In this document: in pieces, positions 1-64,000 of the stretch
Layout of the letters: each line of letters starts with the position of its first letter
Position numbering within the stretch: position 1 is the first letter of the stretch
Source of the DNA: an uncultured Acholeplasmataceae bacterium
GTDB taxonomy: Bacteria > Bacillota_I > Bacilli_A > Acholeplasmatales > Acholeplasmataceae
Length of the DNA stretch: 64,000 bases
NCBI GenBank assembly: GCA_963539755.1
Contig: CAUTMP010000003.1
Coordinates: forward strand, 9,058 to 73,057
Direction: 5' to 3'
Position numbers and translations under genes: made by a program
Notes under the pieces: generated by a model
The model's database searches: none
What the model was told of the DNA's origin: nothing
Seen by the model: only the letters and a program-made list of their open reading frames with translations

Positions 1-1
1 C

Positions 2-1115
<1,114 letters not shown>

Positions 1116-1118
1116 TTT

Positions 1119-2507
1119 ATGGAAAAAAATGAAAAACAACTTACTTTTGAAGAAATCGTTACTTACTGTAAACAACAAGGCTTTGTCTATCAAGGCAGCG
1201 AGATTTACGGTGGACTTTCTAATACTTGGGATTTCGGACCACTAGGCGCACTGCTTAAACAAAACATTAAAGCAGCCTGGACTAAATACTTTATCCAAGC
1301 GTTTCCTCGCAACCAACTACTTAACGGACCAATTTTGCTTAACAACTTAGTTTGGCAAGCATCTGGGCACGTCAAAAGTTTTTCAGACCCGTTAATTGAA
1401 TGTAAGGCCTGCAACCAAAGATTTAGAGCAGACAAATTAGTTTTTGACTTCAACGGTTTTGATGTAGACGGCATGAAAACCAAAGAAATAGAACACTATA
1501 TTACTGAACACAGAATTCCTTGTCAAAACTGTCAAAAAATCGAGTGGCTACCACTTCGTGCGTTTAATATGATGTTTGAAACTTACCAAGGGGTTGTCCA
1601 AGACAACACAGACAAAATTTATCTGCGTCCTGAAAACGCTCAAAACATTTTTATTCAGTTTAAAAATGTGCTTAGAACAACTCGCGCTAAGTTGCCATTT
1701 GGAATTGGCCAAATCGGAAAAGCTTTTCGTAACGAAATTACACCTGGCAACTTTATTTTTAGAACTCGTGAGTTTGAACAAATGGAACTTGAGTACTTTG
1801 TAAAACCTGGCACAGAACTTGAGGTTTTTGCTTTCTTTAAAAAATACTGTATGCAGTTTTTAACAGACCTGGGAGTTAATCCTGCTGACTTAATTTACTC
1901 AGATCACAAAAAGGAAGCCTTGGCGTTTTACTCAAACGCCACTACCGACATTCAATACCGCTTTCCGTGGGGGTTTGACGAACTTTGGGGAATTGCTTCA
2001 AGAACCGACTACGACCTTTCTCAACATCAAAAGTTTTCAGGCCAAGACATGAGTTATTTAGATCCAGATGACAGCTCTCGTTTTGTACCATACTGCGTGG
2101 AGCCAAGTGTTGGGGTTGAGCGTTTGTTTTTTATGTTTATAGCAAACGCCTTAAAAGAAGAAGAGGTGGAAGCCGGAGATATTCGCCAAGTTCTGAAAAT
2201 CTCTCCATTTTTAGCGCCATACAAAGCAGCAATCATTCCTTTAAACAAAGTGAAACACTCAGAACTTGCTGAGTCAATTTACCGTCAAGTTGCCAAAGAC
2301 TTTGACTGTTATTTAGAAGAAAGTGGCGGGTCTGTTGGAAAGAAATACCGCCGACAAGATGCAATCGGTACACCTTTTTGCATTACCGTGGACTTTGAAA
2401 GCGAAGACACTCAAACTGTGACAATTCGTGACCGCGACACAATGCAACAAGAGAGAATTGCCATCAAAGATATCAATCAATATCTGCTAAATAAAATTAA
2501 ACTTTAG
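1119..2507 (+). CDS. glyQS: glycine--tRNA ligase, single-chain (alpha2) type
   Basis: 462 aa. N-terminus FVYQGSEIYGGLSNTWDFGPLG and the class II motifs (FRNEITPGNFIFRTREFEQMELEYF; GVERL) are typical of GlyQS. Confidence 0.92.
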   Translation: MEKNEKQLTFEEIVTYCKQQGFVYQGSEIYGGLSNTWDFGPLGALLKQNIKAAWTKYFIQAFPRNQLLNGPILLNNLVWQASGHVKSFSDPLIECKACNQRFRADKLVFDFNGFDVDGMKTKEIEHYITEHRIPCQNCQKIEWLPLRAFNMMFETYQGVVQDNTDKIYLRPENAQNIFIQFKNVLRTTRAKLPFGIGQIGKAFRNEITPGNFIFRTREFEQMELEYFVKPGTELEVFAFFKKYCMQFLTDLGVNPADLIYSDHKKEALAFYSNATTDIQYRFPWGFDELWGIASRTDYDLSQHQKFSGQDMSYLDPDDSSRFVPYCVEPSVGVERLFFMFIANALKEEEVEAGDIRQVLKISPFLAPYKAAIIPLNKVKHSELAESIYRQVAKDFDCYLEESGGSVGKKYRRQDAIGTPFCITVDFESEDTQTVTIRDRDTMQQERIAIKDINQYLLNKIKL

Positions 2508-2511
2508 AAAA

Positions 2512-4278
2512 TTGCAAACAAATCAAGACAACATCTTTACTAAAATTAACTCAGAAATCAATATTTTAGAGTTAGTTCAAGAACTAGGGATAGCGGTGAC
2601 TCAAACCGGCAAGAACTTCAAAGCGCTTTGTCCGTTTCACAATGACAGCAATCCCTCACTTTCTATTTCTGTTGAAAAAAACATTGCCTATTGCATGTCT
2701 TGCAAAACTGGTGGCGCTCCTTTTAATTTCTATCAAAAATTCAAAAAATTAGATACAAAGGCTACGCTTGATTATTTTTCTAAAAGACTAAATTTAGGAT
2801 ATACATATAAACCAGACCCGCTTGAAAAAGAATACACGGCGTGTGCAGAGGCGGCTAAGTTCATGCACATGCGTTTACTTAAAACCAACTCTGGGGCTGA
2901 GTATTTGACTTATTTAACTGAAAAACGCAGATTAACTCTTGAGACCATTCGGCACTTTCAAATAGGTGTTGCGCTTAACGATAACTTAATGTCTGAAACC
3001 TTGATTAAACAAGGAATTACAGAACAGACTTTAAAAAACACTTCGCTTATTGGCACGCACGGTGAGCGTATTTATGATTTCTTTAAAAACCGTGTGATGT
3101 TTCCGCTTAAAAACGTAAGCGGTAAAATTGTTGGGTTTTCTGGTCGTGCTTTAACTGAATTTAAAGATAACCCAAAATACGTAAACTCACCAGACACTTT
3201 AGTATTTAAAAAAGAAGAAGTAATTTATCACTTGTCAGATGCACTTCAAGAAAACCCTAAAAAAGAAGTAATTTTAGTTGAAGGTTTTTTTGACGTGATT
3301 GCTCTTTTTAACGCAGGTTTTAAAAATGCTTGCGCGACAATGGGAACTACTTTAACTGAAACTAACTTAAAGATGCTTGTTGAAAACGCAAAAAGTATCG
3401 TTTTAATGTATGACGGTGACTTACCGGGACAAAAGGCCGCCGAAAGCGTAGCCTTTAAGTTTTTAAGGTTTCCCAAAACCAATGTTTATATTGTAAATAT
3501 TCCAAATAAACAAGATCCAGACGAGTATTTTCAGACCAACGGCAAAGCCGGAATTGAGAAACTACTTAGCCAAAAACAAGATATATTGACCTTCTTTTTT
3601 AACAAAATAGTAAGTCAAGTAGATGGTTCTGACATTACTTCTGTTATGCGTTTTAAAAATAACTTTAAAGAAGTTTTTAAATATGCAGACGAGACAGTTA
3701 AGAACTTATTTATCGCCAAAACTAAAGAAAAACTCAACATAGATTTAAGTTTAAAAGAATTTACTGAAGTCAAACCAACGCTTAAACCGGCAGTTAAACC
3801 AAAGGCTAACTCAGAAATTGAGAAACTAAGACAGGCGATGAATACACTAGTTTTACACTGCTTAAACTCAGAAATTGAGGAACACGCTATTGCTTTAATT
3901 AAAAGAGATATCCTTAGACACTTTGAGTTTCAAAGTTACAGTATTTTGCTTTTTACGATTTTAACTCACTTAATTGAAAGTAAGTTATACGGCAAAAACA
4001 AAACAGCCACTCAAGTTAAGGTCTACTTTGAAACAGTAGAAGGCCTAAAGCCTGTAGAAAGACAAGAGATTTTAAAGAAAATTAACACCGCCATTGAAAC
4101 AGTTGAAAACAACGAAAGCACAGAGCCAGCGGCGATTACTGCAGACATTGTTAAAATTCTTGCGCACATTAAAAAAATCCGAAAACTTATTGCTGCAACT
4201 ACAAAAGAAGTCTCTACAACTTCAAGTAAAGTAGAAATTGATGCTTTTACTAAAGAAGCGAGCGAAATTTTAAATTAA
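2512..4278 (+). CDS. dnaG: DNA primase
   Basis: 588 aa with a TTG start. CHC2 zinc finger CPFHNDSNPSLSIS...C..C, TOPRIM EGFFDV ... YDGDLPGQKAA. Confidence 0.88.
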   Translation: MQTNQDNIFTKINSEINILELVQELGIAVTQTGKNFKALCPFHNDSNPSLSISVEKNIAYCMSCKTGGAPFNFYQKFKKLDTKATLDYFSKRLNLGYTYKPDPLEKEYTACAEAAKFMHMRLLKTNSGAEYLTYLTEKRRLTLETIRHFQIGVALNDNLMSETLIKQGITEQTLKNTSLIGTHGERIYDFFKNRVMFPLKNVSGKIVGFSGRALTEFKDNPKYVNSPDTLVFKKEEVIYHLSDALQENPKKEVILVEGFFDVIALFNAGFKNACATMGTTLTETNLKMLVENAKSIVLMYDGDLPGQKAAESVAFKFLRFPKTNVYIVNIPNKQDPDEYFQTNGKAGIEKLLSQKQDILTFFFNKIVSQVDGSDITSVMRFKNNFKEVFKYADETVKNLFIAKTKEKLNIDLSLKEFTEVKPTLKPAVKPKANSEIEKLRQAMNTLVLHCLNSEIEEHAIALIKRDILRHFEFQSYSILLFTILTHLIESKLYGKNKTATQVKVYFETVEGLKPVERQEILKKINTAIETVENNESTEPAAITADIVKILAHIKKIRKLIAATTKEVSTTSSKVEIDAFTKEASEILN

Positions 4279-4282
4279 AGAA

Positions 4283-4915
4283 ATGAAAGAAACCAATAGA
4301 CTTAAGTTTTTAGCCAGACTTGCAAAAGGTGCGAGTGTAGTTTTAGACATAGGCTCTGACCACGGATATTTTTTAAAAATCTTGTTTGATAAATATAACT
4401 TAAAAAAAGGGATAGCCGTTGACAATAAAGCCTTGCCTCTTGAAAACGCCAAACGTAATTTAAAGGGCTACAATTGCGACTTTGTACTCTCAAATGGTTT
4501 TGAAAAAGTTAGCGCTAATTTTGAGGTTTGTAATATCTCGGGAGTCGGAGGAATTACTGCGATTGAAATCCTTAAACTCGCAATACCTGGAAAATACATA
4601 GTTTCTGTGCACTCAAAACTAGCAGAACTTAAGCAATTTTTAAACGAAAAAGGCTTTTGGCTACTAGACGAATACATTGTTTTTGACAAAGGCGTATACT
4701 ATAATGTTCTTGTTTTAAGTCTAAAAAATGAGAAACCAGAAACTCCTTTTGACTGTTTTTACTCGCCCTTTATTTTAAATAAAGAAGGATACGAAAGTTA
4801 CTTTCTTGAACTTAAAGAAAAGTGCATAAAAATTCTTAAGTTCAGGCCAAATGACAAAAAAACTTTATTAGAACTTAAATACATTGACCTGTATTTGTCT
4901 AAACACCTAAAATAA
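4283..4915 (+). CDS. trmK: tRNA (adenine22-N1)-methyltransferase
   Basis: 210 aa. The SAM-binding start VLDIGSDHGY and the overall length are typical of TrmK/YqfN. Starts 4 nt after dnaG. Confidence 0.75.
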   Translation: MKETNRLKFLARLAKGASVVLDIGSDHGYFLKILFDKYNLKKGIAVDNKALPLENAKRNLKGYNCDFVLSNGFEKVSANFEVCNISGVGGITAIEILKLAIPGKYIVSVHSKLAELKQFLNEKGFWLLDEYIVFDKGVYYNVLVLSLKNEKPETPFDCFYSPFILNKEGYESYFLELKEKCIKILKFRPNDKKTLLELKYIDLYLSKHLK

Positions 4916-4937
4916 TTTTAATAAGAGAGGTTTTAAT

Positions 4938-6485
4938 ATGAAAAAAATATTTTTATTTATCTTAACCCTGTTAAGCGTGCTTAGTTTAAGTGCGTGCAAA
5001 CTATACGACCCACGCTGGATAATTCCTGACAACAAAGAAACTCAAAGCAGTGGCGAAATAGAACAACTACAGCGAAAAATTTTTGACTACTACAAACAAA
5101 ACTACTACAAAGACATAGACGAACAGCTGTTTGATAGACTTAAATACGGCTCTCTTGAAAACTTTATGAGCTCAGTTTTAGACAAATATTCAAGAGTGTT
5201 TGTAAATTACCCTGAACTTTCGGGAAGTGAACCTTCACCATACGACCCAAAAGAAGAAGCGAGAGATGAAATCGGTGTTTCTTTTCAATACCAAGCGAAG
5301 TTTCCAAGATTGATTGTCAAAAGTGTCTACAAACAGTCAAGCGCTTTTGGCAAACTTTATCCAACTGACGAAATTCTTGGTGTAGTTAACTCAAAAAACA
5401 ACGACGAAAAGTTGTATTTTGAACAGGCTCAAGACATTAGTGCAAGAATTGCTGTTGAAATGATTAGAACTCAAACTGATGAAAACAACGGCAAAGTTAA
5501 GTTAATTGTGCAAAGCAAAGACGCAAACGATGAGCGTATTGTTGAAGTTGAAAGAAGAAAAACTTACCACCGTTCAGTGGAAGAACTAAGCACAGTAGAT
5601 CCAAAAACCGCGGTTATTAGAATTAGTGAGTTTAAAAAAGACATTACTGGCGATGCTTTTGTCTCTCTTTTAGATAAACTAGAAAAGTCTAAGTTAACTT
5701 CAAGCGACAGCACTTTAATTTTAGATTTAAGAAACAATCCAGGTGGTGAACTTGGCGCTCTTGAAACAATAGTTGGCGCTCTTTTGCCAAAATCAGAAAA
5801 TCCATATGCTAAATTAGTTAACTCAAAAACTAAAGAAGAACACATCATTGAAGGTAAACTTGAAAGCAAAAAACCTTATAATATCAAAGTTTTAGTAAAC
5901 CAAAACTCAGCATCTGCCGCCGAAGTTTTAGCAGCTTGTTTAAAATATGGCGGAGGCTACAAACTATACGGAACTGAAACTTTTGGTAAAAACATTTACC
6001 AAAGTTACTATGTGCTGCAACAAGCGACTTTTTCAAAACCGCAAATCACCCTTTCTTGCACTCAAGGTTTTTGGCATTATTTTGACCACACACAAAACAA
6101 ATGGCAAACTTTGGACAAAGAAAACAACCCATTTGAAGTTGAAAAGTTACCCGACGAAAATGCTTACACTTTAAACGACAAACAAGACTTTTTCCTTGAG
6201 AAAGACATTAAAAAAGACACAGTTAATCAAGACGCTAAAGTCATTCAAAGATATCTATCTCTTCGCTATGCTGCCTTGCTTAAAGCAAATTCAGAGACTA
6301 TGCGCACAGACGGATATATTGATGAAACCACTATTAAATACATCAAAAAATTCCAAGCAGACTCTGGCTTAACACCTTTAGAAACTGCTGACATAAACAC
6401 TAGAAAAGCCCTTTATAAAGCGATGTCAACATACTATGACAACCCAGATACTGACTTTTTAGTTCAGTTTGCGAAAGCAAATTAA
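4938..6485 (+). CDS. lipoprotein, S41 (C-terminal processing) peptidase with a C-terminal PG_binding_1-like domain
   Basis: Signal peptide plus lipobox LSLSAC. S41 core LDLRNNPGG ... [13 protein letters not shown]. The C-terminal ~60 aa (VIQRYL...[23 protein letters not shown]...T.KAL) matches the peptidoglycan-binding-domain pattern. RBS AAGAGAGG lies upstream. Confidence 0.8.
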
Positions 6486-6499
6486 GGTGGGCCCGGACA

Positions 6500-7786
6500 T
6501 TGGAAATCCCGCTTATTGAACTTAAAGACATCACGAAAAGTTTTGACAACCAAATAGTTTTGCGTGGTGTCTCTCTAAACATTAACGACAACGAATTTGT
6601 TACACTTCTTGGTCCTTCTGGTTGTGGTAAAACCACTTTACTTAGAATCATTGGTGGTTTTGAAACCCCTGGTTCTGGCGATGTTTTGTTTTGTGGCAAA
6701 AGCATAGTTGATGTGCCAGCACACAAAAGACAAACTAACACCGTATTTCAAAAATACGCACTTTTTCCGCACCTTAATGTTTTTGAAAACATCGCTTTTC
6801 CACTTAGAATTAAAAACTACCGCTTTAGATTAAAAGAAGCGATTAAAAAACTTTACCAAGAATACTTAGAAAAGTCTGAAAAAACCAAAGATAAAGCAGA
6901 GTTAAAAGAGCTAAAAAAGACCTATAAAACCAAAGTTTGGGCGCTAAAACATCCAAACGCTAAAATTGATTTAGAAATTAAAGCACTAAAAAGAGGCGAG
7001 AAAACTGAAGACAACTTAAAGAAAATCGCCGAACTTAAAAAGAAAAGAGTAACGGCTAAGTTAATAGAAGCCGAACTTGCTAAAAAAGTTTTAAAATACT
7101 TAAAATTAGTTGGCCTGCAAGGCTTTGAAAACCGTGAAGTTTCTTCACTTTCTGGTGGTCAACAACAGCGAGTTGCGATTGCTCGTGCCTTAATTAACGA
7201 ACCAAAAGTCTTGCTACTTGACGAACCACTAGCGGCTCTTGACTTAAAAACTCGTCAAGAGATGCAGTATGAACTAAAAGAAATGCAGAAAAATGCAGGA
7301 ATTACTTTTATTTTCGTTACTCACGACCAAGAAGAAGCGCTGACTATGTCTGACAAAATTGTTGTCATGAACAAAGGAGAAATTCAACAAATCGGAACTC
7401 CAGTTGATATTTACAATGAACCTGTTAACCGCTTTGTTGCGCGTTTTATTGGTGAATCTAATATTATACCCGCTACCATGAAAGACGACTTTTTGGTTAG
7501 TTTTGACCACAAAGAACTTGAGTGCGTAGACTCTGGATTTTCAAAAAACCAAGCAGTTGAAGTCGTACTTCGCCCAGAAGACATTGATATTGTAAAAAAA
7601 GGCACAGGTAAGTTTACAGGAGTCACAGACTCCGTAGCCTTTAAAGGTATATTTTACGAAATTGACGTGCAAACTAAAGACCGAGTTTACACAATTCACA
7701 CCACTGACTACGTGCCAGTTGGCAAAGAAGTTGACATAGACTTTAACCCGGAAGACATCCACGTCATGGAAAAGGAAAATGAATAG
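6500..7786 (+). CDS. potA: spermidine/putrescine ABC transporter ATPase with a Lys/Glu-rich insertion
   Basis: TTG start 9 nt after AAGGTGG. Walker [10 protein letters not shown], signature LSGGQQQR, Walker B LLLDEP, and a C-terminal TOBE-like domain. About 80 extra residues lie between the Q-loop and the signature. Confidence 0.88.
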
Positions 7787-8600
7787 AAAAATTTTAGACT
7801 CGAAAAGAGTCTTTAACTTTTCTTTGTTTTTACCTTACTTAGTCTTAATAGTTTTTTTAATTGTTATTCCTTTTATTTTAATGGTGCTCTATTCTTTTAA
7901 AGACAACGCGAGCACCGAGCGAATTAAGTTTACTTTTGAAAACTATACAAATATTTTTACCGACAAAACCGCATCCAAATTGATGTACTCATCAATTAAA
8001 CTATCGGCAATTGCTACCCTAATTTGTCTACTGTTTGGTTATCCTTTAGCATACTCTATTACTTTTTTAAAGAAACGCGCGCAAGTTTTGTGTCTGAGTT
8101 TAATAACTGCGCCAATGTGGATTAACATGTTAATTAAAGTGCTTTCTATCAAACAGGTTCTAGAAATTCTACCTTTCAATATTTTGGGAACCAACTCAGC
8201 GATAGTTTTAGGCTTGGTATATTCTTTCTTGCCGTTTATGGTCTTGCCAATTTACGCAAGTCTTTCTAAAATGGACAATTCGCTGAAAGAAGCCGCGGCT
8301 GACCTTGGGGCAAATAACTTCAAAACTTTTAAGTCAGTTGTTTTGCCTTTGAGTTTGCCAGGTGTGTTTTCAGGGATTTTGCTCGTATTTCTGCCAGCAG
8401 CAACTAGCGTCGTAATTCCAAAATACTTAGGAAATGGGCGTTATTTAATTGGCAATTTTATAGAACAGCACATCACTCAATCTGGTCGCTTTGGCTTTGG
8501 TTCGGCTATTGCCATTGTGTTTTCGCTGATTATGATTGCGATTTTACTGCTAATTAAAGTAGCAGATAGAATTAGGTATAAGTGGAATGAAAGACAATAG
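7779..8600 (+). CDS. potB: spermidine/putrescine ABC transporter permease
   Basis: 273 aa, multi-TM, with an EAA-like loop ([23 protein letters not shown]). Overlaps potA and potC. Confidence 0.85.
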
Positions 8601-9399
8601 AAGTTTAATATTTAGGAAAATTTTTGTCTCACTGGCCATAATTTTAATTTATATCCCGGTGGTTTTTGTCATCATTTTTTCATTTAACTCCAAAAAATCA
8701 CTAAAAGAACTCTCTGGTTTTTCAGTTAAGTGGTACCAGGAGTTGTTTTTGCGCCCTAACTTAACGCAGGCCGTAATTTATACCATTATTATTGCCGTAA
8801 TTTCTACAATAATTTCTACAATTATTGGCACACTGGCCGCAATTTCTATTGCGAATTTTTCCAAAAAACGAAAAGATGCTATTTTCTTTTTTAACAACAT
8901 CCCAATAATTTCGCCAGACATTATTTTTGGGCTTTCTTTATTTTTCTTTTTTACCGCTTTTAAAATTCCGCTAGGCTTTTTTTCAATCTTACTTGCCCAC
9001 ATTGCTTTCTCGGTTCCTTTTGTGCTTGCTGCTGTTTATCCAAAAATCTTGACTTTGGATAAAAACATCTTAGACGCAGCATATGACTTGGGATGCGGAT
9101 ACTTTACCGCGATTTTCAAAATTTTAGTTCCGCAAATCAAAGAAGGTATACAAGCAGGTGCCGTGATTGCCTTTACCATGTCTTTTGACGACTTTATTAT
9201 TTCTTACTTTGTTTCAGGTAGTTCAAACATCCAAAACATCTCAATATATCTCTATACCTTAAAAAGAGGACTAAACCCTTCAATCAATGCACTTTCTACT
9301 TTGATTATCTTGGTAATAATGATTAAAGTGGTTTACGACTACGCAACTGCACTGATTAAAGTCAGAAAAGAAAGAAAGGAAATTACACACAATGTTTAA
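8587..9399 (+). CDS. potC: spermidine/putrescine ABC transporter permease
   Basis: 270 aa, multi-TM, with EAA-like loop LDAAYDLGCGYFTAIFKILVP. Operon context supports the call. Confidence 0.85.
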   Translation: MKDNRSLIFRKIFVSLAIILIYIPVVFVIIFSFNSKKSLKELSGFSVKWYQELFLRPNLTQAVIYTIIIAVISTIISTIIGTLAAISIANFSKKRKDAIFFFNNIPIISPDIIFGLSLFFFFTAFKIPLGFFSILLAHIAFSVPFVLAAVYPKILTLDKNILDAAYDLGCGYFTAIFKILVPQIKEGIQAGAVIAFTMSFDDFIISYFVSGSSNIQNISIYLYTLKRGLNPSINALSTLIILVIMIKVVYDYATALIKVRKERKEITHNV

Positions 9400-10654
9400 G
9401 CCGAGATTAGTTAAATATTTAATTTCCTTTTCACTACTTTTTTTGTTTTTCTTTTTTGTTATTTATAACTTTGTGGTTAACCGCAAGAAAGTTAAACTAC
9501 TAATTCCAAACGAGTTTTTTGCAGACGAAGAATTAGTTCCGCGTTTTGCTCGTCAAAACAAAAAAGGACTGGCTTTTTCTAACTTCACCAGCAACGAGGT
9601 AGCTGTTCAAAAAATCTCAAACGAAGATAAGTTCGACATTTCAGTCCTTTCTGACTACGCAGCCGTTCAAATGATGCAAAAAGGCTACATTCAAAAAATT
9701 GACTGGAGTAGAATAAAATATAAAAAAGAAGAGATTTTTTCACCACAAATCTACAGACTAATCAAAGATTACAACAAACAAATTAGCACAGACCCTGAGT
9801 TTGATTTTTTGGATTACTCAATTCCTTATTTCTGGGGTTATGTTGGTCTGTTTTACAACACAGCAGGTGACAACGCCGAAGAACTTAAAAAAGACGTTGA
9901 AAATCTCGGTTGGGGGATATTTCAAACCAAAGAAAAATACCCAAAAATGGCAATGTACGACAGTTCCAGAGATGGTTTTATGGTAGCGCTTAAACACCTT
10001 GGCTACACAATGAACCCGCTTTTAGATACTGACAAAAACCAAAAACAAAACCGACCTGCTATTAGTGCTGCCATGGATTTTTTGAAAACCTCTATTCAAA
10101 ACAACCCAGAGATGCGCTTTATTACCGACGAAATTTTTGACGCAATGGCAGACGGTACTTTTGATTTAATTAACGCGTATTCTGGAGACGCTCTAAACAT
10201 CATTAAAGGTCAAGACGGCAAGGTCAATCAAAACCTTAAGTTCGCGAAACCCAAAAGCGGCACTAACTTCTTTATAGACGGTCTGCAAATTCCGAAAACC
10301 GCAAATTTAGACAATGCATACGACTTTATTAACTTCATGCTGGATTTTGAAAACGCCAAAGATAACGCAGATGAAATTGGCTACATTTCTCCGCTTAAGT
10401 CAGTTCACAAGAAACAGTTAATGGATACTTTTGATTTAAAAGATAAGAGTTTAAATCTTCGTTTGTTAGAGGCTCAAATTGATAAGTTTTTTGAAACTGG
10501 TAAAGTCACAGATATTGAAATCAAACCTAAATACGAAAATTTATTTGAAATACTAACTACACAAAAAGGCGATAAAGATGAGTTGTTTTTACACGAAGAC
10601 AACATGAAAAAAGAAATAGATAGGCTCTGGATTTCATTTAGAGGTTCAAATTAA
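9392..10654 (+). CDS. potD: spermidine/putrescine-binding protein, membrane-anchored by an N-terminal TM helix
   Basis: 420 aa, last gene of the potABCD arrangement. The N-terminal hydrophobic helix has no lipobox Cys. PotD-like segments are present (YSIPYFWG, AYSGDA). Confidence 0.75.
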   Translation: MFKPRLVKYLISFSLLFLFFFFVIYNFVVNRKKVKLLIPNEFFADEELVPRFARQNKKGLAFSNFTSNEVAVQKISNEDKFDISVLSDYAAVQMMQKGYIQKIDWSRIKYKKEEIFSPQIYRLIKDYNKQISTDPEFDFLDYSIPYFWGYVGLFYNTAGDNAEELKKDVENLGWGIFQTKEKYPKMAMYDSSRDGFMVALKHLGYTMNPLLDTDKNQKQNRPAISAAMDFLKTSIQNNPEMRFITDEIFDAMADGTFDLINAYSGDALNIIKGQDGKVNQNLKFAKPKSGTNFFIDGLQIPKTANLDNAYDFINFMLDFENAKDNADEIGYISPLKSVHKKQLMDTFDLKDKSLNLRLLEAQIDKFFETGKVTDIEIKPKYENLFEILTTQKGDKDELFLHEDNMKKEIDRLWISFRGSN

Positions 10655-10755
10655 AATAGTCCAAAAACTCGCTAAAAATCCAACTAAATCGCCACAAAAT
10701 CTAAAGTTTTTAAAAAAACTTGCCAAAAATACAAAATTTAGGCAGATTTTTTGCC

Positions 10756-10815
10756 AAAAACACGAAAATTAAGCAACAAAATGGCTTAGCAGTGTGTTTT
10801 TTCTCTTTATTTTTC
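10756..10815 (+). terminator. candidate compound hairpin terminator after potD
   Basis: AAAAACAC ... GTGTTTTT outer stem with an inner TTAAGC/GCTTAG pairing, followed by TTCTCTTTATTTTT. Confidence 0.35.
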
Positions 10816-10917
10816 AAAAAAATATTATATAATTATTTTGTATTTAGTAAATATTTGAAAGGGATCTGGAGCAAACACTAAATACTTAAATAAATTGCTT
10901 CTAGATATAAATTAAGT

Positions 10918-11181
10918 ATGAAAATTACTAAAGTTCAAGTTAAACTTCTTGAAGATTCACAAAAACTTCTTGCAGTTGCTTCAGTTGTGTTTGACGATGT
11001 ATTCGTTGTTCACGGTGTAAAAGTTCTTGAAGGAGAGTCAGGTCTATTTATCGCTATGCCTTCTCGTAAAACTAACACTGGTGAAAACAGAGACATTGCA
11101 CACCCTATTGTAAGTGAATTTAGAGCAGAATTAACAGACGCTGTATTAAAAGAATACAACGCTCAAGTTCAAGCTAAATAA
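10918..11181 (+). CDS. spoVG: SpoVG family protein
   Basis: 87 aa. MKITKVQVKL...AVASVVFDDVFVVHGVKVLEGESGLFIAMPSRK...RDIAHPI is the canonical SpoVG pattern. Confidence 0.92.
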   Translation: MKITKVQVKLLEDSQKLLAVASVVFDDVFVVHGVKVLEGESGLFIAMPSRKTNTGENRDIAHPIVSEFRAELTDAVLKEYNAQVQAK

Positions 11182-11205
11182 GTTAATTTAATATAATTTT
11201 AAAAT

Positions 11206-11236
11206 AAAAGTAGGGTCTACCTACTTTTATTTTTTT
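11206..11236 (+). terminator. rho-independent terminator of spoVG
   Basis: AAAAGTAGG-GTCTA-CCTACTTTT followed by ATTTTTTT. Confidence 0.8.
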
Positions 11237-11265
11237 AAACTAAAAAACAAATAAGAAGGTTACAC

Positions 11266-12240
11266 ATGGAAACAATTATCAATGGTAAAAAAATTAAACT
11301 CTTTACTCTATCTGCAAACCCAGACCTTGCAGATAAAATTTCTGCATACACAAACATTCCTTTATCTAAAGTAAATACGCTGAAGTTCCAGGACGGAGAA
11401 GTTTGTCTGTCAGCCGACGAAAGCGTACGAGCATGCCATACTTTTATAATTCAGCCAACTTGCCGTCCAGTTAACGAAAACTTAATGGAATTATTTATTT
11501 TTGTGGACTCTTTAAAAAGAGCCTCAGTTGGACCAATTTCTGTAATCATGCCATACTATGGTTATTGCCGTCAAGACAGAAAAGATCAGTCTAGACTGCC
11601 AATTACTGCAAAGTTAGTGGCAAATTTACTGGAAAAATCTGGAATTGACAGACTAATTTGCATTGACCTGCACGTCGCACAAATCCAAGGGTTTTTTGAC
11701 ATTCCAATTGACAACTTTTCAGCAGCTGCTGTTTTTGCTGCGCACATGGACAAAAAGAAACTAAAAGACGTGGTTGTAGTTTCACCTGACCACGGTGGGG
11801 CTGCGCGTGCGCGTAACTTCTCTAAACTACTTAAAAACGAAACGCCAATCGCAATTATTGACAAACGCCGACCTCGTGCTAATGTTGCCGAAATTTTGAA
11901 TATTATTGGTGATGTTAAAGACAAAACTTGTATCTTACTTGACGACATTATAGACACCGCCGGTACTTTAGTAGCAGGTGCAGAAGCGCTTCGAAAAGCG
12001 GGTGCTAAAGAAGTATATGCGATTGCTACACACCCGATCTTTTCTGGAAGTGCTGTTGAAAAAATCAACAATTCTTGCCTAAAAGAAGTAATAGTGGCAG
12101 ACACTATTCCTTTGCGACAAGACGCTAAAGAGTCTGCAAAAATTGTGCAACTGACCATGAGTAAAATGCTTGGTAAAGCAATTTTAAATATCATTAACGA
12201 CGTTTCCGTAACCCCTGTATTTCAAAAAATAGAAGAGTAG
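11266..12240 (+). CDS. prs: ribose-phosphate pyrophosphokinase
   Basis: 324 aa with DLHVAQIQGFF and the PRPP-binding loop LLDDIIDTAGT. Confidence 0.93.
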   Translation: METIINGKKIKLFTLSANPDLADKISAYTNIPLSKVNTLKFQDGEVCLSADESVRACHTFIIQPTCRPVNENLMELFIFVDSLKRASVGPISVIMPYYGYCRQDRKDQSRLPITAKLVANLLEKSGIDRLICIDLHVAQIQGFFDIPIDNFSAAAVFAAHMDKKKLKDVVVVSPDHGGAARARNFSKLLKNETPIAIIDKRRPRANVAEILNIIGDVKDKTCILLDDIIDTAGTLVAGAEALRKAGAKEVYAIATHPIFSGSAVEKINNSCLKEVIVADTIPLRQDAKESAKIVQLTMSKMLGKAILNIINDVSVTPVFQKIEE

Positions 12241-12816
12241 ATGAAACTAATTGTTGGACTTGGAAATCCAGGTGCGCAGTATGAAAAAACTAGACACAAC
12301 ATTGGATTTCAAATACTTGATTTAATTGCAACACAACTTCAAAAACAGTTTACTTTTAGCTCAAAATTTGAATGCTTTGAGTTAAAAGAAAAGATAAACA
12401 ACGAAAACGTCGTTTTTATCAAACCCACAACTTACATGAACTTATCTGGAAATGCTTTGATTAAAGTTAAAAACTACTTTAAAGTAGACACTGCAGATAT
12501 TTTGGTAATAGTTGACGACATTAACCTGCCACTTGGTTCAGTTAGAATAAGAGAATCTGGGTCTGCTGGCGGGCACAATGGACTGAAAAGCATTGAGGCA
12601 GTACTTGGTACTACTCAGTATAAAAGAATAAAGATAGGTTGTGGTAAGCCAAATGTTGACGTTGATTTAAAAGACTATGTACTGGCTAATTTCTCAAAAG
12701 TAGAACAAGATACTTTAACTAAAGAAGTCTATCCTGTAGCGGTTGATGCAATTTTTGCTTTTATTTCTGGTGTTGAGTTTCACAAAATAACTTCTAAATA
12801 CAATATAAATGCTTGA
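12241..12816 (+). CDS. pth: peptidyl-tRNA hydrolase
   Basis: 191 aa with N-terminus KLIVGLGNPG..Y..TRHNIGF and GGHNGLKSI. Ends in a TGA stop. Confidence 0.93.
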   Translation: MKLIVGLGNPGAQYEKTRHNIGFQILDLIATQLQKQFTFSSKFECFELKEKINNENVVFIKPTTYMNLSGNALIKVKNYFKVDTADILVIVDDINLPLGSVRIRESGSAGGHNGLKSIEAVLGTTQYKRIKIGCGKPNVDVDLKDYVLANFSKVEQDTLTKEVYPVAVDAIFAFISGVEFHKITSKYNINA

Positions 12817-15800
12817 TTTAAAACTTCTTAACTTTTTAAAAAATGCATATAAGAATGCCCGACACTCTGTATCTGAGTGTATTTCTTATAATGCATTTTT
12901 TACTGTTAAAACCTATTTAAATAGCACAGGAACAGTGTTTTTAGTTCTGCCAAACCTACATCAGGCCCAACTTTATTTTGACTATCTTTCCAATATCTAT
13001 GACCCAGAACAAGTTCTGTTTTTTCCGGTAGACGAACTGATTACCCAAATCATGGCCTTTTCTTCAAAAGACTTTTTAAGTCAACGCGTCAACACAGTTC
13101 ACACACTTTTAAAAGACCAAAGAAAAATAGTAGTCACTAATGACCTTGCTTTAACTAAAAGACTTTTTAGTGTAGACAAGTACCGTCAAAACCAGGTTTT
13201 TATAAAACCAGGCATGGAGTTAAAACCAGAGACTCTGGCTGAAAAACTAATAACTTTTGGTTATCAAAAAGAGTACACTTTAAGCGCACCAGAGATTTAC
13301 TCAACTCGCGGAGATATATTTGACATTTATCCGCTCGGATATGCAGATCCAATTAGAATAAACTTTTCTGATGACATAGTTGAAATAATTAAAACCTTTA
13401 GTCTAGATACTCAACTTTCAAAAACTAAAGTTGAGTCACTCTCTCTTTTTCCAGCAACTGAACTGTTTTACACAGATGACGAGTTGAAACAGGCTGAGTC
13501 TAAAATTAAAGGTTACTTCAGTAATTTAAACTTGTCACTTGAGGAAAAAGAAAAGTTAAATAAAGATATGCTTAATTTAGTTAACAGAACTGAGTTAGAT
13601 TCACTAGGTTTGTATTTAGGTTTTTTTGCCGAAAGTAACAATACTATCTTTGATTTTGGTAAATCCAGCGAAGTGATATTTGTAGATAAAGAAAAATATC
13701 AAATCAACAACACTCAACGCAAAGACGACCTTACTCAGTTTAAAACTAGTTACAACGGCAGTAATTTAATTACCAACAATTTTTTATATGACTTTGAAAA
13801 GTCGCTTAGCAGAGCGACTTTAGAGTTTCAAACTAATGTTTTTTTAAATGATAAATATGTATTTGAGCCAGATTTTTACGCAGGTAACTTTGAAAAGTTT
13901 TATATCTACAATAAAGATATTTTAAAAAAATATCAAACAGTTTTGCTCTACAAAACTGATACTGAAAAAAACCAAATTACCGATTTTCTTTTAGAAAAGG
14001 AAATTAAGTTTTCAGATAGTTTTGAAGATAAAGAGGAAGTTAATGTTTGGTTAGTTAAAGACAGCACGCACCTTAGTTTTATAGATCCTTTTTTAGAACT
14101 TGCTGTATTTTCTTCGTATGTTTTGTTTAACTCAAACTCTAAACCTAAAGTCAGATATAAAGCACTGCTTGGCAACGCCAAGACACTAGAAAACCCAGAC
14201 GAACTTACAATAAACGAATACGTTGTGCATGTTAATTTTGGAATTGGTAAATATCTAGGTTTAACTACCAATACGATATCTGGATTTAAAAAAGACTATC
14301 TGTTGCTTGAGTACGCTAACTCAGAAAAAGTATATGTCCCAGTTTCACAAATTAACTTAGTGTTAAAATACGCAAAACCTGGTGCAGATGTTAAGTTAAG
14401 TGTGCTAGGTTCAAAAAAATGGACAGCCGCAAAACTAAAAGCCTATGAAAACGCAAAGGCTGTAGCCAGTCGTTTAATTGCTCTATATGAAGCCAGACAT
14501 AACTCACAAGGCGCCGAAATTAAAGGAGAACCTGAACTTGAGCAAGAACTTGCCAAAGATTTTAACTTTCAGTTAACTAAAGACCAAGAAACTGCCATTC
14601 AAGCGGTTTTTCTAGACATGGCCAAGCCAGTTCCAATGGAAAGACTGATAATTGGCGACGTTGGTTTTGGCAAAACCGAGGTTGCTCTAAGAGCAGCCTA
14701 CAGAGCCATAATTTCTGGCAAGCAAGTTGCCTATATTTGTCCAACTACTATACTAGCAAGTCAGCAAGCGGAACTTTTTAAAACTAGACTAACTAAGTTT
14801 GGCGTAAACGTTGCTGTTCTTTCTCGTTTAGTTGAAAAATCTAAGCAAAGTAAGTATTTGCGTGGACTTAGCACCGGAATTTACGACATTGCTATCGGCA
14901 CACACCGTCTACTTTCTAAAGATATTAAATTTAAGAACTTAGGTTTACTTATAATTGACGAAGAACAGCGTTTTGGTGCAATCGACAAAGAAAAAATTAA
15001 AGAACTAACCTTAAATGTAGATACGCTTTACTTATCTGCAACTCCAATTCCCCGCACTCTTGAACAAACTCTTTCTGGCCTAAAGTCCTACTCCTTAATT
15101 GAATCTCCGCCAAACAACCGATATCCTGTGCAAACTTACGTGCTTCCGCACGAAGACTTAATTGTCAAAGAAATCATTCAAAGAGAACTTTCTAGAGCAG
15201 GCCAAGTTTTTTACCTCTTTAACGATATTGCTAAAATTAAACAAAAGTTAGAGACTTTAAAAGCCCAAGTTCCAGAGGCCAAAATTACCTATGTGCACAG
15301 CAAGTTAAATAAAGCAGAGATTGAAAATATACTTAGCGATTTTGTTGAACACAAAATAGATGTGCTTTTAACCACTACTATTATTGAGGCTGGTATCGAC
15401 ATAGCAAATGCCAATACCTTAATTGTTGAACGCGCTGACCACTTTGGCTTGGCTCAACTTTATCAACTCAGAGGTAGAGTTGGCAGAAGTGACAAAATCG
15501 CTTATGCTTACTTTACTTACCAAAAAGGCAAAGAAATGACGGAAGACGCTAAAAAACGACTAAGCGCAATTAAACGTTTTGTTAATTTAGGTTCTGGGTT
15601 TGCCATATCTTTAGAAGACCTTTCAATTAGAGGCGGCGGCGATATTTTTGGAAAAGAACAGTCCGGCTTTATTGAAAGTGTGGGTACACAAATGTACTTG
15701 AAGTTAATTTCTGAGCAGTTAACTGGCAAACCTGCGTTTGAAGAAACTGACCCCAAAACTTCCATTTACTCACAATCTATTGACAAAACCTACATCGAAA

Positions 15801-16207
15801 GCGAGAACTTAAGAATTGCTTATCACAAAAAAATCGCAAGACTAACTTCTTTTAAAGAAGCAGTGACCTTACTTAGTGAGTTTAAAGATATTTTTGGTGT
15901 AGTTCCTGAATCCGAGCAAAACTATGTATTCTCAGTAGTTTTAAAAAACCTAAGACAAAGACTAGATGTGTTAAATATCTCGCTTGCAGATAAAGAAGTA
16001 GGCATAGAATTTAAAGACAGCCCAAATGCTATAATGTCTAAAAAACCAGTACTTGAGTTTTGTGTTAAAAGTTCAAATGTGCGTTTAAAGTCTACTTTAA
16101 ACTCAACATTTGTGTATTTAAAGACAAACAATTTAGCTGAGTGGGCTAAAGAAACTATTTTATTTTTAGAGCGCCTAGAAAAGGAGGCTGAAAATGCAGA
16201 TAATTGA
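12809..16207 (+). CDS. mfd: transcription-repair coupling factor
   Basis: 1132 aa with a UvrB-homology N-terminus, a CarD-like segment (YVVHVNFGIGKYLGL), SF2 helicase motifs (GDVGFGKTEVA, DEEQRFG, QLRGRVGRS) and a TRG motif region. Confidence 0.93.
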   Translation: MLDLKLLNFLKNAYKNARHSVSECISYNAFFTVKTYLNSTGTVFLVLPNLHQAQLYFDYLSNIYDPEQVLFFPVDELITQIMAFSSKDFLSQRVNTVHTLLKDQRKIVVTNDLALTKRLFSVDKYRQNQVFIKPGMELKPETLAEKLITFGYQKEYTLSAPEIYSTRGDIFDIYPLGYADPIRINFSDDIVEIIKTFSLDTQLSKTKVESLSLFPATELFYTDDELKQAESKIKGYFSNLNLSLEEKEKLNKDMLNLVNRTELDSLGLYLGFFAESNNTIFDFGKSSEVIFVDKEKYQINNTQRKDDLTQFKTSYNGSNLITNNFLYDFEKSLSRATLEFQTNVFLNDKYVFEPDFYAGNFEKFYIYNKDILKKYQTVLLYKTDTEKNQITDFLLEKEIKFSDSFEDKEEVNVWLVKDSTHLSFIDPFLELAVFSSYVLFNSNSKPKVRYKALLGNAKTLENPDELTINEYVVHVNFGIGKYLGLTTNTISGFKKDYLLLEYANSEKVYVPVSQINLVLKYAKPGADVKLSVLGSKKWTAAKLKAYENAKAVASRLIALYEARHNSQGAEIKGEPELEQELAKDFNFQLTKDQETAIQAVFLDMAKPVPMERLIIGDVGFGKTEVALRAAYRAIISGKQVAYICPTTILASQQAELFKTRLTKFGVNVAVLSRLVEKSKQSKYLRGLSTGIYDIAIGTHRLLSKDIKFKNLGLLIIDEEQRFGAIDKEKIKELTLNVDTLYLSATPIPRTLEQTLSGLKSYSLIESPPNNRYPVQTYVLPHEDLIVKEIIQRELSRAGQVFYLFNDIAKIKQKLETLKAQVPEAKITYVHSKLNKAEIENILSDFVEHKIDVLLTTTIIEAGIDIANANTLIVERADHFGLAQLYQLRGRVGRSDKIAYAYFTYQKGKEMTEDAKKRLSAIKRFVNLGSGFAISLEDLSIRGGGDIFGKEQSGFIESVGTQMYLKLISEQLTGKPAFEETDPKTSIYSQSIDKTYIESENLRIAYHKKIARLTSFKEAVTLLSEFKDIFGVVPESEQNYVFSVVLKNLRQRLDVLNISLADKEVGIEFKDSPNAIMSKKPVLEFCVKSSNVRLKSTLNSTFVYLKTNNLAEWAKETILFLERLEKEAENADN

Positions 16208-17045
16208 CGGAATTAAAATCTCTGAACAAATTAAACAACAACTTAAGCAAGAAGTTAAACAAATAAAAGAACAAACTAATTTAGTGCCTGGTCTGGCAAT
16301 TGTATTGGTTGGCTCAGATCCTGCTTCAAAGATTTACGTTAACAAAAAAATCAAAACAGCCACTGACCTAGGTTTTCAGGCGACTCACTTTTCGTTTTCT
16401 GAAACTGAACCTGAAAGTAAAGTAATTACCCAAATTCAAAAATTAAATAAAGATCCTTTGTATTCAGGAATTATTGTGCAACTACCATTACCAAAAGGCT
16501 TTGATAAGTTTGCAATACTAGACGCAGTTGCTAAAGAAAAAGATGTAGACGGCTTTGGCATAGTTTCACAAGGTCTGCTTTTTGAAGGCAGAGCAGGGTT
16601 TTTGCCTGCTACTGCTAGAGGTGTACTTGAGTTAATTGAAAGTACTGGCACGGAAATTAAAGGTAAAAACTGTGTTGTTGTTGGGCGTAGTTTAATTGTT
16701 GGGCAGCCTGTTGCCAAAATCCTGCAAGACAGAAATGCAACTGTTACAGTTTGCCACAGCCACACTAAAAACTTAGAGTTTTTCACTAGAAACGCAGATA
16801 TTTTAGTAGTAGCTGTTGGTATTCCTAATTTTATTAAAGGCAGTATGGTTAAGGCTAACTCTGTAGTAATTGATGTTGGTATCAACAAGGTTGATGGCAA
16901 AATAGTTGGCGATGTTGACTTTAGTTCAGTTGCTAAAGTCGCCAGCCACTTAACACCAGTACCAGGTGGAGTAGGACCACTTACTGTAGTTTCACTTCTT
17001 AAAAACACACTAGATGCGTTTAAAAAAATAAACAAACTTAAATAG
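16194..17045 (+). CDS. folD: bifunctional methylenetetrahydrofolate dehydrogenase/cyclohydrolase
   Basis: 283 aa with YVNKKIK, VQLPLP, GRS.IVG.P and PVPGGVGP motifs. RBS AAGGAGG. Confidence 0.93.
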   Translation: MQIIDGIKISEQIKQQLKQEVKQIKEQTNLVPGLAIVLVGSDPASKIYVNKKIKTATDLGFQATHFSFSETEPESKVITQIQKLNKDPLYSGIIVQLPLPKGFDKFAILDAVAKEKDVDGFGIVSQGLLFEGRAGFLPATARGVLELIESTGTEIKGKNCVVVGRSLIVGQPVAKILQDRNATVTVCHSHTKNLEFFTRNADILVVAVGIPNFIKGSMVKANSVVIDVGINKVDGKIVGDVDFSSVAKVASHLTPVPGGVGPLTVVSLLKNTLDAFKKINKLK

Positions 17046-17175
17046 ACAATTAAAATAACTAAAAATATTTTTTGTGTTTAAACAAGTTTATATGACCAAT
17101 CAAAGTCTAAACACTGATTTAACTCAAGATTAACACCTTAAACCAAAAAATTTTAGCATAAGTTTAACAAAATAA

Positions 17176-17207
17176 GGCCAAAAAGTTCATTTTTGGTCTT
17201 TTCTTTT
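17176..17207 (+). terminator. terminator after folD
   Basis: GGCCAAAAA-GTTC-ATTTTTGGTC hairpin followed by TTTTCTTTT. Confidence 0.6.
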
Positions 17208-17219
17208 AACTTACTCTAT

Positions 17220-17227
17220 TGTATAAT
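17220..17227 (+). promoter_or_regulatory. extended -10 (TGTATAAT) candidate promoter for folC
   Basis: TGTATAAT lies 68 nt upstream of the folC ATG. The -35 is weak. Confidence 0.4.
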
Positions 17228-17294
17228 CTAACAAGTTGCAAAGTCTTTTTGTTATGCTAAGTTACTAAAATAATTGCAACTATTGGGAGGTTAA

Positions 17295-19028
17295 ATGAAA
17301 GCCTATATTACTGCACAACTTGATTTTATTGATGTTGAGAAAAAAACTCAAGAACTTGAGTCTATTTTTCTGGCCAATAACCTTAAAATAATTGCCAAGT
17401 CTCCTGCTGTCAAAGTTACTCCTACTAATTTTAAACAACCTAAGCACAACTTTGCTTTAGCCTATGTTTTAGAGACAATTTTAACTCCGCTTCAACTCTT
17501 TATTTTCTTAAATCAATTAAAGGGCAAAGCAGAAAACAAAGAACTTAAAAACTTATCTTGGTTGGAACTTAACTTTATTTACGCAGATGACATTATTTTT
17601 AACTTACCTACTTTTAAATTGCCAAACCCAGTTAGATTAACAGACCCTATTCACTTAAACTTAATTTGCAAAATTGAGTCCGAAAAATTAGACCCTGAAA
17701 AGAAAGTTTCAATCAAAACTCTGGCTGAAAAAGTTTCAAAAAAATACGTACTTGACTACCTTGAGACCAGAGCAGACTTTAATATGGGACTAGAACGCAT
17801 GAATTATTTTTTAAGGAACTTAGAGTTCTTAAATCAAATTCCCTATATTCATGTAGTTGGAACTAACGGCAAAGGCAGCACTTCGCTTTACATATCTAAA
17901 GCCCTTGAGCGAAATGGATATAAAGTTGGGTTATTTCAGTCGCCTTACGTAAAGAGTTTAACTGACTCAATTTCTATATCTGGCAAAGAAATCACGTTTT
18001 CAGAAATTTATTTGATTTTAAATGTCTTGATGCATTTAATCAATATTTCTGACAACAATGGTGTTGAAATTTCTCGTTTTGAACTTGAGTATTTAATTAC
18101 CCTAATTCATTTTGCTAAAAACAAAATAGACTATGCGGTCGTAGAGGCAGGACTAGGTGGTAGAGACGACGCTACTAACGCAACTAAAAATAAACTCGCA
18201 ACGGTAATTACCAGAGTAGATTTAGACCACACTAAGTTTTTAGGCAAAAACCGTCGTGTGATTTTAGAGCATAAAGCAGACGCAATCCGCGAAAACGGTT
18301 TAGCCGTTGCTTTGCCGCTTGGCAAGGCTCTTGAAAACTATTTACACGACAAATGCAAGGAAAGAAATGCCAAGTTAGAAATAGTTAACTTAAAAGAAAT
18401 CAATAAAGCCAATGTTGGCATCAACGTTTGTAGTTATGAATATGGTGGTAGATTAGTTAAGTTAGAGGCCAGAGGTCGTGTGCAAATTCAAAACTCATTT
18501 TTAGCACTAAACGTGTTAAAGCATTTAAATGACCGCGGAGTTATTAAAACTGATTTTGATAAAAACGTAGATGCGGTGTGTGAGACTAAATATCAAGGTA
18601 GATATGAGTTTATTAAAGAAAACGTCATGATAGACGGTGCACATAACTTAAATGCTTTCAAAGAACTTTCTCAGTTTATAAGAGATACTTTGCCACAAGG
18701 TTCAACTGTGTTGCTTTTAATGTCTTGTATGAAAGACAAAAATTACAATAAAATGGTTGAAGAAATCATTAAGATTAAAAACTTAACAGTGGTGACCAGC
18801 GAAGTTACTATAAAACCCGACAGAAGTTTGGCATCTATAGAACTTGCTAAGGAGTTTATTAACCAAGGTGTGCGACCACTTGGTGTGGTATCAATTAAAG
18901 ATTTTATTTTAAAACTAGACACTTTGGCCAAAAAATATGACCTGGTTTTAATTGCAGGTTCGCTTTACATGATTACTGAACTTAAACTAATCTTAGAAGA
19001 TTTAAAAGAAAAATCAAAAAAAGAATAA
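17295..19028 (+). CDS. folC: folylpolyglutamate synthase-like protein with an extra N-terminal HPPK-like domain
   Basis: 577 aa. The Mur-ligase/FolC P-loop VVGTNGKGST is near residue 190, with DLDHTKFLG and IDGAHN motifs. About 150 extra N-terminal residues align by eye to the HPPK (FolK) fold. RBS GGGAGG. Confidence 0.8.
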   Translation: MKAYITAQLDFIDVEKKTQELESIFLANNLKIIAKSPAVKVTPTNFKQPKHNFALAYVLETILTPLQLFIFLNQLKGKAENKELKNLSWLELNFIYADDIIFNLPTFKLPNPVRLTDPIHLNLICKIESEKLDPEKKVSIKTLAEKVSKKYVLDYLETRADFNMGLERMNYFLRNLEFLNQIPYIHVVGTNGKGSTSLYISKALERNGYKVGLFQSPYVKSLTDSISISGKEITFSEIYLILNVLMHLINISDNNGVEISRFELEYLITLIHFAKNKIDYAVVEAGLGGRDDATNATKNKLATVITRVDLDHTKFLGKNRRVILEHKADAIRENGLAVALPLGKALENYLHDKCKERNAKLEIVNLKEINKANVGINVCSYEYGGRLVKLEARGRVQIQNSFLALNVLKHLNDRGVIKTDFDKNVDAVCETKYQGRYEFIKENVMIDGAHNLNAFKELSQFIRDTLPQGSTVLLLMSCMKDKNYNKMVEEIIKIKNLTVVTSEVTIKPDRSLASIELAKEFINQGVRPLGVVSIKDFILKLDTLAKKYDLVLIAGSLYMITELKLILEDLKEKSKKE

Positions 19029-19070
19029 ATTATTTCAAAAAATCCCTCTAAATTTGCAAAAAAATTTTAA

Positions 19071-19084
19071 TGTAAACGCTTACA
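19071..19084 (+). promoter_or_regulatory. cre-type (CcpA/LacI-family) operator TGTAAACGCTTACA
   Basis: Matches the consensus TGWAANCGNTNWCA at 14/14 positions and overlaps the -35. An identical copy lies at 54292-54305 on the minus strand. Confidence 0.6.
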
Positions 19085-19108
19085 TTTTAAAAATATAAGT
19101 GGTAAAAT
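19080..19108 (+). promoter_or_regulatory. promoter of the nuclease lipoprotein gene
   Basis: -35 TTACAT, 17-nt spacer, TGg-TAAAAT extended -10. Lies 31 nt upstream of the ATG. Confidence 0.6.
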
Positions 19109-19138
19109 ATTTAAGCAAGTGTAAAGGGGTTTTTATTT

Positions 19139-21163
19139 ATGAAAAAAGCATTTGTTTTACTGTTAGTTGCGATGTTGTCATTCTTTTTCTACTGTTGTAC
19201 AAAAGTTAATTTAAATACGATAATGAACGAAGTTAGTTTAAAGGACTACTCTAATAAAAGAGTCAATGCAGACATTCAAACTAATTTAGAAGAACTTAAA
19301 AACAAATATAAAGTAGACATTAAGGTTGAGTTTAACGACAACGAAATTGCAAGTTACGAAAACTCAACTATTAAGATAAACAAAAAATCAGAAGACAGCA
19401 CTTTAATTGTAAAAATTACGGTTAGCTATAAAAATCAACAATTTACTAAGTTGTTTAAGATTTTTATTGCCAAAATAGACAATACTTTACCTGAACCTTC
19501 GCCAACCCCCGATCCAAACCCACAACCAAATCCAAACCCACAACCAAATCCAAACCCACCAACTCCGTCCCCAGAGCCTGAACCAAATCCAACTCCTAAA
19601 AACCAGCATCCAGTAATTAAAGCAGTCAAAGCAAATGATAATGAAAAAGTTACCGCAATTGGCTGGATTGTTGCCTATTACTTAAACTTTGGCGTAGCTC
19701 TTCAAGACAGTACAGGCGGAATTACTTTAAAATCAGGTAAAAACGACTCAGTTAAGTTTAGTCAAATCCAAGCACTGGTTGGCAAGTACGTTCAAGTTTC
19801 CGGAACTCGCACTGCATACAATGGTTTAGTTCAAATTTCAAAAATTACTGAAATTAAAGAAATTTCAAATCCAGAAGAACCTTTTCCAACAGCCCTAGAC
19901 ATAACTAAACTAGACATTGCTAAACATCAGGCTAGACTACAAAGTACGCTAGTTAGCATCACTAACGCAAAGGTTAAAAGTTTTGAAAAAGATAAAAAAT
20001 TTGGAAACATCAACATTGTTTTTGAGTTTTTCGGTAAAGAACTTACCTTTAGATATGACAGCCGCGTAAATAAAGCCAAATGGGCTTCAATACTTGAAAA
20101 CTTAAAACCAGGTAAGTCTTATGACCTGACTAATTTAGTGTTTTCGTTTTACAACCAACCACAATGTTCAGTTTCAGAAACATTTGAGTTTAAACCGCAC
20201 GTTAACGAAAGTGGGAAAATAAATGTTTTCTTTGACTTAAACGGCGGAACTATTGCAGGCGGTGTTCAACCACAAATTATTGAAGTTGGACAAACTGCAA
20301 AAAACCCCGGCAGCCCAACTAAGCAAAACTATGAATTTTTAGGTTGGTCTAAAACTGGCAAAACCGACGATATTTTTAATTTCAATGCTAAGTTAACCGA
20401 AGACACAACACTTAAGGCTGTATATAAATACAACGGACCTGCTGAAGATTTAGACGAAGTAAATGGCTATTATTCTTCTGTAAAAGGTCTGGAAGGCGAT
20501 GCGCTTCGCGCTAGACTTAAACAAATCATAGACAAACCAGCAACTTCTTACGACACAGCACTAGAAGCTCTTAGAAAAGCAGACGAGTCTATCACAAACC
20601 CTGGTTATTTTTATTTAGCGTATACTGGAGACAGTCCAAGATATCAATATCGGCTAAACTCAAAGGACGGCTGGAACCGTGAACACGTTGTGCCAAACTC
20701 TAAATTAAAAGAACACGGTATTGCAAAAGGTGAACTTCACAACTTAAGAGCCTGTGATATTCAAACCAACTCAAGCAGGTCTAACTATCCATTTGTTGAA
20801 GGAAGCGGCGCAAATAAAGCGATTAACGGCAGCACCTACTATCCAGGTGATGAACATGTTGGCGATATCGCAAGAATTTGTCTGTATATGGCTTTGCGTT
20901 ATGACTTCCCACTTAAAAAGGTAGGTAAATTAGAGACTTTCTTAAAATGGCATAGGCAAGATCCGGTTAACGAATTTGAAAAAAGAAGAAACAATATTTT
21001 GGCTCAATATCAAAAAAACCGAAACCCTTTTATTGACAACCCCCAGTTTGTTGAAAAAATTTTCGGGAACATCAAAACTACTTCTTTAAATGAAGTTATG
21101 TATAGTCTTTACCTGCAATTAGTTAAACCGGTTTGTATGTTTGGACAAAAACTAGATTTATAA
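19139..21163 (+). CDS. surface nuclease: signal/lipobox, Pro-rich linker, OB-like domain, Flg_new-like repeat, C-terminal Endonuclease I-type domain
   Basis: 674 aa. N-terminal signal ends FFFYCC. Linker PEPSPTPDPNPQPNPNPQPNPNPP. Flg_new-type module VFFDLNGGT...YEFLGWSKTG...TLKAVY. The C-terminus has WNREHVVPNS, LHNLRACD..TNS.RSN, YYPGDEHVGDIARI and NRNPFIDNP, as in Endonuclease_1 family nucleases. Confidence 0.8.
   Translation: MKKAFVLLLVAMLSFFFYCCTKVNLNTIMNEVSLKDYSNKRVNADIQTNLEELKNKYKVDIKVEFNDNEIASYENSTIKINKKSEDSTLIVKITVSYKNQQFTKLFKIFIAKIDNTLPEPSPTPDPNPQPNPNPQPNPNPPTPSPEPEPNPTPKNQHPVIKAVKANDNEKVTAIGWIVAYYLNFGVALQDSTGGITLKSGKNDSVKFSQIQALVGKYVQVSGTRTAYNGLVQISKITEIKEISNPEEPFPTALDITKLDIAKHQARLQSTLVSITNAKVKSFEKDKKFGNINIVFEFFGKELTFRYDSRVNKAKWASILENLKPGKSYDLTNLVFSFYNQPQCSVSETFEFKPHVNESGKINVFFDLNGGTIAGGVQPQIIEVGQTAKNPGSPTKQNYEFLGWSKTGKTDDIFNFNAKLTEDTTLKAVYKYNGPAEDLDEVNGYYSSVKGLEGDALRARLKQIIDKPATSYDTALEALRKADESITNPGYFYLAYTGDSPRYQYRLNSKDGWNREHVVPNSKLKEHGIAKGELHNLRACDIQTNSSRSNYPFVEGSGANKAINGSTYYPGDEHVGDIARICLYMALRYDFPLKKVGKLETFLKWHRQDPVNEFEKRRNNILAQYQKNRNPFIDNPQFVEKIFGNIKTTSLNEVMYSLYLQLVKPVCMFGQKLDL
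19514..19558 (+). repeat. perfect 18-bp tandem repeat (CCAAACCCACAACCAAAT x2.5) encoding PNPQPN
   Basis: Read directly from the sequence. In frame, within the Pro-rich linker of the nuclease gene. Confidence 0.95.
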
Positions 21164-21181
21164 ATTAAATTTAAGTAATAT

Positions 21182-21210
21182 AAAAAGGCCTGAAAAAGGT
21201 CTTTTTATTT
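21182..21210 (+). terminator. terminator of the nuclease gene
   Basis: AAAAAGGCCT-GAAAA-AGGTCTTTTT (one G-U pair) followed by a T-run. Confidence 0.7.
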
Positions 21211-21574
21211 GAATATTTATGAGATATTTAACTAAAAGTTAATTGATAATTTTTTTCTAATTTTACAAGATATTTATATCTGAATTAAACAACAGTTTTC
21301 GTTCTTTTTTGCCTTTTAAAGCTGTATTTACTACTAACTTAATTGCTTTTATATCTATATTTTTAAAGGTAATATAAGAACACATTTTTGTCATTTTCTG
21401 GGTTGCGACCCCTTTTAATAAAATATTCGCGGTTTAAATTATTAAGCTTTGAATTTAAAATAGTGTGATTAAAGCAAATCACACAATAATTTAGACCAAC
21501 ACCTGTTAAAAAATACAGATAAAAGTTATGTTTGGGATTAGTTGCCTACTATCGTCAATAACTATAAAACCGCA

Positions 21575-21604
21575 TTGTTATGCCTTTTTTCAATTTTGTA
21601 TAAT
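21575..21604 (+). promoter_or_regulatory. candidate promoter for giant surface protein A
   Basis: TTGTTA, 18-nt spacer, TG-TATAAT extended -10. It would give a leader of about 230 nt. Other AT-rich look-alikes exist nearer the gene. Confidence 0.3.
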
Positions 21605-21839
21605 TTTTCAACTTTTGTTTTTATAGCCGTTTGCTATATATATATATGAATTGATACAGTAAATAGCGTTTTTAGTGAAAGACAGATGAGGTTTTTAACT
21701 GTAAAACACGCTAATTATGACATATTTAAGGAAACTAATGTTGTCAATATTAAACCATCTAAAATTTTACACAATCACTTTATATAATTTATATAAACAT
21801 ATCGCAATACTTTTGCATAACTTACACAAGGAGAAATAC

Positions 21840-24800
21840 ATGCAACCTGAACAAAATATGCAGTTTAATATGCTCCGCAAGAAAAGAAAAGGATTTTTAA
21901 TCCCAGCTTTATTTATTCTTGCATTTACTTCACTTATTTTACTTGTTATCTTTTTATTTTCACACCCTACAGTTTATTTTTCTAAAAATAGTGGTTTCAC
22001 TGAACACGACGCTGTTAAGGCTGGAAAAAATAAACTACGCTTTGTGGTGCCAGAAACTATAGATACAACAAAGTCTACTTTCATTTCTGTTAGAAAAGAA
22101 TGGTTCACAACTAGCAGACTAGGAACAATTGTTGACATTAAGGCAAAACCAGGTAAATACTTAGCCCTTGACTTTACAGACCGTCAACACGACTCTGAAG
22201 TTTTTACTATCTACACTAAGAACTGGTTTGGAATTAAAAAGCAGTATGACGTAATTGTTGATTACTCTAACTTCCTTCGTATCTTTTTCCCTGAGTCACA
22301 TGATGGTGCGATTCCTCGCAAACCAGAAATTCTTCCATATTCTAAACTACAAACTGAACACAAACACAAATACGAAGAACTTTACAAAATCAAAAGTTTC
22401 TATGCATACGACAAAGACGGAAAAATTGCTCCAGAGCCTATTCACAGAAGAGATGTTTTTTCTAAAGACATCGCTCAAGGCCGTGCATTTATTGTTAACA
22501 ACAGCACGCAAATTTCTTTAGTTTATGATTTCTTACTGCCAGGTATCTTTAAAAAACAAGCACAAAAAACTCAAGTTTACGACCTTGTTGACAAAACTGT
22601 TGGTAATGCAAAAACTCTAGACCCTGAAAAACAAGGACACGAAATTCAGTTTAATACTCCTCCTTTCTATATTTCTAAGTTCCTTGGTTGGTACTACATT
22701 GACCCAACTGGCAACCGAGTTGACTTAAAACCAGGTGAAGAGTTTAATATCCCCACTTGGGTAAAATCTGAACTTAGACTAATTGCTAAATATGATATTA
22801 CTGCTGATATAGATAAGTTAGCTCCAGCCCTTGACAAGCAAGGTCTGGTTGCGGTTTCTTACTTTGATGGCGTGCAAAGAGTATTTTTAGATATTGTCAA
22901 GAGAGGCACACCACTTCGTGAACACATCTACAATAAAGACGGATATGTTTATGAAGGTTGGTATAAAGACAGCGCTTTCACAAAAAAAGTAGACTTTAGT
23001 CAAGAAGTTGCAACTACTCATATTTCGCTTTACTTAAAGTCAATTTCTCAAAACCAACCACAACCCGAAAAACCAACTAAATATCACACTATTACTTTTA
23101 AAACTCCAGATGGTGCATCTCAACTTTCTCCAGCAAAAGTAGCGCGCGACCAAAAACTTGACGCAAATTATGCAGCGCCAAACCGAGTTTCAAAAGTTTA
23201 TCCAGACGGCAAACTCGAAGAGCTTGACTATTGGACAATTTGGGATCCTGTTAATAACCAAGACACAGGTGTTAAGTTTGACTTTAATACTCCAATTACC
23301 AGCGACCTTGTACTGTATGCTCATTTAAGACCATATAAAGCACCAGACTCAGAACGTCCAGTAAATTTCAAAGTACTTGACCATATTCAAAACCAAACAC
23401 TTTACGACAAAACTTTAACTGCAGTTAACAACAAAATTCAAGACGCAGATAAAGCAGAAATCAAAGGTATTTTGGGAAATGCTCCTGCTGATGTTGAAAC
23501 TCCAATGGGCACATATCGCTTCAAAGGTTGGTATTTAAATGGTGACATCAATTCTCCATTTTATATAGACGACGCACTTCCTAAAAACATAAAACGTTTT
23601 GAAATTCACGCAGTTTATGACTTTGAGCCAAACGACAAAGTACCAAACCCACAAGATCCTGACAACCCACTTCCTCTAGACCCAAGTTTAGTTAAACTAA
23701 CTTTCTTAACGCCTGAGCGCACTGTGCTTGCAGTTCAAACTCAAGAAAAGGGCAAGGCATACGCGGGAACTCTGCCTACTATTTCTAAACTAGGCTACGT
23801 ATTTAAACACTGGGCTTACTTTGAAGGCAACGAAGTTAAAGACCAATTTGATACTACTGCTGTTTTAAATGAGAACAAGGTGCTATATCCTGTGTTTGAA
23901 AAAGATCCAAACGCAAACCTTGAAAACGAAGAACTCAACACAGTTAAGATCTACAATCCACTACTTAAATCAACTCAAGTCTTAAAAGTTAAAAAAGGTG
24001 AACTACTTGGAGTAGACACAAACGCCTACACCACTACTATTGAAGACAAAGAATACGTGTTTGACAAGTTCACTAAAGAAGATGGTTCTACTTTTGATCA
24101 CTTAACTACGCAAATTACTAAGGACTTAAACTTTACTGTTAATCTAAAAGAAAAAGTGCTTGATTGCTTTAAGTCAATTGACACAAAAATTAGTGATCCT
24201 GTTCAAGGAAAAGTTTTATATGAAGGCAAAATCCGCGTCAAAGATGGCCAAATTTACGCACCAGACCGCGCGAAACTACAGGCTATCCTTGACACAGTTG
24301 GCGCAGACATTGACGGCGCTATGGGTAAACATCAATTTAAGGGCTGGTATTTAGATGGAGACACTAATTCTCCGTTTACAGTTAACGACCAAATTGATCA
24401 AAATACTGCTCGTCTAGATATTCAGGCAGTTTATGACTTTGAGCCAAACGACAAAGTACCAAACCCACAAGATCCTGACAACCCACTTCCTCTAGACCCA
24501 AGTTTAGTTAAACTAACTTTCTTAACGCCTGAGCGCACTGTGCTTGCAGTTCAAACTCAAGAAAAGGGCAAGGCATACGCGGGAACTCTGCCTACTATTT
24601 CTAAACTAGGCTACGTATTTAAACACTGGGCTTACTTTGAAGGCAACGAAGTTAAAGACCAATTTGATACTACTGCTGTTTTAAATGAGAACAAGGTGCT
24701 ATATCCTGTGTTTGAAAAAGATCCAAACGCAAACCTTGAAAACGAAGAACTCAACACAGTTAAGATCTACAATCCACTACTTAAATCAACTCAAGTCTTA

Positions 24801-27800
24801 AAAGTTAAAAAAGGTGAACTACTTGGAGTAGACACAAACGCCTACACCACCACTATTGAAGACAAAGAATACGTCTTTGATAAGTTTACAAACAAAGACG
24901 GCTCTGACTTTGACCACTTAACAACTGCGATTACAAAAGATCTTGAGTTAACTGTTCACTTAAAAGAAAAAGAACTTGCTGGCTTTAGGCAAATTGACAT
25001 TAAAATTATTGACCCTGTTCAAGGTAAAGTTTTATTTGACGGAAAAGTGCGTGTTAAAGACAACCAAATATATGCACCAGACCGCGCAAAACTACAGGCT
25101 ATCTTAGACACAGTTGGTGCAGACATTGACACTGTACTTGGTAAATACCGCTTTAAAGGTTGGTATTTAAGCGGAGACATCAACTCTCCGTTTACAGTTG
25201 ACGGCAATTTAGATCCAAACACTACTAACTTAACAGTTAAGGCAGTTTACTACTTTGAAGATAACAATAAAGTACCAAATCCAGATAACCCAAGTGACCC
25301 ACAACCTCTTGACCATGCTCTAATTAAAGTTACTTTCCTTTCAGACAGCTACTCAGTTATCTCTGTTCAAACAAGTAAAAAAGGAAAAGTTTTTGACGGA
25401 ACCCTTCCAAATGTTGAAAAACGTGGCTACATCTTTAAACACTGGGTTTACTTTAAAGCAGGAGTAGTTGGCTCTATTTACAACGAACAAGACGTGCTTA
25501 CTGAAAACACAGTTCTGTATCCTGTCTTTGAAAAAGATCCAAGCGAACCTGAGCCAAAAAATACTGCTAAAGTCACTATGCAAAGTGAATTGCTTGGACA
25601 AAGTGAACATAGGTTTGTCAAAAAAGGTACAAAACTAGATTTAGATCCTCAACAATTTAATACTAAAGTTGGCAAATACTTGTATAAGTTCAAACGTTTC
25701 GTTGACGAAAACGACAATACTTTTGACTACAAAACTAAGCCAATTTTTGAAGATATTACTTTAAAAATAGAATACGAAAAAACTGAGCCGAAGGCCAAGT
25801 ACACTATTAAACACGTATTTGAAGGGGTAGAAGGACAAATCCCTGAAACAACTCAAACTGTAGAAAAAGAAACTACTGTGGGCAGTGAAATAACTGTAGA
25901 CAGCAGTGATGGTCTGCCTGGTCTTGAACACGGCTTTGATTTAGTTGACTCAACTGAAACTAAAGTAGTTAAAGCAGATGGTTCTACTGAGTTTATCTTA
26001 AACTACAAACGAAAAGAGTTTACCGTAACTTACCAAGCAAACTACCACAATCAATTCCCAGGAACTGCGGTTTCAAATGAACCTCAAACTCACAAAGTTA
26101 AGTATCAAGAGAAAATCAAAGAACCAAACCCTGCACCAAAACTAGAGCGACATGGCCGCACATATACCTTTAAACACTGGCAACTTGAGTCTACTATGAA
26201 CGGAGTTTATAGTGAGCAAAGTCCTTATAACTTCAACACCAGAGTTAACCGCAATGTTGATTTAGTGGCTTACTTTGAAGAAAAAATTGAAAAAGTTAAC
26301 TACAAAATCGTACATATGCTAGAAAAACAAGGCGAAGACAGTGCTCTTAACGGACAATACGACAGAATCGAAGAACTTCAGCAAGATAAAAAAGTAGAAG
26401 ATGGCGCTACTTACCAAGATTACTCAGCACTAGACTCTAACTTATACGAAAAAGATTTAACACACCCAGATAATCTGCTTAATGCACAGCTTAATACTGG
26501 CGACAACACTACCGAAGTTCGCCAATACTATAAGTTAAAAGAAACTACTGTTAACTTCCAAAAAACTGCAGGTATTGAAAGTTTTGATTCTGCTGAAACT
26601 ATCGTGGTAAAGAAAACCCGCAAAATTGACTTACCTAACTACAACTTAAAGGCAAACTACGAGTTTACAGGTTGGAGTTTAAGTCAAAACGGACCAAGTC
26701 AGGCTAAGTTTATCGCAAGTGGCGACAGTATGGATATTTACGCGAACACTAGAATTCTTGAATCTAGAGTTAAATACACTATTTTAACTCAAAGAGCAGA
26801 TGGTGGATATGACACAACTTACGAGACTAAAAAAGCCTTAATTGGTTCAGTTCACACAGCAAGTTATGCAAATCCAAATAGTTCTATTTACCATGACCCT
26901 CGTTTCAACCCTACTCAATTTACTGTGAGCGCAAATGAAGACGAAAACCAAGTCACTGTAACAATTGACAGAAATGTCTACACAGTTACTTTTGAAGTTA
27001 TTGGTCATTCTGGTCAAATCCTGAATAGAGTAATTAGGCATGGTGCTACAATTGGAGCGATTGATGAAAGCCAGTTTTCAGTAGATGGAAATGGTATTAT
27101 AAAGACTGAACTAGATGGTATAGAAAAAACTAAGGAAGAAATTGAAAGTTTCTTAGTTCAAAAAAACCATAAAGTAACTTTGCATATTGGCAGACTTATT
27201 AAGAAGTTTGGTAAATACCCACAAACTAGAGTTGACAATCCTGCAGGAATTCGTCATATAAAAGACGAAGTACACGAACTTAGGTTTAACTCAAAAGGCA
27301 ATAACTACACTATGCAGTTTACTCGCAGTTACTGGCAAGACAACGCCGACAATAAATATGAAAAATACAATGGTCAATACTTTAAAATTGAAGATGTTAT
27401 TTTTGTTAAAATTCCTAAACTAAACACCTGGTATACCGACAAAATAATTGACTTTTCACCTTTTAACATTAGTAACATTAATTATCCTGATGATGCGAAA
27501 CCTGAGCGCTCTATTTTTAAATCACTTGTTGAAGATATTGGAAAAGTTTTAGGCGATGAAGTTCACATGCCTACTTATGATAGCGGCGATTTTAAATTTA
27601 AACCAGCCTATGACGCAGGTATACAGTCTCGGTTATTAAAAGAATCAACTGACTATGCCAAAGCAATTTTAGGTAGTGAAGATCGTAATATTAAAAAATA
27701 TCGTGGTTTTGATTTAACCCCTATTGTTGTTGAAGGAAATAGCTTTTCTTACCGAAAAAGGTACCACCAGCACTGGTGGCTCGCTACTCAGATAGACTAC

Positions 27801-27893
27801 CCTACTGCTCTCGTTAACCTCGTCAGAAACGACAACATCTTGGGCAGTGCTGGCGTGTCCAATGTTTTCGGTGTAGTGGTTTGCATTAGGTAG
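21840..27893 (+). CDS. giant membrane-anchored surface protein A (2017 aa): Flg_new-like and MucBP-like repeats, shared N- and C-terminal modules
   Basis: Start moved to ATG 21840, 6 nt after AAGGAG. The ORF-track start at 21717 has no RBS and adds a non-conserved extension. One N-terminal TM (FLIPALFILAFTSLILLVIFLF) and many Y.F.GWY...LYA.. modules. Ends VFGVVVCIR. Paralog of 28284-32837. Confidence 0.85.
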   Translation: MQPEQNMQFNMLRKKRKGFLIPALFILAFTSLILLVIFLFSHPTVYFSKNSGFTEHDAVKAGKNKLRFVVPETIDTTKSTFISVRKEWFTTSRLGTIVDIKAKPGKYLALDFTDRQHDSEVFTIYTKNWFGIKKQYDVIVDYSNFLRIFFPESHDGAIPRKPEILPYSKLQTEHKHKYEELYKIKSFYAYDKDGKIAPEPIHRRDVFSKDIAQGRAFIVNNSTQISLVYDFLLPGIFKKQAQKTQVYDLVDKTVGNAKTLDPEKQGHEIQFNTPPFYISKFLGWYYIDPTGNRVDLKPGEEFNIPTWVKSELRLIAKYDITADIDKLAPALDKQGLVAVSYFDGVQRVFLDIVKRGTPLREHIYNKDGYVYEGWYKDSAFTKKVDFSQEVATTHISLYLKSISQNQPQPEKPTKYHTITFKTPDGASQLSPAKVARDQKLDANYAAPNRVSKVYPDGKLEELDYWTIWDPVNNQDTGVKFDFNTPITSDLVLYAHLRPYKAPDSERPVNFKVLDHIQNQTLYDKTLTAVNNKIQDADKAEIKGILGNAPADVETPMGTYRFKGWYLNGDINSPFYIDDALPKNIKRFEIHAVYDFEPNDKVPNPQDPDNPLPLDPSLVKLTFLTPERTVLAVQTQEKGKAYAGTLPTISKLGYVFKHWAYFEGNEVKDQFDTTAVLNENKVLYPVFEKDPNANLENEELNTVKIYNPLLKSTQVLKVKKGELLGVDTNAYTTTIEDKEYVFDKFTKEDGSTFDHLTTQITKDLNFTVNLKEKVLDCFKSIDTKISDPVQGKVLYEGKIRVKDGQIYAPDRAKLQAILDTVGADIDGAMGKHQFKGWYLDGDTNSPFTVNDQIDQNTARLDIQAVYDFEPNDKVPNPQDPDNPLPLDPSLVKLTFLTPERTVLAVQTQEKGKAYAGTLPTISKLGYVFKHWAYFEGNEVKDQFDTTAVLNENKVLYPVFEKDPNANLENEELNTVKIYNPLLKSTQVLKVKKGELLGVDTNAYTTTIEDKEYVFDKFTNKDGSDFDHLTTAITKDLELTVHLKEKELAGFRQIDIKIIDPVQGKVLFDGKVRVKDNQIYAPDRAKLQAILDTVGADIDTVLGKYRFKGWYLSGDINSPFTVDGNLDPNTTNLTVKAVYYFEDNNKVPNPDNPSDPQPLDHALIKVTFLSDSYSVISVQTSKKGKVFDGTLPNVEKRGYIFKHWVYFKAGVVGSIYNEQDVLTENTVLYPVFEKDPSEPEPKNTAKVTMQSELLGQSEHRFVKKGTKLDLDPQQFNTKVGKYLYKFKRFVDENDNTFDYKTKPIFEDITLKIEYEKTEPKAKYTIKHVFEGVEGQIPETTQTVEKETTVGSEITVDSSDGLPGLEHGFDLVDSTETKVVKADGSTEFILNYKRKEFTVTYQANYHNQFPGTAVSNEPQTHKVKYQEKIKEPNPAPKLERHGRTYTFKHWQLESTMNGVYSEQSPYNFNTRVNRNVDLVAYFEEKIEKVNYKIVHMLEKQGEDSALNGQYDRIEELQQDKKVEDGATYQDYSALDSNLYEKDLTHPDNLLNAQLNTGDNTTEVRQYYKLKETTVNFQKTAGIESFDSAETIVVKKTRKIDLPNYNLKANYEFTGWSLSQNGPSQAKFIASGDSMDIYANTRILESRVKYTILTQRADGGYDTTYETKKALIGSVHTASYANPNSSIYHDPRFNPTQFTVSANEDENQVTVTIDRNVYTVTFEVIGHSGQILNRVIRHGATIGAIDESQFSVDGNGIIKTELDGIEKTKEEIESFLVQKNHKVTLHIGRLIKKFGKYPQTRVDNPAGIRHIKDEVHELRFNSKGNNYTMQFTRSYWQDNADNKYEKYNGQYFKIEDVIFVKIPKLNTWYTDKIIDFSPFNISNINYPDDAKPERSIFKSLVEDIGKVLGDEVHMPTYDSGDFKFKPAYDAGIQSRLLKESTDYAKAILGSEDRNIKKYRGFDLTPIVVEGNSFSYRKRYHQHWWLATQIDYPTALVNLVRNDNILGSAGVSNVFGVVVCIR
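23610..25790 (+). repeat. in-frame tandem array with an exact 816-bp (272-aa) period: copies at 23611, 24427 and 25243
   Basis: 23610-24034 and 24426-24850 are identical base for base (425 bp). The remainder of units 1 and 2 is about 75-80% identical by eye. The third unit is diverged and partial. Confidence 0.95.
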
Positions 27894-28072
27894 TCTCTTG
27901 ACTGTTTGTACAGGTACTTGCATTTATTTTCATTTTAGAGATTTAACCACTGATTTAACCCCATAAAAAATAATCGCTTAATTTATACAATCAACTTTTT
28001 GAAAATATAAAAAGCTTTTCAAAAGCAAGCAAACAAGTTTTTTGAATCATATAATTTAAACTAAATTTAAAA

Positions 28073-28113
28073 TTACTCTACTTCACTTTGCATATTAGAG
28101 TGAAGTAGAGTAA
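28073..28113 (+). other. long perfect stem-loop between the two giant genes
   Basis: TTACTCTACTTCACT (TT) GCATATT (AG) AGTGAAGTAGAGTAA: 15 bp Watson-Crick plus 2 further pairs, with a 7-nt loop and no following T-run. Possible terminator or RNA-stability element. Confidence 0.6.
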
Positions 28114-28283
28114 GAATATCAATAGTTTTAAAAATCAAAACATAAAAACCAGAAAGTATTTAAATCACTTTTGTTTAGTATTTATTAAAAATCCCACATC
28201 TAAAGTTAAAACAAAGGTAATTTAAATATTTTAATTGCTAAAAAACCACATATAATACTTTTTTAAAAAAGAGAGGCTTAAAT

Positions 28284-31200
28284 ATGCTAATTAATAAAAG
28301 AAAAAGTTTTATAATTTCGGCTTTGTTTATCTTTGCCTTAATTTTAACTGCTTTGTTTTTAATTCTTTCATTTATGCACCCCACACTTCATTTGACTAAA
28401 ACCAGCGGTTTTAGCCAAAAAGACTTAAAAAAACAGTCAAATAAACTACGCTTTGTAGTGCCAGATACTATTGACACCACCAAATCTACCTATATTTCAA
28501 TTAAAAAAGAGTGGTTTGAGAGTTCTGGCCTTGGCAAAATTACAGAAATCAAAGCCAAACCAGGCAAGTACTTAGCCCTGGACTTTACAGACCGACAATA
28601 CGACTCTGAAGTCTTTACAATTTACACAAAAAACTGGTTTGGAGTTAAAAAACAACACGACATAATTGTAGACTACTCAAACTATTTGCGTGTATTTTTT
28701 CCAGAGTCTTACGATGGCGCTGCTCCTCGCAAACCCATAATTTTTCCGTATTCTAAACTAGAGTCTGACTACAGAGCGAAACTAGAAAACCTTCGCAGAT
28801 ACGACTCTTTTTTTGCCTACGACAAAAAAGGCTTAGTTGTATCTACTGCTGTTCACAGTGAAGAAGTTTTTAATAAGCAAAACGCACAAGGTCGCGCATT
28901 TATTGTTAACAACAACACCCGCATTTCTTTAGTTTATGATTTTGTGCTACCTGGTATTTTTAAAGACCAAACACAAAAAACCCAAGTTTACGAGCATATC
29001 GAAAAAGCAGTTGGTAAAGCCAAAGCCTATGACCCTGCAAATCAAGGTCTGGAAATTAAGTTCAATACCCCGCCTTTTTATATAACTAAGTTCTTAGGGT
29101 GGTATTATACAGACCCTGCGGGCAATCGTGTTGACTTACTGCCAGGACAAGAGTTTCAAATCCCTACTTGGGTGAAATCTGAACTTAGACTAATTGCCAA
29201 ATATGAAATGACTGCAGACACAAGTAAATTAGGCCCAGCCTTAGATAAGCAAGGTCTGGTTTCAGTTTCTTATTTTGATGGACCTGAGCGCGTATTTTTT
29301 GACATTGTAAGAAAAGGCACGCTACTAAAAGAGCGAGTTTACGCAAAACTAGGATACGCTTATCAAGGTTGGTACACTGACCCTGAACTAACTAAAAAAG
29401 TAGATTTCAAAAAAGACATAGCAGATACTCACACTGTGCTTTACTTAAAATCTAAAGAAAGACCAGAAACACCTTCGCGAACTCACACTGTAAACTTCAT
29501 TACTAGAACTCACGCAAATCAATTACTACCACTTACCGTTAAACACGGTGAAAAACTTGACTCAAACTACTCACTTCCAACTACTGTGTCTTATCTAGAT
29601 AGTGAAGGTGATTTACACGAACTAGATTACTGGAACTTAGTTGACCCAATTACTGGCACTAAAACTAAATTTGATTTTAGTACTCAGATTACTGAAGACA
29701 TTACACTTGAAGCCGTACTTAAAAAAAGACTAATTCCAAACTCTAAGTACACCATAAAGCGATACTTTGAATCCGTTGAAAATCCAGGTGAGTTTATTGA
29801 AGACATATCTAAACAAGAAGAGGTCATAGGTCAGGTTCCAGGTCAAGAAGTTGAATTACTTCCGCATCAATACAGAGCCCCAGAAGGCTTTAATTTACTT
29901 AATTCAACTGTTTTAAAAAAGACAATTGAAAGAGACGGAACCACAACATTTGAACTTAAATACTCACGTAACCGCTATACAGTTACTTACGAGGTTAATT
30001 ACAACGGCAATCACTTTGCCGGAGTAACTACTTCTGACCAACCTAGTCAGACTGTTCTATATGAGGGTAAAGCAACTAAGCCAACAACCCCTTCACTTAC
30101 TAAACTAGGATACACATATACATTTAAACACTGGCAACTTAAAGATGAAATGGGCAATTCCTACAAAGAAACTACTGAATTTGATTTTGAAAACACCAAA
30201 ATCACTAAAAATACAACTTTGGTAGCTTATTTTGAAGAAACAGCAAATTTAGTTAACTACACAATTAACCATGTACTTCCTGGTTTAAATAATGCAGTCG
30301 GAGAAACAAAACAAGAAATCAAACAAGCGACCGTAGATACTAGTTTAACTATTGATGAAAACAATGCTAACCCTGCTTATCTAGCGGGTTTTGAACCGAT
30401 TGTAAACAGTGAAACTAAAAATATTAAAGCAGACGGATCTACTGTATTTACTATTAACTATCGTCGCCGTAAGTTTACAGTAACTTACGAAGTAAATTAC
30501 AAAGGCAACCATTTTAATGCAACTCCATCTTTACAAGACTCTGAAACCGTTGAGTATGAAGGCACTGCTACTAAACCAAGCGCTCCTACTTTAACCAGAG
30601 TTGGCTATACCTATACATTTAAACACTGGCAACTAAAAGACGAAATGGCTTATCAACAGGGCGCAGAGTTTGATTTTGAAAACACTAAAATCACTAAAAA
30701 TACAACTTTAGTTGCTTATTTTGAAGAAACACCAAATTTAGTTAACTACACAATTAACCACGCACTTCCTGGTTTAAATGGTGCAGTTGGCGAAACAAAG
30801 GCGGAAATCAAACAAGCAACTGCCGACACTAGTTTAACTGTCAGCGAAACTAATGCTAACCCTGCATATCTTGCAGGTTTTGAGCCGATTGCAGGTAGCG
30901 AAACTAAAAATATTGAAGCAGACGGATCTACTGTATTTACTATTAACTATCGTCGTCGTAAGTTTACAGTAACTTACGAAGTAAACTACCAAAACCACTT
31001 TGAAGGTACACCATCTGTTCAAAATCCTGAAACTGTTGAGTATGAGGCTAATGCTACTCAGCCACCTATGCCAACAATTACAAAACACGGTCGTACTTAC
31101 ACTTTTAAACACTGGCAGTTAAAAGATGAGACAGGTAACTCATACAATTTAGCCACTCCTTTTGACTTTAGCACTAAAATAACTAAAAATACTGAACTAG

Positions 31201-32837
31201 TTGCCTACTTTGAAGAGACGATTGATAAAGTGAACTATAAAGTAGTTCATTATCTTGAAAAAACTGGTGAAGACAATACTTTGAACGGACAATATGACAG
31301 AGTAGATGAGTTAATGCAAGACCAAAAAGTAGAAGATGGCGCAACTTACCATGATTACTCAGCACTAGACTCTAACTTATATGAAAAAGACACATCACAT
31401 TCAGATAATCTATTAAACTCACAACTCACAACTGGCGACAACACAACTGAAGTTCGTCAATACTATAAGTTAAGAGAAATAAGCGTCAAGTTTGAAAAAA
31501 CTGTGGGCATTGCCAGCTTTAAAACAGCAGAAACAATTATGGTTAAGAAAACCAGAAAAATTACTTTACCTGAGTTTAACTTAAAAGATACATATAACTT
31601 TCTAGGCTGGAGTTTAAGCGAAAACGGTCAAGTTCAATCTAAGTTTATAGCAGGCGATGAAAACATTAAAATATACGCTCAAACTGAACTGCAAAACAGA
31701 GAAATCATCTACACTGTTAAAACTCAAAAATCAGATGGTAGTTATACCGTAAACACCGAGACTAAGAGCGAAAAAATTGGCACAAACCATACAGTTAATT
31801 ACGCAAACCCAGACAATACTATGTATCAAAACCCAGTATACAGTGTGGATAATTTGACTGTAAGCGCAGACGAAACTCAAAACAAGGTAACCGTTACTAT
31901 TAACCGCAAAACTTACACAGTGACTTATCAAGTTGAAGGACATACGTCTACTATTCCAAGTAAAACATTCAGACATGGCGAAAAACATGGCGAAATTGAT
32001 GAAAGTAAGTTTGAAGCAGATGAACTTGGCATTGTTAAGTTAGAACTAGATAATAGTCAAAAAACTAAAGAAGAAATCAAAAATTTATTAGTTACAAAAA
32101 ATCATATAATTAAGGTTTATGTTGGAGAACCCACTAAAATTGTTGGTAAATACCCACAAACTAAGGTTGATAGTCCTGCTGGAATACAATTTGAGAGGGA
32201 TGATGTTCGTGAACTTAAATTTAATTCTAAGGCTGTTAACCACACAGTAAATTTCACTCGCAAATACTATAAAGACAGTTCAGGCAATAGATACGAAATG
32301 TATAATGGCAATTACTATAAGTTTGAAGATGTTGAGTTTGCAAAAATTCCTAAACAAAGAACTTGGTTTACTAAACACATTATTGACTTTTCACCATTCA
32401 ACATTTATTACAATGGTTACTCTGATAACGGCAAACCTGAGCATTCTATTTTTAAGGCTATGGTTGAAGAAATCGGGAAAATTATCGGTGAAAATACTTA
32501 TATGCCTACATATGATGATGGAGATTTTAGTGTTAAACCTGCTCTGGGTATTACTAATGAAAACATCAAATTACAACGAGATTCTACTGACTATGCCAAA
32601 GCAATTTTAGGTAATTTTGGTGGTTATCAAACTAGCTATTATCGTGGTGTTGACTTAAATCTTTTTGCAGAATCTGGCAATTTGATTGCTAATTACCACT
32701 GGCGCAGCAGATGGCAATGGTGGCTCGGTACTCAGTATCCTCGCTCTAACCCAAGCGCGTACTATATCCGCAGAGGTGGACTACTGAACGACAGCGATAC
32801 CTACTCCGTTTTTGGTGTAGTAGTTTGCATTAGGTAG
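28284..32837 (+). CDS. giant membrane-anchored surface protein B (1517 aa), paralog of A
   Basis: RBS AGAGAGG. N-terminal TM (FIISALFIFALILTALFLILSF). The N-terminal ~480 aa and C-terminal ~530 aa are colinear with protein A. Ends VFGVVVCIR. Confidence 0.88.
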   Translation: MLINKRKSFIISALFIFALILTALFLILSFMHPTLHLTKTSGFSQKDLKKQSNKLRFVVPDTIDTTKSTYISIKKEWFESSGLGKITEIKAKPGKYLALDFTDRQYDSEVFTIYTKNWFGVKKQHDIIVDYSNYLRVFFPESYDGAAPRKPIIFPYSKLESDYRAKLENLRRYDSFFAYDKKGLVVSTAVHSEEVFNKQNAQGRAFIVNNNTRISLVYDFVLPGIFKDQTQKTQVYEHIEKAVGKAKAYDPANQGLEIKFNTPPFYITKFLGWYYTDPAGNRVDLLPGQEFQIPTWVKSELRLIAKYEMTADTSKLGPALDKQGLVSVSYFDGPERVFFDIVRKGTLLKERVYAKLGYAYQGWYTDPELTKKVDFKKDIADTHTVLYLKSKERPETPSRTHTVNFITRTHANQLLPLTVKHGEKLDSNYSLPTTVSYLDSEGDLHELDYWNLVDPITGTKTKFDFSTQITEDITLEAVLKKRLIPNSKYTIKRYFESVENPGEFIEDISKQEEVIGQVPGQEVELLPHQYRAPEGFNLLNSTVLKKTIERDGTTTFELKYSRNRYTVTYEVNYNGNHFAGVTTSDQPSQTVLYEGKATKPTTPSLTKLGYTYTFKHWQLKDEMGNSYKETTEFDFENTKITKNTTLVAYFEETANLVNYTINHVLPGLNNAVGETKQEIKQATVDTSLTIDENNANPAYLAGFEPIVNSETKNIKADGSTVFTINYRRRKFTVTYEVNYKGNHFNATPSLQDSETVEYEGTATKPSAPTLTRVGYTYTFKHWQLKDEMAYQQGAEFDFENTKITKNTTLVAYFEETPNLVNYTINHALPGLNGAVGETKAEIKQATADTSLTVSETNANPAYLAGFEPIAGSETKNIEADGSTVFTINYRRRKFTVTYEVNYQNHFEGTPSVQNPETVEYEANATQPPMPTITKHGRTYTFKHWQLKDETGNSYNLATPFDFSTKITKNTELVAYFEETIDKVNYKVVHYLEKTGEDNTLNGQYDRVDELMQDQKVEDGATYHDYSALDSNLYEKDTSHSDNLLNSQLTTGDNTTEVRQYYKLREISVKFEKTVGIASFKTAETIMVKKTRKITLPEFNLKDTYNFLGWSLSENGQVQSKFIAGDENIKIYAQTELQNREIIYTVKTQKSDGSYTVNTETKSEKIGTNHTVNYANPDNTMYQNPVYSVDNLTVSADETQNKVTVTINRKTYTVTYQVEGHTSTIPSKTFRHGEKHGEIDESKFEADELGIVKLELDNSQKTKEEIKNLLVTKNHIIKVYVGEPTKIVGKYPQTKVDSPAGIQFERDDVRELKFNSKAVNHTVNFTRKYYKDSSGNRYEMYNGNYYKFEDVEFAKIPKQRTWFTKHIIDFSPFNIYYNGYSDNGKPEHSIFKAMVEEIGKIIGENTYMPTYDDGDFSVKPALGITNENIKLQRDSTDYAKAILGNFGGYQTSYYRGVDLNLFAESGNLIANYHWRSRWQWWLGTQYPRSNPSAYYIRRGGLLNDSDTYSVFGVVVCIR
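29745..31229 (+). repeat. three tandem ~163-168-aa units (MucBP-like plus Flg_new-like), period 489-504 bp
   Basis: Unit starts are near 29745, 30249 and 30738. Units 2 and 3 are about 85% identical at DNA level by eye (LVNYTINH.LPGLN...YTFKHWQLKDE...LVAYFEET). Confidence 0.9.
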
Positions 32838-33168
32838 TCTCTTGACTGCTTGGTGTAGGTACTCTCTTTCATTTCTGTTTTAGAGATTTTCCCACTGCAT
32901 GGCTTTCTCATGTGAAACAATTGTTTATTTTATTTTAACGCGAGTAGACGTTATTGCTACAAATTAACCTGACCACTATTAGTTTGTTAAATCTATTTGT
33001 AAAAAATACGCAATTATAAATTTACAACCAAAACATACACTAAATGAGTTAAATTTGTGTCTTGCTTATTATTCTTAATTTTACAAATTATCATATAGTG
33101 TATGTGGTTTAGAATTCTTTACTTTGATATTGTAGTAAAATAGGTAATTTTTAAATAAAATGTCTAAT

Positions 33169-33199
33169 AAAAAAAGCCGATGGAAACATCGGCTTTTCT
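33169..33199 (-). terminator. terminator of rplM-rpsI
   Basis: The minus strand reads GCCGATG-TTTC-CATCGGC followed by TTTTTTT. Confidence 0.85.
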
Positions 33200-33242
33200 G
33201 TGTGTTGTATGTAGTTGGTTTGTAAAAAACCTAAACTCAAAA

Positions 33243-33635
33243 CTAACGTTTTGAAAATTGAGGTGCACGGCGAGCTTTACGAAGACCGTATTTTTTGCGT
33301 TCTTTAATGCGAGGGTCTCTGGTAATTAGTCCAGCTGGTTTTAGAATTTGTCTAAGTTCAGGGTTTAGTTCAAGTAAGGCTCTGGTAATTCCAAGGCGGA
33401 TTGCACCGGCCTGGCCAGAAATTCCACCACCGTTAACATTTGCAGAAACATCGTATTGGCTTTCTAAGTTAGTTAAAGCGAGTGGTTGCATGACGTCTAG
33501 GCGAACAGCCGCAGAGGCAATATAGTTGCTAAACTCACGACCATTTACTAAAAACTTACCTGTACCTTTAGTTAAGATAACTCTTGCAACTGAGTTTTTA
33601 CGGCGACCAGTTCCTCTAAATTGTACTAATTGCAT
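33243..33635 (-). CDS. rpsI: 30S ribosomal protein S9
   Basis: 130 aa. [12 protein letters not shown] ... [18 protein letters not shown] ... [18 protein letters not shown]. Confidence 0.97.
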
Positions 33636-33637
33636 AA

Positions 33638-34066
33638 TTATTTAACCTCCAAAACAGTTGGTTTTTGTCCGCTGTGTCTGTGCTCTTGACCAGCATAGAC
33701 AAAAAGTTTTTTGCCAATTTGGCGACCTAGTCTAGTTTTTGGAAGCATTCCAAGGATTGCTTTTTCAACTAATTTAGTTTGGTCTTTTGCGTGTACATCG
33801 CGAGCCGCGATGGCTTTTAGTCCACCTGGATAGTCAGTGTGGTGATAGTAAATTTTGTCTGTCCATTTTTTGCCAGTTAATTGAATTTTTGCAGAGTTAA
33901 TAATTACTACGTAGTCTCCGCAGTCTACGTTTGGTGTGTAGTCAACTTTGCCTTTGCCTTTCAAAATAGAAGCAACGAAAGTAGCCAGGCGACCAAGAGT
34001 TTTACCGCTTGCGTCAACTAAATACCATTTTTTTGAGTTATTTGGTTTTGCCATTAGTGTTTTCAT
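33638..34066 (-). CDS. rplM: 50S ribosomal protein L13
   Basis: 142 aa. [22 protein letters not shown] ... [12 protein letters not shown]. Confidence 0.97.
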
Positions 34067-34146
34067 AAAAAATATTGAATCTCCTTTTTTTAATTAAGTT
34101 AACTTTTTAAAAAAGGGCTAACTCGGAAATTAAATGTACCTTTAAA

Positions 34147-34175
34147 ATAATACCAAAAAAGGCTTTTTATGTCAA
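34147..34175 (-). promoter_or_regulatory. near-consensus sigma-70-type promoter of rplM-rpsI
   Basis: The minus strand reads TTGACA, 17 nt, TATTAT. It would give a leader of about 75 nt before the rplM ATG. Confidence 0.7.
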
Positions 34176-34223
34176 AAATAAAGCAGTTTGAAAAACCATT
34201 TACGCTGTTTTTCAAACTGCTTT
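34175..34223 (-). terminator. terminator of the transglutaminase-like gene
   Basis: 17-bp perfect stem AAAGCAGTTTGAAAAAC/GTTTTTCAAACTGCTTT with a 10-nt loop. The minus-strand T-run (ATTTTTGACA) merges into the rplM -35. Confidence 0.85.
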
Positions 34224-34235
34224 AAACAACCTGAT

Positions 34236-37097
34236 TTAGTCTTTATTTTTAACGCTTCTTTTAAATACTTTAATTACCGATACCAGGATTATTAAAGAAA
34301 AAGCGGCCAGCGCTAAGGTCAAACCCCCGATGATTGTGGCTTGTTTGGGGAATTTTTTGAAAAACATTAGTGGGTCTTTAAAGAAATCCCAGTAAATTAT
34401 TGGGTCTTTGACAAAATCAAACTCCCAATCAACTGTGTGCAGAGAGTAATTTGAACCTAGGGTTAAAGTAACTTTTTGTCCGTTGAGCGTGATTTTTTTA
34501 ATCTCTACAGTTGGAAATCGCTTTTTAATTAAACTAATAGTTTTGCTGAAATCTTTATTTTTAAGTTCAGTTGAGTTTAAAATAAACTTCCCGTTTTTAA
34601 AAACTTCCCAATTTAATTTAGTAATCAGTTCTTTTTTTGAAATAAACTGAGCATAGGCCTTGATGTCTTTATCTACATTGTAGCCAGTGTAGATAAAGTG
34701 CCTGTCTTCAGCCAGCCAACCTACAAACAGAGTGTCTTTGTTAACCGGTGGAATTAACTTAGCGATTTGTGCAGCATTAGCGATACCTTCTTTATTGAAG
34801 TCAACAGTTTTATCGCCTTCTTTGTAGAGTAGTTCAACTTTAGCCTTTATAACTTTTGGAATTAGTTCAAGGTCACTTGTGTATTTGCTTTGACTGACGT
34901 CAAAACCTTCACCCAAATCTTTTATTTGCCACTCAATAAGCGAGTAGCCAGGTTTGCAGTCTTGATTTAAGTTATTTAAATCAAATAACTGATATTTAGA
35001 GTTAAATGCTAATGCGGTAATATATTTAAACTTAAACCTACCTGGGTTTTTAAAACTTGCAGATTGCTGAGTTGTGTCTAGAGTTATTTCTTTTAGTCTG
35101 TCGGAAACAGGTTTGTAGTAAACTTTTGGAGCAGATATATAAGGGTCTTTTAATTTAAATTTGCCCGCAACTTGGATGATATCTGAGTTAATCAAATCTA
35201 GTTCCCAGCCATACTTAGTTAAATCAGGCAGGTCAAATAATGCATTTGGGTTGGTTAACTTAGTTTCAGCAATTGTTTTTTCAAACTCGTTGTACTTTAA
35301 AACTTGGCCAACAGTTATTTCTTTTTGGGTCCTTTTAGGCTCTTGGTGTCTGAATACCGCGGTTACTTCGGTGTCTTGATTCAGCGGTGTGCGAGCACTA
35401 AAAACATGGCCATTTAGCTCTAAATGCGAAAACTTAGTGCCAAGTGAAAGATGTGGGAAAAATGGTTTTAAGAAGTTGTTTTTAATTGCTTCAAACACAC
35501 TTTGGCCTTTTAGCATCTGGCCTGAGTAAAGCAGAGAACCGTCTTTACTCTTAACTAAAAAGTTAATTAAACTACGGTTATTTTCGTATTTAGCCACAAC
35601 TTCTTTTAAGTCTTTTGTAACTTTACTTACATCTTTGTCAAAACCTACAAAAGTTTTGTCTTGATAAGTTTTACTTGGATAGAAGTTAAGTCTAGATCCA
35701 AGGTCAGCGCTCAGCTCTGTTTGTCCACTTGGCGAATTTACTTTAACTAAAGTAGTGCCTTGGTAAGTAGTTTTAATCTTAATTGTTTTTTTGGCTATTT
35801 TAGTCTCAGTAGCGGCTACAATTTCCAGTAGATACTCACCATAGCCTTCAATTTGTTTTTTATTGACACCTGCTTTACTTAAACGCCAGTTTAAGTAAAT
35901 CGGTCTATCACCACTAATATTTAAATGTTTTAAAATCAGCTCAATTAACTGATTTGCTTGCTCTGGGTTCAGGCCCTCGGTAAACTCACCTTGTTCAAAT
36001 TGAGGAAGAGCGTCGTTGGTTAAACTAGATACATCTTCTTGTTTTAGTCCACCAAAGTCAAAGTCTGCAAGTTTTGGTTTTTTTGGTTCAAAAACAATTG
36101 AGTCATTTACAAAACTATCTTCGTAGTTTAGGTGGCTTTTAGGTTGAGTTTTTAAAAGGTACTTTTGAAAAATTTCACCACCATCTAAGTTTTGGTCCCA
36201 AGTAAGGTCAGTAAAGTACCAATTTTGATTTAAATAAACATAATTCCAAGCGTGTGGTCCATTGGCATTACCACCTGCTACTAAAGTCGGAATTCCGAGT
36301 TTATTTAGCACATAGGCAAAGGCCCTGGCGTACCCGTCGCAAACTGGTAAGTTTTCTTTTGAAAATACAGAAAAAGCGCTATGAGCAATTTTAAAACTAA
36401 ATTCACTTGAGCCTAGGTTTTCAGCCGCAGCCTTGTTGTAGGGTTTACGTTTAAGTATTGAGTCGTGTAAGTTTTTGGCAATTTCTGCTCTGGTAATCAC
36501 GCCGTCTTTGTTTTGGTCTTGATACGCCTCTTGCCAGGTTGAGTACTCGGAGTAGGCTAAAAACTCATCTAGCGCTTTTTTGAAACTTACCTGGTTTTGA
36601 AAATATGACTCAAGCCTTAAAGTTTTGACTTTTTGAGTTGCGGTATACACTTGTTTATTTATAGAACCAGTTAGCCAAAAGTATTCAGGTTTATTTAAGA
36701 AACTATAAACAATTTTTGTTAAGTTATTATCACTGTCTACTATTTCCATACCGTCTAAGTCAAGTTCTAAAGTACCAGAATCCGTTAACCCTTCTGTTGT
36801 CAGAAGTTCAAACATTTTGTTTTCAATTTCTTTGGACTTAGCTTTTTGGTCTGGGCTTAGTTTAGTAGTTTGACTGTATTTATCAACAGATTCATTTGAG
36901 TTAAATATTAAGTTTTTTTCTTTTAAAGTATTTAGTTTTTCAAGGTAAGTCTTTTTACTTATCTCTGTTTTGTAGTAGTTGATGTCTTTAACTTCGGCTT
37001 TGGCAGTAGTTTTTAAAAAAACTAAGCCAAAAAGCAAGAAAGAAAGGAAAGTTAAAATGATTAAATTAAAGGATTTTAGTTTTCGCAAATTACTCAC
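34236..37097 (-). CDS. transglutaminase-like (Cys-His-Asp) surface protein with an N-terminal signal/TM and a C-terminal TM anchor
   Basis: 953 aa. Core CDGYARAFAYVLNKLGIPTLVAGG...GPHAWNYVYL...WYFTDLTWD. The C-terminal helix IIGGLTLALAAFSLIILVSVI is followed by a basic tail. The start is ambiguous: GTG 37097 is only 1 nt after AGGGAG, while TTG 37088 is better spaced. Confidence 0.8.
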   Translation of the reverse strand: MSNLRKLKSFNLIILTFLSFLLFGLVFLKTTAKAEVKDINYYKTEISKKTYLEKLNTLKEKNLIFNSNESVDKYSQTTKLSPDQKAKSKEIENKMFELLTTEGLTDSGTLELDLDGMEIVDSDNNLTKIVYSFLNKPEYFWLTGSINKQVYTATQKVKTLRLESYFQNQVSFKKALDEFLAYSEYSTWQEAYQDQNKDGVITRAEIAKNLHDSILKRKPYNKAAAENLGSSEFSFKIAHSAFSVFSKENLPVCDGYARAFAYVLNKLGIPTLVAGGNANGPHAWNYVYLNQNWYFTDLTWDQNLDGGEIFQKYLLKTQPKSHLNYEDSFVNDSIVFEPKKPKLADFDFGGLKQEDVSSLTNDALPQFEQGEFTEGLNPEQANQLIELILKHLNISGDRPIYLNWRLSKAGVNKKQIEGYGEYLLEIVAATETKIAKKTIKIKTTYQGTTLVKVNSPSGQTELSADLGSRLNFYPSKTYQDKTFVGFDKDVSKVTKDLKEVVAKYENNRSLINFLVKSKDGSLLYSGQMLKGQSVFEAIKNNFLKPFFPHLSLGTKFSHLELNGHVFSARTPLNQDTEVTAVFRHQEPKRTQKEITVGQVLKYNEFEKTIAETKLTNPNALFDLPDLTKYGWELDLINSDIIQVAGKFKLKDPYISAPKVYYKPVSDRLKEITLDTTQQSASFKNPGRFKFKYITALAFNSKYQLFDLNNLNQDCKPGYSLIEWQIKDLGEGFDVSQSKYTSDLELIPKVIKAKVELLYKEGDKTVDFNKEGIANAAQIAKLIPPVNKDTLFVGWLAEDRHFIYTGYNVDKDIKAYAQFISKKELITKLNWEVFKNGKFILNSTELKNKDFSKTISLIKKRFPTVEIKKITLNGQKVTLTLGSNYSLHTVDWEFDFVKDPIIYWDFFKDPLMFFKKFPKQATIIGGLTLALAAFSLIILVSVIKVFKRSVKNKD

Positions 37098-37140
37098 GCT
37101 CCCTTTTTGTTTATTATAAGTGCTTGAAAAAACATTTTTA

Positions 37141-37165
37141 AAAAAACGAGGTCGCCCTCGTTTTT
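37141..37165 (-). terminator. terminator of pfp (bidirectional shape)
   Basis: A-run, ACGAGG-TCGC-CCTCGT, T-run. Confidence 0.8.
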
Positions 37166-37201
37166 AAAATGTATTTTAGTTTAAAAATTAACTGTATTTA
37201 T

Positions 37202-38422
37202 CTATTTTTTAAATTGGAAGTATTTAGGCAACCCATTTTCAAAAGGTGTTTTCATTTCACCTTGAATTAGCGGTTCGGCGTATTCAACGAAGTCATCAGT
37301 CAAACCTGTGTGGTCTTTTTTAATCCACTCAAGTGGCACCCTCTTTTCACTATTTTTAATGCGAGAAAGGGAGACTACACCGTATTCTAGTTTGTAAATC
37401 TGACCAGGTACACGTTTAACTGCAATCATTTTATCAGTATGTCCCATAATAGCCGCAGTTGCACCAAACACTCCTGAGTTGTAAGCCTCTTGCACGTCTG
37501 TTTTACTTTGAAGGTGAGCACTTGAACGCTGCATTGTAGAAAGTTCAATGGCTCTGGATTTAACATCGCAAACTTTCTTAAGTTCGTTTGCCAAAATTTG
37601 GGCAACTCCGCCTAGTTGAGTGTGAGCAAATGCATCTTTTGTGGCTTGTTTGTAGAGTTCAGCAATATAGTTGCCTTCTGCGTCTTTAATACCTTCTGAA
37701 ACTACCACAAAAACATGCGGTTGTTTTTTTAATACTCTTTGCACATCGGCGATAAACTCTTGAATTGAAAAAGTTTGTTCAGGTAGATAGAAAAGATCAG
37801 GGCCAAGTCCTGCCTTTTTGGCAAGCATCGCACTGGCTGTCAGCCAGCCTGCGTTTCTACCCATAATTTCTACAATATTGATAGAAGGAGTGCTATATAC
37901 ATTGGCATCTTGTTTTAATTCCATTAAAGTAGTTGCTATGTATTTAGCCGCAGAGCCATAGCCTGGGGTGTGGTCAGTTAAATCTAAATCGTTGTCTATA
38001 GTTTTAGGAATACCGATTACCCTGCATTCATACTTCTTGGCCTGCAAGTATTGAGAAATCTTGTAGGCACTGTCCATTGAGTCGTTGCCACCAATGTAGA
38101 AAAAGTAGCGAATGTTGTATTTCACAAAAGTCTCAAGGATTTTTTGATAGTCTGGGTGTTGTAGGTCTTTGTCTAGTTTGTATCTGCAACTACCTAGTGC
38201 AGACGCTGGGGTGTTTTTTAGAAGTTCAAGTTGTTGTTTATCTTGAGCACGAATGTTAATCAGCCAACCGTTAATAGCGCCAACTATCCCGTTTTCCGCT
38301 CCGTAAATATTTTCAATAAATTCGTATTTTGCACATTCTTCATATATTCCTAGAAGTGAAGAATTGATAACACTGGTAGGTCCACCAGATTGTCCAATTA
38401 ATACAGATCCTCTTAATGCCAT
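37202..38422 (-). CDS. pfp: PPi-dependent 6-phosphofructokinase (short type)
   Basis: Start taken at the second ATG (38422), 7 nt after GAGAGG. Motifs are GQSGGPTSVIN, GGNDS (Asp at the G/D discriminator position), PKTIDNDL (Lys discriminator) and MGR. Confidence 0.8.
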   Translation of the reverse strand: MALRGSVLIGQSGGPTSVINSSLLGIYEECAKYEFIENIYGAENGIVGAINGWLINIRAQDKQQLELLKNTPASALGSCRYKLDKDLQHPDYQKILETFVKYNIRYFFYIGGNDSMDSAYKISQYLQAKKYECRVIGIPKTIDNDLDLTDHTPGYGSAAKYIATTLMELKQDANVYSTPSINIVEIMGRNAGWLTASAMLAKKAGLGPDLFYLPEQTFSIQEFIADVQRVLKKQPHVFVVVSEGIKDAEGNYIAELYKQATKDAFAHTQLGGVAQILANELKKVCDVKSRAIELSTMQRSSAHLQSKTDVQEAYNSGVFGATAAIMGHTDKMIAVKRVPGQIYKLEYGVVSLSRIKNSEKRVPLEWIKKDHTGLTDDFVEYAEPLIQGEMKTPFENGLPKYFQFKK

Positions 38423-38682
38423 GTTTTTACCTCTCATTCAATTATAACACACCTATATAAGTTTAAAAGTCTTTAAAAAACAGGTGACTTTGAAACTTCA
38501 ATAATCGGCTTGCTAGGTAGTTTCAAAGGATTTTAAAAACGAAAAACTTACCTTATTTTGTCTTACTTTTTTACCTAAATTACCTAAGTTTTTACTCAGC
38601 AAAAAAGCCCAAAACTTAGGCAAAGCACGGCTTTCGTGTTAAAATAAAAGAGGCATTTTATGCCTTATTTAGGAGACATTTT

Positions 38683-39636
38683 ATGAAAATAGCAATTTTA
38701 ACTTCAGGTGGCGACGCACCAGGAATGAACGCCGCTATTAGGGCAGTTGTTCGCACAGCCGATCAGGCAGGAATTGAAGTTCTAGGTATTAGAAACGGCT
38801 ACGCTGGTTTAGTTGAAAACGATTTAGTTGAACTAAAGTCAACTGATGTTAGCGGGTTTTTGCAAATGGGTGGAACCTTTTTGGGAACTAACCGTTTAAA
38901 AGAATTTGTGGAAGTAAACGTCCAAAAAATCGCTCAAAACAACTTAAAAAAAGCCGGAGTTGACTACTTAATTACAATCGGCGGAAACGGAACTTACCAA
39001 GGAGCCTTAGCTTTATCTAAACTGGGTGTGAATACAATCGGAATTCCTGCAACAATTGACAACGACCTTGGTGGAACTGACTCTACTATTGGTTTTTCAA
39101 CTGCTCTAAACACCATTATGGACGCAGTTGATAAACTAAGAGACACATCTTCTTCACATCATCGTTGCTCAGTTATTGAAACTATGGGCAGAGGTTCTTC
39201 GGAACTTGCAATTTACTCAGCGATTTGCGGAGGGGCTGAGTACATAATTACTCACGACAAACCTTTCGACAAAGCCGACTTAATGGCTAAGTTTAAAGAA
39301 TATAAACGCCAAAACCGTAAACACGCAATCGTAGTAGTTTCAGAAAAACTACTAAATGTACACGAGCTTGCTGAAGAAATATCTAGAGAAACTGGTTTTA
39401 ACTCCAGAGCCACAGTACTAGGATACGTTCAACGCGGAGGTTCTCCTTCTCAATATGACCGTTTTTTGGCAACTTCACTTGGCGTTAAAGCAGTTGAACT
39501 TATAAAATCAGGCCTAGTTGGCGGCCTGGCTGTGGGTCTTAAAAACTCAGAAGCAGTTTATACAACTTTAGAGAAAGCATTACTTGAAAAAAGAGACCAC
39601 GAACAGTTGTTTAATATTTTAAGGTTGGTATCTTAA
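38683..39636 (+). CDS. pfkA: ATP-dependent 6-phosphofructokinase
   Basis: 317 aa. TSGGDAPGMNAAIRAVV, GGNGT (Gly at the discriminator position), PATIDNDL, MGRGSSELA, LGYVQRGGSPS. RBS AGGAGA. Confidence 0.88.
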   Translation: MKIAILTSGGDAPGMNAAIRAVVRTADQAGIEVLGIRNGYAGLVENDLVELKSTDVSGFLQMGGTFLGTNRLKEFVEVNVQKIAQNNLKKAGVDYLITIGGNGTYQGALALSKLGVNTIGIPATIDNDLGGTDSTIGFSTALNTIMDAVDKLRDTSSSHHRCSVIETMGRGSSELAIYSAICGGAEYIITHDKPFDKADLMAKFKEYKRQNRKHAIVVVSEKLLNVHELAEEISRETGFNSRATVLGYVQRGGSPSQYDRFLATSLGVKAVELIKSGLVGGLAVGLKNSEAVYTTLEKALLEKRDHEQLFNILRLVS

Positions 39637-39637
39637 A

Positions 39638-41590
39638 ATTTATAAACTAATTTCTAACCTTTCGCCAAAAGGCGATCAGGTTAACGCAATTAAAGAAATT
39701 ACTAAAAACTTCCAAGCCGGAGTTAAAGAACAAATTTTGCTTGGAGCTACTGGAACTGGCAAAACTTTTACTATTGCCAATATTATTGCCAACCTTGATA
39801 AACCTGCACTAATTTTGGAGCCAAATAAAACTTTAGCTGGTCAAATTTACTCTGAGTTAAAACAAATTTTTCCGAAAAACAACGTAGAGTACTACATCTC
39901 TTACTACGACTACTACCAACCAGAGGCCTACAATGTAGCGACTGATACCTATATTGCTAAAGACGCGGCAATCAATGACGATATTGACCAACTTAGAAAC
40001 AAAACTATATCTTCGCTAATGGAGTCTAAAAACACGATAGTTGTGGCTTCGGTTTCAGCAATTTACGACATTGGTGATTTTGAAGAGTTTAAAGCCCAAA
40101 CCCTGTTTGTGCGCAAAAAAATCAAAATAAGTATTGCTGAGTTTACTGCCAGACTAGTTAAAATTAAATATACGAGAAATGACTTTGACAAAAAACGCGG
40201 AACTTTCCAGGTCAAAGGAGATACTGTCTACATATACCCGGCAAATACCCACGACTTGGCAATTCGCGTGGAGTTTGAAGATGACTTAATTTCAGATCTT
40301 GTCTTTGTAGATAAACTAAACTTGCGTCCACAAAAACGAATTGAGTTTATCACAATTTATCCTGCGACTTTTTTCTTAGTCAACGAGGCTAAGCAACGCT
40401 TGGCAATTGAGCGAATTAAGGCAGAACTTGAAGATAGACTTGCTCAACTTAATTTTCAAAATAAACTACTTGAAGCCCAACGTCTTCAGCAAATTACTAA
40501 CTACGACATTGAAATGATAGAACTAACTGGTACCTGCACAGGTATTGAAAACTACCAAAGACACATGCAGTTAAAGGAACCCGATGCTACTCCTTCTACT
40601 TTACTTGAATTTTTTGGATCTGACTTTATTACAGTAGTAGACGAGTCTCACATCACTATGCCGCAAGTTAAAGGAATGTCTGCTGGCAACTCAGCGCGCA
40701 AGGCTAATTTAGTTGAATACGGTTTTCGCTTGCCTTCTACTTTTGACAACCGCCCACTTTATTTTAGTGAGTTTACTTCTAAGTTAGATAAAGTTATTTA
40801 TATGTCTGCAACTCCAGGGGAATATGAAATGGCTCGCAATTTACCGGTAATTGAACAAGTTATTCGCCCGACTTATATTGTGGACCCGGAAATTGAAGTC
40901 AGAGAAAAACTTGGTCAAATTGACGATTTGTTTGTAGAAATTAAAGCAAGATCCCAAAAAAATGAACGCACTTTAGTGACTTGCTTAACAATCCATACCG
41001 CTGAACTTTTAACTAAGTACTTTAAAGAAAACGGACTAAAAGTAGCGTACCTACACTCTAAAGTAAAGAGTATTGAGCGCTTAAAAATTATTAAGGACCT
41101 AAGAGCAGGTAAGTTTGATGCTTTAGTTGGTATTAACTTACTTAGAGAAGGACTTGACATTCCAGAAGTTAGTCTAGTTGCAATTTTAGACGCAGACATT
41201 CCTGGACTTTTTAGGTCTAAAAACTCACTTATCCAAATAATCGGCCGAGCGTGTCGAAACAAGGAAGCAAAAGTTATAATGTATGCAGACCAGGTGACTA
41301 AACAAATGCAGGAAGCAATTGACGAGACTTACCGTCGCCGAGAAATTCAACTTAGGTTTAACCGCGAAAACGGGGTTTCGCCAATAGTTATAGAAAAGCA
41401 AAATATTGAAAACATTGAGTTTGGCCAAAAAGTCAATCCTGCGATTGACTTTATTGCAAAATCCGATAAAGACGTACCTGAGTTAATTAAAGAGTTAACT
41501 AAACTTATGGAAAAGGCTGCCGCTGAGTTTGACTTTGAAAGTGCGATTAACTTCAGAGACGCCATCGCTGAGCTGAAAGGACTTGAATAA
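39638..41590 (+). CDS. uvrB: excinuclease ABC subunit B, probably with a non-canonical ATT start
   Basis: The ORF-track start (TTG 39737) would delete the conserved N-terminus. The same frame is open back to stop 39620-39622 and reads (I)YKLISNLSPKGDQVNAIKEITKNFQAGVKEQILLGATGTGKTF, the canonical UvrB N-terminus. No ATG, GTG or TTG is available there. ATT 39638 sits 10 nt after AAGGTTGG. Confidence 0.75.
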   Translation: MYKLISNLSPKGDQVNAIKEITKNFQAGVKEQILLGATGTGKTFTIANIIANLDKPALILEPNKTLAGQIYSELKQIFPKNNVEYYISYYDYYQPEAYNVATDTYIAKDAAINDDIDQLRNKTISSLMESKNTIVVASVSAIYDIGDFEEFKAQTLFVRKKIKISIAEFTARLVKIKYTRNDFDKKRGTFQVKGDTVYIYPANTHDLAIRVEFEDDLISDLVFVDKLNLRPQKRIEFITIYPATFFLVNEAKQRLAIERIKAELEDRLAQLNFQNKLLEAQRLQQITNYDIEMIELTGTCTGIENYQRHMQLKEPDATPSTLLEFFGSDFITVVDESHITMPQVKGMSAGNSARKANLVEYGFRLPSTFDNRPLYFSEFTSKLDKVIYMSATPGEYEMARNLPVIEQVIRPTYIVDPEIEVREKLGQIDDLFVEIKARSQKNERTLVTCLTIHTAELLTKYFKENGLKVAYLHSKVKSIERLKIIKDLRAGKFDALVGINLLREGLDIPEVSLVAILDADIPGLFRSKNSLIQIIGRACRNKEAKVIMYADQVTKQMQEAIDETYRRREIQLRFNRENGVSPIVIEKQNIENIEFGQKVNPAIDFIAKSDKDVPELIKELTKLMEKAAAEFDFESAINFRDAIAELKGLE

Positions 41591-42657
41591 TGAAAAAAAA
41601 TCCTAAAAGCAAAACTAACCCTCCAAAAGAACAAGTGTTTCTGAAACCTCTTAAAAGAAATTCATTAAAACAAGACCAAGACCTGGCATACAACGCCGCT
41701 CGTGGTGAGGCTTATGAGGTTTTTTGTATTAGCGAGTTAATTAAAGAAAATAAAGATCCTGCGGTTAGGTTTATCACTCCACATTTTGATAGGTCTAAAC
41801 ATATAGAGGTAAACCAATTTGAGAACTTTAATATCTCAAACAACGCCTTTTACTACATTTATAAGTTTGATTTCAATGGTCGTGTTTTGACATACCCACT
41901 TTGTGAGTTTGATTTAATTGCTTTAAATCAAGCCAAAAAACATCTGCATTTCTATGAGTTTAAAGCCAAGCGCAACTTAACTGCACAAGACACAATGCAA
42001 ATCAAAAAAGCCCTGGACTTTATCCCGCACATTTTAAAACGCAAATATACTTTTGACTACACATTTATTTCAAATAAAGAAAGTGGCGAAGAAATTCAAA
42101 AACTGACAGACACCAGAGTAATTGCGGAACTCGCGGACCCAATTTTAGCAAAAGATGGACAGTTTTTTGCTAAATATTTAAGAGAACCCAAAAAGGCAGA
42201 GACTTTACCAGTAATTGTCCTTGACCAGATTTTCAATAAGTTTGACTTTATTTTACACATCTATAAGTTTTGTCTTGAATATAAAAAAGTCATGGAAGTA
42301 CTTGAGTTTGTAGATGACCCTGAGCACATTAAAATCAGTTATTTTGATAAACTGTTGCCAGAGCAATATTTGGTTGAACGCATTTATGATTTTAGAACTA
42401 TCTTTTTGCCAACTTTTTATATCTTTAACACAATAAAGCGAATTTATCAGAAAATTGAGTATAGACATGGTCGCTTTTTTAAAGATGGCGAAGTGATTTC
42501 AGAAAACAGAAAAACCTATATAGAAATAGTAGCACTGCGTAAGTTAATTAGAGAAATTGGTTTTGCTGTTTTAACTGAAAACAATGAAACTAACAAAAAA
42601 CTTTTAAAAACAAAGTCTAAAACTAAAGTAAAAACATCTAAATTAAAAAAAAGTTGA
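41590..42657 (+). CDS. hypothetical protein with a NERD/PD-(D/E)XK-like N-terminal half and Lys-rich termini
   Basis: 355 aa. The ATG overlaps the uvrB stop (TAATG). ARGEAYEVFCISEL ... CEFDLIAL-(11)-FYEFKAK resembles the GE...D...ExK layout of NERD-type nuclease folds. The C-terminal 200 aa are unrecognised. Confidence 0.5.
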   Translation: MKKNPKSKTNPPKEQVFLKPLKRNSLKQDQDLAYNAARGEAYEVFCISELIKENKDPAVRFITPHFDRSKHIEVNQFENFNISNNAFYYIYKFDFNGRVLTYPLCEFDLIALNQAKKHLHFYEFKAKRNLTAQDTMQIKKALDFIPHILKRKYTFDYTFISNKESGEEIQKLTDTRVIAELADPILAKDGQFFAKYLREPKKAETLPVIVLDQIFNKFDFILHIYKFCLEYKKVMEVLEFVDDPEHIKISYFDKLLPEQYLVERIYDFRTIFLPTFYIFNTIKRIYQKIEYRHGRFFKDGEVISENRKTYIEIVALRKLIREIGFAVLTENNETNKKLLKTKSKTKVKTSKLKKS

Positions 42658-42710
42658 AGAAGACCAAGCAACAAATAAACAAACTTGAGTTTTAACTGGC
42701 GATAAATATA

Positions 42711-42750
42711 GCCCTTTTAGGTAAAAAACCTAAAAGGGCGTTTATTATTT
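42711..42750 (+). terminator. terminator after the uvrB operon
   Basis: 12-bp perfect stem GCCCTTTTAGGT-AAAAA-ACCTAAAAGGGC followed by GTTTATTATTT. Confidence 0.8.
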
Positions 42751-42824
42751 AAAACTATATCGCTGTTTTTACAATAAAAAAACACATGCTTTACTGGAAA
42801 ACACGAAAAAGTATTTAAAATTAA

Positions 42825-42836
42825 GCGATATATCGC
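42825..42836. promoter_or_regulatory. perfect 12-bp palindrome GCGATATATCGC (candidate operator)
   Basis: Lies 18 nt upstream of the -35 of the ATPase promoter. Related half-sites are GCGATA at 42699 and 42898 and TATCGC at 42758. Confidence 0.45.
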
Positions 42837-42853
42837 CTAATTTATAAAAGAAA

Positions 42854-42882
42854 TTGACTAAAAAAGGCTTTTCATGTAAAAT
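42854..42882 (+). promoter_or_regulatory. promoter of the AAA/DUF4143 ATPase gene
   Basis: TTGACT, 17 nt, TAAAAT (preceded by TG). Confidence 0.6.
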
Positions 42883-42920
42883 ATTGTTGTAAAAATAGCG
42901 ATATGATAAAGGAGTTAACG

Positions 42921-44162
42921 ATGAAGTTTGAAAGAAAGAAATATTTAGATAAATTGATAGCCAAGCAAGGAAACGGACTTATTAAAATAATTTCCGGAAT
43001 GCGAAGAGTAGGTAAAACCTTTTTACTTACTAGACTATTTCGTGACTATTTGTTAGAAAGTGGAGTTTCTAACACCAGAATTATTATTGTAGAACTAGAC
43101 CTAATTGAAAATAAAACTTTAAGAAAACCCGAAAATTTGCTTAAATATATTCAAAAAAGAACCGAAGACCAAGCAGTTAACTACTATGTATTTTTAGACG
43201 AAATTCAGTTAGTTAAAGACTTTCATTTTCTTTTAAATAGTTTACTTAGTCGCAAAAACTTAGATGTCTATATAACTGGCAGCAATTCAAAGTTTTTGTC
43301 TAAAGACATTGTTACTGAGTTTAGAGGCAGGAGTGATGAAATTAAACTATACCCACTTACTTTTGCAGAAGTTTTTAAGCACAGTAAATTAAGTAAAGAA
43401 GATACCTTAAAAGACTATCTTTACTTTGGTGGAATTCCAAAAGTTGTTTTGGCAAACAACGAAGAAGATAAAATTGCTCTGCTTAAAAACTTTTTTGAAT
43501 TGACCTATATTAAAGATATAGTTGAAAGAAAAAAGATAGAAAACGAAGTTGAGTTAGTTAAAATAACTAAAACTTTAGCGTCAAACATTGGATCACTTAC
43601 CAATCCACAGAAACTAAGCAACACTTTCCTTAGTTTAAGCAAAACTAAAATCTCGGTTTATTTAATAGATAAATATATAGACGCTTTAATTGATGCTTTT
43701 TTGTTAAAAAAAGCAATCAGGTACAGCATTAAAGGCAAAGCCTATATATCTGCCCCTTTTAAATATTATTTTCAAGATCTTGGAATTAGGAACTCAATTT
43801 TAGACTTTCGTCAACTTGAACCAACTCACCTAATGGAAAACTTAATTTACAATGAACTTATTTCTAGGGACTATTTAGTAGATGTTGGAGTAGTTGAAAA
43901 AAACGTACTTAACGAAAAAGGCAACGGCACAAGAGTAAAATTTGAGGTTGACTTTGTTGCAAACAAAGGCAGTAAAAGACTTTATATTCAGTCCTGCTAC
44001 TCTATTGAAGATTTAAATAAACAAAGAATTGAAGAGCGACCTTTTAGCGAAATTGATGATAATTTTGAAAAAATTCTGGTAGTGATGAACTTACCAATCA
44101 GAAGTTACCAGACTGAAAATGGTATCAAAATTGTTAGTCTACTTGATTTTCTTTTGAGTTGA
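42921..44162 (+). CDS. AAA_14/DUF4143-type ATPase
   Basis: Start at ATG 42921, 6 nt after AAAGGAG. Walker A GMRRVGKT, Walker B YYVFLDEIQ. The C-terminus has EVDFVANKGSKRLYIQSCYS, i.e. the usual E-V-K of the nuclease-like DUF4143 end is Q-S-C here. Confidence 0.75.
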   Translation: MKFERKKYLDKLIAKQGNGLIKIISGMRRVGKTFLLTRLFRDYLLESGVSNTRIIIVELDLIENKTLRKPENLLKYIQKRTEDQAVNYYVFLDEIQLVKDFHFLLNSLLSRKNLDVYITGSNSKFLSKDIVTEFRGRSDEIKLYPLTFAEVFKHSKLSKEDTLKDYLYFGGIPKVVLANNEEDKIALLKNFFELTYIKDIVERKKIENEVELVKITKTLASNIGSLTNPQKLSNTFLSLSKTKISVYLIDKYIDALIDAFLLKKAIRYSIKGKAYISAPFKYYFQDLGIRNSILDFRQLEPTHLMENLIYNELISRDYLVDVGVVEKNVLNEKGNGTRVKFEVDFVANKGSKRLYIQSCYSIEDLNKQRIEERPFSEIDDNFEKILVVMNLPIRSYQTENGIKIVSLLDFLLS

Positions 44163-44272
44163 TTGCTAAAACAAAACAAATAAAGCACTAATTCCCCTTT
44201 TTAATTAATATATCTCCCTTGGTTTATCCCTTAAAAAGTTGCATATTTTAAGGGATAAAATGAGAAATACTT

Positions 44273-44927
44273 AGAGGCGATATAGACGAAGTTGACGGAA
44301 TTAGTAAAGATAAAGAAAAACTGAAAAAAATCATAATAAGTTATGCTAAAAATATTTCAACACTAGCAATAAACTAGACAAATTACCTAGACCAAAATTA
44401 CGAGCAAATAGTTGAAGCGCATACTTTTTAAAAGCATTTAAATGCTTTAAAAGCACTCTATATTGTTAAAGATGCGCCGCTGTGCCTTTTAAAATCAGAA
44501 GTTCACCTAGACTAAAACAAGGTTATAAAAAACAGTTTGTATACCTAAGCATAGCAGTTGCAGCCTTGGATTTAACTCCAGAAGAGTTGTTGCAAGACTT
44601 AGTAGCTTTCGGTTTCTTTTTTGAGTCTATAGTCACTAAAGACTTAAAAGTTTATACAGATATGCAAGATGTCAGTGTTCATTATTATCGTGATTCAAGT
44701 GGACTTGCAGTTGACTTAAATTTAGAACTGCTAGATGGTCGCTGGGCCGGAGTTGAAGTTAAACTTGGGGTAAATGAACTAGACAAGGCTGCTAAAATTT
44801 ACTAAAACTCGCTAAAATTGTGGCGAAAGAACCTGAGTTTTTAATGATTGTAACCAATAGTCAAATGGCCTACACCAAACCAGAAGACGGTATACACGTC
44901 GTTCTGCTTGGTTATCTTCGTGATTAG
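44273..44927 (+). pseudogene. decayed C-terminal two-thirds of a second DUF4143-type ATPase gene
   Basis: Three frames must be joined: ...KIIISYAKNISTLAIN*TNYLDQ...HTF*KHLNALKALYIVKDAPL / PFKIRSSPRLKQGYKKQFVYLSIAVAALDLTPEELLQDLVAFGFFFESIVTKDLKVY...YYRDSSGLAVDL...GVEVKLG / LLKLAKIVAKEPEFLMIVTNSQMAYTKPEDGIHVVLLGYLRD*. There are in-frame stops at about 44376 and 44429 and frameshifts near 44480 and 44800. The ATPase domain is absent. Confidence 0.7.
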
Positions 44928-44933
44928 GTAAAA

Positions 44934-44969
44934 CTAAAAAGAGATGTTTTTAAAAACATCTCTTTTTAG
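44934..44969. terminator. bidirectional terminator between convergent genes
   Basis: 36-nt perfect palindrome CTAAAAAGAGATGTTTTT|AAAAACATCTCTTTTTAG, directly after the stop of the minus-strand nuclease gene. Confidence 0.85.
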
Positions 44970-44970
44970 T

Positions 44971-47253
44971 TTAAGCAAAAATAGCTTGTTTGTTTTGGTT
45001 AAAGTAGTTTGTCTGAATTTGGTGAATAGAACTAAAGAAGAAGTCAATTTGTTTTCCAATAGTTTGGTTGGCCGAAGAAATATTGGCAAGTTTCATATAG
45101 TGTCTAAAAATAATTTCGGTAAACTGTGGAAAGTCTATAAAAGGGTTGCGGTTGCCTTGAATACGGGCAATTCTTTCGTTGCGGTTTTGTTCAAAGACAG
45201 TAACTGGGTCTTTAGTGTGGAATTTAATAAAGTTGCGAACATCGCCAATTTTAGCGCGTTTTTTTCCTTCAATTTCTGAATTATCATTATTTTTGAAGTA
45301 CGCATTTTTACCTGGTTTTTCAGTAGTAACTTTTAGCCAATCATATCGCACTAACATATAGGCAAGAATTCTGGAAACATCACCAATGTGAGCATCACCT
45401 GGGTAAAACCAAGTAGCGTTGCCATCGCCAGTGCCTGAACCATCTCTATAGTATGAGTTATTGCGTTTACTGTTTAAATTATTCGTCAAAACACGTAAAT
45501 TATGTAGATCAGAATCAATTCCTTTACTGCTATCTTGAGCATGATCTTGAGTTCCCATATAACTGTTTGGCCATACGTGCTCGCGATTCCAAGGTATACC
45601 TTTGTTTCCCCAGCTAGTTGAGTATTCTATACTGTCGTAAATTGACCAAGCCTTTCCGTTGTCCAGTTTATCAATTTCTCCAAGTTTTTTTGCGTACCTG
45701 TAGTTAACAATTTTAGTGTGTTTGCGCATAGTCAGTTCTCTAAGTTGATTTAGAAGTTCAGCAGGGTTTTCAGTGTTGAAGTTAATTCCTTGGTAATATT
45801 TTTTGGCGTTTTCTGAAAGAATAGCGGTGTTTGCTCGTCTAAAACCATCATGTTTTGCCTCAGGCTCAGTCGTTTTCTCATATTCAACTGTTAAGGTTAA
45901 GTTGCCTTTTACTTGAATTTCAAAAGTGTTATCAGCCTTAATTAAATTAGTTTTATTTTGACCGTTTATCAATAATGACTTAACTCGGTAGCCTGATTTT
46001 GCTTTAACTGCAAACTTAAGTAAAGCACCTTTTTCAGCTTTGTTGTTGTTTACGTTTCCACTTAGCAGGCTTAGTTCTGAGTTTTGGAAGTTAACATCAA
46101 AAGTCTCTGCATTTTTATACTCAACTTCTATGTTTGTTGCTTGGTTTACAGTAAGTTTAAATTTGTTGTTTTCAACTAAGTGAGTTCTGTCTTTGCCGTT
46201 AATAGTTAATTTCTTAAAAGTTTTGCCAGGCTGTTTTTTAATTTCAAACTCCAGCATTGCACCTTTTTTGGCCTTGTTGTCTGCATCAATTGTGCCTGCA
46301 GTTAAATTAAGGTGTGCGCTGTTGTAGTTAACTAAGTAATCTTCTGGTTCTGGGTTAGCACCATTGTTTTTATAAATTACCTCTAAAGTAGTTTTTTTGT
46401 TAACCTTGATTGTGAATTTATTCGCTTTTACTAAGTTAGTTTTGTCTTCTTCGTTAATTATTAGTCTTTCAAAAGTTTTATCAGGAATTTGTTTAATTTC
46501 AAACTCAAGTTCAGCACCTTTTTGTGCTTTGTTTTTAGCGTTTAGTTCACCTGATTTTAAAGTTAAATTAGCGCTGTCGTAGACAACTTCGTATTCAGTA
46601 TCTTCGGGGTCTGTGGAATTTTCTTTAAACTCAACTGAAACAGTGATGTTTTCAGTAATTGTATAACTTAACTTATTGTCAATTAAAGCATCAGTCCAGT
46701 CGCTTTCGTTGATTTTAAATGACGAAACTTCTTTACCTTTGGGTACAACAACTTCAAATTCAACTTCGGTATTTTGTCTAACTTGGTTTGGATTGATACC
46801 AGGTGTTGTAATTTTAACTTCTGCAGGTAGTGAGATAGTGTAGAAATCACCTTGAACTGGCAGAACCTTAAAACGAAGTTCATATTCAAATGAGTTTGTG
46901 TTGTCAAAAGTGATTTTTGCAACAATTGAAATAATTCGGTCTCTGCCATCATCTGGCTGCAAAACATTGACGCGGTTGCCAACGATTTGGAAATACTTTT
47001 CGTTTGTTTTGTCTTTTAGTTGGTAAATTACGGAAATTGATTTACCTTGATATTTACCTTCTTCTAAAATTGAGTTTTTAATTTTAAAAGGTTTAGTAAT
47101 TTTTAGACGGTCTTTGTCTGGTTTTGTAAATTCGTATTTAGTGTTTTCAATTAACACATCTTTTAAAGTTTCAATTTGAATTTTACAAGCGTATAGCGAA
47201 AATATAGAGATAATGGATATAAATAAGATAAAAATTTTTTTAAAAATACTCAT
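44971..47253 (-). CDS. surface nuclease lipoprotein 2: four beta-rich ~76-aa repeats plus a C-terminal Endonuclease I-type domain
   Basis: 760 aa. Signal plus lipobox SLYAC. WNREHVWPNS, LHNLRVLT..LNSKRNN, FYPGDAHIGDVSRI, NRNPFIDFPQF. RBS AAGAGG. Confidence 0.82.
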   Translation of the reverse strand: MSIFKKIFILFISIISIFSLYACKIQIETLKDVLIENTKYEFTKPDKDRLKITKPFKIKNSILEEGKYQGKSISVIYQLKDKTNEKYFQIVGNRVNVLQPDDGRDRIISIVAKITFDNTNSFEYELRFKVLPVQGDFYTISLPAEVKITTPGINPNQVRQNTEVEFEVVVPKGKEVSSFKINESDWTDALIDNKLSYTITENITVSVEFKENSTDPEDTEYEVVYDSANLTLKSGELNAKNKAQKGAELEFEIKQIPDKTFERLIINEEDKTNLVKANKFTIKVNKKTTLEVIYKNNGANPEPEDYLVNYNSAHLNLTAGTIDADNKAKKGAMLEFEIKKQPGKTFKKLTINGKDRTHLVENNKFKLTVNQATNIEVEYKNAETFDVNFQNSELSLLSGNVNNNKAEKGALLKFAVKAKSGYRVKSLLINGQNKTNLIKADNTFEIQVKGNLTLTVEYEKTTEPEAKHDGFRRANTAILSENAKKYYQGINFNTENPAELLNQLRELTMRKHTKIVNYRYAKKLGEIDKLDNGKAWSIYDSIEYSTSWGNKGIPWNREHVWPNSYMGTQDHAQDSSKGIDSDLHNLRVLTNNLNSKRNNSYYRDGSGTGDGNATWFYPGDAHIGDVSRILAYMLVRYDWLKVTTEKPGKNAYFKNNDNSEIEGKKRAKIGDVRNFIKFHTKDPVTVFEQNRNERIARIQGNRNPFIDFPQFTEIIFRHYMKLANISSANQTIGKQIDFFFSSIHQIQTNYFNQNKQAIFA
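45874..46848 (-). repeat. four tandem ~76-80-aa coding repeats (diverged, about 50% aa identity)
   Basis: Residues ~136-460. The recurring pattern is Y.V.Y....L.L..G......KA.KGA.LEFEIK..P.KTF..L.ING.D.T.LV..NKF...V...T..EV.YK. Confidence 0.8.
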
Positions 47254-47397
47254 TTGAAACCTCTTTTACTCATCAATAATTATATCATGTTTCGCCAAAA
47301 CTTTTTACAAAAATATGCAAGAAAACTAGGTTTTTAAATGCTATACTTTAAGTAGATATTTATTTTTTTAATCAAATTTAAAAGAAAGCAGGTATGT

Positions 47398-48822
47398 ATG
47401 AAAAGTGGATTGTTTTGTGATCTTTACGCGCTAACTATGGCAAATTCTTATTTTTTGGCCCATAAACACGAAGAAATTGTGTATTTTGATGTGTTTTTTA
47501 GAAATATGCCAGAAAACGGAGGATACGCTGTATTTTCAGGACTTGAAACTACGCTAAAGTTTTTAAAACAAGTTCGCTTTAAGGCAGACGAACTAAAATA
47601 CTTAAATAGTCTTGGAATTTTTGCACCAGAATTTTTGTCTTATTTAAAAAATTTTAAGTTCAAAGGCGAAGTCTACTCTTTTTTAGAAGGTAGTTTGGTT
47701 TTTGCAAAAGAACCAATTATGACAATAAAAGGCACCTTAGTTGAGTGTCAGTTAGTTGAAGCCTTTATTTTAAACTCAATTAACTTCGAAACTTTAATCG
47801 CAACCAAGGCTGCCAGAATTGTGAAAGCCGCAAAAGGACGCGCGGTTTTTGAGTTTGGTACCAGACGTGCGCATTCAAGCAGTGCTGCAGTTAAAGGAGC
47901 ACGTGCGGCTTACTTAGCCGGAGCACTTGCAACTTCTAATGTTTTGGCAGGTAAAGACAACAAAATTCCGGTAGTTGGTACTATGGCCCACTCCTATGTT
48001 CAAGCCTTTAGCGATGAATACACAGCATTTTTAACCTGGGCTAAACATAACCCTGGAAACATTAGTTTGCTCATTGATACTTACTCAACTTTAGGCTCCG
48101 GTCTTAAAAATGTCATTAAACTTCAAAAAGAAGTTTTAGACAACCAAGGACTAAAAGTGCAATCTGTTAGAATAGACAGTGGAGATATCGCTTATCTTTC
48201 TAAACAAATCAGAAAAGAACTAGATAGCGCTGGCATGAGATTTGTCAAAATTTGTGCAACTAACTCACTTGATGAATACATTATTACTGACTTACTTACC
48301 AATCAAGGTGCAAAGGTAGATTTGTTTGGAGTTGGCGAAAGACTGATTACTTCAAGTTCACAACCCGTGCTTGGAGCTGTCTATAAACTAGCTGCTACCG
48401 CGGAAAACGGAGTGGTAGTTCCTAAGATTAAAGTTTCTGCGACTGCAGAAAAAACTACCCTTCCTGGTGTAAAAGAAGTTTTTAGAATTTATAAAGATAA
48501 AAAAGCAATTGGTGATTTAATTGCCCAAAAAGGCGAAAATCTAGGACAAGAGACATCAGTATATGCACTGTCTGACCTACAGACTAAATTAAGTTTAAAG
48601 GATTGTAAGTTAATACCTGCGCGCGCACTGGTTTTTAAAAATGGTGAAATTTTAGTTAAAGACACACTTAGAAAAGCAAGAAAAAGACTAAGCATGCAAT
48701 TTAAAGAAGTCTGGCCAGAGGTTTTGAGACTAAGCAATCCTCATCCTTTTTATGTAGATATCACGGCGTCATTAAAAGGCCTGCAGACTGAACTTTTAAA
48801 TAAGGCAGGTCGTGATGCTTAA
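47398..48822 (+). CDS. pncB: nicotinate phosphoribosyltransferase
   Basis: 474 aa. LFCDLYALTMA..Y, FEFGTRRAHS and GTMAHSYVQAF motifs. Confidence 0.9.
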   Translation: MKSGLFCDLYALTMANSYFLAHKHEEIVYFDVFFRNMPENGGYAVFSGLETTLKFLKQVRFKADELKYLNSLGIFAPEFLSYLKNFKFKGEVYSFLEGSLVFAKEPIMTIKGTLVECQLVEAFILNSINFETLIATKAARIVKAAKGRAVFEFGTRRAHSSSAAVKGARAAYLAGALATSNVLAGKDNKIPVVGTMAHSYVQAFSDEYTAFLTWAKHNPGNISLLIDTYSTLGSGLKNVIKLQKEVLDNQGLKVQSVRIDSGDIAYLSKQIRKELDSAGMRFVKICATNSLDEYIITDLLTNQGAKVDLFGVGERLITSSSQPVLGAVYKLAATAENGVVVPKIKVSATAEKTTLPGVKEVFRIYKDKKAIGDLIAQKGENLGQETSVYALSDLQTKLSLKDCKLIPARALVFKNGEILVKDTLRKARKRLSMQFKEVWPEVLRLSNPHPFYVDITASLKGLQTELLNKAGRDA

Positions 48823-49327
48823 CATAGTGTTATTTGAACCACTAATTCCTGAAAATGTTGGAAATATTATGCGAACTTGTGTGGCTTTAAATGCCCATTT
48901 GCATATCATTTGCCCAACTGGGTTTGACATAAACGACGCAAGAATGCGAAGAGCTGCACTTGACTACCGTCAGTTTAGCCGTGTTACTTTTTACCTAGAT
49001 TACGGCAACTTCTTAAAACGAAATAATCCCGCGCAAATTTACTATCTTTCTCGCTACGCAAAGCAGTGCTACACTGACATTGGTTTTAAGCCAGATAAAC
49101 CAGTTTATTTGATGTTTGGTAAAGAAACCACTGGGATTGATAAAGAAATTTTAAAAAACAACTTAGATGCGTGTTTTAGAATTCCAATGTCTAGACATGT
49201 TCGCTCTTTAAATCTCGCAAATACCGTGGCGATAGTTGGCTACTTTTGGGCAGAAAAACTAAAATTTCCTGAAATGGAGAAATTAGAACCTGAATGCTTC
49301 AAAGGTAGTGATTTTTTAGAAAAATAA
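48815..49327 (+). CDS. trmL: tRNA (cytidine/uridine-2'-O)-methyltransferase, SpoU/TrmL type
   Basis: About 170 aa. IVLFEPLIPENVGNIMRTC ... LMFGKETTGI ... RIPM...VRSLNLANTVAI. The start is ATG 48815 (or GTG 48812), overlapping the pncB end. Confidence 0.85.
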   Translation: MLNIVLFEPLIPENVGNIMRTCVALNAHLHIICPTGFDINDARMRRAALDYRQFSRVTFYLDYGNFLKRNNPAQIYYLSRYAKQCYTDIGFKPDKPVYLMFGKETTGIDKEILKNNLDACFRIPMSRHVRSLNLANTVAIVGYFWAEKLKFPEMEKLEPECFKGSDFLEK

Positions 49328-49361
49328 AAAAAGCCTTGTTCCTAAAGAACAAGGCTTTTTA
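49326..49361. terminator. bidirectional terminator between trmL and the giant lipoprotein gene
   Basis: A-run, AAAGCCTTGTTC-CTAAA-GAACAAGGCTTT, T-run. Confidence 0.85.
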
Positions 49362-49381
49362 AAATAGCGATTAGTGAGTAT

Positions 49382-52300
49382 TTATTCAACGACAACAGTA
49401 AATGAAACTAAATATAGACTTCCTTTTCCATCTTTTTTAATTTCAATTTTATTGGTTTTTGGATTTAAAATAAATGTAAAATCAACATCACCGTCAGACT
49501 TATTAACTGCATTTGCTGAATTTTGTCCATTAACAGAAATATAAACGTTTTTACCGGCCATACATCCGTATTTTATGTTAAAAGATTTAACTTTATGAGT
49601 ACCAAAGTCAATTTCAAGAACACCAGCTTTATTATTTGTGCCTAGTTTGTTTCTGTCACCAGATTTAGTGAAATTTGTTTTTTTAGTGATGGTTGCGGTA
49701 ACACCATCAACATTATTTGATTTTAAGTTAGCACCATTAAACTCAAATGTTGCTGTTTTTTCTGGATTTACTTCACCTTCTTTTAAGTATTTATAAGTAA
49801 CTTCATATTCAAAGACTTCATCTTTCAAAATACCTTCTGAAACTGTGGCGGTAAACTTAACCTTGGTGTTGTCAAGACTTTGGTCGGTTTTAACTTTGCC
49901 GTCTCCGTCTAAAATGTCGGCAGGAGTATATGCCCAAGTTAATTTTTGGCCGTGTAGTTCTTGAGGTAATTTAACTTCATCTCTTGAACGAAGTTCGCTT
50001 ATTAAGTCAAAGAATGCTTTCAACTCAGATTTTACTCTGTCGCGTGTTTGGTTTTTCTCAAACTCAGCGTCAAGTGTAAGTCCGGCTTGGCTTAAGATAA
50101 ACATACCTCGTTTATCTCTAAAGTATCTGTAGACCGCGTCTTTGATGTGAACAGCCTTGCCATCTGCCAGTAAAGCCTTAGCTGCATCGTTTAATACAAC
50201 TAGTTCAATCTTTTTTCTACCGTCAATTTGAAGGTAATATTTTTCAGCTTTATTGTCCTTTTTAATTACTTGGCTGTTAATTGAAACCAAAGTACCAGTT
50301 TCTGTATTCCAAAGTGCGTTTAAGTCAGTAACTTGAGTTGCTGCAACTTGATCTATTGTTTCTGCGCCTGTGTATTTGCGAATATCTGACTTTTCATAGT
50401 ATACATAGTCTTTATCTTCAAAACCGTGAATTTCAATGTGTTGATAAGTAGTTTGTTTAAAGATGTCTTTCATAAAATCAAGAATAACGATATCGCCAAC
50501 TTTAGCGCCAAAGTCTTTCATTACAAATACAACTAAGTATTTACCAGTTTTATCAGTTACTGCTAGGTTAACAAACTCACCTTTTTTACCTTCATCACCT
50601 GTCTTCTCTTCAACGTCTGAAATTTGTGTGACTTTTGCAAGGAATGAACCTGCTTTGGTGTGTAAGTCTGCGAAGCCTAAATAACTTTCTTTTTGGCTAA
50701 TTGTTAAGTTGATGTCGTAGTCGATTTGGTTAGCACCGATTTTATTGTTTTCAATCTTGGTGTAAGGATCTGCGGTTCCACGTTTAGTTAAACTCCAGTG
50801 TTCAAATGAATAGCCTTCGCGTATATCTGAAGCAGGTTTTAACTCAAGACCATCAAAGTAGGTAAAGTTAACATAGTCTTCACCGTTTTCTTCTTTGACA
50901 TCACTTAAAGCAGATTTGGCTGAATTGTATGAAAATCTAGACATAGAAGCGCGGTCTAAGTAAGCCTTGTATTTAGTAATTTTAATGTTTGCAGTAATTA
51001 CTTTGTCGCCGACTGAACCTTTTTCAATTTTAGCGATATCCCAACCTTTAAAGGTATAGCCCTTGCCGTTTGCAAGTGCAGTGAAGGTGATTTCTTCAGT
51101 TTCTACAGTGTAGGTAGTTGGGTTGCTATTAGCAACTTGGCCAATTTTTGAGTCAATAACATACTCAATTTTAAAAGTTATTAACTCAAATTTGGCGTGT
51201 AGAGTAATTGCGGCTTTAGTATCGGTTAAGTCTTTTGCCTCTACTTTAGTAGTAAAGGTATCTTCTTTGTACCAACCAACAAAACGATAGCCTGGCATGT
51301 CTTTTGGAGTAAGCAGTTCATCGGTAATTTTGCTGTTGTGAATAAACTGTTTTTTCTCTTCTTGCTGACCATGTGCTTTGGTGTTGTATTTTAAAGTAAG
51401 TTCGTGTTTAAGCGGAGTTGCCTGTGGCTCTGCGTCTTTTTGTGCTTGAGAAAGCGCAGTGTTTACAGGAACTTTGTCCCATTTAGGTGAATCGCCTTCA
51501 AGTACTGATGATTTTAAGTAGAATGCAGGAACTTCAGGTAAAGTCATCATAGCAGCATTCTTAATGTTCGCTGCTTTAATCATGAATCTTGAGTAAATTA
51601 CGCCAGATCCGTCGCCTTCTGTGTATGAAAGTCTCTTAACATAATCTGCTTTGACAAATCCTTCTTCAAAAGTAATAGTCATTACTTTACTTGCGTAAGT
51701 TATCTTAATCTTTCTTAAATCAAAAGCGTCTGGAATATCTAGACCATCTAATACTGATTTACGGTCAGCAATAGCGGCTTCTAGTTCAGCGTCTTCTGTG
51801 AAAGTTAAGGTTACAGTATTTTGATTTACAACTTCAAGTTTTGCCGTAAAGTTAGATTCTTCAAATTCTGCTCTTAAAGTTAAGTCTTTAAACTTACCAT
51901 CGGTAGATTTGATTTCTTCATTAGTTTCTGTATCAATCCATCTTTTGAAGTGATGTTTTTCTTTAAATGCAGGTTTGAACTCTACTTTGTTTTCAACTGT
52001 ATAAGTTGAATTATTGTCAGGTGAGTTTTGCGCGTCTTCTAGTCCTTGATAAGTAATTGAGTAAGTGTGGACTGTTTTAACTTCAGAAATAGTGATGTCT
52101 TTTTCTGCGTTTTCAGGCATTTCAGACCATTTAAAGTCATAACCTGGTGTAGTACTTAGCGCAGGGTATTGGATTTTTTCACCATAAGCGTACTGTTTAG
52201 TTTCTTCAGGTCTGCCGTCTGTAAAGGTAAACTTAACAGTTGGTCTAAAGTCTTTTAGTTTAGCGTAAACTGTGATGTCGCCAACTGTGCCTTTTTCAAT

Positions 52301-54223
52301 TTTGGTAATTTGAGTTTGAAAGTCTGCTTCTTTATACCAACCTTCAAAGATTTTGCCAGGAGTATTTGGGAACGCCATTAAATCAAACTCATTGGTAGTG
52401 ATGTCAAACTCTTTAGTTTGAATTGTTGTGTCGCCTGACTTGTAGGTTAAGGTGTATTTAATTAAAGTTTCTTGTATTTCAAAGATTTTGCCATCATGAC
52501 TTTTTACAAACTTAGCGTTTTCGCCAAGTGCTTTTCCTGTGTCTTTAAATACCCACTGTTGTTCGTATCCAGGTTTTGCAGGAATAGTAGGAGGAGTAAC
52601 TGGTTGACCGGCGTGTCCTTCTACTTTGTGTTCAGTTGCACCAATAAAGAAACGATATGTAATTTTTTTGTGTTCTGTGTAGACAGGGGAAATTACTGTA
52701 GTTTCAGTAAAGTCATGTGGGAAGGTTTGTGACCACTTGGCTGTGTGGAATTCTTTTGCAGGAATTTTTGGAATTCTTGAATCTTTTGTGGTAAAGTGCG
52801 AGTTCCATTGTTTTAATTCTTTGTCTGTGCTGTTGAAGTTCTTTCTAACTTGCAGTTTAGCCAAGTCTGTTCCGTCTTCGTTTTTAAAAGTAACGTCTAG
52901 CACGGTGTATTCAACAATGTTTGGTACAAGTTCTGTGTCTTCAGTTAACTTGTTGATGTCAGCAGGTTCGTTAGTTGCTTTATTTAACCAACCTCTAAAG
53001 TCGTACTTAATGTTTTTCTCTTTAAATAAATCTTCATATTGAGATAATTCAAACTTACCAGGGAATGCTTCTAGTTTTCTTAGTTCTGTAGTGTTGTCTT
53101 TATCAAAGAAAGTTAAATTGATTTTTTTAGTTTGTACAGTGATTTCAGGGGTAAATACAGTGGCTTGGGTAAGAGAGTTGAATTGATCTTCTGGCAACCA
53201 TTTTAAAGTTTCGTTTTCTTTTAAGTCAAGCAATTTATTAAAGTCAACGTCTTTTAGTTGAACTGGTTTGCCGTCTTTTGAAGTACCACGATAAATTTCT
53301 TGGCCGTCTCTACCTTTAAAAACCACACGGTGTGTACCTTTGGTAGCAGTTTTTGCAACTAATTTAAGGTCGTGTGTGATATTTTTTAAATCATCTTCAT
53401 TAACTGGTTCTAACTTAGTACCTTTTTTGATTTGCCAGTATAAAAACTCACCACGTTCAGCGCTGTCGTATTTATCTTCTTTTGGCAATTGGCTAAGTTC
53501 AACGTTTGAACCACGCGCAACTTCAAGGGCAGGAATGTCTTCTTGAACTTGGCTTTTTGAGTTAGCAAAAGTAATTCTAACTTTTCTGCCTTGTACGTTT
53601 ACTTTAAACTCACGAGTTTTGCCTTCAATTTCAGCAGTTAAAGTAACCTCAGTAGTAGATTCTGGTGCTGTGTATTTAGCCTTGCCGTCTTCGATTTTCA
53701 AAACATCTGGGTGAGATGAAGTCCAGTTAACTGACTTACCTTCAATTTCTTTAGGTAATTCAAGGTCTGCTTCAACTGCTTTTGGTAGTTTTAGTTTTTT
53801 AAGTAGTTTTTCTGGAGTATCTGGTTCTGGTTGTGGTTGTGTACCTTTTTTGGCAACAGTGAAAGTAAATTCTTTTGAAACTGAACCTGCAGTTGCTTTT
53901 AAAGTAACTTCCACGTCTTCGTCTTGTTGTACTACTTCAATAGTGTAGCCGTCTTTAATTTTGGCTGCATTTTGACCTTTTGTAATTTCGTAAGTAACAT
54001 CAAAATTACCAATTTTACGGTCTAGCGCAAAGTTTTTATCAATTGTTCCACTTGGAACTGTCAATTGAGTTAAATCCGGGTCTGTTGGTTTTGGATCTGG
54101 ATTTGGTTTAGGTGTAGTTTTGCACGAAAACATGAGTACAAAAACACCTAGTGTTAAAGCAGTGATTGCAAATATTTTCAAGATTGTTGAAAACAATTTA
54201 TTTGCTTTAGTGCTTGTTTTCAT
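49382..54223 (-). CDS. giant surface lipoprotein (1613 aa) with Ig-like and Flg_new-like repeats
   Basis: Start moved to ATG 54223, 6 nt after AAAGGGG. Signal plus lipobox LMFSC followed by PKPNPDPKPTDP. LxLP...W.SS.P-type Ig-like modules lie at both ends. Many F.GWY modules are present (FEGWYKEADF, YRFVGWYKEDTF, YTFKGWD). The ORF-track TTG at 54256 has no RBS. Confidence 0.85.
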   Translation of the reverse strand: MKTSTKANKLFSTILKIFAITALTLGVFVLMFSCKTTPKPNPDPKPTDPDLTQLTVPSGTIDKNFALDRKIGNFDVTYEITKGQNAAKIKDGYTIEVVQQDEDVEVTLKATAGSVSKEFTFTVAKKGTQPQPEPDTPEKLLKKLKLPKAVEADLELPKEIEGKSVNWTSSHPDVLKIEDGKAKYTAPESTTEVTLTAEIEGKTREFKVNVQGRKVRITFANSKSQVQEDIPALEVARGSNVELSQLPKEDKYDSAERGEFLYWQIKKGTKLEPVNEDDLKNITHDLKLVAKTATKGTHRVVFKGRDGQEIYRGTSKDGKPVQLKDVDFNKLLDLKENETLKWLPEDQFNSLTQATVFTPEITVQTKKINLTFFDKDNTTELRKLEAFPGKFELSQYEDLFKEKNIKYDFRGWLNKATNEPADINKLTEDTELVPNIVEYTVLDVTFKNEDGTDLAKLQVRKNFNSTDKELKQWNSHFTTKDSRIPKIPAKEFHTAKWSQTFPHDFTETTVISPVYTEHKKITYRFFIGATEHKVEGHAGQPVTPPTIPAKPGYEQQWVFKDTGKALGENAKFVKSHDGKIFEIQETLIKYTLTYKSGDTTIQTKEFDITTNEFDLMAFPNTPGKIFEGWYKEADFQTQITKIEKGTVGDITVYAKLKDFRPTVKFTFTDGRPEETKQYAYGEKIQYPALSTTPGYDFKWSEMPENAEKDITISEVKTVHTYSITYQGLEDAQNSPDNNSTYTVENKVEFKPAFKEKHHFKRWIDTETNEEIKSTDGKFKDLTLRAEFEESNFTAKLEVVNQNTVTLTFTEDAELEAAIADRKSVLDGLDIPDAFDLRKIKITYASKVMTITFEEGFVKADYVKRLSYTEGDGSGVIYSRFMIKAANIKNAAMMTLPEVPAFYLKSSVLEGDSPKWDKVPVNTALSQAQKDAEPQATPLKHELTLKYNTKAHGQQEEKKQFIHNSKITDELLTPKDMPGYRFVGWYKEDTFTTKVEAKDLTDTKAAITLHAKFELITFKIEYVIDSKIGQVANSNPTTYTVETEEITFTALANGKGYTFKGWDIAKIEKGSVGDKVITANIKITKYKAYLDRASMSRFSYNSAKSALSDVKEENGEDYVNFTYFDGLELKPASDIREGYSFEHWSLTKRGTADPYTKIENNKIGANQIDYDINLTISQKESYLGFADLHTKAGSFLAKVTQISDVEEKTGDEGKKGEFVNLAVTDKTGKYLVVFVMKDFGAKVGDIVILDFMKDIFKQTTYQHIEIHGFEDKDYVYYEKSDIRKYTGAETIDQVAATQVTDLNALWNTETGTLVSINSQVIKKDNKAEKYYLQIDGRKKIELVVLNDAAKALLADGKAVHIKDAVYRYFRDKRGMFILSQAGLTLDAEFEKNQTRDRVKSELKAFFDLISELRSRDEVKLPQELHGQKLTWAYTPADILDGDGKVKTDQSLDNTKVKFTATVSEGILKDEVFEYEVTYKYLKEGEVNPEKTATFEFNGANLKSNNVDGVTATITKKTNFTKSGDRNKLGTNNKAGVLEIDFGTHKVKSFNIKYGCMAGKNVYISVNGQNSANAVNKSDGDVDFTFILNPKTNKIEIKKDGKGSLYLVSFTVVVE

Positions 54224-54267
54224 ATTTACCCCTTTTCTGGCCGATGTAGGCCTCAATTCATATACTT

Positions 54268-54305
54268 ATTATATTCTATATATAACGATTTTGTAAGCGT
54301 TTACA
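54268..54305 (-). promoter_or_regulatory. promoter of the giant lipoprotein gene with an overlapping cre-type operator
   Basis: The minus strand reads TGTAAACGCTTACA (54305-54292). Its last 5 nt plus A form the -35 TTACAA, followed by a 17-nt spacer and TATAAT (54273-54268). The architecture matches 19071-19108. Confidence 0.6.
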
Positions 54306-54387
54306 TAAAATTTTTTAAATATTTTTAAAAAACTTAAAAAATCGGTTTTTTCTGCAAAAATTCACACTAAAACCACAAAAAATAAAT

Positions 54388-54423
54388 AAACTGCAGTGTT
54401 TTTTCATGTAAACACAGCAGTTT
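54388..54423 (-). terminator. terminator of the FNT-rnhA operon
   Basis: AAACTGC(A)GTGTTT ... AAACAC(A)GCAGTTT hairpin with one central mismatch. The minus strand continues ATTTATTTTTT. Confidence 0.65.
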
Positions 54424-54441
54424 ATAACTTTTAATTTGAAA

Positions 54442-55047
54442 TTATTTAAGTAGCGCTTCTTTTGCAAGTTTATCGGCCACATCATTAAAAGAAATATTTG
54501 AGTGGCTCGGTACTTTTTCAAACTTAATTTCACTAAACTCAGGCTTAATTGTTAAGTAAAACTTAACATACATAAGAGAAATTTTAGAGCATGCGCGCCA
54601 TTCAGAAGTTATCCAGCGAGCGAGACCTTGGTAGTCGTGGTAAATCTTGATTTTTTTAAATTCATTTTCTTTTGCCCATTTAAGCGCTTCAATTACACCA
54701 AATACTTCACCTGCCACATTTGCTGTTTTCAAAAACTCGCGGTCTGCGCTACTGCCAGAGATATTTTGTTTTTCTCCGTTTGGCAAAATTAGGTGAACTC
54801 CGTATGAAAACTTAGCGGCTTCTTTTGAAAAACTACCGTCTGTGAAAGCGACTAAATAACCTGCTTTTAAATCTTTTTCAACCACACTTTGCCAATAGTC
54901 TGTGCCTTTTAAAAAACACACAGCCTCTGCTTTGGTTAAAAAAGACTTAAATACTGGTTTTTTAAAACCAGAAATTGCTGCTTGGCATTCTGGCCAGGTT
55001 TCAAAAATCCCGGTTTTATTGCCTTCTTTTACAGCGTAGTATTTCAC
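54442..55047 (-). CDS. rnhA: ribonuclease HI with an N-terminal hybrid-binding (Cauli_VI-like) domain
   Basis: 201 aa with a GTG start. KYYAVKEGNKTGIFETWPECQAAISGFKKPVFKSFLTKAEA, then RNase H residues (FTDGS, AGE, YHDYQG, SHS...ND.ADKLA). Confidence 0.8.
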   Translation of the reverse strand: MKYYAVKEGNKTGIFETWPECQAAISGFKKPVFKSFLTKAEAVCFLKGTDYWQSVVEKDLKAGYLVAFTDGSFSKEAAKFSYGVHLILPNGEKQNISGSSADREFLKTANVAGEVFGVIEALKWAKENEFKKIKIYHDYQGLARWITSEWRACSKISLMYVKFYLTIKPEFSEIKFEKVPSHSNISFNDVADKLAKEALLK

Positions 55048-55051
55048 AAAC

Positions 55052-55798
55052 TTAATTTAACTCAGCCTCTGCTTCTTTTTCTTTGAGTTTCTTAATCAAA
55101 GTTAAGAGACTTTGAATGAAAATTGAGCCGGTTGAGTTGCCAATAATTACGATAAAAATAAATAAAGCGACTTTTGCGTAGTTGTATTGGAAGCCAAATG
55201 AAAATAAAGAAAAAGAGGCGATGCAGTGGTCAAAGCCAAGTAGTAAGAAAGTCCAAACCGCAAATAGCAGCGAAAGCAGACCAATTGCCTTGTTTTTAGC
55301 GTTATTGAAACTGTAAATTGCTGAGTGCAACAAGATACCAGTTCCAATTGCTCCAAGGAAAGTTCGCCAAAGTGGAGTTTCATTAAAATCTAGTTTTTTG
55401 GCAACCATTGTTTGAATTAAGTCTGCATAAGTTCTGGGACTTCCCGGTACAATTTTTGCTGGAAACACTGTGTAGTAAAAAAGAACTGTAAAAATTACTG
55501 TGCCTAAAAAATTAGTTAAAAAAACGATAAGAAGTTCAATTAAGTAATCAGGTTTTCGTTCAAAAACATAGCCGATCCTACCAGTAAAAAGCGCGGCATC
55601 TAAAGCAATGATTAAAATGATTCCGACACAAAAACCAACACCTGCGATAAAGTAAGTAGTTAGAGTTTGAATCCCACTGCCTTGAGCATACGCAGTTAAA
55701 ACTAAAAAAGTAAAAGCAGCAATGGCAACCAAAACCCCTGAAAGAAAACCTTGTAAGGCGAGTTTGGTGTATTTATATAATTTTGTTTTGTTTTGCAT
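55052..55798 (-). CDS. formate/nitrite transporter (FNT) family membrane protein
   Basis: About 248 aa with 6 TM helices. LFTG, GFDHCIASF (equivalent to the FNT FEHSIAN region) and IIGNSTGS motifs. ATG 55798 is preferred over TTG 55804 on RBS spacing. Confidence 0.65.
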   Translation of the reverse strand: MQNKTKLYKYTKLALQGFLSGVLVAIAAFTFLVLTAYAQGSGIQTLTTYFIAGVGFCVGIILIIALDAALFTGRIGYVFERKPDYLIELLIVFLTNFLGTVIFTVLFYYTVFPAKIVPGSPRTYADLIQTMVAKKLDFNETPLWRTFLGAIGTGILLHSAIYSFNNAKNKAIGLLSLLFAVWTFLLLGFDHCIASFSLFSFGFQYNYAKVALFIFIVIIGNSTGSIFIQSLLTLIKKLKEKEAEAELN

Positions 55799-56036
55799 AG
55801 TCAAAAATTCCTTTATTTAAAATCCATATAAGTAATTTTACTCTATATAAATAAAATAGGTTTAAATAAGCAAATAAAGATAATTTTTAAAAATAAAACC
55901 AAGTACTACAAATGTGCCTTGCAAGGCAGTTTTATAGTTTTATAAAAGTCTTAATTTTCTAATAAAAAAGCCTTATAAAGCGATTTTAACTAACTATTTA
56001 TTACATGAATTATTTTTAGATTTTTAAAAATATTGT

Positions 56037-56065
56037 TTGCTTGTGCTTGCTTATTTTGGTATACT
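56037..56065 (+). promoter_or_regulatory. promoter of the tmk-holB-rsmI-metG operon
   Basis: TTGCTT, 17 nt, TGg-TATACT extended -10. Lies 23 nt upstream of the tmk ATG. Confidence 0.55.
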
Positions 56066-56087
56066 GAAAGCACTTAGAGGTGCGCAT

Positions 56088-56777
56088 ATGTTTATCACAT
56101 TTGAAGGCGGAGAAGGTAGCGGAAAATCTACTATCATCAAAAAAATTAAGGCTCTTTTTGAAGAAGGCGAAGATGGACAAAAATACTCGCTTGTTAACAA
56201 AACAACAGGTGAAATTGTTCCGCTGATTTTCACCAGAGAACCAGGTGGACTTAACATTACTTTAGCCGAAGAAATTAGAGACGTTTGTCTGCATCCTAAG
56301 CACACCACAATGCAAAGCGAAACCGAAGCACTGTTGTTTGCCGCTTCTAGGTCTGAACACGTCAGACAACTAATTGAACCTAACCGCGAAAAAGCACTAA
56401 TTATTTGCGACAGATATATAGACTCTTCATACGTCTATCAAGGAGTTGCCAGAGGCTTGGGTATTGAATACATTAAGCAAATCAACAAAAGTATTTTAAA
56501 CTGCTTACCTGATTTGACTTTTATTTTTATCATCAATCACGAAAACGGTCTAAACAGAGTATCCGCACGCAATAAAATTAACCGTCTTGATAAAGAAAGT
56601 CGTGCTTTTCACAATAAAATTGATGAAACTTACCGTGAACTTAAGCAAATTTTTCCTGAACGCAAGTACATAGAAATTAACGCCGAGGCTGCGGTTGAAA
56701 CAGTTTTTAGACAAGTTTTAGACAGTTTAATGGAAGAACTTGCTAAGAAAAATATCAAAATCGTACAAAATGACTAA
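56088..56777 (+). CDS. tmk: thymidylate kinase
   Basis: Start at ATG 56088 after AGAGG. FITFEGGEGSGKST, TREPGG, DRYIDSSYVYQG. Confidence 0.9.
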   Translation: MFITFEGGEGSGKSTIIKKIKALFEEGEDGQKYSLVNKTTGEIVPLIFTREPGGLNITLAEEIRDVCLHPKHTTMQSETEALLFAASRSEHVRQLIEPNREKALIICDRYIDSSYVYQGVARGLGIEYIKQINKSILNCLPDLTFIFIINHENGLNRVSARNKINRLDKESRAFHNKIDETYRELKQIFPERKYIEINAEAAVETVFRQVLDSLMEELAKKNIKIVQND

Positions 56778-57648
56778 AGAAGACCATTTTTTTCACCTTT
56801 CGCTTTTGCCTGCTGCAAAAAAAGACGAACACATTTCCTATATTCTTTTTCAAATTAAAGCAATTTTAAAACAAGAAGGTATGCCAGATGCGGAACTAAA
56901 CGCCCTTGAGTTTAAACCATCTCGCAACCTTTTTATTTTAAACAAAGAAGAAATCACCAAAGAAGCCTTGCTTGAGTTTACAAACACCTTTAACTACACT
57001 TCTTTAAATCAATACTCTAGATTTTTTGTATTATTTGGCGTAGACCTACTGAATACTTCTCAAGCCTCTAGTTTACTTAAGTTTCTAGAAGAACCAAAAA
57101 CTTCAACCTACGGTTTTTTGGTACCAGAGAATCCAGATGCTGTGCTAGACACGATTAAGTCTAGAGCCTTTCCGGTAACTTATGAAAACAAAGAAAATGC
57201 TGACAAACCAGTTTCTCTTGACGAAGAAATCTACGAACTGTCTGATGAACTTTTTAAAGATGTGTCTGAAGTTTTTGAAAACAAAGTGTTTTTAGATAGT
57301 TTAAAAACACCTTTTTTAGAATTTATTTCAGTAATGCTAGACCCTGAAAAAAAATACACACTAACTTTGGCTAAATATTTTTCAGTTGAACACGAAAGAA
57401 CCGCGGGCCGTATTTTTTTAAAACTCATTCAAACTTTTTTAATGGACGCAATTAACTTTAAGTTAAAGCGAAGTTTGCATTTCAAAAGTCAGGAAGAACA
57501 CATCGTTAAATTGGCTGGTTTTAGTATGAACAAACTAATCAAAACATTTGATTTTGTCCAAAAACGTACAAAAGCCTTTTATTTTCCTGTAAACGCACGC
57601 GTGCAAATTCTTACAGCCTTGGTTGCTTTTGATCAGTTTTTAAAATGA
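56770..57648 (+). CDS. holB: DNA polymerase III delta-prime-like subunit (minimal, no P-loop)
   Basis: 292 aa. ATG 56770 overlaps the tmk end (ATGACTAA). SQASSLLKFLEEPKTSTYGFLV....LDTIKSRAF is the delta-prime box. Position after tmk matches Firmicutes. Confidence 0.7.
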   Translation: MTKEDHFFHLSLLPAAKKDEHISYILFQIKAILKQEGMPDAELNALEFKPSRNLFILNKEEITKEALLEFTNTFNYTSLNQYSRFFVLFGVDLLNTSQASSLLKFLEEPKTSTYGFLVPENPDAVLDTIKSRAFPVTYENKENADKPVSLDEEIYELSDELFKDVSEVFENKVFLDSLKTPFLEFISVMLDPEKKYTLTLAKYFSVEHERTAGRIFLKLIQTFLMDAINFKLKRSLHFKSQEEHIVKLAGFSMNKLIKTFDFVQKRTKAFYFPVNARVQILTALVAFDQFLK

Positions 57649-58502
57649 AGATACAAGCTAGTTTTGAAAATAACTTTCCAACTCTCTATATTGTGCCCAC
57701 ACCAATTGGCAATTTAAAAGACATAACTTTTAGGGCCCTTGAAGTTTTAAAAAAAGTTGACGCGGTGTTTTGCGAAGATACTAGAAGAACTCTTGTTTTA
57801 CTTAATCATTTTGGTATTCAAAAACCACTTTTTAGATACGAGAAGTTCAACGAAAAAACAGCGAGCAGAAAAATTATTGCAATGCTTAAAGAAGGCAAAA
57901 ATATTGCTTTGGTCTCAGACGCCGGAACTCCTGGAATTTCAGACCCGCTTTTTGAAATAATTAAAGCAGTCAAAGAAGAAAACTCAGTTAACGTTGTACC
58001 GCTTCCTGGTCCAGTTGCTTTTGTGCCGGCATTAATTTGCTCAACTTTTCAGACAAATTCTTTTACTTTTCTTGGGTTTTTGCCAAGAAAAAAACAAGAT
58101 GCCGTAGACACTCTGCTCGAATACAGTGAAAGAAAAGAAACTTTAATAATTTATGAATCTCCGCATAGACTGCTTAAAACCCTTGAATTGTTAAAGTCTG
58201 TTTTTAAGTCCAGAGAAATTATGGTTGTGCGTGAACTGACTAAGTTACATGAGACTTTCTATTGGTTTGATTTAGCTGTCGCAAACTTTAGCGAAATTCA
58301 GAATTTAGGCGAGTTTGTTATAATTATAAAAGGTAGCGATAAGCCCAAAATAGAGAATATTTTATCTACAAACGAGCTATTTTTAAACTACCAGAGCCAA
58401 GGTTTTTCTGATATGGAAGCCATTAAATTAACTGCAAAAACTCTTGGTAAACCTAAGTCTGAAATTTATAAAGAGGTTAAAATCAATGAAAAAAACAAAT
58501 AA
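57645..58502 (+). CDS. rsmI: 16S rRNA (cytidine1402-2'-O)-methyltransferase
   Basis: 285 aa. LYIVPTPIGNLKDIT.RALEVLK.VD...CEDTR, SDAGTPGISDP. Confidence 0.9.
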   Translation: MKIQASFENNFPTLYIVPTPIGNLKDITFRALEVLKKVDAVFCEDTRRTLVLLNHFGIQKPLFRYEKFNEKTASRKIIAMLKEGKNIALVSDAGTPGISDPLFEIIKAVKEENSVNVVPLPGPVAFVPALICSTFQTNSFTFLGFLPRKKQDAVDTLLEYSERKETLIIYESPHRLLKTLELLKSVFKSREIMVVRELTKLHETFYWFDLAVANFSEIQNLGEFVIIIKGSDKPKIENILSTNELFLNYQSQGFSDMEAIKLTAKTLGKPKSEIYKEVKINEKNK

Positions 58503-60024
58503 GTTTTATATAACATCTGCACTTCCTTATACTTCTTCATACCCGCATATTGGCAATATGTATGAATTGATTTTAACTGACTGCATCGCTAGATTCTATA
58601 AACTAGCAGGGCATAATGTTTACTTTCAAACTGGGACTGATGAACATGGCCTAAAAATTGCAGAAAAGGCTAGTGAGGCGAAAATGTCGCCAAAAGACTA
58701 TGTTGATAAAATCGTTGCATACATTAAAGATAACTTAAAACTGCTTAACATAGAATACGATAGTTTTGTTAGGACAACTGATGACACGCACACTGAAGCG
58801 GTTGCTAAAATCGCAGACTTGATGTTTAAAAAAGGCGATATTTACCTGTCTTCATACGAAGGTCTTTACTCAAAAGCAGAAGAGGCTTATGTTAGCGAAA
58901 AAGATTTAGTAGACGGCCTTTTGCCAAGTGGTGAAAAGCCGATTTTAATGAAAGAAGAGGCTTACTTTTTTGCTCTTTCTAAATACCAAGCCCAACTTAT
59001 TAAGCACATTCAAGACCACCCTCGCTTTATCATGCCAGAAAGCCGCAGAAATGAAATTTTGGCTTTTTTAAAAGAACCACTTTTAGATCTTTGTGTGACC
59101 AGGTCTTCTTTTGACTGGGGAGTAAAGGTTAATTTTGACAAAAAACACGTGCTTTATGTTTGGCTAGATGCGCTTTGCAATTACATTACCGGAATTGGCT
59201 ATTCACCTGATAAAATAAGCACTCAGTTTAGTGAATTTTGGCCAGCGAATGCTCACATTGTCGGTAAAGACATTACTCGTTTTCACTGCGTATACTGGCC
59301 TTGTTTTTTAATGTCGCTTGGCCTTGAATTGCCGGAGACTGTATTTGGTCACCCATGGGTTTTAACTCATCAAACAAAGATGTCAAAATCGCTTGGCAAT
59401 ACCATTTACGCAGATGAGCTAGTCAAAACTTTTGGGGTTGATAAAGTCCGTTTCTATTGTCTTTCGGAAATTCCTTTCAAAGACGATGGTAACTTAACAT
59501 ATGACTTAGTTCTTGAAAAAACTAACACAGAGTTGGTTAATACACTTGGTAATTTAGTTAACCGAACATTTGGAATGTTGGCTAAATATTTTGACTCTAA
59601 ATTCAGGCCAATCTACACAAGTTTTGATAAAAACTTTCAAGAAATTGATGCCTACATTGAAAGTCTGCCTGGTAAATTAACTGATTTATTTCAAGAATAC
59701 AAAGTAGCAGAGGCTGCTAAAACTATCTTAGAACTAGCGCGCTTGGCTAATAAGTTTATTGACCTTGAAGAGCCTTGGAACTTATTTAAAAACCAAGAAC
59801 ACGACAAACTAATGGCTGTACTAACCACACTTTTTAAAGTAATTCGTGTACTTTCAATCACCTTGCTGCCGTTTATTCCAGAAACCGCTAAAAAAATTCA
59901 AGCGATGCTAGAAATTAGTGAAGACACACTTGAATCTGTACTTGTAAAAACTCCTTTTAAAGAAATTGTCTTTAAAAAACCAGAAATTCTTTTTGTCAGA
60001 CTAGACAAAAAAGACCTTGAGTAG
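58486..60024 (+). CDS. metG: methionine--tRNA ligase (short form, no C-terminal tRNA-binding domain)
   Basis: Start at ATG 58486 after AAGAGG. FYITSALPY....PHIGN (HIGH box reads HIGN), KMSKS present. Confidence 0.9.
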   Translation: MKKTNKFYITSALPYTSSYPHIGNMYELILTDCIARFYKLAGHNVYFQTGTDEHGLKIAEKASEAKMSPKDYVDKIVAYIKDNLKLLNIEYDSFVRTTDDTHTEAVAKIADLMFKKGDIYLSSYEGLYSKAEEAYVSEKDLVDGLLPSGEKPILMKEEAYFFALSKYQAQLIKHIQDHPRFIMPESRRNEILAFLKEPLLDLCVTRSSFDWGVKVNFDKKHVLYVWLDALCNYITGIGYSPDKISTQFSEFWPANAHIVGKDITRFHCVYWPCFLMSLGLELPETVFGHPWVLTHQTKMSKSLGNTIYADELVKTFGVDKVRFYCLSEIPFKDDGNLTYDLVLEKTNTELVNTLGNLVNRTFGMLAKYFDSKFRPIYTSFDKNFQEIDAYIESLPGKLTDLFQEYKVAEAAKTILELARLANKFIDLEEPWNLFKNQEHDKLMAVLTTLFKVIRVLSITLLPFIPETAKKIQAMLEISEDTLESVLVKTPFKEIVFKKPEILFVRLDKKDLE

Positions 60025-60028
60025 TTTT

Positions 60029-61186
60029 ATGAAAACCAAAGAAAAAACCCCTGTCTACATAGAACACACAAATAAGCAAACTCAGTTAAATAAATCTAAA
60101 AAACTCACCTTTTATAGAACCCTAAATCCAGTTGAAATCCCTTATACTGAAAAACAAGCCAAAAGACGCGAGTTTATCAAAAACAAAGTTTTACCTGAAG
60201 CCAATCGTCTTTTTATGGCAGTGTTTTTCACCTTTATCTATGGAATTGGTCTAGCCTGGTTTCTAGAGGCTTCATACGTTCGTATGTATACAGGCGGAGT
60301 GCCTGGAATTGGACAGTTAATAGTTGACTTTTTGCATCACGTTGCCAAAGTTAATTTAAATCAAGAAAACGCCAAAACTGTGCTTTCGCTTTTTATCATA
60401 TTTGCAAATATTCCAATCCTATTGCTTGGCTGGTTTAAGGTTTCAAAAACTTTTGCGTTTTACTCAACTGTGTCAATTGTTCTGCAAGCAACTTGTGTTA
60501 AGTTCTTGCAAATTGATTTACTTAAAACAACTTCACCTTTGATTTTAGCGATAGCAGGTGGGATTTTTATTGGCGTTGGAACTGGTGGAACCCTTAAATA
60601 CGGAGGTTCAACTGGTGGTCTTGACATAATCGGACAAGTTTTGGCTTTAAATAAAGGCAAGATGTCGGTTGGAAAAATTTCAACTATTATGAACTTAACG
60701 ATTATTTCACTAGGTTGTTTTTTTGCTATGTTTGCAGACCCTTCTAATTCGGTAATTAAGAGTTTCGTTGAAAACATCGGAGGGCCTGATGGAAAAATCC
60801 TGAAAGGAATTGGCCAACTCAAAGATAAACCTCAAATGCTGTATGCTCTTTATGTTTTTATATTTACATCCATTAGACTATTAATTTCAATGGTTGTGAT
60901 GGACAAAATCCACAATTCGTACAACTTAATTGAGGCGTTGATTGTCACAACTAAAGAAACTGAACTTGCGCAAACTTTGATAAAAGAACTTAAACACGGA
61001 GTTACTTTAGTTGACGCCAAAGGTGGATACAGTTTCCAAGACAAATCAGTACTCTTAACCGTTGTTTATCAGTTTGAAGAACAAAAACTAATTGACTTAA
61101 TATTTAAAATTGACCCGAAAGCCTTTATTACCTTTAAACACATCTCTTCCTTTAAGGGTAGATTTAGAATTAAGGCTCTGGCCTAA
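60029..61186 (+). CDS. YitT-family membrane protein (DUF2179-type C-terminus)
   Basis: About 385 aa. Multi-TM with GGVPGIGQL and GGSTGGLDIIGQ motifs, and a soluble C-terminal domain (GVTLVDAKGGYS). Confidence 0.7.
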   Translation: MKTKEKTPVYIEHTNKQTQLNKSKKLTFYRTLNPVEIPYTEKQAKRREFIKNKVLPEANRLFMAVFFTFIYGIGLAWFLEASYVRMYTGGVPGIGQLIVDFLHHVAKVNLNQENAKTVLSLFIIFANIPILLLGWFKVSKTFAFYSTVSIVLQATCVKFLQIDLLKTTSPLILAIAGGIFIGVGTGGTLKYGGSTGGLDIIGQVLALNKGKMSVGKISTIMNLTIISLGCFFAMFADPSNSVIKSFVENIGGPDGKILKGIGQLKDKPQMLYALYVFIFTSIRLLISMVVMDKIHNSYNLIEALIVTTKETELAQTLIKELKHGVTLVDAKGGYSFQDKSVLLTVVYQFEEQKLIDLIFKIDPKAFITFKHISSFKGRFRIKALA

Positions 61187-61253
61187 GACTTTAAAATACT
61201 TAAACCCATTTAAACCACTTAGTCTAGATGGGTTTTTAACTTGGCTAAAAATA

Positions 61254-61282
61254 AAAAAACTCCGGTAAAACCAGAGTTTTTA
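61254..61282. terminator. bidirectional terminator (yitT-family gene / tRNA-Arg)
   Basis: A-run, AAACTCCGG-TAAAA-CCAGAGTTT (one mismatch), T-run. Confidence 0.6.
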
Positions 61283-61290
61283 AAGTCAAA

Positions 61291-61367
61291 TGGCGATGCA
61301 GAAGGGATTCGAACCCCCGACCGATAGCTTAGAAGGCTATTGCTCTATCCAGCTGAGCTACTGCACC
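61291..61367 (-). tRNA. tRNA-Arg (anticodon TCT)
   Basis: The minus strand folds as a cloverleaf: acceptor GGTGCAG/CTGCATC, D arm GCTC-AGCTGGATA-GAGC, anticodon arm ATAGC-CTTCTAA-GCTAT, T arm GGGGG-TTCGAAT-CCCTT, and an encoded CCA. 77 nt. Confidence 0.93.
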
Positions 61368-61377
61368 AACAAATAGA

Positions 61378-61406
61378 ATTATATAAAAATAACCCTATTT
61401 TTTCAA
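61378..61406 (-). promoter_or_regulatory. promoter of tRNA-Arg
   Basis: The minus strand reads TTGAAA, 17 nt, TATAAT. The predicted start is about 4 nt before the mature 5' end. Confidence 0.7.
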
Positions 61407-61439
61407 CTATCGCTTTTAAGTTAGTTTTAATTCCTAAAA

Positions 61440-62201
61440 TTAGTATTTTTTGATGTGGAAAAAAGCAATAATAGTGCCAGCGAGCAAAAAACCAAAGCCA
61501 AGCGCTGACAGACCAAGTGATGTGTATACCAAAGCGTGTTGTAGCGAATCTATCGTTACTCTGTGTAGTAAAAACAGGTTTAGCGTGATAAACACAAAAC
61601 TTAGCGTCAAAACATCTAAGCCTAGCCTTAAAAACGCCAAATATTTTTTCTCTGAACCCGCTGCGTGGAATCTAACAAGTAGTGTTAAAACACCAGGAGC
61701 AAGAGCTAACCATTTAAAGTATGCAAAGTTTTGGAGTTTAAAGGCAGTTAGAATTTTTTCAATTGCTTTGTGGGTAAAAGGTTTGGTGTAGATACTTTGG
61801 ATAAAAAAGCCTGAGAACTCTGAATTTTCGTATTGGCTTTCCACGCCCTTTGGAGTTGGCATTTTAAAGTCAAAGTATAAACTTAAAATCGCAACCACGC
61901 TAATAACAATCGCAGTGCTAACCCCAGTTATTTTAAGTAAAGTACTTCTGGTCGTACCTAAAATCAAGAAACAAAGCGCTACTAGAAATAAAGAAATAAA
62001 GGAGTAGTAGACGTATACATTTGAAACTGATTTAAATTTAGTAAAAAAACCAGATTTAGCAAAACTAAAAATTTCGCCAACTGAAGAAGTTAAGGCTAAG
62101 AGAAAATAAGCGGTGGTTAAAATAATTAAGATATAGGCAATAAATCTAAAAACAATTCTTATTTTACTGGCTTCATTTGAAACTAAATATTCTCTAAACA
62201 T
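61440..62201 (-). CDS. hypothetical polytopic membrane protein
   Basis: About 253 aa with about 6 TM helices and no recognisable motif. ATG 62201 sits 6 nt after GAAGGAG. Confidence 0.6.
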   Translation of the reverse strand: MFREYLVSNEASKIRIVFRFIAYILIILTTAYFLLALTSSVGEIFSFAKSGFFTKFKSVSNVYVYYSFISLFLVALCFLILGTTRSTLLKITGVSTAIVISVVAILSLYFDFKMPTPKGVESQYENSEFSGFFIQSIYTKPFTHKAIEKILTAFKLQNFAYFKWLALAPGVLTLLVRFHAAGSEKKYLAFLRLGLDVLTLSFVFITLNLFLLHRVTIDSLQHALVYTSLGLSALGFGFLLAGTIIAFFHIKKY

Positions 62202-62286
62202 CACATGCTCCTTCTTTTTGATTTTTGTTTAAAAACAATATCTATTAACAATGATAACACTTTTTAAGCGAAGCTATTTTTTAATT

Positions 62287-62315
62287 AAAAAAGTGTGGTT
62301 TTCACCACACTTTTT
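62287..62315 (-). terminator. terminator of the 62321-63190 gene (bidirectional shape)
   Basis: A-run, AGTGTGGT-TTTC-ACCACACT, T-run. Confidence 0.8.
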
Positions 62316-62320
62316 CCGAT

Positions 62321-63190
62321 TTATTTTGCAACTTCTTCTTTCTTAACTGGTTTTTTCTCTTTGTAGGCAAGTCCTGCGATTGAAGTCGAGATTAATAACA
62401 CACAAACACCTAAGTAGTACCAAGCAGCGTAAGTTTGCATAAATACAAGCGATTTAGTTAAGGCTTTCATATTTGCTTTGTCAGCAAAGTTATTAAATGC
62501 TTTGAAAGCAAATGGAAGCATCGCAAACATAAAGACAAATAAAGTGAACGCCAATAGTGAACTATCAACTCTTGGTTTGCGGATAGCTGCAACTAAGAAG
62601 AACACAAACAAGCAACCAAGATAAACATTTAATAGTTGAGGAAGAATAACTTTGCTTGCGTTGGCAACTCCCTCAAAATAAAGAAGTTTTTTCATAGTTC
62701 CATTTGCTTGTGCAAATAGTTTTGCGTTAAAAAGGTCAGAAACAAATGGCGAAGTTACATTATTTGGTAAACCAAGAAAACCAGTATTTAGGTTAATAGC
62801 TAAATAAAAAGCATCAACTGCAAATAACACAGTCAACAAACTAATTAACACTTTTCCTACAGTAGATTTACATAGCGATACTACGGTTAAACCTAAAACT
62901 AGTGAGAAAAATGGAAAAATTATTGAGAACACAACACCTTTGTCTAAACGCATTGCTTGAAATACTTTATCAATACTTGGTGCTATTTTAATCAAACCAG
63001 GAGCCGGTGAGTAAATTAAGAATACCACCACCAATAGTGTTGCCACTAAAAGTAGAGCAAACATAGTTTTTCTAAAAGCAACAGAGTCTGACTTATTTTT
63101 ATTTTTTTGAGTTTTTTTATTGTAATTGTAGAAATCCTCGTCTACACGGGCATTTTTTTGTTGAAAAAAATAAGGTCTTTCTTTATACAT
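62321..63190 (-). CDS. hypothetical polytopic membrane protein
   Basis: 289 aa. Basic N-terminal tail, then about 7 TM helices, then a Lys/Glu C-terminal tail. RBS TAGGAGAG. Confidence 0.6.
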   Translation of the reverse strand: MYKERPYFFQQKNARVDEDFYNYNKKTQKNKNKSDSVAFRKTMFALLLVATLLVVVFLIYSPAPGLIKIAPSIDKVFQAMRLDKGVVFSIIFPFFSLVLGLTVVSLCKSTVGKVLISLLTVLFAVDAFYLAINLNTGFLGLPNNVTSPFVSDLFNAKLFAQANGTMKKLLYFEGVANASKVILPQLLNVYLGCLFVFFLVAAIRKPRVDSSLLAFTLFVFMFAMLPFAFKAFNNFADKANMKALTKSLVFMQTYAAWYYLGVCVLLISTSIAGLAYKEKKPVKKEEVAK

Positions 63191-63462
63191 ATATCTCTCC
63201 TAAGAACATTTTTATTATATCATGAGCCCAAGAATCTCTATTTATTAAATATATAAATCTCTCCAATAAACTAAACTCACCACTTAGTTTTTTAAAAAAA
63301 TAAAATTAAAATCAAAATTAGACAAAAATCAGCGAAAATATGCTATATTTTATACAAATTGCACGTTGGTGCGTTTGTATATTTCTAGTGCCTATTTTTA
63401 ATCTTTTGAAATAGGTGGAATATATTAACATCAACGGAAGGAAACGAAAGAGGTGAATTTAT

Positions 63463-64000
63463 ATGGCTGTTGTAACAGTTAAGCAATTATTAGAAGCAGG
63501 TGCCCACTTCGGACACACTACAAAAAGATGGAATCCGTTAATGAAACCATACATCTTTGGACGTAAAAACGGCATTTATGTATTGGATTTAAACAAAACA
63601 GCGGAGAAGTTAGAAGACGCTTATAAGGCTCTTTTACAAATAATTAAAGAAGGTGGACAAATTATTTTTGTCGGTACCAAAAAACAGGCGCAAGACGCTG
63701 TCAAAGAAGCGGCTGACCGCACAGGTCAATACTTTGTAGCAGAACGCTGGTTAGGTGGTACTTTAACTAACTTTAAAACAATTAAAAATAGAATCAAGTA
63801 TCTAAACGAACTGATTGAAAAAAGAGAAGCGGGTGAGTTTGAACAACTTTCTAAAAAACAACAAGCAGAAAACGTACACATTATTGCTAAACTTGAAAAA
63901 AATCTAGACGGAATTCGCACTATGAAAAGAGTGCCAGACGCTTTATTTGTAGTTGACCCTTCAAAAGAGTTCAACGCAGTACGCGAGGCTAAAAAAGTCG
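63463..64000 (+). CDS. rpsB: 30S ribosomal protein S2, N-terminal part (3' end outside the window)
   Basis: ATG 63463 follows AAAGAGGTG. MAVVTVKQLLEAGAHFGHTTKRWNP.MKPYIFG.RNGI...DL.KT. Not in the ORF track because no stop lies within the window. Confidence 0.93.
   Translation, partial: MAVVTVKQLLEAGAHFGHTTKRWNPLMKPYIFGRKNGIYVLDLNKTAEKLEDAYKALLQIIKEGGQIIFVGTKKQAQDAVKEAADRTGQYFVAERWLGGTLTNFKTIKNRIKYLNELIEKREAGEFEQLSKKQQAENVHIIAKLEKNLDGIRTMKRVPDALFVVDPSKEFNAVREAKKV

Follow-up and report, generated by a model that had tools for sequence, protein, structure and literature searches.

The 14-bp near-palindrome TGTAAACGCTTACA, which occurs twice in the 64,000-nt stretch of DNA analysed here (the window), was confirmed by sequence comparison as a real, conserved site of the cre operator type. 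It is probably the operator of a single LacI-family protein, P0001, a descendant of CcpA that has no HPr partner, whose docking surface has been rewritten and whose cre-reading head has been kept. We infer that P0001 binds to these sites, represses transcription from them and regulates its own gene.

CcpA is a textbook LacI-family protein that depends on a phosphoprotein partner, and the genus described here displays its fate once genome reduction removes that partner: the protein was kept under purifying selection and its docking surface was rewritten. As far as our searches of the literature show, a CcpA orthologue lacking both HPr and the docking surface and having a regulon of lipoprotein and nuclease genes has not been described. 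The putative regulon, compact and fully enumerated, consists of five operators with a single regulator in an uncultured, wall-less member of the Acholeplasmataceae. Recombinant protein and synthetic DNA would suffice to test it, and it offers a natural experiment on the rewiring of CcpA allostery. In addition, the analysis fixes the promoters and start codons of two genes in the window, which encode lipoproteins of 674 and 1613 aa.

Operator copies, promoters and target genes

Exact copies of TGTAAACGCTTACA were found at 19071-19084 on the plus strand (site 1) and at 54292-54305 on the minus strand (site 2), the positions given in the initial annotation, and a scan of the 64,000-nt window returned no third exact copy, likewise as annotated. 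The motif agrees with the cre consensus TGWAANCGNTNWCA at all constrained positions, which upholds its initial assignment to this class, and forms the palindrome TGTAAAC-G-CTTACA with 6/7 symmetric half-sites and a central CG. Both copies overlap the -35 element of a good promoter. At site 1, a promoter consensus scan returned CTTACA-18-TAAAAT with a TG extension (19079-19108, plus strand). Here the right half of the operator supplies the -35 element (19079-19085), read either as CTTACA with an 18-nt spacer or as TTACAT with a 17-nt spacer, and TGgTAAAAT (19100-19108) forms the extended -10 element, which in an alignment of nuclease promoters is kept even in the most divergent species (locus L054). 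At site 2 the same scan returned CTTACA-18-TATAAT on the minus strand (54297-54268), with the -35 element CTTACA inside the operator (54292-54297), the -10 element TATAAT at 54268-54273 and TTACAA-17 as an alternative reading. The CTTACA-18 readings are equivalent to the TTACAT and TTACAA hexamers with 17-nt spacers described initially, and the scan agreed with the -35 overlap and the -10 elements assigned at that time. A TTTTA preceding both copies had also been reported; it is present near both sites but shifted by one base at site 1, where the five bases 5' of the motif read TTTAA, compared to TTTTA at site 2.

Site 1 belongs to the gene of a 674-aa lipoprotein (19139-21163, plus strand; lipobox) with a C-terminal Endonuclease I domain (PF04231, 4.9e-30) and a Listeria-Bacteroides repeat. 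In comparison with the PDB this protein matched Vvn/EndA-type endonuclease I (3e-9), and it is referred to as the nuclease in the following. Site 2 belongs to the monocistronic gene of a 1613-aa lipoprotein (49382-54223, minus strand; lipobox), in which Pfam detected aBig_2, Listeria-Bacteroides and InlB B-repeats. This gene starts with ATG at 54223 behind a GGGG ribosome-binding site and not with TTG at 54256, which was rejected since only a few bases separate it from the predicted start of transcription, and it is followed by an intrinsic terminator (49328-49360, minus strand) with a 15-bp stem and a T run. A terminator-like hairpin (aaactgcagtgttttttcatgtaaacacagcagttt region, 54340-54440, minus strand) was observed behind the RNase H gene, a short distance upstream of site 2, which argues that the 1613-aa gene has its own insulated promoter.

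Within the window alone, four matches with at most two mismatches were counted against 1.07 expected, and 3 of 100 shuffles also reached four. Since this window-level test is weak, chance occurrence was estimated for the whole genome (728,384 bp in 21 contigs, 95.8% complete, ~34% G+C, standard code) by means of 60 first-order Markov genomes. Three exact copies of the 14-mer were found against 0.017 expected, and five copies with at most one mismatch, the exact ones included, against 0.70 expected. A palindromic position weight matrix (PWM) gave five sites of at least 20.5 bits in the whole genome, and the next best match, with 15.5 bits, lies inside a gene. All five operator copies, three of them exact and two with one mismatch, sit at promoters. 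The cre-type motif that the nuclease and 1613-aa promoters had been described to share is indeed common to both, and by the PWM scan and the Markov genomes it is enriched at promoters genome-wide. Lower-scoring PWM matches at C9:278, C2:75275, C6:24340, C2:64070 and C20:1269/1948 were not accepted, as they fall into coding sequence or are not followed by a promoter and a gene.

In contig coordinates the two window sites are located at C3:28128 and C3:63349. The third exact copy (C9:28524), which reads TGTAAGCGTTTACA in the direction of transcription, contains the -35 element TTTACA of the promoter TTTACA-17-TATAAT and belongs to lip665 (C9:28605-30587; L002:8606-10588), a gene outside the window encoding a 660-665-aa lipoprotein. 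The copies with one mismatch are TGAAAACGCTTACA at C9:27637, belonging to lip258 (C9:27729-28478; L002:7730-8479), which encodes a 249-258-aa lipoprotein and also lies outside the window, and TGTAAGCGTATACA at C5:3292, belonging to an ABC transporter operon. All constrained positions of TGWAANCGNTNWCA are matched by the three exact copies and by the lip258 variant, and the variant of the ABC operon agrees with the looser form WTGNAANCGNWNNCW only.

For the lip258 product a tandem OB fold was predicted (pLDDT 78), whose best structural matches were the DNA-binding tandem OB proteins Teb1 AB, RPA70 DBD-A/B, HIN-200 and POT1 (E ~1e-6 to 1e-4), with TM-scores of only ~0.3 for the whole model and ~0.6 for single-OB matches; this model suggests that the protein may be a surface-anchored DNA-binding protein. 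The lip665 model (pLDDT 82) combines an Ig domain with a long stalk built from repeating helical hairpins; its C-terminal part is a beta-sandwich that resembles the carbohydrate-binding modules CBM6, CBM32 and CBM35, with target-normalised TM-scores of ~0.4-0.5. Word-based homologue searches found the lip258 and lip665 products in this genus only, and sequence comparison of both proteins and of the 1613-aa lipoprotein with the PDB and NCBIfam returned nothing useful. The ABC operon encodes a Ugp/MalK-type ATPase, two MalF/G-type permeases, an SBP_bac_8 lipoprotein, a lipoprotein with a lamin-tail domain (LTD) and two further proteins. It is the sole CUT1-type (sugar-type) importer of the genome, the other binding-protein-dependent systems being PotABCD, which lies in the window, and one pair on contig C1. 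The ATPase (C5:3403-5628; L003; 741 aa) combines a Ugp/MalK-type domain with a coiled coil of ~200 aa and a C-terminal weak match to PBP_like_2, and in three of five relatives the ATPase domain of its orthologue was matched as two separate pieces.

A control of the surface proteome as a whole, as proposed initially, is not what was found. Two giant surface genes lie downstream of the nuclease gene and have no operator of their own. The first of them has its own promoter-like site, and no terminator was found between it and the nuclease gene; read-through from the nuclease gene into the giant genes is possible on the basis of this arrangement. As delineated from the genome, the predicted regulon is thus confined to five defined operators, mostly at surface lipoprotein genes, and does not extend to the surface proteome in general.

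In the three promoters with an exact copy (nuclease, 1613-aa and lip665), the operator covers approximately -44 to -31 and includes the -35 element. A dimer of P0001 would bind to the near-palindrome and, at these three promoters, would block sigma region 4 and exclude RNA polymerase; as the -35 element is supplied by the operator itself, bound P0001 would act as a repressor here. The ABC operator ends 9 nt upstream of TTGACT-17-TATAAT (centre ~-51.5) and the lip258 operator ends 17 nt upstream of TTGAAT-17-TATACT (centre ~-59.5). At these two promoters P0001 might modulate transcription with either sign.

The latter arrangement raises the alternative that P0001 is mainly an activator, by class II-like recruitment at the sites overlapping the -35 element and in an ackA/pta-like manner at the two upstream sites. 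CcpA acts as an activator of ackA and pta when bound to cre sites with a centre at about -56, the distance between operator and -35 element is free of indels at the ABC (17 sequences) and lip258 (14 sequences) promoters, where the operator lies upstream of the -35 element, and the -35 hexamers within the operator are imperfect. Nevertheless, three operators contain a usable -35 element, spaced by 17-18 nt from a -10 element that is good or TG-extended, and these promoters should therefore fire without help. Moreover, a LacI-type dimer centred at ~-37.5 would occlude sigma region 4, and we know of no LacI-family activator centred near this position. A role mainly in activation is accordingly regarded as improbable, and repression at the three overlapping sites is preferred.

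Conservation of the operators across the genus

The same five operators recur in 18/18 sister species, usually as three exact copies and the same two variants, whereas a control with the reversed pattern gave 0-1 matches per genome in these 18 species. In five relatives from the same family but outside the genus, no exact copy and 0-1 matches with one mismatch were detected. With regard to a possible ancestral control of the ABC operon by CcpA, its orthologues in five family relatives were examined, and a match to the cre consensus was found in one, at -121. Species of the genus differ by a synonymous divergence (dS) of 0.15-1.3. When their promoters were aligned, with the downstream coding sequences as anchor, mean pairwise identity was 0.96-1.00 within the operators and 0.60-0.83 in the flanks.

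The ABC operator is invariant in all 14 columns across 17 distinct sequences; the region just upstream is rich in substitutions and indels, and conservation starts exactly at the operator. For lip665, 13/14 columns are invariant in 15 distinct sequences, with both flanks variable and compensatory changes in the terminator that forms part of the upstream flank. The nuclease operator is invariant at 13/14 columns among nine distinct sister-species sequences, with a mean pairwise identity of 0.98 as compared to 0.81 for the rest of the upstream region. Its sole change creates the perfect palindrome TGTAAGCGCTTACA, and the most divergent species retains the 14-mer amid rewritten flanks. The operator of the 1613-aa gene is invariant in six true orthologous sister sequences; the respective set contains one mis-assigned row (L053), which lowers its figures. 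Least secure of the five is the lip258 operator, with 10/14 invariant columns in 14 distinct sequences: it lies in the last codons, at the 3' end, of the upstream coding sequence, and its central CG is lost in one species.

Two natural variants provide ready-made material for tests of binding affinity. These are the nuclease operator of species G017 (locus L097), which is the perfect palindrome TGTAAGCGCTTACA, and the lip665 operator of species G015 (locus L075), which reads TATAAGCGTTTACA and, on the other strand, TGTAAACGCTTATA.

The AT-rich genome and the weak shuffle test of the window could be taken to mean that the copies arose by chance or by a recent duplication of a promoter segment without regulatory meaning. 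Chance is refuted by the number of exact copies in the genome (3 against 0.017 expected) and duplication by the flanks of the copies, which are unrelated, and both are refuted by the conservation of the copies among species with a synonymous divergence that reaches up to saturation. Hence, virtually no weight was given to this explanation, and the sites were treated as operators.

The regulator P0001 and the loss of its HPr partner

P0001 is a protein of 331 aa encoded at C9:30677-31672 and comprises a LacI-type HTH domain (PF00356, 1.9e-19) and a periplasmic-binding-protein-like effector domain (PF13377, 4.3e-23). It is the only match to PF00356 in the 95.8%-complete genome. The initial annotation, which had noticed that the window holds no regulator gene of this family, was correct in this respect, as the sole LacI-family gene is located on contig C9, outside the window. 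An exact operator copy (C9:28524) lies ~2.1 kb upstream of the P0001 gene, in front of lip665, and the P0001 gene directly follows lip665 after a gap of 90 nt.

Half of the motif coincides with the -35 element at three promoters, and it could in principle be bound by another, unrecognised factor or be part of a promoter module of an alternative sigma factor, the link to P0001 being coincidental. However, the conserved block reaches 8 nt upstream of the -35 element, two copies are located well upstream of it, and a palindrome with a central CG is a signature of the LacI family. In addition, the genome has a single LacI-family gene, an exact copy of the operator is present at its own locus, and its recognition helix matches that of CcpA. 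We therefore consider it quite unlikely that a protein other than P0001 reads the motif.

The ancestry of P0001 was deduced from gene order, profile matches and phylogeny. tyrS lies 3 nt downstream of the P0001 gene. tyrS also follows the best homologue of P0001 (31-36% identity) in 12/12 relatives that represent other genera and families of the order, amounting to 13/13 genomes examined with that of P0001 included. The tyrS-linked homologues of the relatives match only TIGR01481, the CcpA equivalog model, with 274-301 bits, below its cut-off of 442 bits; P0001 itself reaches 161 bits on this model. The best PDB matches of P0001 are all CcpA, ahead of LacI and PurR. In a maximum-likelihood tree that included 16 LacI paralogues from the same order and CcpA of B. 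megaterium, the genus clade was placed inside the clade of tyrS-linked CcpA proteins (SH-aLRT 100). Its stem measures 3.0 substitutions per site, compared to 0.2-0.6 for others, and owing to this very long stem the exact sister group of P0001 inside the CcpA clade is unsafe. By position and phylogeny, P0001 is thus assigned as the CcpA orthologue of the Acholeplasmatales.

Within the genus P0001 is 90-98% identical, with a dN/dS of ~0.05 at a dS of 0.15-1.3, demonstrating strong purifying selection. Beyond the genus cluster (66 members) identity falls to 35%, and a word-based homologue search found a regulator of the P0001 type in this genus only. These sequence comparisons describe a history in which a burst of change was followed by strong constraint.

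The gap between lip665 and the P0001 gene harbors a 12-bp hairpin (C9:30608-30635; L002:10609-10636) with a poor T tract. Its stem is invariant in 18 species and its tetraloop freely variable, and the conserved ATACTTTCATATAAAAC takes the place of a T run behind it. A leaky terminator is one possible role of this hairpin, an element of RNA stability or processing in front of the regulator gene another. Neither a convincing promoter of the P0001 gene nor a strong terminator was found in the 90-nt gap. For this reason we only infer negative autoregulation, which would probably proceed via read-through of the weak hairpin from the lip665 promoter. An essential tyrS gene 3 nt behind the P0001 gene would be awkward for a tightly repressed operon; a promoter-like site is present inside the 3' end of the P0001 gene.

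The initial annotation had predicted a CcpA/LacI-type regulator and, with it, control by carbon status. The first part is supported, as the search for ccpA, hprK, ptsH and LacI-family genes led to a single gene of the CcpA lineage, P0001, with an exact operator at its own locus, but ptsH and hprK were not among the genes found, and carbon-status control through HPr is not supported. Searches of 19 genus genomes, 12 of them with a completeness of 90% or more, detected HPr (PF00381) and HprK (PF07475) in none, although both were found in the positive controls and in the majority of the other genera of the order. The docking residues were then assigned by alignment to CcpA of B. megaterium, the numbering of which is used here. 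Seven residues that dock HPr-Ser46-P or Crh-P were checked (Y89, Y295, D296, A299, V300, R303 and K307), and Y295 is the sole one retained. In 18/18 orthologues from the genus the others are replaced (Y89Q/E, D296R/H, A299E, V300Q, R303I/T and K307Q), whereas the relatives show Y89 and, in helix IX, YDIGAV(A/S)MRLLTK with hardly a change. Unlike the docking surface, (I)ATVSRV of the recognition helix has been preserved in the P0001 orthologues, as has the hinge leucine. Arg303 is the contact to P-Ser46-HPr that starts the allosteric switch (PMC6155242). In group A Streptococcus (GAS), CcpA V301A, in which the equivalent of Val300 is exchanged, does not bind HPr~P but still occupies 37 of 76 loci and keeps the majority of its targets repressed (PMC8359418).

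In classical catabolite repression, glycolytic flux would act through HPr kinase, and CcpA in complex with HPr-Ser46-P would bind to cre and shut off the surface genes when sugar is plentiful. The perfect fit of the operator to the cre consensus, the descent of P0001 from CcpA and the presence of HPr and HprK in relatives of the order are all in line with this model. Yet with HPr and HprK detected in none of the 19 genus genomes and six docking residues replaced, Arg303 and Lys307 among them, the classical signal path cannot operate. Judged from these genomes, catabolite repression via HPr-Ser46-P is close to refuted and was assigned only a very small probability.

Three other sampled lineages of the Acholeplasmatales in which HPr and HprK were not detected (G023, G027 and G037; loci L028, L033 and L032) keep a tyrS-linked CcpA. 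In these, Val300 is changed to T, K and A, respectively, together with R303Q in G037, and Val is found in all HPr-containing relatives. Decay of the docking surface may thus follow the loss of the partner repeatedly. Furthermore, neither a LacI-family homologue nor HPr or HprK is present in G019, a member of the same family with a genome of 0.9 Mb on a single contig; apparently this represents the other outcome of genome reduction in the family, in which the regulator was lost too.

In the absence of HPr, occupancy of the operators would be set by a small molecule in the sugar-binding cleft or by the concentration of the regulator alone. Most likely, P0001 acts as a ligand- or concentration-controlled repressor of a small surface-foraging regulon. 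A more specific version, which we consider possible at a clearly lower probability, is that P0001 senses a metabolite and governs foraging for nucleic acids and polymers, in a circuit similar to those of PurR and CytR that would have formed from CcpA after loss of the signalling arm of the PTS. The regulon would then comprise the surface endonuclease, the tandem-OB lipoprotein, the LTD-domain lipoprotein, the stalk protein tipped with a carbohydrate-binding module and the Ugp/MalK-type importer, and candidate ligands would be a nucleoside, a pentose phosphate or a sugar phosphate made from the imports of the regulon. This would place a PurR/CytR-like circuit in a sister lineage of the phytoplasmas. 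Direct sensing of a sugar phosphate, if true, would still make P0001 a carbon-status switch.

Comparison with known systems

Compared to the CcpA/cre system of Bacillus, Lactococcus and Streptococcus, P0001 belongs to the same gene lineage, as indicated by the linkage to tyrS and the best matches in the PDB and NCBIfam, and has the LacI-type fold, the recognition helix and the hinge leucine in common with it. The operators of both systems follow the cre consensus, and sites overlapping the promoter imply repression. In contrast, the genus of P0001 lacks HPr, Crh and HPr kinase and the docking residues are replaced, P0001 itself has diverged very far (161 bits, with the cut-off at 442 bits), and its putative regulon consists of five operators instead of a global catabolic regulon.

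Within the same order, the regulon of the CcpA homologue ACL_RS05870 of A. laidlawii is reported to consist of three operons for carbohydrate transport and metabolism (PMC5138195, Fisunov et al. 2016). In promoters of this species the -35 boxes are pronounced and the -10 boxes carry a TRTG extension (PMC5138195), and therefore the reading of promoters by -35 and -10 elements is appropriate for the family. ACL_RS05870 and P0001 are probably encoded by orthologous genes, and both have small regulons with clear -35 and -10 promoters. However, A. laidlawii keeps HPr kinase whereas the genus of P0001 has lost the partner system, and the predicted targets of P0001 are surface lipoprotein genes at four of five operators.

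With LacI, PurR, RbsR and CytR, P0001 shares the dimeric architecture of an HTH domain and a periplasmic-binding-protein fold, the palindromic operator with a central CG and a local regulon to which an ABC importer and the locus of the regulator itself belong. These proteins act without a protein co-factor, which is most likely also true for P0001. Nonetheless, it belongs to none of their orthologous groups and would have reached this mode of action secondarily from a CcpA ancestor.

The closest experimental parallels are CcpA V301A of GAS (PMC8359418) and the 'locked-on' variant T307Y (PMC6155242), which occupy many cre sites and repress without binding HPr~P. The helix IX residues exchanged in these variants are those that are changed in P0001. 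While V301A and T307Y are engineered single mutants in hosts that keep HPr, the loss in P0001 is natural, complete and fixed in the genus.

Finally, in mycoplasmas operons comprising a surface nuclease lipoprotein and a sugar-type ABC transporter (e.g. MAG_5040) are a conserved arrangement and were proposed to import breakdown products of nucleic acids or to supply the cell with their precursors (PMC3585158). As predicted for the genus of P0001, a surface nuclease is coupled there to a CUT1/Ugp-MalK-type importer with lipoprotein partners. The nuclease in mycoplasmas is of the SNase type, whereas the 674-aa lipoprotein is of the endonuclease-I type, and the coupling that mycoplasmas achieve by operon structure would be achieved here by an operator shared between unlinked genes.

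Follow-up and report, generated by a model that had tools for sequence, protein, structure and literature searches.

Long surface proteins in which a stalk of variable length projects a binding domain (PMC8201768) have been described in Gram-positive bacteria as periscope proteins or fibrillar adhesins, examples being SasG/Aap, Rib/alpha C and Sgo_0707 (PMC8201768, PMC9704523, PMC9210967). Their stalk consists of similar folded domains arranged in tandem; close relatives differ in the number of these domains owing to recombination between near-identical DNA repeats, and a distinct non-repeat domain lies at the far end. We have analysed two adjacent genes, A and B, within a 64,000-nucleotide stretch of DNA (the window) from an uncultured Acholeplasmataceae bacterium, and their products appear to be built along the same lines. 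The likeness has limits. Periscope proteins have an N-terminal head and a C-terminal LPXTG wall anchor, whereas the polarity of the A/B proteins is reversed, with an N-terminal membrane helix and a putative C-terminal head, and their host is wall-less. Further, the A/B cassettes are large multi-domain units of 165 and 272 aa, both end domains are orphans, and alleles of the putative head are also swapped.

A second relationship is to the Flg_new (PF09479) or InlB B-repeat proteins of Listeria, Bacteroidetes, Firmicutes and gut methanogens, which are considered adhesin-like proteins of host-associated microbes (PMC9723798). The A/B proteins match Flg_new far above the Pfam cut-off, share a beta-grasp match to the InlB B-repeat structure 2y5p, and likewise occur as many paralogs per genome. 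They differ in lacking an LRR internalin domain and a GW or LPXTG anchor, and in having their Flg_new units set inside larger cassettes between the family-specific domains N1 and C2.

Among wall-less bacteria, the Vsa, Vlp, Vsp and Vpma proteins of Mycoplasma form exposed multigene families that are size-variable through tandem repeats. They are lipoproteins with short unstructured repeats and are switched by invertases or promoter homopolymers. The A/B family, which is also multigene, size-variable by tandem repeats and probably exposed, differs from them in lacking a lipobox, in having folded 165-272-aa cassettes as its repeats, and in having, in place of a demonstrated switch, only a variable-length (TA)n tract upstream of gene A. 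Phytoplasmas, which belong to the same order (Acholeplasmatales), expose the proteins Imp and VmpA/B, each with a single membrane helix that is N-terminal in Imp and C-terminal in Vmp; the Vmp proteins are adhesins with large tandem repeats. The A/B proteins resemble Imp in their single N-terminal helix and VmpA/B in their large tandem repeats, but Imp and Vmp are much smaller, and no sequence relation to them was detected, the family searches returning only proteins of Acholeplasmataceae metagenome-assembled genomes (MAGs). In the MgpB/MgpC-MgPar system of Mycoplasma genitalium, segmental recombination with silent partial-copy donors creates variation within a strain (PMC2169797). As there, the putatively exposed part of the A/B proteins appears to be remade through homologous recombination involving paralogous sequences, the remainder of the gene being left unchanged; in the A/B family, by contrast, the donors would be full-length paralogs or other lineages, and exchange has been observed between genomes only.

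Organization of the gene pair

The genes and their modules, mapped by tblastn, are as follows.

21840..27893, + strand: gene A, 2017 aa; signal-anchor, N1, N2, 3 x U272, 1 x U165, C1, C2
21870..21980, + strand: gene A anchor, K/R-rich start plus single hydrophobic helix, the sole stretch with Kyte-Doolittle hydropathy >1.6
21963..22772, + strand: gene A N1, orphan domain, putatively membrane-proximal; 70% identity to B N1
22773..23354, + strand: gene A N2, Flg_new-type beta-grasp domains; best Pfam Flg_new stretch at residues 365-398
23460..25907, + strand: gene A U272 x3, tandem cassettes of 272 aa (816 nt) with starts at 23460, 24276 and 25092, each with Flg_new stretches
25806..26309, + strand: gene A U165 x1, single 165-aa cassette; 36-47% identity to the B units
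26325..27218, + strand: gene A C1, proximal part of the C-module, beta-grasp/Flg_new-like domains; 58% identity to B C1
27219..27890, + strand: gene A C2, orphan putative tip domain ending VFGVVVCIR; segment replaced among orthologs
28284..32837, + strand: gene B, 1517 aa; signal-anchor, N1, N2, 3 x U165, C1, C2
28374..29183, + strand: gene B N1, orphan domain; AF2 pLDDT ~70-89, mostly beta model
29184..29753, + strand: gene B N2, Flg_new-type domains
29766..31244, + strand: gene B U165 x3, tandem ~165-aa cassettes with a 489/495-nt period
31260..32153, + strand: gene B C1, Flg_new match at E = 4.7e-5
32154..32834, + strand: gene B C2, putative tip domain; AF2 pTM 0.79, residues 12-99 at pLDDT >90

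The two same-strand open reading frames, of 2017 and 1517 codons, are present as described in an earlier sequence-only reading of this DNA. Gene A is assigned the ATG at 21840, which gives the 2017 codons and has a strong ribosome-binding site (AAGGAGA) 5 nt upstream; a longer frame from 21717 is unneeded. The start of the gene A ortholog P0029, which is of equal length and 92% identical, is called at the same site. The earlier description of a basic start, a single transmembrane helix and no lipobox or LPXTG motif agrees with the hydropathy profiles, in which each protein has one hydrophobic stretch just behind its K/R-rich start (about residues 16-48 in A and 6-37 in B), and with inspection of both proteins, which contain neither motif; A has two Cys and B has one. 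In B the homologous anchor segment is predicted to form a single long helix (residues 2-31).

BLASTP aligns A and B in two colinear blocks (E = 0), A 11-~505 with B 1-~490 and A 1495-2017 with B 993-1517. All the shared strings previously quoted were found in both translations, including the common end VFGVVVCIR. The proposed colinearity of the N ends holds, with 63-77% identity in 120-aa windows across the first ~420 residues, but identity beyond this point is only ~40-46%. The C ends had been called similarly conserved; at ~51% overall they are in fact less conserved than the N ends, the values by module being 70% for N1, 55% for N2, 58% for C1 and 51% for C2. Between these blocks the content is as the earlier reading had it, three 272-aa units and one 165-aa unit in A and three 165-aa units in B, from which U272 is absent.

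Housekeeping genes surround the locus, which aligns colinearly with L006, a locus of another MAG, at 95.6% over 19.7 kb. Two non-coding features accompany the genes.

21635..21647, + strand: (TA)6 microsatellite, ~195 nt upstream of the gene A start, between promoter-like hexamers
27894..28283, no strand: A-B intergenic region, with a 12-bp perfect inverted repeat (28075-28086 / 28100-28111)

The (TA)n tract has n = 6, 6, 7, 7, 7, 7 and 9 across orthologs with conserved flanks, and may influence expression. The intergenic region contains TATAAT at 28251-28256 and a ribosome-binding site (GAGAGG) ahead of gene B, and no credible open reading frame.

Repeat cassettes between orphan end domains

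The recognisable part of these proteins is the stalk alone, as beta-grasp domains of the Flg_new/InlB B-repeat type. Of the two labels earlier attached to the repeats, Flg_new stands (114.6 and 92.9 bits, cut-off 27), but MucBP has no Pfam match. In Foldseek searches the model of the N-module matches the InlB B-repeat 2y5p at TM 0.78, as well as tandem ubiquitin-like chains and streptokinase, N2 being of the Flg_new type. The initial ~250 residues of the N-module, already judged unassignable by eye, could not be assigned to any family: N1 has no match beyond its own family in Pfam, NCBIfam or PDB sequences, and 1.84 billion proteins scanned exhaustively with HMMER yielded 12 matches only, all family members. 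C2 likewise has no match beyond its family in Pfam, NCBIfam or PDB sequences. A fold search with its model, about a fifth of which is at low confidence, found no known binding fold or other match in PDB or BFVD (best E = 0.07 and 0.13, respectively).

These results bear on whether C2 could be catalytic and represent an unrecognised enzyme family, for instance a nutrient-scavenging hydrolase kept off the membrane by the stalk. The genome does display enzymes on Flg_new stalks, Endonuclease_1 and surface-type regions being combined in the genes at 19139-21163, just upstream of A, and 44971-47253, and in C2 polar residues (R, D, E, T) are invariant and a Cys three residues before its end is nearly so. 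Neither its sequence nor its fold matches a catalytic family, however, wholesale allele swapping at 50% identity would be unusual for a housekeeping enzyme, and single genomes hold several family copies with different C2 alleles. We regard an enzymatic role as improbable.

Within the cassettes, U272 copies 1 and 2 of gene A are 86% identical in DNA, whilst copy 3 is ~42-54% identical to them in protein. With the exception of this pair, neighbouring repeats are 42-80% identical, lower than in classical periscope proteins. Copies 1 and 2 share an uninterrupted tract.

23610..24034, + strand: identical tract of 425 nt, equal to 24426-24850, in register between gene A cassettes 1 and 2

This is a gene-conversion tract: in the ortholog P0029 the two copies differ across the same region, and across ortholog lineages the tract of identity is anywhere from 44 to 692 nt long. 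A and B themselves are 50-84% identical per 100 nt of DNA without long identical tracts; repeats within genes and more closely related paralogs provide the efficient substrates for recombination, rather than the A/B ends that the sequence-only reading had proposed. Its expectation of exchange by homologous recombination is supported by the chimeric gene and the C2 replacements described below.

Family distribution and variation among orthologs

A and B are two tandem members of an undescribed, lineage-restricted multigene family of wall-less uncultured Acholeplasmataceae. We found 73 distinct genome loci, every one of them in an Acholeplasmataceae MAG and at most 9 in any one MAG. Constant ends flanking variable cassettes, the layout recognised in A and B, are the rule for a whole family of at least 70 loci, a frame of N1-N2-[0 to >=16 cassettes]-C1-C2 giving intact open reading frames of 886 to >3850 aa. 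One subfamily has an N1 only 40% identical to that of B and a C1 up to 81% identical, which also speaks for exchange of the putative head. In a short subfamily a different anchor is fused straight to C1-C2, which implies that C1-C2 is the common working part.

The size variation predicted from the layout is present between syntenic orthologs. Comparing species-level short-read MAGs rather than members of one population, gene A orthologs have three U272 cassettes in most genomes and two in L007 and L043, and gene B orthologs have three U165 cassettes in the window, L006 and L007 and four in L035, L009, L010 and L011. In two of the four four-copy arrays the extra units are 100% identical, and short reads do not place these reliably. 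The extra units of L010 and L009, in comparison, are 86-88% identical to their neighbours and therefore cannot result from assembly collapse. In L007 and L010 a further gene, a mosaic paralog, lies between A and B; its 5' half is B-like (85-91%) and its C1 and C2 are foreign (68% and 56%).

The genomes compared are all MAGs built from short reads, in which repeats can collapse, and the identical adjacent units and the identical tracts of 425-692 nt, longer than reads, could be taken to mean that the repeat structure and its variation are artefacts of assembly. Such an explanation is very hard to sustain, given that many independent assemblies give the same architecture with intact frames of 1500-2060 codons, that most repeat copies are diverged and the additional units of L010 and L009 are distinct sequences, and that the mosaic C2 alleles are unique sequences within colinear DNA.

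This last form of variation is seen most clearly in the gene A orthologs, where N1 is 96-99% identical but C2 ranges from 51 to 98%, falling to 51-62% in the replaced alleles. The break lies near 27000-27200, identity dropping from ~26990 and clearly so by ~27190, and it returns only ~200 nt past the stop codon (by ~28075). In C2 dS is 0.4 to >1.2, compared with ~0.1 in N1, at an omega of only 0.3-0.4, indicating that the C2 alleles are older than the surrounding gene; overall omega is <1, with no demonstrated positive selection.

A sharp fall in identity where the C-terminal domain starts, in giant repeat-rich proteins, is reminiscent of polymorphic toxins or contact-dependent inhibition systems, in which a conserved delivery part carries a variable C-terminal toxin. 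This comparison is already contradicted, and we give it almost no credence: all C2 alleles are mutually homologous, sharing motifs from YPQT to GVVVCIR and never falling below ~29% identity, no immunity-size open reading frame lies downstream of A or of B, and scans of general profile libraries gave no toxin-family match.

A candidate length-variable surface fibre

The evidence points to the A/B family being fibrillar, periscope-type surface adhesins or ligand binders with a length-variable stalk and an exchangeable head, which we consider the probable reading. The interpretation reached from the sequence alone is supported overall, adhesion being the predicted function within it. An uncleaved N-terminal signal-anchor would insert each protein into the membrane, placing the remainder outside the cell. 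N1 would form a strongly conserved base next to the membrane, N2 and the cassettes a rod-like stalk of beta-grasp domains, and C1-C2 the distal head.

The same architecture might instead serve as a protective coat or steric shield, graded-length proteins substituting for the missing wall or capsule and C2 varying under pressure from phages or host factors for which it is a receptor. The number of paralogs per genome and the range of lengths in the family would suit such a coat, as would the very strong purifying selection on N1 (omega 0.03-0.09), expected of lateral or membrane contact, and the exchange of old alleles at an exposed tip fits the dynamics of receptor evasion; periscope proteins are, moreover, capable of steric blocking (PMC8201768). 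The conserved aromatic-rich core of the putative head, with its invariant Y/W/F positions, nevertheless looks more like a binding module. We judge a coat unlikely, although it deserves more weight than the other alternatives.

For the favoured periscope-type adhesin, the number of large cassettes would set stalk length and would shift by homologous recombination of near-identical repeat DNA, through unequal crossover and gene conversion. The C2 head would be diversified by whole-allele replacement through recombination with paralogs or other lineages. Proteins of this kind would display differing heads for binding at a range of distances from the wall-less cell, and such variation may be of benefit.

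Module anatomy of genes A and B

Genes A and B are the two long same-strand reading frames proposed earlier from the sequence, and ORF calls in the region confirm both; the sequence reads cleanly in genetic code table 11. The start of gene A is placed at the ATG at 21840, which has AAGGAGA at a distance of 5 nt, and a public ortholog of the protein (P0029, 92% identical) has the same start and length (2017 aa). A longer start at 21717 was rejected on the basis of this ribosome-binding site and the ortholog call. BLASTP aligns A with B in two colinear blocks (E = 0), and fragment-wise comparison together with a tblastn module map gives the anatomy listed here, in which N1 is the membrane-proximal domain, N2 follows it, U272 and U165 are cassettes, and C1 and C2 form the C-terminal module.

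Modules of genes A and B (window positions; all on the + strand)
21840-27893, +, gene A, 2017 aa
21963-22772, +, N1 of A
22773-23354, +, N2 of A
starts 23460, 24276 and 25092, +, three U272 cassettes of A (816 nt/272 aa)
25806-26309, +, single U165 cassette of A
26325-27218, +, C1 of A
27219-27890, +, C2 of A
28284-32837, +, gene B, 1517 aa
28374-29183, +, N1 of B
29184-29753, +, N2 of B
~29766-31244, +, three U165 cassettes of B (~165 aa)
31260-32153, +, C1 of B
32154-32834, +, C2 of B

The central regions carry different cassettes, as the sequence-only reading had described: three units of 272 aa and one of 165 aa in A, three of ~165 aa in B. DNA repeat finders recover the corresponding 816-nt and 489-nt periods. 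U272 copies 1 and 2 of A are 86% identical, copy 3 has a protein identity of only ~42-54%, and the U165 units of B show 66-74% identity where they could be aligned, in their C-terminal two-thirds. Identity between A and B is 70% in N1, 55% in N2, 58% in C1 and 51% in C2, so the C-terminal end is not, as had been supposed, similarly conserved to the N-terminal one.

Each protein has one hydrophobic stretch, right behind a K/R-rich start, which constitutes a single predicted N-terminal membrane helix. A motif scan agrees with the earlier statement that both proteins lack a lipobox and LPXTG: there is no LP.[TSA]G motif anywhere in A or B, both of which end in VFGVVVCIR, and no lipobox cysteine, the first 60 residues of each being free of Cys. 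Sortase and wall-binding signals are absent because acholeplasmas have no cell wall.

The neighbours of the pair are housekeeping genes (prs, pth, mfd, folD, folC, rpsI/rplM, pfk, uvrB and metG). The first ~20 nt past the two stop codons are near-identical (27885-27912 and 32829-32856; TAGTCTCTTGACTG[T/C]TTG), and the duplication unit therefore reaches beyond the coding sequence. Between A and B lies a perfect 12-bp inverted repeat (28075-28111; ACTCTACTTCAC ... GTGAAGTAGAGT) with a 13-nt loop; no T-run stands behind it, so it is unlike a classical terminator, and Rfam gave nothing across the locus. Large predicted extracellular nucleases (Endonuclease_1) are encoded at 19139-21163 (+) and 44971-47253 (-), the former directly upstream of gene A and with a Flg_new domain and a proline-rich region. 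A surface-type protein of 1624 aa (49382-54256, -), in which Flg_new, Flg_new_2 and aBig_2 domains occur, has no N1, C1 or C2 match and so belongs to another family. The window also encodes a 953-aa protein with a transglutaminase-like core (34236-37097, -), weakly similar to the mycoplasma transglutaminase-related lipoprotein family MAG6410 (49.5 bits, cut-off 450), and an AAA_14/DUF4143 ATPase (42903-44162, +).

Stalk modules and orphan end domains

Among all parts, only the stalk is assignable to a known family from sequence and modelled fold. Flg_new (PF09479) matches A with 114.6 bits and B with 92.9 bits against a Pfam cut-off of 27, which bears out the label 'Flg_new-like' used earlier; TIGR02543 matches A as well, and Flg_new stretches are present in single cassettes, N2 and C1 alike. 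When B residues 1-489 are modelled with AlphaFold2 (mean pLDDT 76), a long helix at the N-terminus leads into a largely beta region. The best PDB matches of this model in Foldseek are ubiquitin-like or beta-grasp chains, namely linear tetra-ubiquitin, streptokinase and the InlB B-repeat 2y5p, the last over 69 columns with an rmsd of 1.6-1.8 and a TM of 0.78-0.80; N2 is probably what brings in streptokinase and poly-ubiquitin as matches of the whole model. By sequence and by fold, A and B fall into the broad Flg_new repeat class. The alternative label 'MucBP-like' failed, since MucBP (PF06458) has no match at E <= 0.01 in the whole proteins or at E <= 10 in single cassettes, and Mub-RV is a distant match at fold level only (E = 0.012).

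N1 comprises about 225 residues behind the anchor helix. Searches of Pfam, NCBIfam and PDB sequences with N1 and C2, run with single sequences, with profiles and member by member, returned only noise, and for N1 there was nothing in Pfam even at E <= 10 and likewise in NCBIfam and PDB sequences. Exhaustive HMMER comparison of N1 with 1.84 billion representative proteins yielded 12, all of them family members (E <= 2e-13). The earlier remark that the first ~250 residues of the N-module are unassignable is upheld across these resources. The idea that N1 is a degenerate B-repeat is not supported, hhalign having found no profile-profile similarity of N1 to the family's own cassettes or N2.

For C2, a word-indexed profile search retrieved 39 proteins, all at E <= 2e-73 and with nothing weaker up to E = 1, and PDB sequences gave no match. 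The C2 model (pTM 0.79) has a confident long beta-sheet at residues 12-99 and unreliable segments at 138-159 and 209-225, and Foldseek found no match to its fold (best E = 0.07 in PDB and 0.13 in BFVD). On the WWLGTQ...GVVVCIR end, Pfam gives matches below threshold to DUF6273 (2-3 members, E = 0.19-0.74, the alignment lying at WWLGTQ) and to Fib_succ_major (one member, E = 0.2). The C2 motifs [LM]PT..D, WWL and G.VVC[IV]R presumably resemble those of lectin-like domains of the DUF6273/Fib_succ_major/DUF1566 type; such C-terminal domains carry [LM]PT..D/E and WW/YW and close with an RC[VI]R-like strand, and we treat the likeness as a lead, not a result. Foldseek found no match to a lectin-like fold of this type, but model confidence is low in that half of C2. 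Cysteine is scarce in both proteins (2 in the 2017 aa of A, 1 in the 1517 aa of B), and a Cys three residues from the C-terminus (27882-27884 and 32826-32828; VVVCIR) is kept in nearly all family members. Candidate roles for it are disulfide bonding between molecules, modification at this site, or a structural part in a last strand of lectin-like type. N1 and C2 are two domains without detectable relatives, and as such targets for structure and ligand discovery.

Distribution and variation of the family

An N-module profile scan of one genome per GTDB species found 73 distinct loci, every one in a metagenome-assembled genome (MAG) of an uncultured member of the Acholeplasmataceae; about 19 MAGs are involved, with up to nine N1-bearing genes each, and in one MAG the family takes up ~46 kb of coding sequence (15,518 aa summed). 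The exact sequence of gene B was not matched in public assemblies, and a literature search returned no description of such a family in Acholeplasmataceae. With six modules mapped on all loci, the frame N1-N2-[cassettes]-C1-C2 is invariant, and most copies are intact ORFs. Members range from cassette-free forms of 886-914 aa (L028, L055 and L058) to proteins in L046, L048, L049 and L051 with at least 16 cassettes and more than 3840 aa, running off the fetched DNA. These last four loci have two consecutive giant genes, with at least 16 cassettes in the downstream and at least 12 in the upstream one (10 kb taken on each side of the match). Many members have additional cassette types, seen as gaps of ~780-1000 nt that match no module query. 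The C2 profile search also revealed a ~655-aa subfamily (P0041, P0044, P0046, P0049, P0051, P0052 and P0055) in which another N-terminal membrane helix (MKKISQNKLYLYFSILVIIVAILAIILG...) is joined to C1-C2 by a single short Flg_new-like domain. These proteins have neither N1/N2 nor cassettes, and thus C1-C2 is common to all members and the base exists in at least two kinds, of which N1-N2 is one. The contig given for P0055 is as long (258,596 nt) as the one that bears the long family member of L003.

Two metagenome homologs contain an in-frame TAG, L001 at 11363-11365 (ELDY*NLVDP) and L005 at 11594-11596 (TEV*LTPDK). Elsewhere these sites are sense codons, the W of ELDYW in window gene B and the E of TEVELTPDK in the intact L068. 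Stop-codon reassignment was rejected because many copies, including those in the window, read W or E there. The C-terminus of L001 is frameshifted too, and its interruption recurs in a second sample (L002); the interrupted copies look like pseudogenes or errors rather than recoding. The L001/L002 copy is flanked by several AAA_14/DUF4143 ATPase genes (L001 489-5384 and 7730-8614), DDE transposases and a reverse transcriptase, and therefore lies in a mobile or defence-rich region. Family structure explains broken or mis-called genes in short-read assemblies of the clade.

All comparison genomes are short-read MAGs, and cassette numbers were compared between MAGs without long reads. Window 18261-38000 has a colinear counterpart in L006 at 95.6%, with equal cassette counts. 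Gene B has four U165 units, against three in the window, in L035 (almost as close as L006), L009, L010 and L011, and gene A has two U272 units, against three, in L007 and L043. The loci that differ are syntenic at 90-96% DNA identity, so that the size variation predicted from the sequence is seen between MAGs in aligned orthologous loci. That the repeats and their variation are an artefact of assembly is contradicted by the many independent intact assemblies. The additional U165 of L010 and L009 is only 86-88% identical to its neighbour and so is a real added copy; that of L035 and L011 is 100% identical, which means that it either was duplicated very recently or was left unresolved by the assembly. 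Copies 1 and 2 of U272 in the window match perfectly over a run of 425 nt (23610-24034 = 24426-24850), with flanks 72-80% identical. The perfect run is 44, 62, 76, 258, 295, 366, 396, 422, 461 or 692 nt long in orthologs, and in P0029 the two copies are unlike across the 425-nt tract. Judged from these alignments, such variation is what gene conversion produces when it recurs independently, and the two-copy form is exactly what unequal crossover in such a tract gives.

The head varies in a different manner. Among A orthologs N1 is 96-99% and N2 95-99% identical, against 98, 96, 84, 79, 77, 62, 53, 52 and 51% for C2, and sliding DNA identity drops from ~95% to 50-65% at about 26990-27190 before recovering past the stop codon. 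By the Nei-Gojobori method dS is 0.4 to >1.2 in C2 versus 0.08-0.2 in N1, with an omega of only 0.3-0.4 in C2 and 0.03-0.11 in N1; this marks the divergent segments of C2 as older alleles that recombination brought in, and not as the outcome of fast point mutation alone. Between the window and L006/L035, C2 dS is 0.007 and ~0.1 elsewhere, which indicates a C2 segment shared only recently. A subfamily with N1 ~40% identical to that of B has a C1 up to 81% and a C2 63-68% identical to B, closer than those of A, and this deep incongruence points the same way, to recombination. The A/B-type chimeras foreseen in the sequence-only reading have a counterpart in L007 and L010, where a mosaic third gene between A and B is 85-91% B-like in its upstream region, N-module and first cassette, with C1 68% and C2 56% identical to B. 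A and B themselves lack long stretches of perfect identity (50-84% per 100 nt), and direct exchange between them is therefore less likely than exchange within an array or between closer paralogs. The recombination substrates envisaged earlier accordingly extend to cassette repeats and closer paralogs, and the ends of A and B become less likely ones.

A (TA)n microsatellite at 21635-21647, ~195 nt upstream of the A start, lies between a TTGCTA/TTGATA hexamer and a TGnTA(C/T)AGT extended -10-like site. Its n is 6 in the window and L038, 7 in L006, L010, L012 and L037, and 9 in L036, with flanks otherwise conserved. Changes in its length could shift promoter spacing in 2-nt steps and give phase variation of A.

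A proposed surface role and related systems

From the observed modular frame, distribution, copy-number differences, conversion tracts and mosaic head we propose the following mechanism. The positive-inside N-terminal helix would anchor the chain, leaving the remainder outside the cell, and the beta-grasp cassettes would build an extended stalk, their number setting the height of the head above the membrane. C1-C2 would be the working head, most likely a predicted ligand-binding (adhesive) module, and allele replacement may vary its specificity or antigenicity. N1, with an omega near 0.05, presumably contacts something unchanging, for example the membrane or a partner made by the same cell. 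The frozen base (omega ~0.05) and the recombining head are a natural experiment on which part faces outside. Rival readings are a steric or protective coat and a surface-displayed enzyme. A polymorphic toxin of the CdiA/Rhs/LXG type is contradicted, since all C2 alleles are mutually homologous and no immunity-size ORFs lie downstream of A or B.

The adhesin reading follows the stalk-and-head logic of periscope proteins and fibrillar adhesins (PMC8201768, PMC9210967), and Flg_new-rich proteomes are typical of host-associated microbes and have been read as adhesin-like (PMC9723798). Of the features of periscope proteins (PMC8201768), the highly similar repeats occur in only part of the A/B array, the differences in repeat number between close relatives are found here between MAGs rather than strains, and the extended rod projecting a ligand-binding domain is a prediction here. 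The anchor type and polarity described for them are unlike the predicted N-terminal helix of A and B. Sortase-anchored adhesins have a C-terminal LPXTG in front of a hydrophobic tail; A and B are without this motif, and they also lack the lipobox Cys of the Mollicute Vsa/Vlp/Vsp proteins. As for the phase switch of the latter, we found the (TA)n tract upstream of A (n = 6-9 among orthologs) and saw no recombinase gene next to the locus. The principle is already known; the end domains, polarity, host lineage and head-swapping are not familiar. The family would represent the 'variable-length stalk' of wall-anchored Gram-positive adhesins with reversed polarity in a wall-less lineage.

A more far-reaching reading, which we regard as improbable when taken whole, joins new folds in N1 and C2 to three-layer surface variation in non-pathogenic, wall-less Acholeplasmataceae. 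In it, recombination of cassettes would fix how long the stalk is, ancient C2 alleles passed between lineages and among up to nine paralogs would fix what is bound, and the (TA)n tract in the gene A promoter would turn expression on or off. If the joint reading were true, these cells would have a combinatorial repertoire for attachment to hosts or particles, following a logic like that of antigenic variation in pathogenic mycoplasmas, built from other parts. To our knowledge, little work exists on Acholeplasmataceae beyond the phytoplasmas, and none on the means by which their uncultured members attach to a host or particle; the family stands out as the candidate for the chief contact of the cell with its environment.

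Follow-up and report, generated by a model that had tools for sequence, protein, structure and literature searches.

An exact 425-bp duplicate inside a giant surface-protein gene of an uncultured Acholeplasmataceae bacterium most probably arose by recent, non-reciprocal gene conversion between two old, adjacent repeat units (A and B) of that gene; judged from the sequence comparisons below, the probability of this reading is about 0.85. In the window (the whole stretch of 64,000 nucleotides that was analysed), positions 23610-24034 match positions 24426-24850 in frame on the forward strand at 425/425 bases, an identity that comes from a k=55 short-read assembly and could really be about 99%. 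The mismatches that bound the two copies are 23609/24425 (C/G) and 24035/24851 (T/C). An earlier note on this DNA had reported the base-perfect duplicate and its first 3' mismatch, and both hold. It had left the choice between gene conversion and partial re-duplication open. Conversion fits; simple re-duplication is ruled out in this genome (G000) by an old, orthologous segment, consisting of the A-tail and the B-head, that is still present between the two blocks.

The host gene and its repeat units

The duplicate lies inside an open reading frame listed at 21717-27893 on the forward strand. The gene was placed at 21840-27893 (+) from the frame and its translation, a Pfam match, and the orthologue starts; the frame itself is open from 21717, and the gene start was set at the methionine at 21840, where the orthologues (2015-2019 aa, starting MQPEQN) begin. 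The encoded protein has ~2017 aa and is of the membrane-anchored Flg_new (Listeria-Bacteroides repeat) type. Its translation begins with a basic stretch and one transmembrane or hydrophobic helix, and a location at the cell surface is predicted from this N-terminal anchor. If the helix is the anchor, the distal end of the protein would be its C-terminal module. The middle of the protein is taken up by a cassette of Flg_new-like beta domains. Before it lies a constant N-terminal module of ~500 aa, and after it a constant C-terminal module of ~230 aa, which ends GVVVCIR and has no family match in Pfam or NCBIfam.

The whole protein matches Pfam Flg_new (PF09479) in three stretches at 115.1 bits (cut-off 27), and TIGR02543 at 24.2 (cut-off 20.95). 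Domain 2 of the repeat unit alone matches Flg_new at 23.9 bits (E 4.4e-5). The AF2 model has a mean pLDDT of 71, with domains 1 and 3 confident, and a pTM of 0.40, which makes its inter-domain geometry unreliable. When its domains were searched with Foldseek, the best matches were InlB B-repeat chains including 2y5p (target-normalised TM 0.65-0.67, rmsd 3.3 Å), whose E-values were weak (0.003-0.02), and there was no match at E <= 0.001. The protein thus resembles the InlB B-repeat/Flg_new family in its Pfam scores above cut-off and in the superposition of its domains on 2y5p. However, domain 2 is poorly modelled, and domains 1 and 3 alone give marginal or no Pfam matches.

A repeat search found three copies at spacings of 816 and 816. 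In other words, the array has a period of 816 bp, or 272 codons, and stays in frame, as the earlier note had said; the boundaries given there (23611, 24427, and 25243) are an arbitrary phase of that period. Unit limits were chosen by domain limits (Pfam on pieces and the AF2 model) within the period-816 register. All units lie on the forward strand. Unit A occupies 23481-24296 (816 bp, 272 codons); it runs from the last part of beta domain 1 through a Pro-rich linker, Flg_new domain 2, and domain 3 into the first part of the next domain 1. Unit B occupies 24297-25112 (816 bp). Unit C, delimited at 25113-25810 from B-versus-C mismatch maps and the tree of unit heads, is older and incomplete. 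This third copy is far more diverged (62% identity in a 300-nt family and 84% in a 44-nt core); B and C are ~60-70% identical over the first ~440 nt, beyond which their similarity is detectable at the protein level only. Tandem Repeats Finder did not detect the array because its longest period is 500.

The perfect block spans unit positions 130-554 in A and B, or 52% of the unit (425/816 bases). The encoded segment begins with the last strand of domain 1, continues through the Pro-rich linker and all of Flg_new domain 2, and ends halfway through domain 3; copy 1 corresponds to aa 632-773 of P0001. It is the longest exact direct repeat of the 728-kb assembly, in which the only longer exact repeat is an inverted tuf repeat of 1124 nt.

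Divergence of A and B within and between genomes

Outside the block, A and B differ at 104 of 391 bp (73% identity). The earlier estimate of ~370 bp at 75-80% was roughly right, but the identity is not uniform: it is ~63% in the 129-bp head and ~79% in the 262-bp tail. At the flank mismatch rate, the probability of 425 perfect bases is ~1e-57; at the rate of 6-9% by which the blocks differ in the five most diverged relatives, it is 1e-11 to 1e-18. Synonymous divergence within the unit, the comparison suggested in the earlier note, shows the same mosaic. The A-versus-B dS in G000 drops from 1.64 in the head to 0.01 in the block and rises again to 0.97 in the tail. As that note had proposed, the mosaic argues for conversion and against one old duplication, because of this contrast in dS and because, in trees, the block groups by genome and the flanks group by position.

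For the trees, G000 was compared with collinear orthologues from 14 further assemblies in its genus, MAGs of about 0.7 Mb labelled "uncultured Acholeplasmataceae"; these relatives share any assembler bias, since most come from one study and pipeline. Head and tail sequences fall into A and B clades with 100/100 support, and these clades are common to all congeners, which makes the A/B duplication older than the genus. The C heads group together next to the B clade (89/81); both stand jointly apart from the A heads (99/99). The segment at 24035-24425 (+), delimited from these trees and from dS, falls in the A-tail and B-head clades shared with the congeners. Retention of this old, unconverted spacer is what excludes a simple re-duplication in G000. 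Only two exceptions were seen in the tail and head trees: the B-tail of G012 is of A type and both tails of P0002 are of B type. Both are further conversions. In the block tree, the A and B copies of the same genome are sisters in G000, G001, G002, G008, G011, G012, G015, and P0002. The pattern across species is therefore concerted in the block and orthologous in the flanks.

Could the whole unit have been duplicated recently, with head and tail then diverging fast under diversifying selection? Surface proteins often evolve fast, and the head dN is high (0.38). However, synonymous divergence is near saturation in the head and the tail (1.6 and 1.0), with a dN/dS of ~0.14-0.23, and the A and B clades of heads and tails are common to all congeners, which places the duplication before the genus. 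A recent whole-unit duplication is therefore very improbable.

Perfect blocks occur at the same place in the relatives, but they differ from genome to genome, and each lineage has private substitutions in both copies, which points to recurrent homogenisation by conversion, not to a conserved ancestral block. The relatives thus do not share one perfect block, the observation that the earlier note had named as a sign of selection and not recency. Their perfect tracts measure 425, 422, 687, 396, 461, 366, 295, 258, 194, and 836 bp and differ in their ends and in sequence; in G012, 687-692 bp are perfect and the B-tail has been converted to A type. Mismatch maps of 11 genomes, from which the A-head was delimited (23481-23609, +), all switch at unit position 130. 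The 3' edge of the A-head thus behaves as a fixed 5' limit, and the sole perfect tract that begins upstream of it is the re-duplication in L048 described below.

Further evidence for recurrent homogenisation comes from lineage-private substitutions. Genomes with long tracts have 14 private sites present in both copies, including four in the G000 block (unit positions 198, 270, 346, and 347), a pattern that is not fully independent of the bulge-popping artefact considered below. Four of the long-tract genomes also have five private sites in one copy, mostly near tract ends. In the five most diverged genomes, all 36 private sites are in one copy. At 30 weakly diagnostic sites, the G000 block is mostly of A type with patches of B type, which does not indicate the direction of donation.

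The shared position of perfect or near-perfect blocks in related genomes would also be expected if both copies were kept ancestral by purifying selection at the nucleotide level, whether for an embedded RNA, for a regulatory element, or for an overlapping gene. However, the block differs between species at 11-50/425 sites with an ordinary dS of 0.09-0.56, and differs from that of the nearest relative at 11-12/425 sites, similar to the flanks. Private changes occur in both copies, five lineages tolerate the 6-9% A/B divergence, which is mostly synonymous, and no opposite-strand ORF of at least 100 aa exists at the block. Such selection is hardly credible as the cause.

Unit number variants and the reliability of the assembly

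Three units are present in at least 12 assemblies and two in G003, G004, P0007, and P0008. All are metagenome assemblies, and these unit numbers are minima because an assembler normally traverses a repeat loop once. The two-unit forms have three different histories. In G003, G004, and P0007, exactly one unit is missing and the fused unit consists of an A-head, the block, and a B-tail, with the junction inside the block. This bears out the earlier suggestion that the duplicate is a site of unequal recombination. In a tree of the upstream flank, P0007 is sister to the three-unit G011 (98/99), indicating that its two-unit form is derived; the downstream tree does not resolve the group. The P0007 contigs were assembled by MEGAHIT at k141 and are of a kind in which a repeat loop cannot be skipped. 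In P0008, unit B was deleted at another junction, and the same form occurs in four samples. The opposite change is seen in L048, which carries a perfect re-duplication of 836 bp; at its junction, identity extends over just 20 nt.

The locus is also a site of assembly trouble, as the earlier note had expected: the contigs of G006 and G017 terminate inside the block. These breaks are among the reasons to ask whether the duplicate is itself an artefact, with blocks that are merely similar, or a different copy number, having been altered by bulge-popping and by threading the loop once. The assembly is a k=55 de Bruijn short-read metagenome assembly, as judged from exact 55-nt overlaps of contig ends, and in 15 assemblies there are 0 A/B mismatches with at least 55 perfect bases on both sides. 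This is the pattern that bulge-popping leaves, so a few isolated true differences between A and B may have been erased. However, bulge-popping requires at least k perfect anchor bases on both sides and hence erases sparse differences only; the true identity would remain at least about 98-99%, whereas the flanks are at 63-79%. The layout of three units with the spacer was confirmed in assemblies whose blocks are unambiguous, being 8-9% diverged, including the MEGAHIT contig L055 and the scaffold L054 from another pipeline. Furthermore, sharp tract ends that differ between genomes are unlike an assembler product. An artefact is thus rather improbable, and gene conversion remains the preferred explanation. 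Short-read MAGs break at this locus or may smooth it; for this gene family, such assemblies should not be relied on for the number of repeats or for exact identity.

Possible mechanism and related systems

How would conversion keep part of a unit identical? The proposed course starts with the A/B duplication, which predates the genus. Positions 130 to about 555, the centre of the unit, would then have been homogenised repeatedly and separately in different lineages, with the strongly diverged head, and the tail, mostly escaping. The genome has an intact recA (RecA 412 bits, 330-aa frame), and a search for mismatch-repair genes found MutS2 but neither MutS1 nor MutL; the enzymology of the conversion is conjectural. 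Homogenisation is probably self-reinforcing, in that long identical tracts would be good RecA substrates and copies that have drifted 6-9% apart would convert rarely. The identical tract doubles as a crossover site for unequal recombination, which removes or re-adds a whole three-domain unit of 272 residues and so would change the length of a stalk. Both the stalk and the importance of its length are conjectural.

A broader possibility is that the block belongs to a recombination system that spans the whole gene family. Conversion and unequal crossover among cassettes would then continually generate length and antigenic variation, in a bistable manner, with copies either kept identical or drifted beyond recombination. 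This proposal draws on at least 14 paralogous giant surface-protein genes in the 0.73-Mb genome, on perfect tracts of 88 and 185 nt that also join different paralogs, and on the lack of matches to MutS1 and MutL. It is unlikely, although if true it would provide length and antigenic variation to an Acholeplasma-like organism obligately attached to a host or partner. The gene family is in any case large for such a genome; it is probably central to host or partner attachment and may serve as a marker of surface variability. A short contig (C21) considered as a donor or an unplaced repeat copy was rejected, since it is a piece of a paralog (44% amino-acid identity).

The mechanism of gene conversion is an ordinary one, and the locus is a new, clean example of a known, periscope-like process. 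It offers a natural example of partial-unit concerted evolution inside one bacterial gene: the 5' limit is fixed, the 3' ends vary, and products of contraction and re-expansion are captured among some 15 wild lineages that belong to a single uncultured genus. Periscope Proteins comprise SasG/Aap, Rib/alpha C, Sgo_0707 (SHIRT), Esp, and CdrA, and their repeat number differs between close relatives, which has been ascribed to intragenic recombination (Whelan et al. 2021, PMC8201768). The present protein is likewise large, predicted to lie at the bacterial surface, and built of folded domains in tandem, and its repeat number varies (two- and three-unit forms), the crossover site here lying in the identical tract. 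The high DNA identity between repeats that marks Periscope Proteins is seen here in part: just two units are near-identical, over about half of their length, and the third is at ~60%, while in relatives perfect repeats reach a full 836 bp. Furthermore, the unit is a three-domain cassette of 272 aa instead of one domain, and the domains are of the Flg_new/B-repeat (putatively beta-grasp-like) type, with only weak, sub-threshold matches to SHIRT. An elongated rod like that of Periscope Proteins, and any effect of its length, would be conjectural for this protein. The orientation is also reversed relative to LPXTG proteins, as the anchor is an N-terminal transmembrane helix.

Size-variable surface proteins of Mollicutes include Vlp of Mycoplasma hyorhinis, Vsa of M. 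pulmonis, and the P97 R1 repeats. Their repeats are short (about 5-20 aa), and they are lipoproteins, often with phase-variable promoters. The likeness consists of wall-less relatives with small genomes, multigene surface families, and length change by gain or loss of tandem repeats, whereas the unit here is 272 aa of folded domains.

The tufA and tufB genes of enterobacteria are the textbook case of concerted evolution by RecA-dependent gene conversion. As in that case, paralogous stretches are closer within a genome than between species, the flanks keep orthology, and recA is present. Unlike tufA and tufB, the two partners here follow each other in frame, at a distance of 816 bp, as tandem units within a single gene. 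Deletion and duplication are therefore in competition with conversion; in addition, only part of the unit is covered by the converted tract. G000 itself keeps two tuf genes that are 99.7% identical, with 1124 nt perfect, and this near-identical pair independently points to gene conversion in G000.

The 816-bp array and the protein it encodes

A repeat search of the window found three copies (units A, 23481-24296; B, 24297-25112; and C, from 25113) at spacings of 816 and 816 bp. As the earlier note had claimed, this spacing equals 272 codons; it runs in frame inside a single ORF (21717-27893). TRF did not detect the array simply because it searches periods only up to 500. Units A and B are identical at 425 of 425 bases, again as claimed, in a block that starts at unit position 130 (23610-24034 vs 24426-24850). 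The block is bounded by mismatches at 23609/24425 and 24035/24851 (T/C). The remaining 391 positions of A and B hold 104 mismatches. An identity of 75-80% had been given for this remainder, which suits the 262-bp tail (~79%) but not the 129-bp head (~63%). The probability of a perfect run of 425 is ~1e-57 at the mismatch rate of the flanks, and 1e-11 to 1e-18 if the 6-9% divergence between blocks in the five most diverged relatives is used instead. No other exact direct repeat in the 728-kb assembly matches the block in length. Downstream of the array there is also a further, older internal periodicity, of 672 bp (224 codons), with two 35-nt stretches (25865-25899 and 26537-26571) that are 74% identical.

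The encoded protein is ~2017 aa long; its orthologues begin at a Met at position 21840. The open frame reaches 41 codons (21717-21839) upstream of this start (MQPEQN...) of the 2015-2019-aa orthologues, and at least two alternative starts appear in public gene calls, for products of 2051 and 2050 aa. The N-terminus carries a basic stretch and one hydrophobic helix, followed by a constant N-module of ~500 aa. A central cassette of Flg_new/Listeria-Bacteroides repeat domains (Pfam, 115 bits vs a cut-off of 27) is accompanied by a C-module of ~230 aa that ends in GVVVCIR and matched no family in Pfam and NCBIfam profile searches. One period consists of three small beta-rich domains and a Pro-rich linker, and domain 2 alone matches Flg_new (E 4.4e-5). 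An AF2 model of one period had a mean pLDDT of 71, with domains 1 and 3 confident. Its top structural neighbours were InlB B-repeat chains (TM 0.65-0.67 to target, with weak E-values), and further neighbours were strings of ubiquitin-like or MucBP domains. Starting in the last part of domain 1, the perfect block runs through the linker and domain 2 in full and takes in half of domain 3.

The genome carrying the window (G000; 0.73 Mb, 21 contigs, GC ~35%, genetic code table 11, estimated 95.8% complete) contains at least six N-modules (~500 aa) and at least 14 C-modules (~230 aa) of this surface-protein family, many of them at contig ends. They lie on contigs C2, C3, C4, C7, C8, C10, C11, C12, C15, and C17, and the family is large for a 0.73-Mb genome. 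The entire contig C21 (2631 bp, minus strand) is one 876-aa open frame without ends. This frame is a paralog fragment that shares 44% identity with the region of unit C; after the unit-C-like part come three ~135-aa repeats of the type 'VNYxIKHVFEG...', which are also found at window ~25850-26900.

How exact is the perfect block? Many contig ends of G000 share exactly 55 nt with another contig (for example, the end of C3 with the start of C18, and C6 with C1 and C4), so the genome is a k=55 de Bruijn assembly, and several breaks fall within genes of the family. De Bruijn assemblers pop simple bulges, which could remove a lone A/B difference that has 55 or more matching bases to either side. 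No A/B mismatch with at least 55 perfect bases on both sides survives among 15 assemblies. Therefore, "base-perfect" marks a ceiling, and in reality the blocks could be about 99% identical. Likewise, copy number is a minimum because a repeat loop is usually threaded once by the assembler. The mosaic, the tract limits, and the three-unit layout are independent of these caveats, and the layout was confirmed in assemblies whose blocks are diverged enough to assemble unambiguously.

Homogenization of the block among relatives

Nineteen species-level genomes of the genus, whose relatives are titled "uncultured Acholeplasmataceae bacterium" in their records, were compared. Fifteen (G000 counted) match the repeat region; the orthologues are collinear and the array is free of indels. 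Six further loci were added from other public assemblies (SPAdes-style NODE contigs, MEGAHIT k141 contigs, and another scaffolder). Mismatch maps of A vs B follow a common plan of a diverged head to position 129, a similar block from 130 to ~555, and a diverged tail, yet the state of the block varies from genome to genome. Long perfect tracts occur in G000 (425 bp), G008 (422), G002 (461), G001 (396), G011 (366), G014 (295), G015 (258), locus P0042 (194), G012 (687-692, continuing through the tail), and locus L048/P0002 (836). The blocks of G018, G013, G005, P0004, and P0005 are 6-9% diverged. Except for a re-duplication in L048, no perfect tract starts upstream of position 130. Homology falls to ~60% upstream of this position, a drop that probably sets a fixed limit to the tracts.

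In the block tree, eight genomes have their own A and B as sisters, each pair on a separate branch, and neither an A clade nor a B clade is present. The tail and head trees, in contrast, recover A, B (and C) clades across all genomes with support of 100/100 or 99-100. The exceptions, the B-tail of G012 within the A clade and both P0002 tails within the B clade, are further events. Synonymous divergence (dS) between A and B of G000 is 1.64 in the head, 0.01 in the block, and 0.97 in the tail. In the five most diverged genomes it is 1.07-1.77, 0.23-0.37, and 0.77-1.42, respectively; between-species dS of the block is 0.09-0.56. The block is younger than its flanks even in these five genomes and had therefore already been homogenized in the past. 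Between the G000 block and that of the nearest sampled relative, 11-12 of 425 sites differ, a level similar to that of the flanks. Separate evolution of A and B since that split would have left about a dozen differences, and none is seen. Of the private sites in long-tract genomes, 14 are shared by both copies (four in G000, at unit positions 198, 270, 346, and 347); four such genomes carry another five that are confined to one copy, mostly close to tract ends. In the five most diverged genomes, 36 of 36 private sites are in one copy.

Taken together, the trees, dS, nearest-relative divergence, and private sites are the classic sequence signature of copies that evolve in concert through recurrent gene conversion. 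The earlier note had proposed either conversion or partial re-duplication. Only the former fits G000, where the old A-tail/B-head segment (24035-24425) is retained between the blocks, which indicates non-reciprocal copying of a tract rather than re-duplication. The mechanism is an ordinary, known one, of which this uncultured Acholeplasma-like lineage with a reduced genome offers an unusually clear view.

Contraction and re-expansion of the array

The region had also been flagged as a likely site of unequal recombination and assembly trouble, and relatives bear out both. G003, G004, and locus P0007 lack exactly one 816-bp unit. Their fused unit runs from A-head through the block to B-tail, which places the junction within the block. 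The upstream flank tree places P0007 as sister to the three-unit G011 (98/99) and G003 with G004 as their own pair (97/94), making the two-unit forms derived contractions; the downstream flank tree leaves these groupings unresolved. The short form of P0007 is carried by MEGAHIT k141 contigs of 49-100 kb and is not a skipped loop, because such contigs could not traverse a branching repeat. Locus P0008, found in four samples, is a different deletion: unit B is gone, and both A-head and A-tail remain. The 836-bp perfect run of L048/P0002, with period 816, is a re-duplication of a fused unit. At its junction, C-head positions 1-42 run into A-head from position 43 across only 20 identical bases, fewer than any k used in assembly, which implies that real reads support the junction. 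The contigs of G006 and G017 end inside the block.

The closest described concept is that of Periscope Proteins, surface proteins in which recombination within the gene, made possible by tandem domains of high identity, can change protein length (PMC8201768). Judged by sequence, the gene may work like one: unit number varies among close relatives, and repeat identity at the DNA level is partial, with just two units near-identical, over half their length.

Recombination genes and probable gene conversion elsewhere in the genome

An intact RecA gene is present in G000. Its sole MutS-family gene (C5:56772-59090, minus strand; L058:709-3027) is MutS2 (TIGR01069, 633 bits vs a cut-off of 400), with neither MutS1 nor MutL found in this assembly of 95.8% completeness. 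Their absence is common in Mollicutes and, given their established roles, would make it easier for slightly diverged copies to recombine. Blocks are either perfect over hundreds of bases or else 6-9% apart. This two-state pattern suggests that identity may promote further conversion and that drifted copies convert rarely.

Two inverted tuf (EF-Tu) genes outside the window (C4:18315-19504 and C5:52806-53996) are 99.7% identical over 1191 bp. Their 1124-bp perfect stretch is the longest exact repeat in the 0.73-Mb genome, and gene conversion has probably acted on this pair too. A tuf duplicate is unusual for so small a genome. Perfect tracts were also found between paralogs of the surface-protein family: one of 88 nt (window 22608-22695, C3:31665-31752, vs C11 near 1453) and one of 185 nt (C2:1955-2139 vs C15 near 2488), both in surroundings that are 70-80% identical. 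These tracts suggest gene conversion between loci as well. From the tuf identity and the inter-paralog tracts, it seems that gene conversion is generally active in G000.
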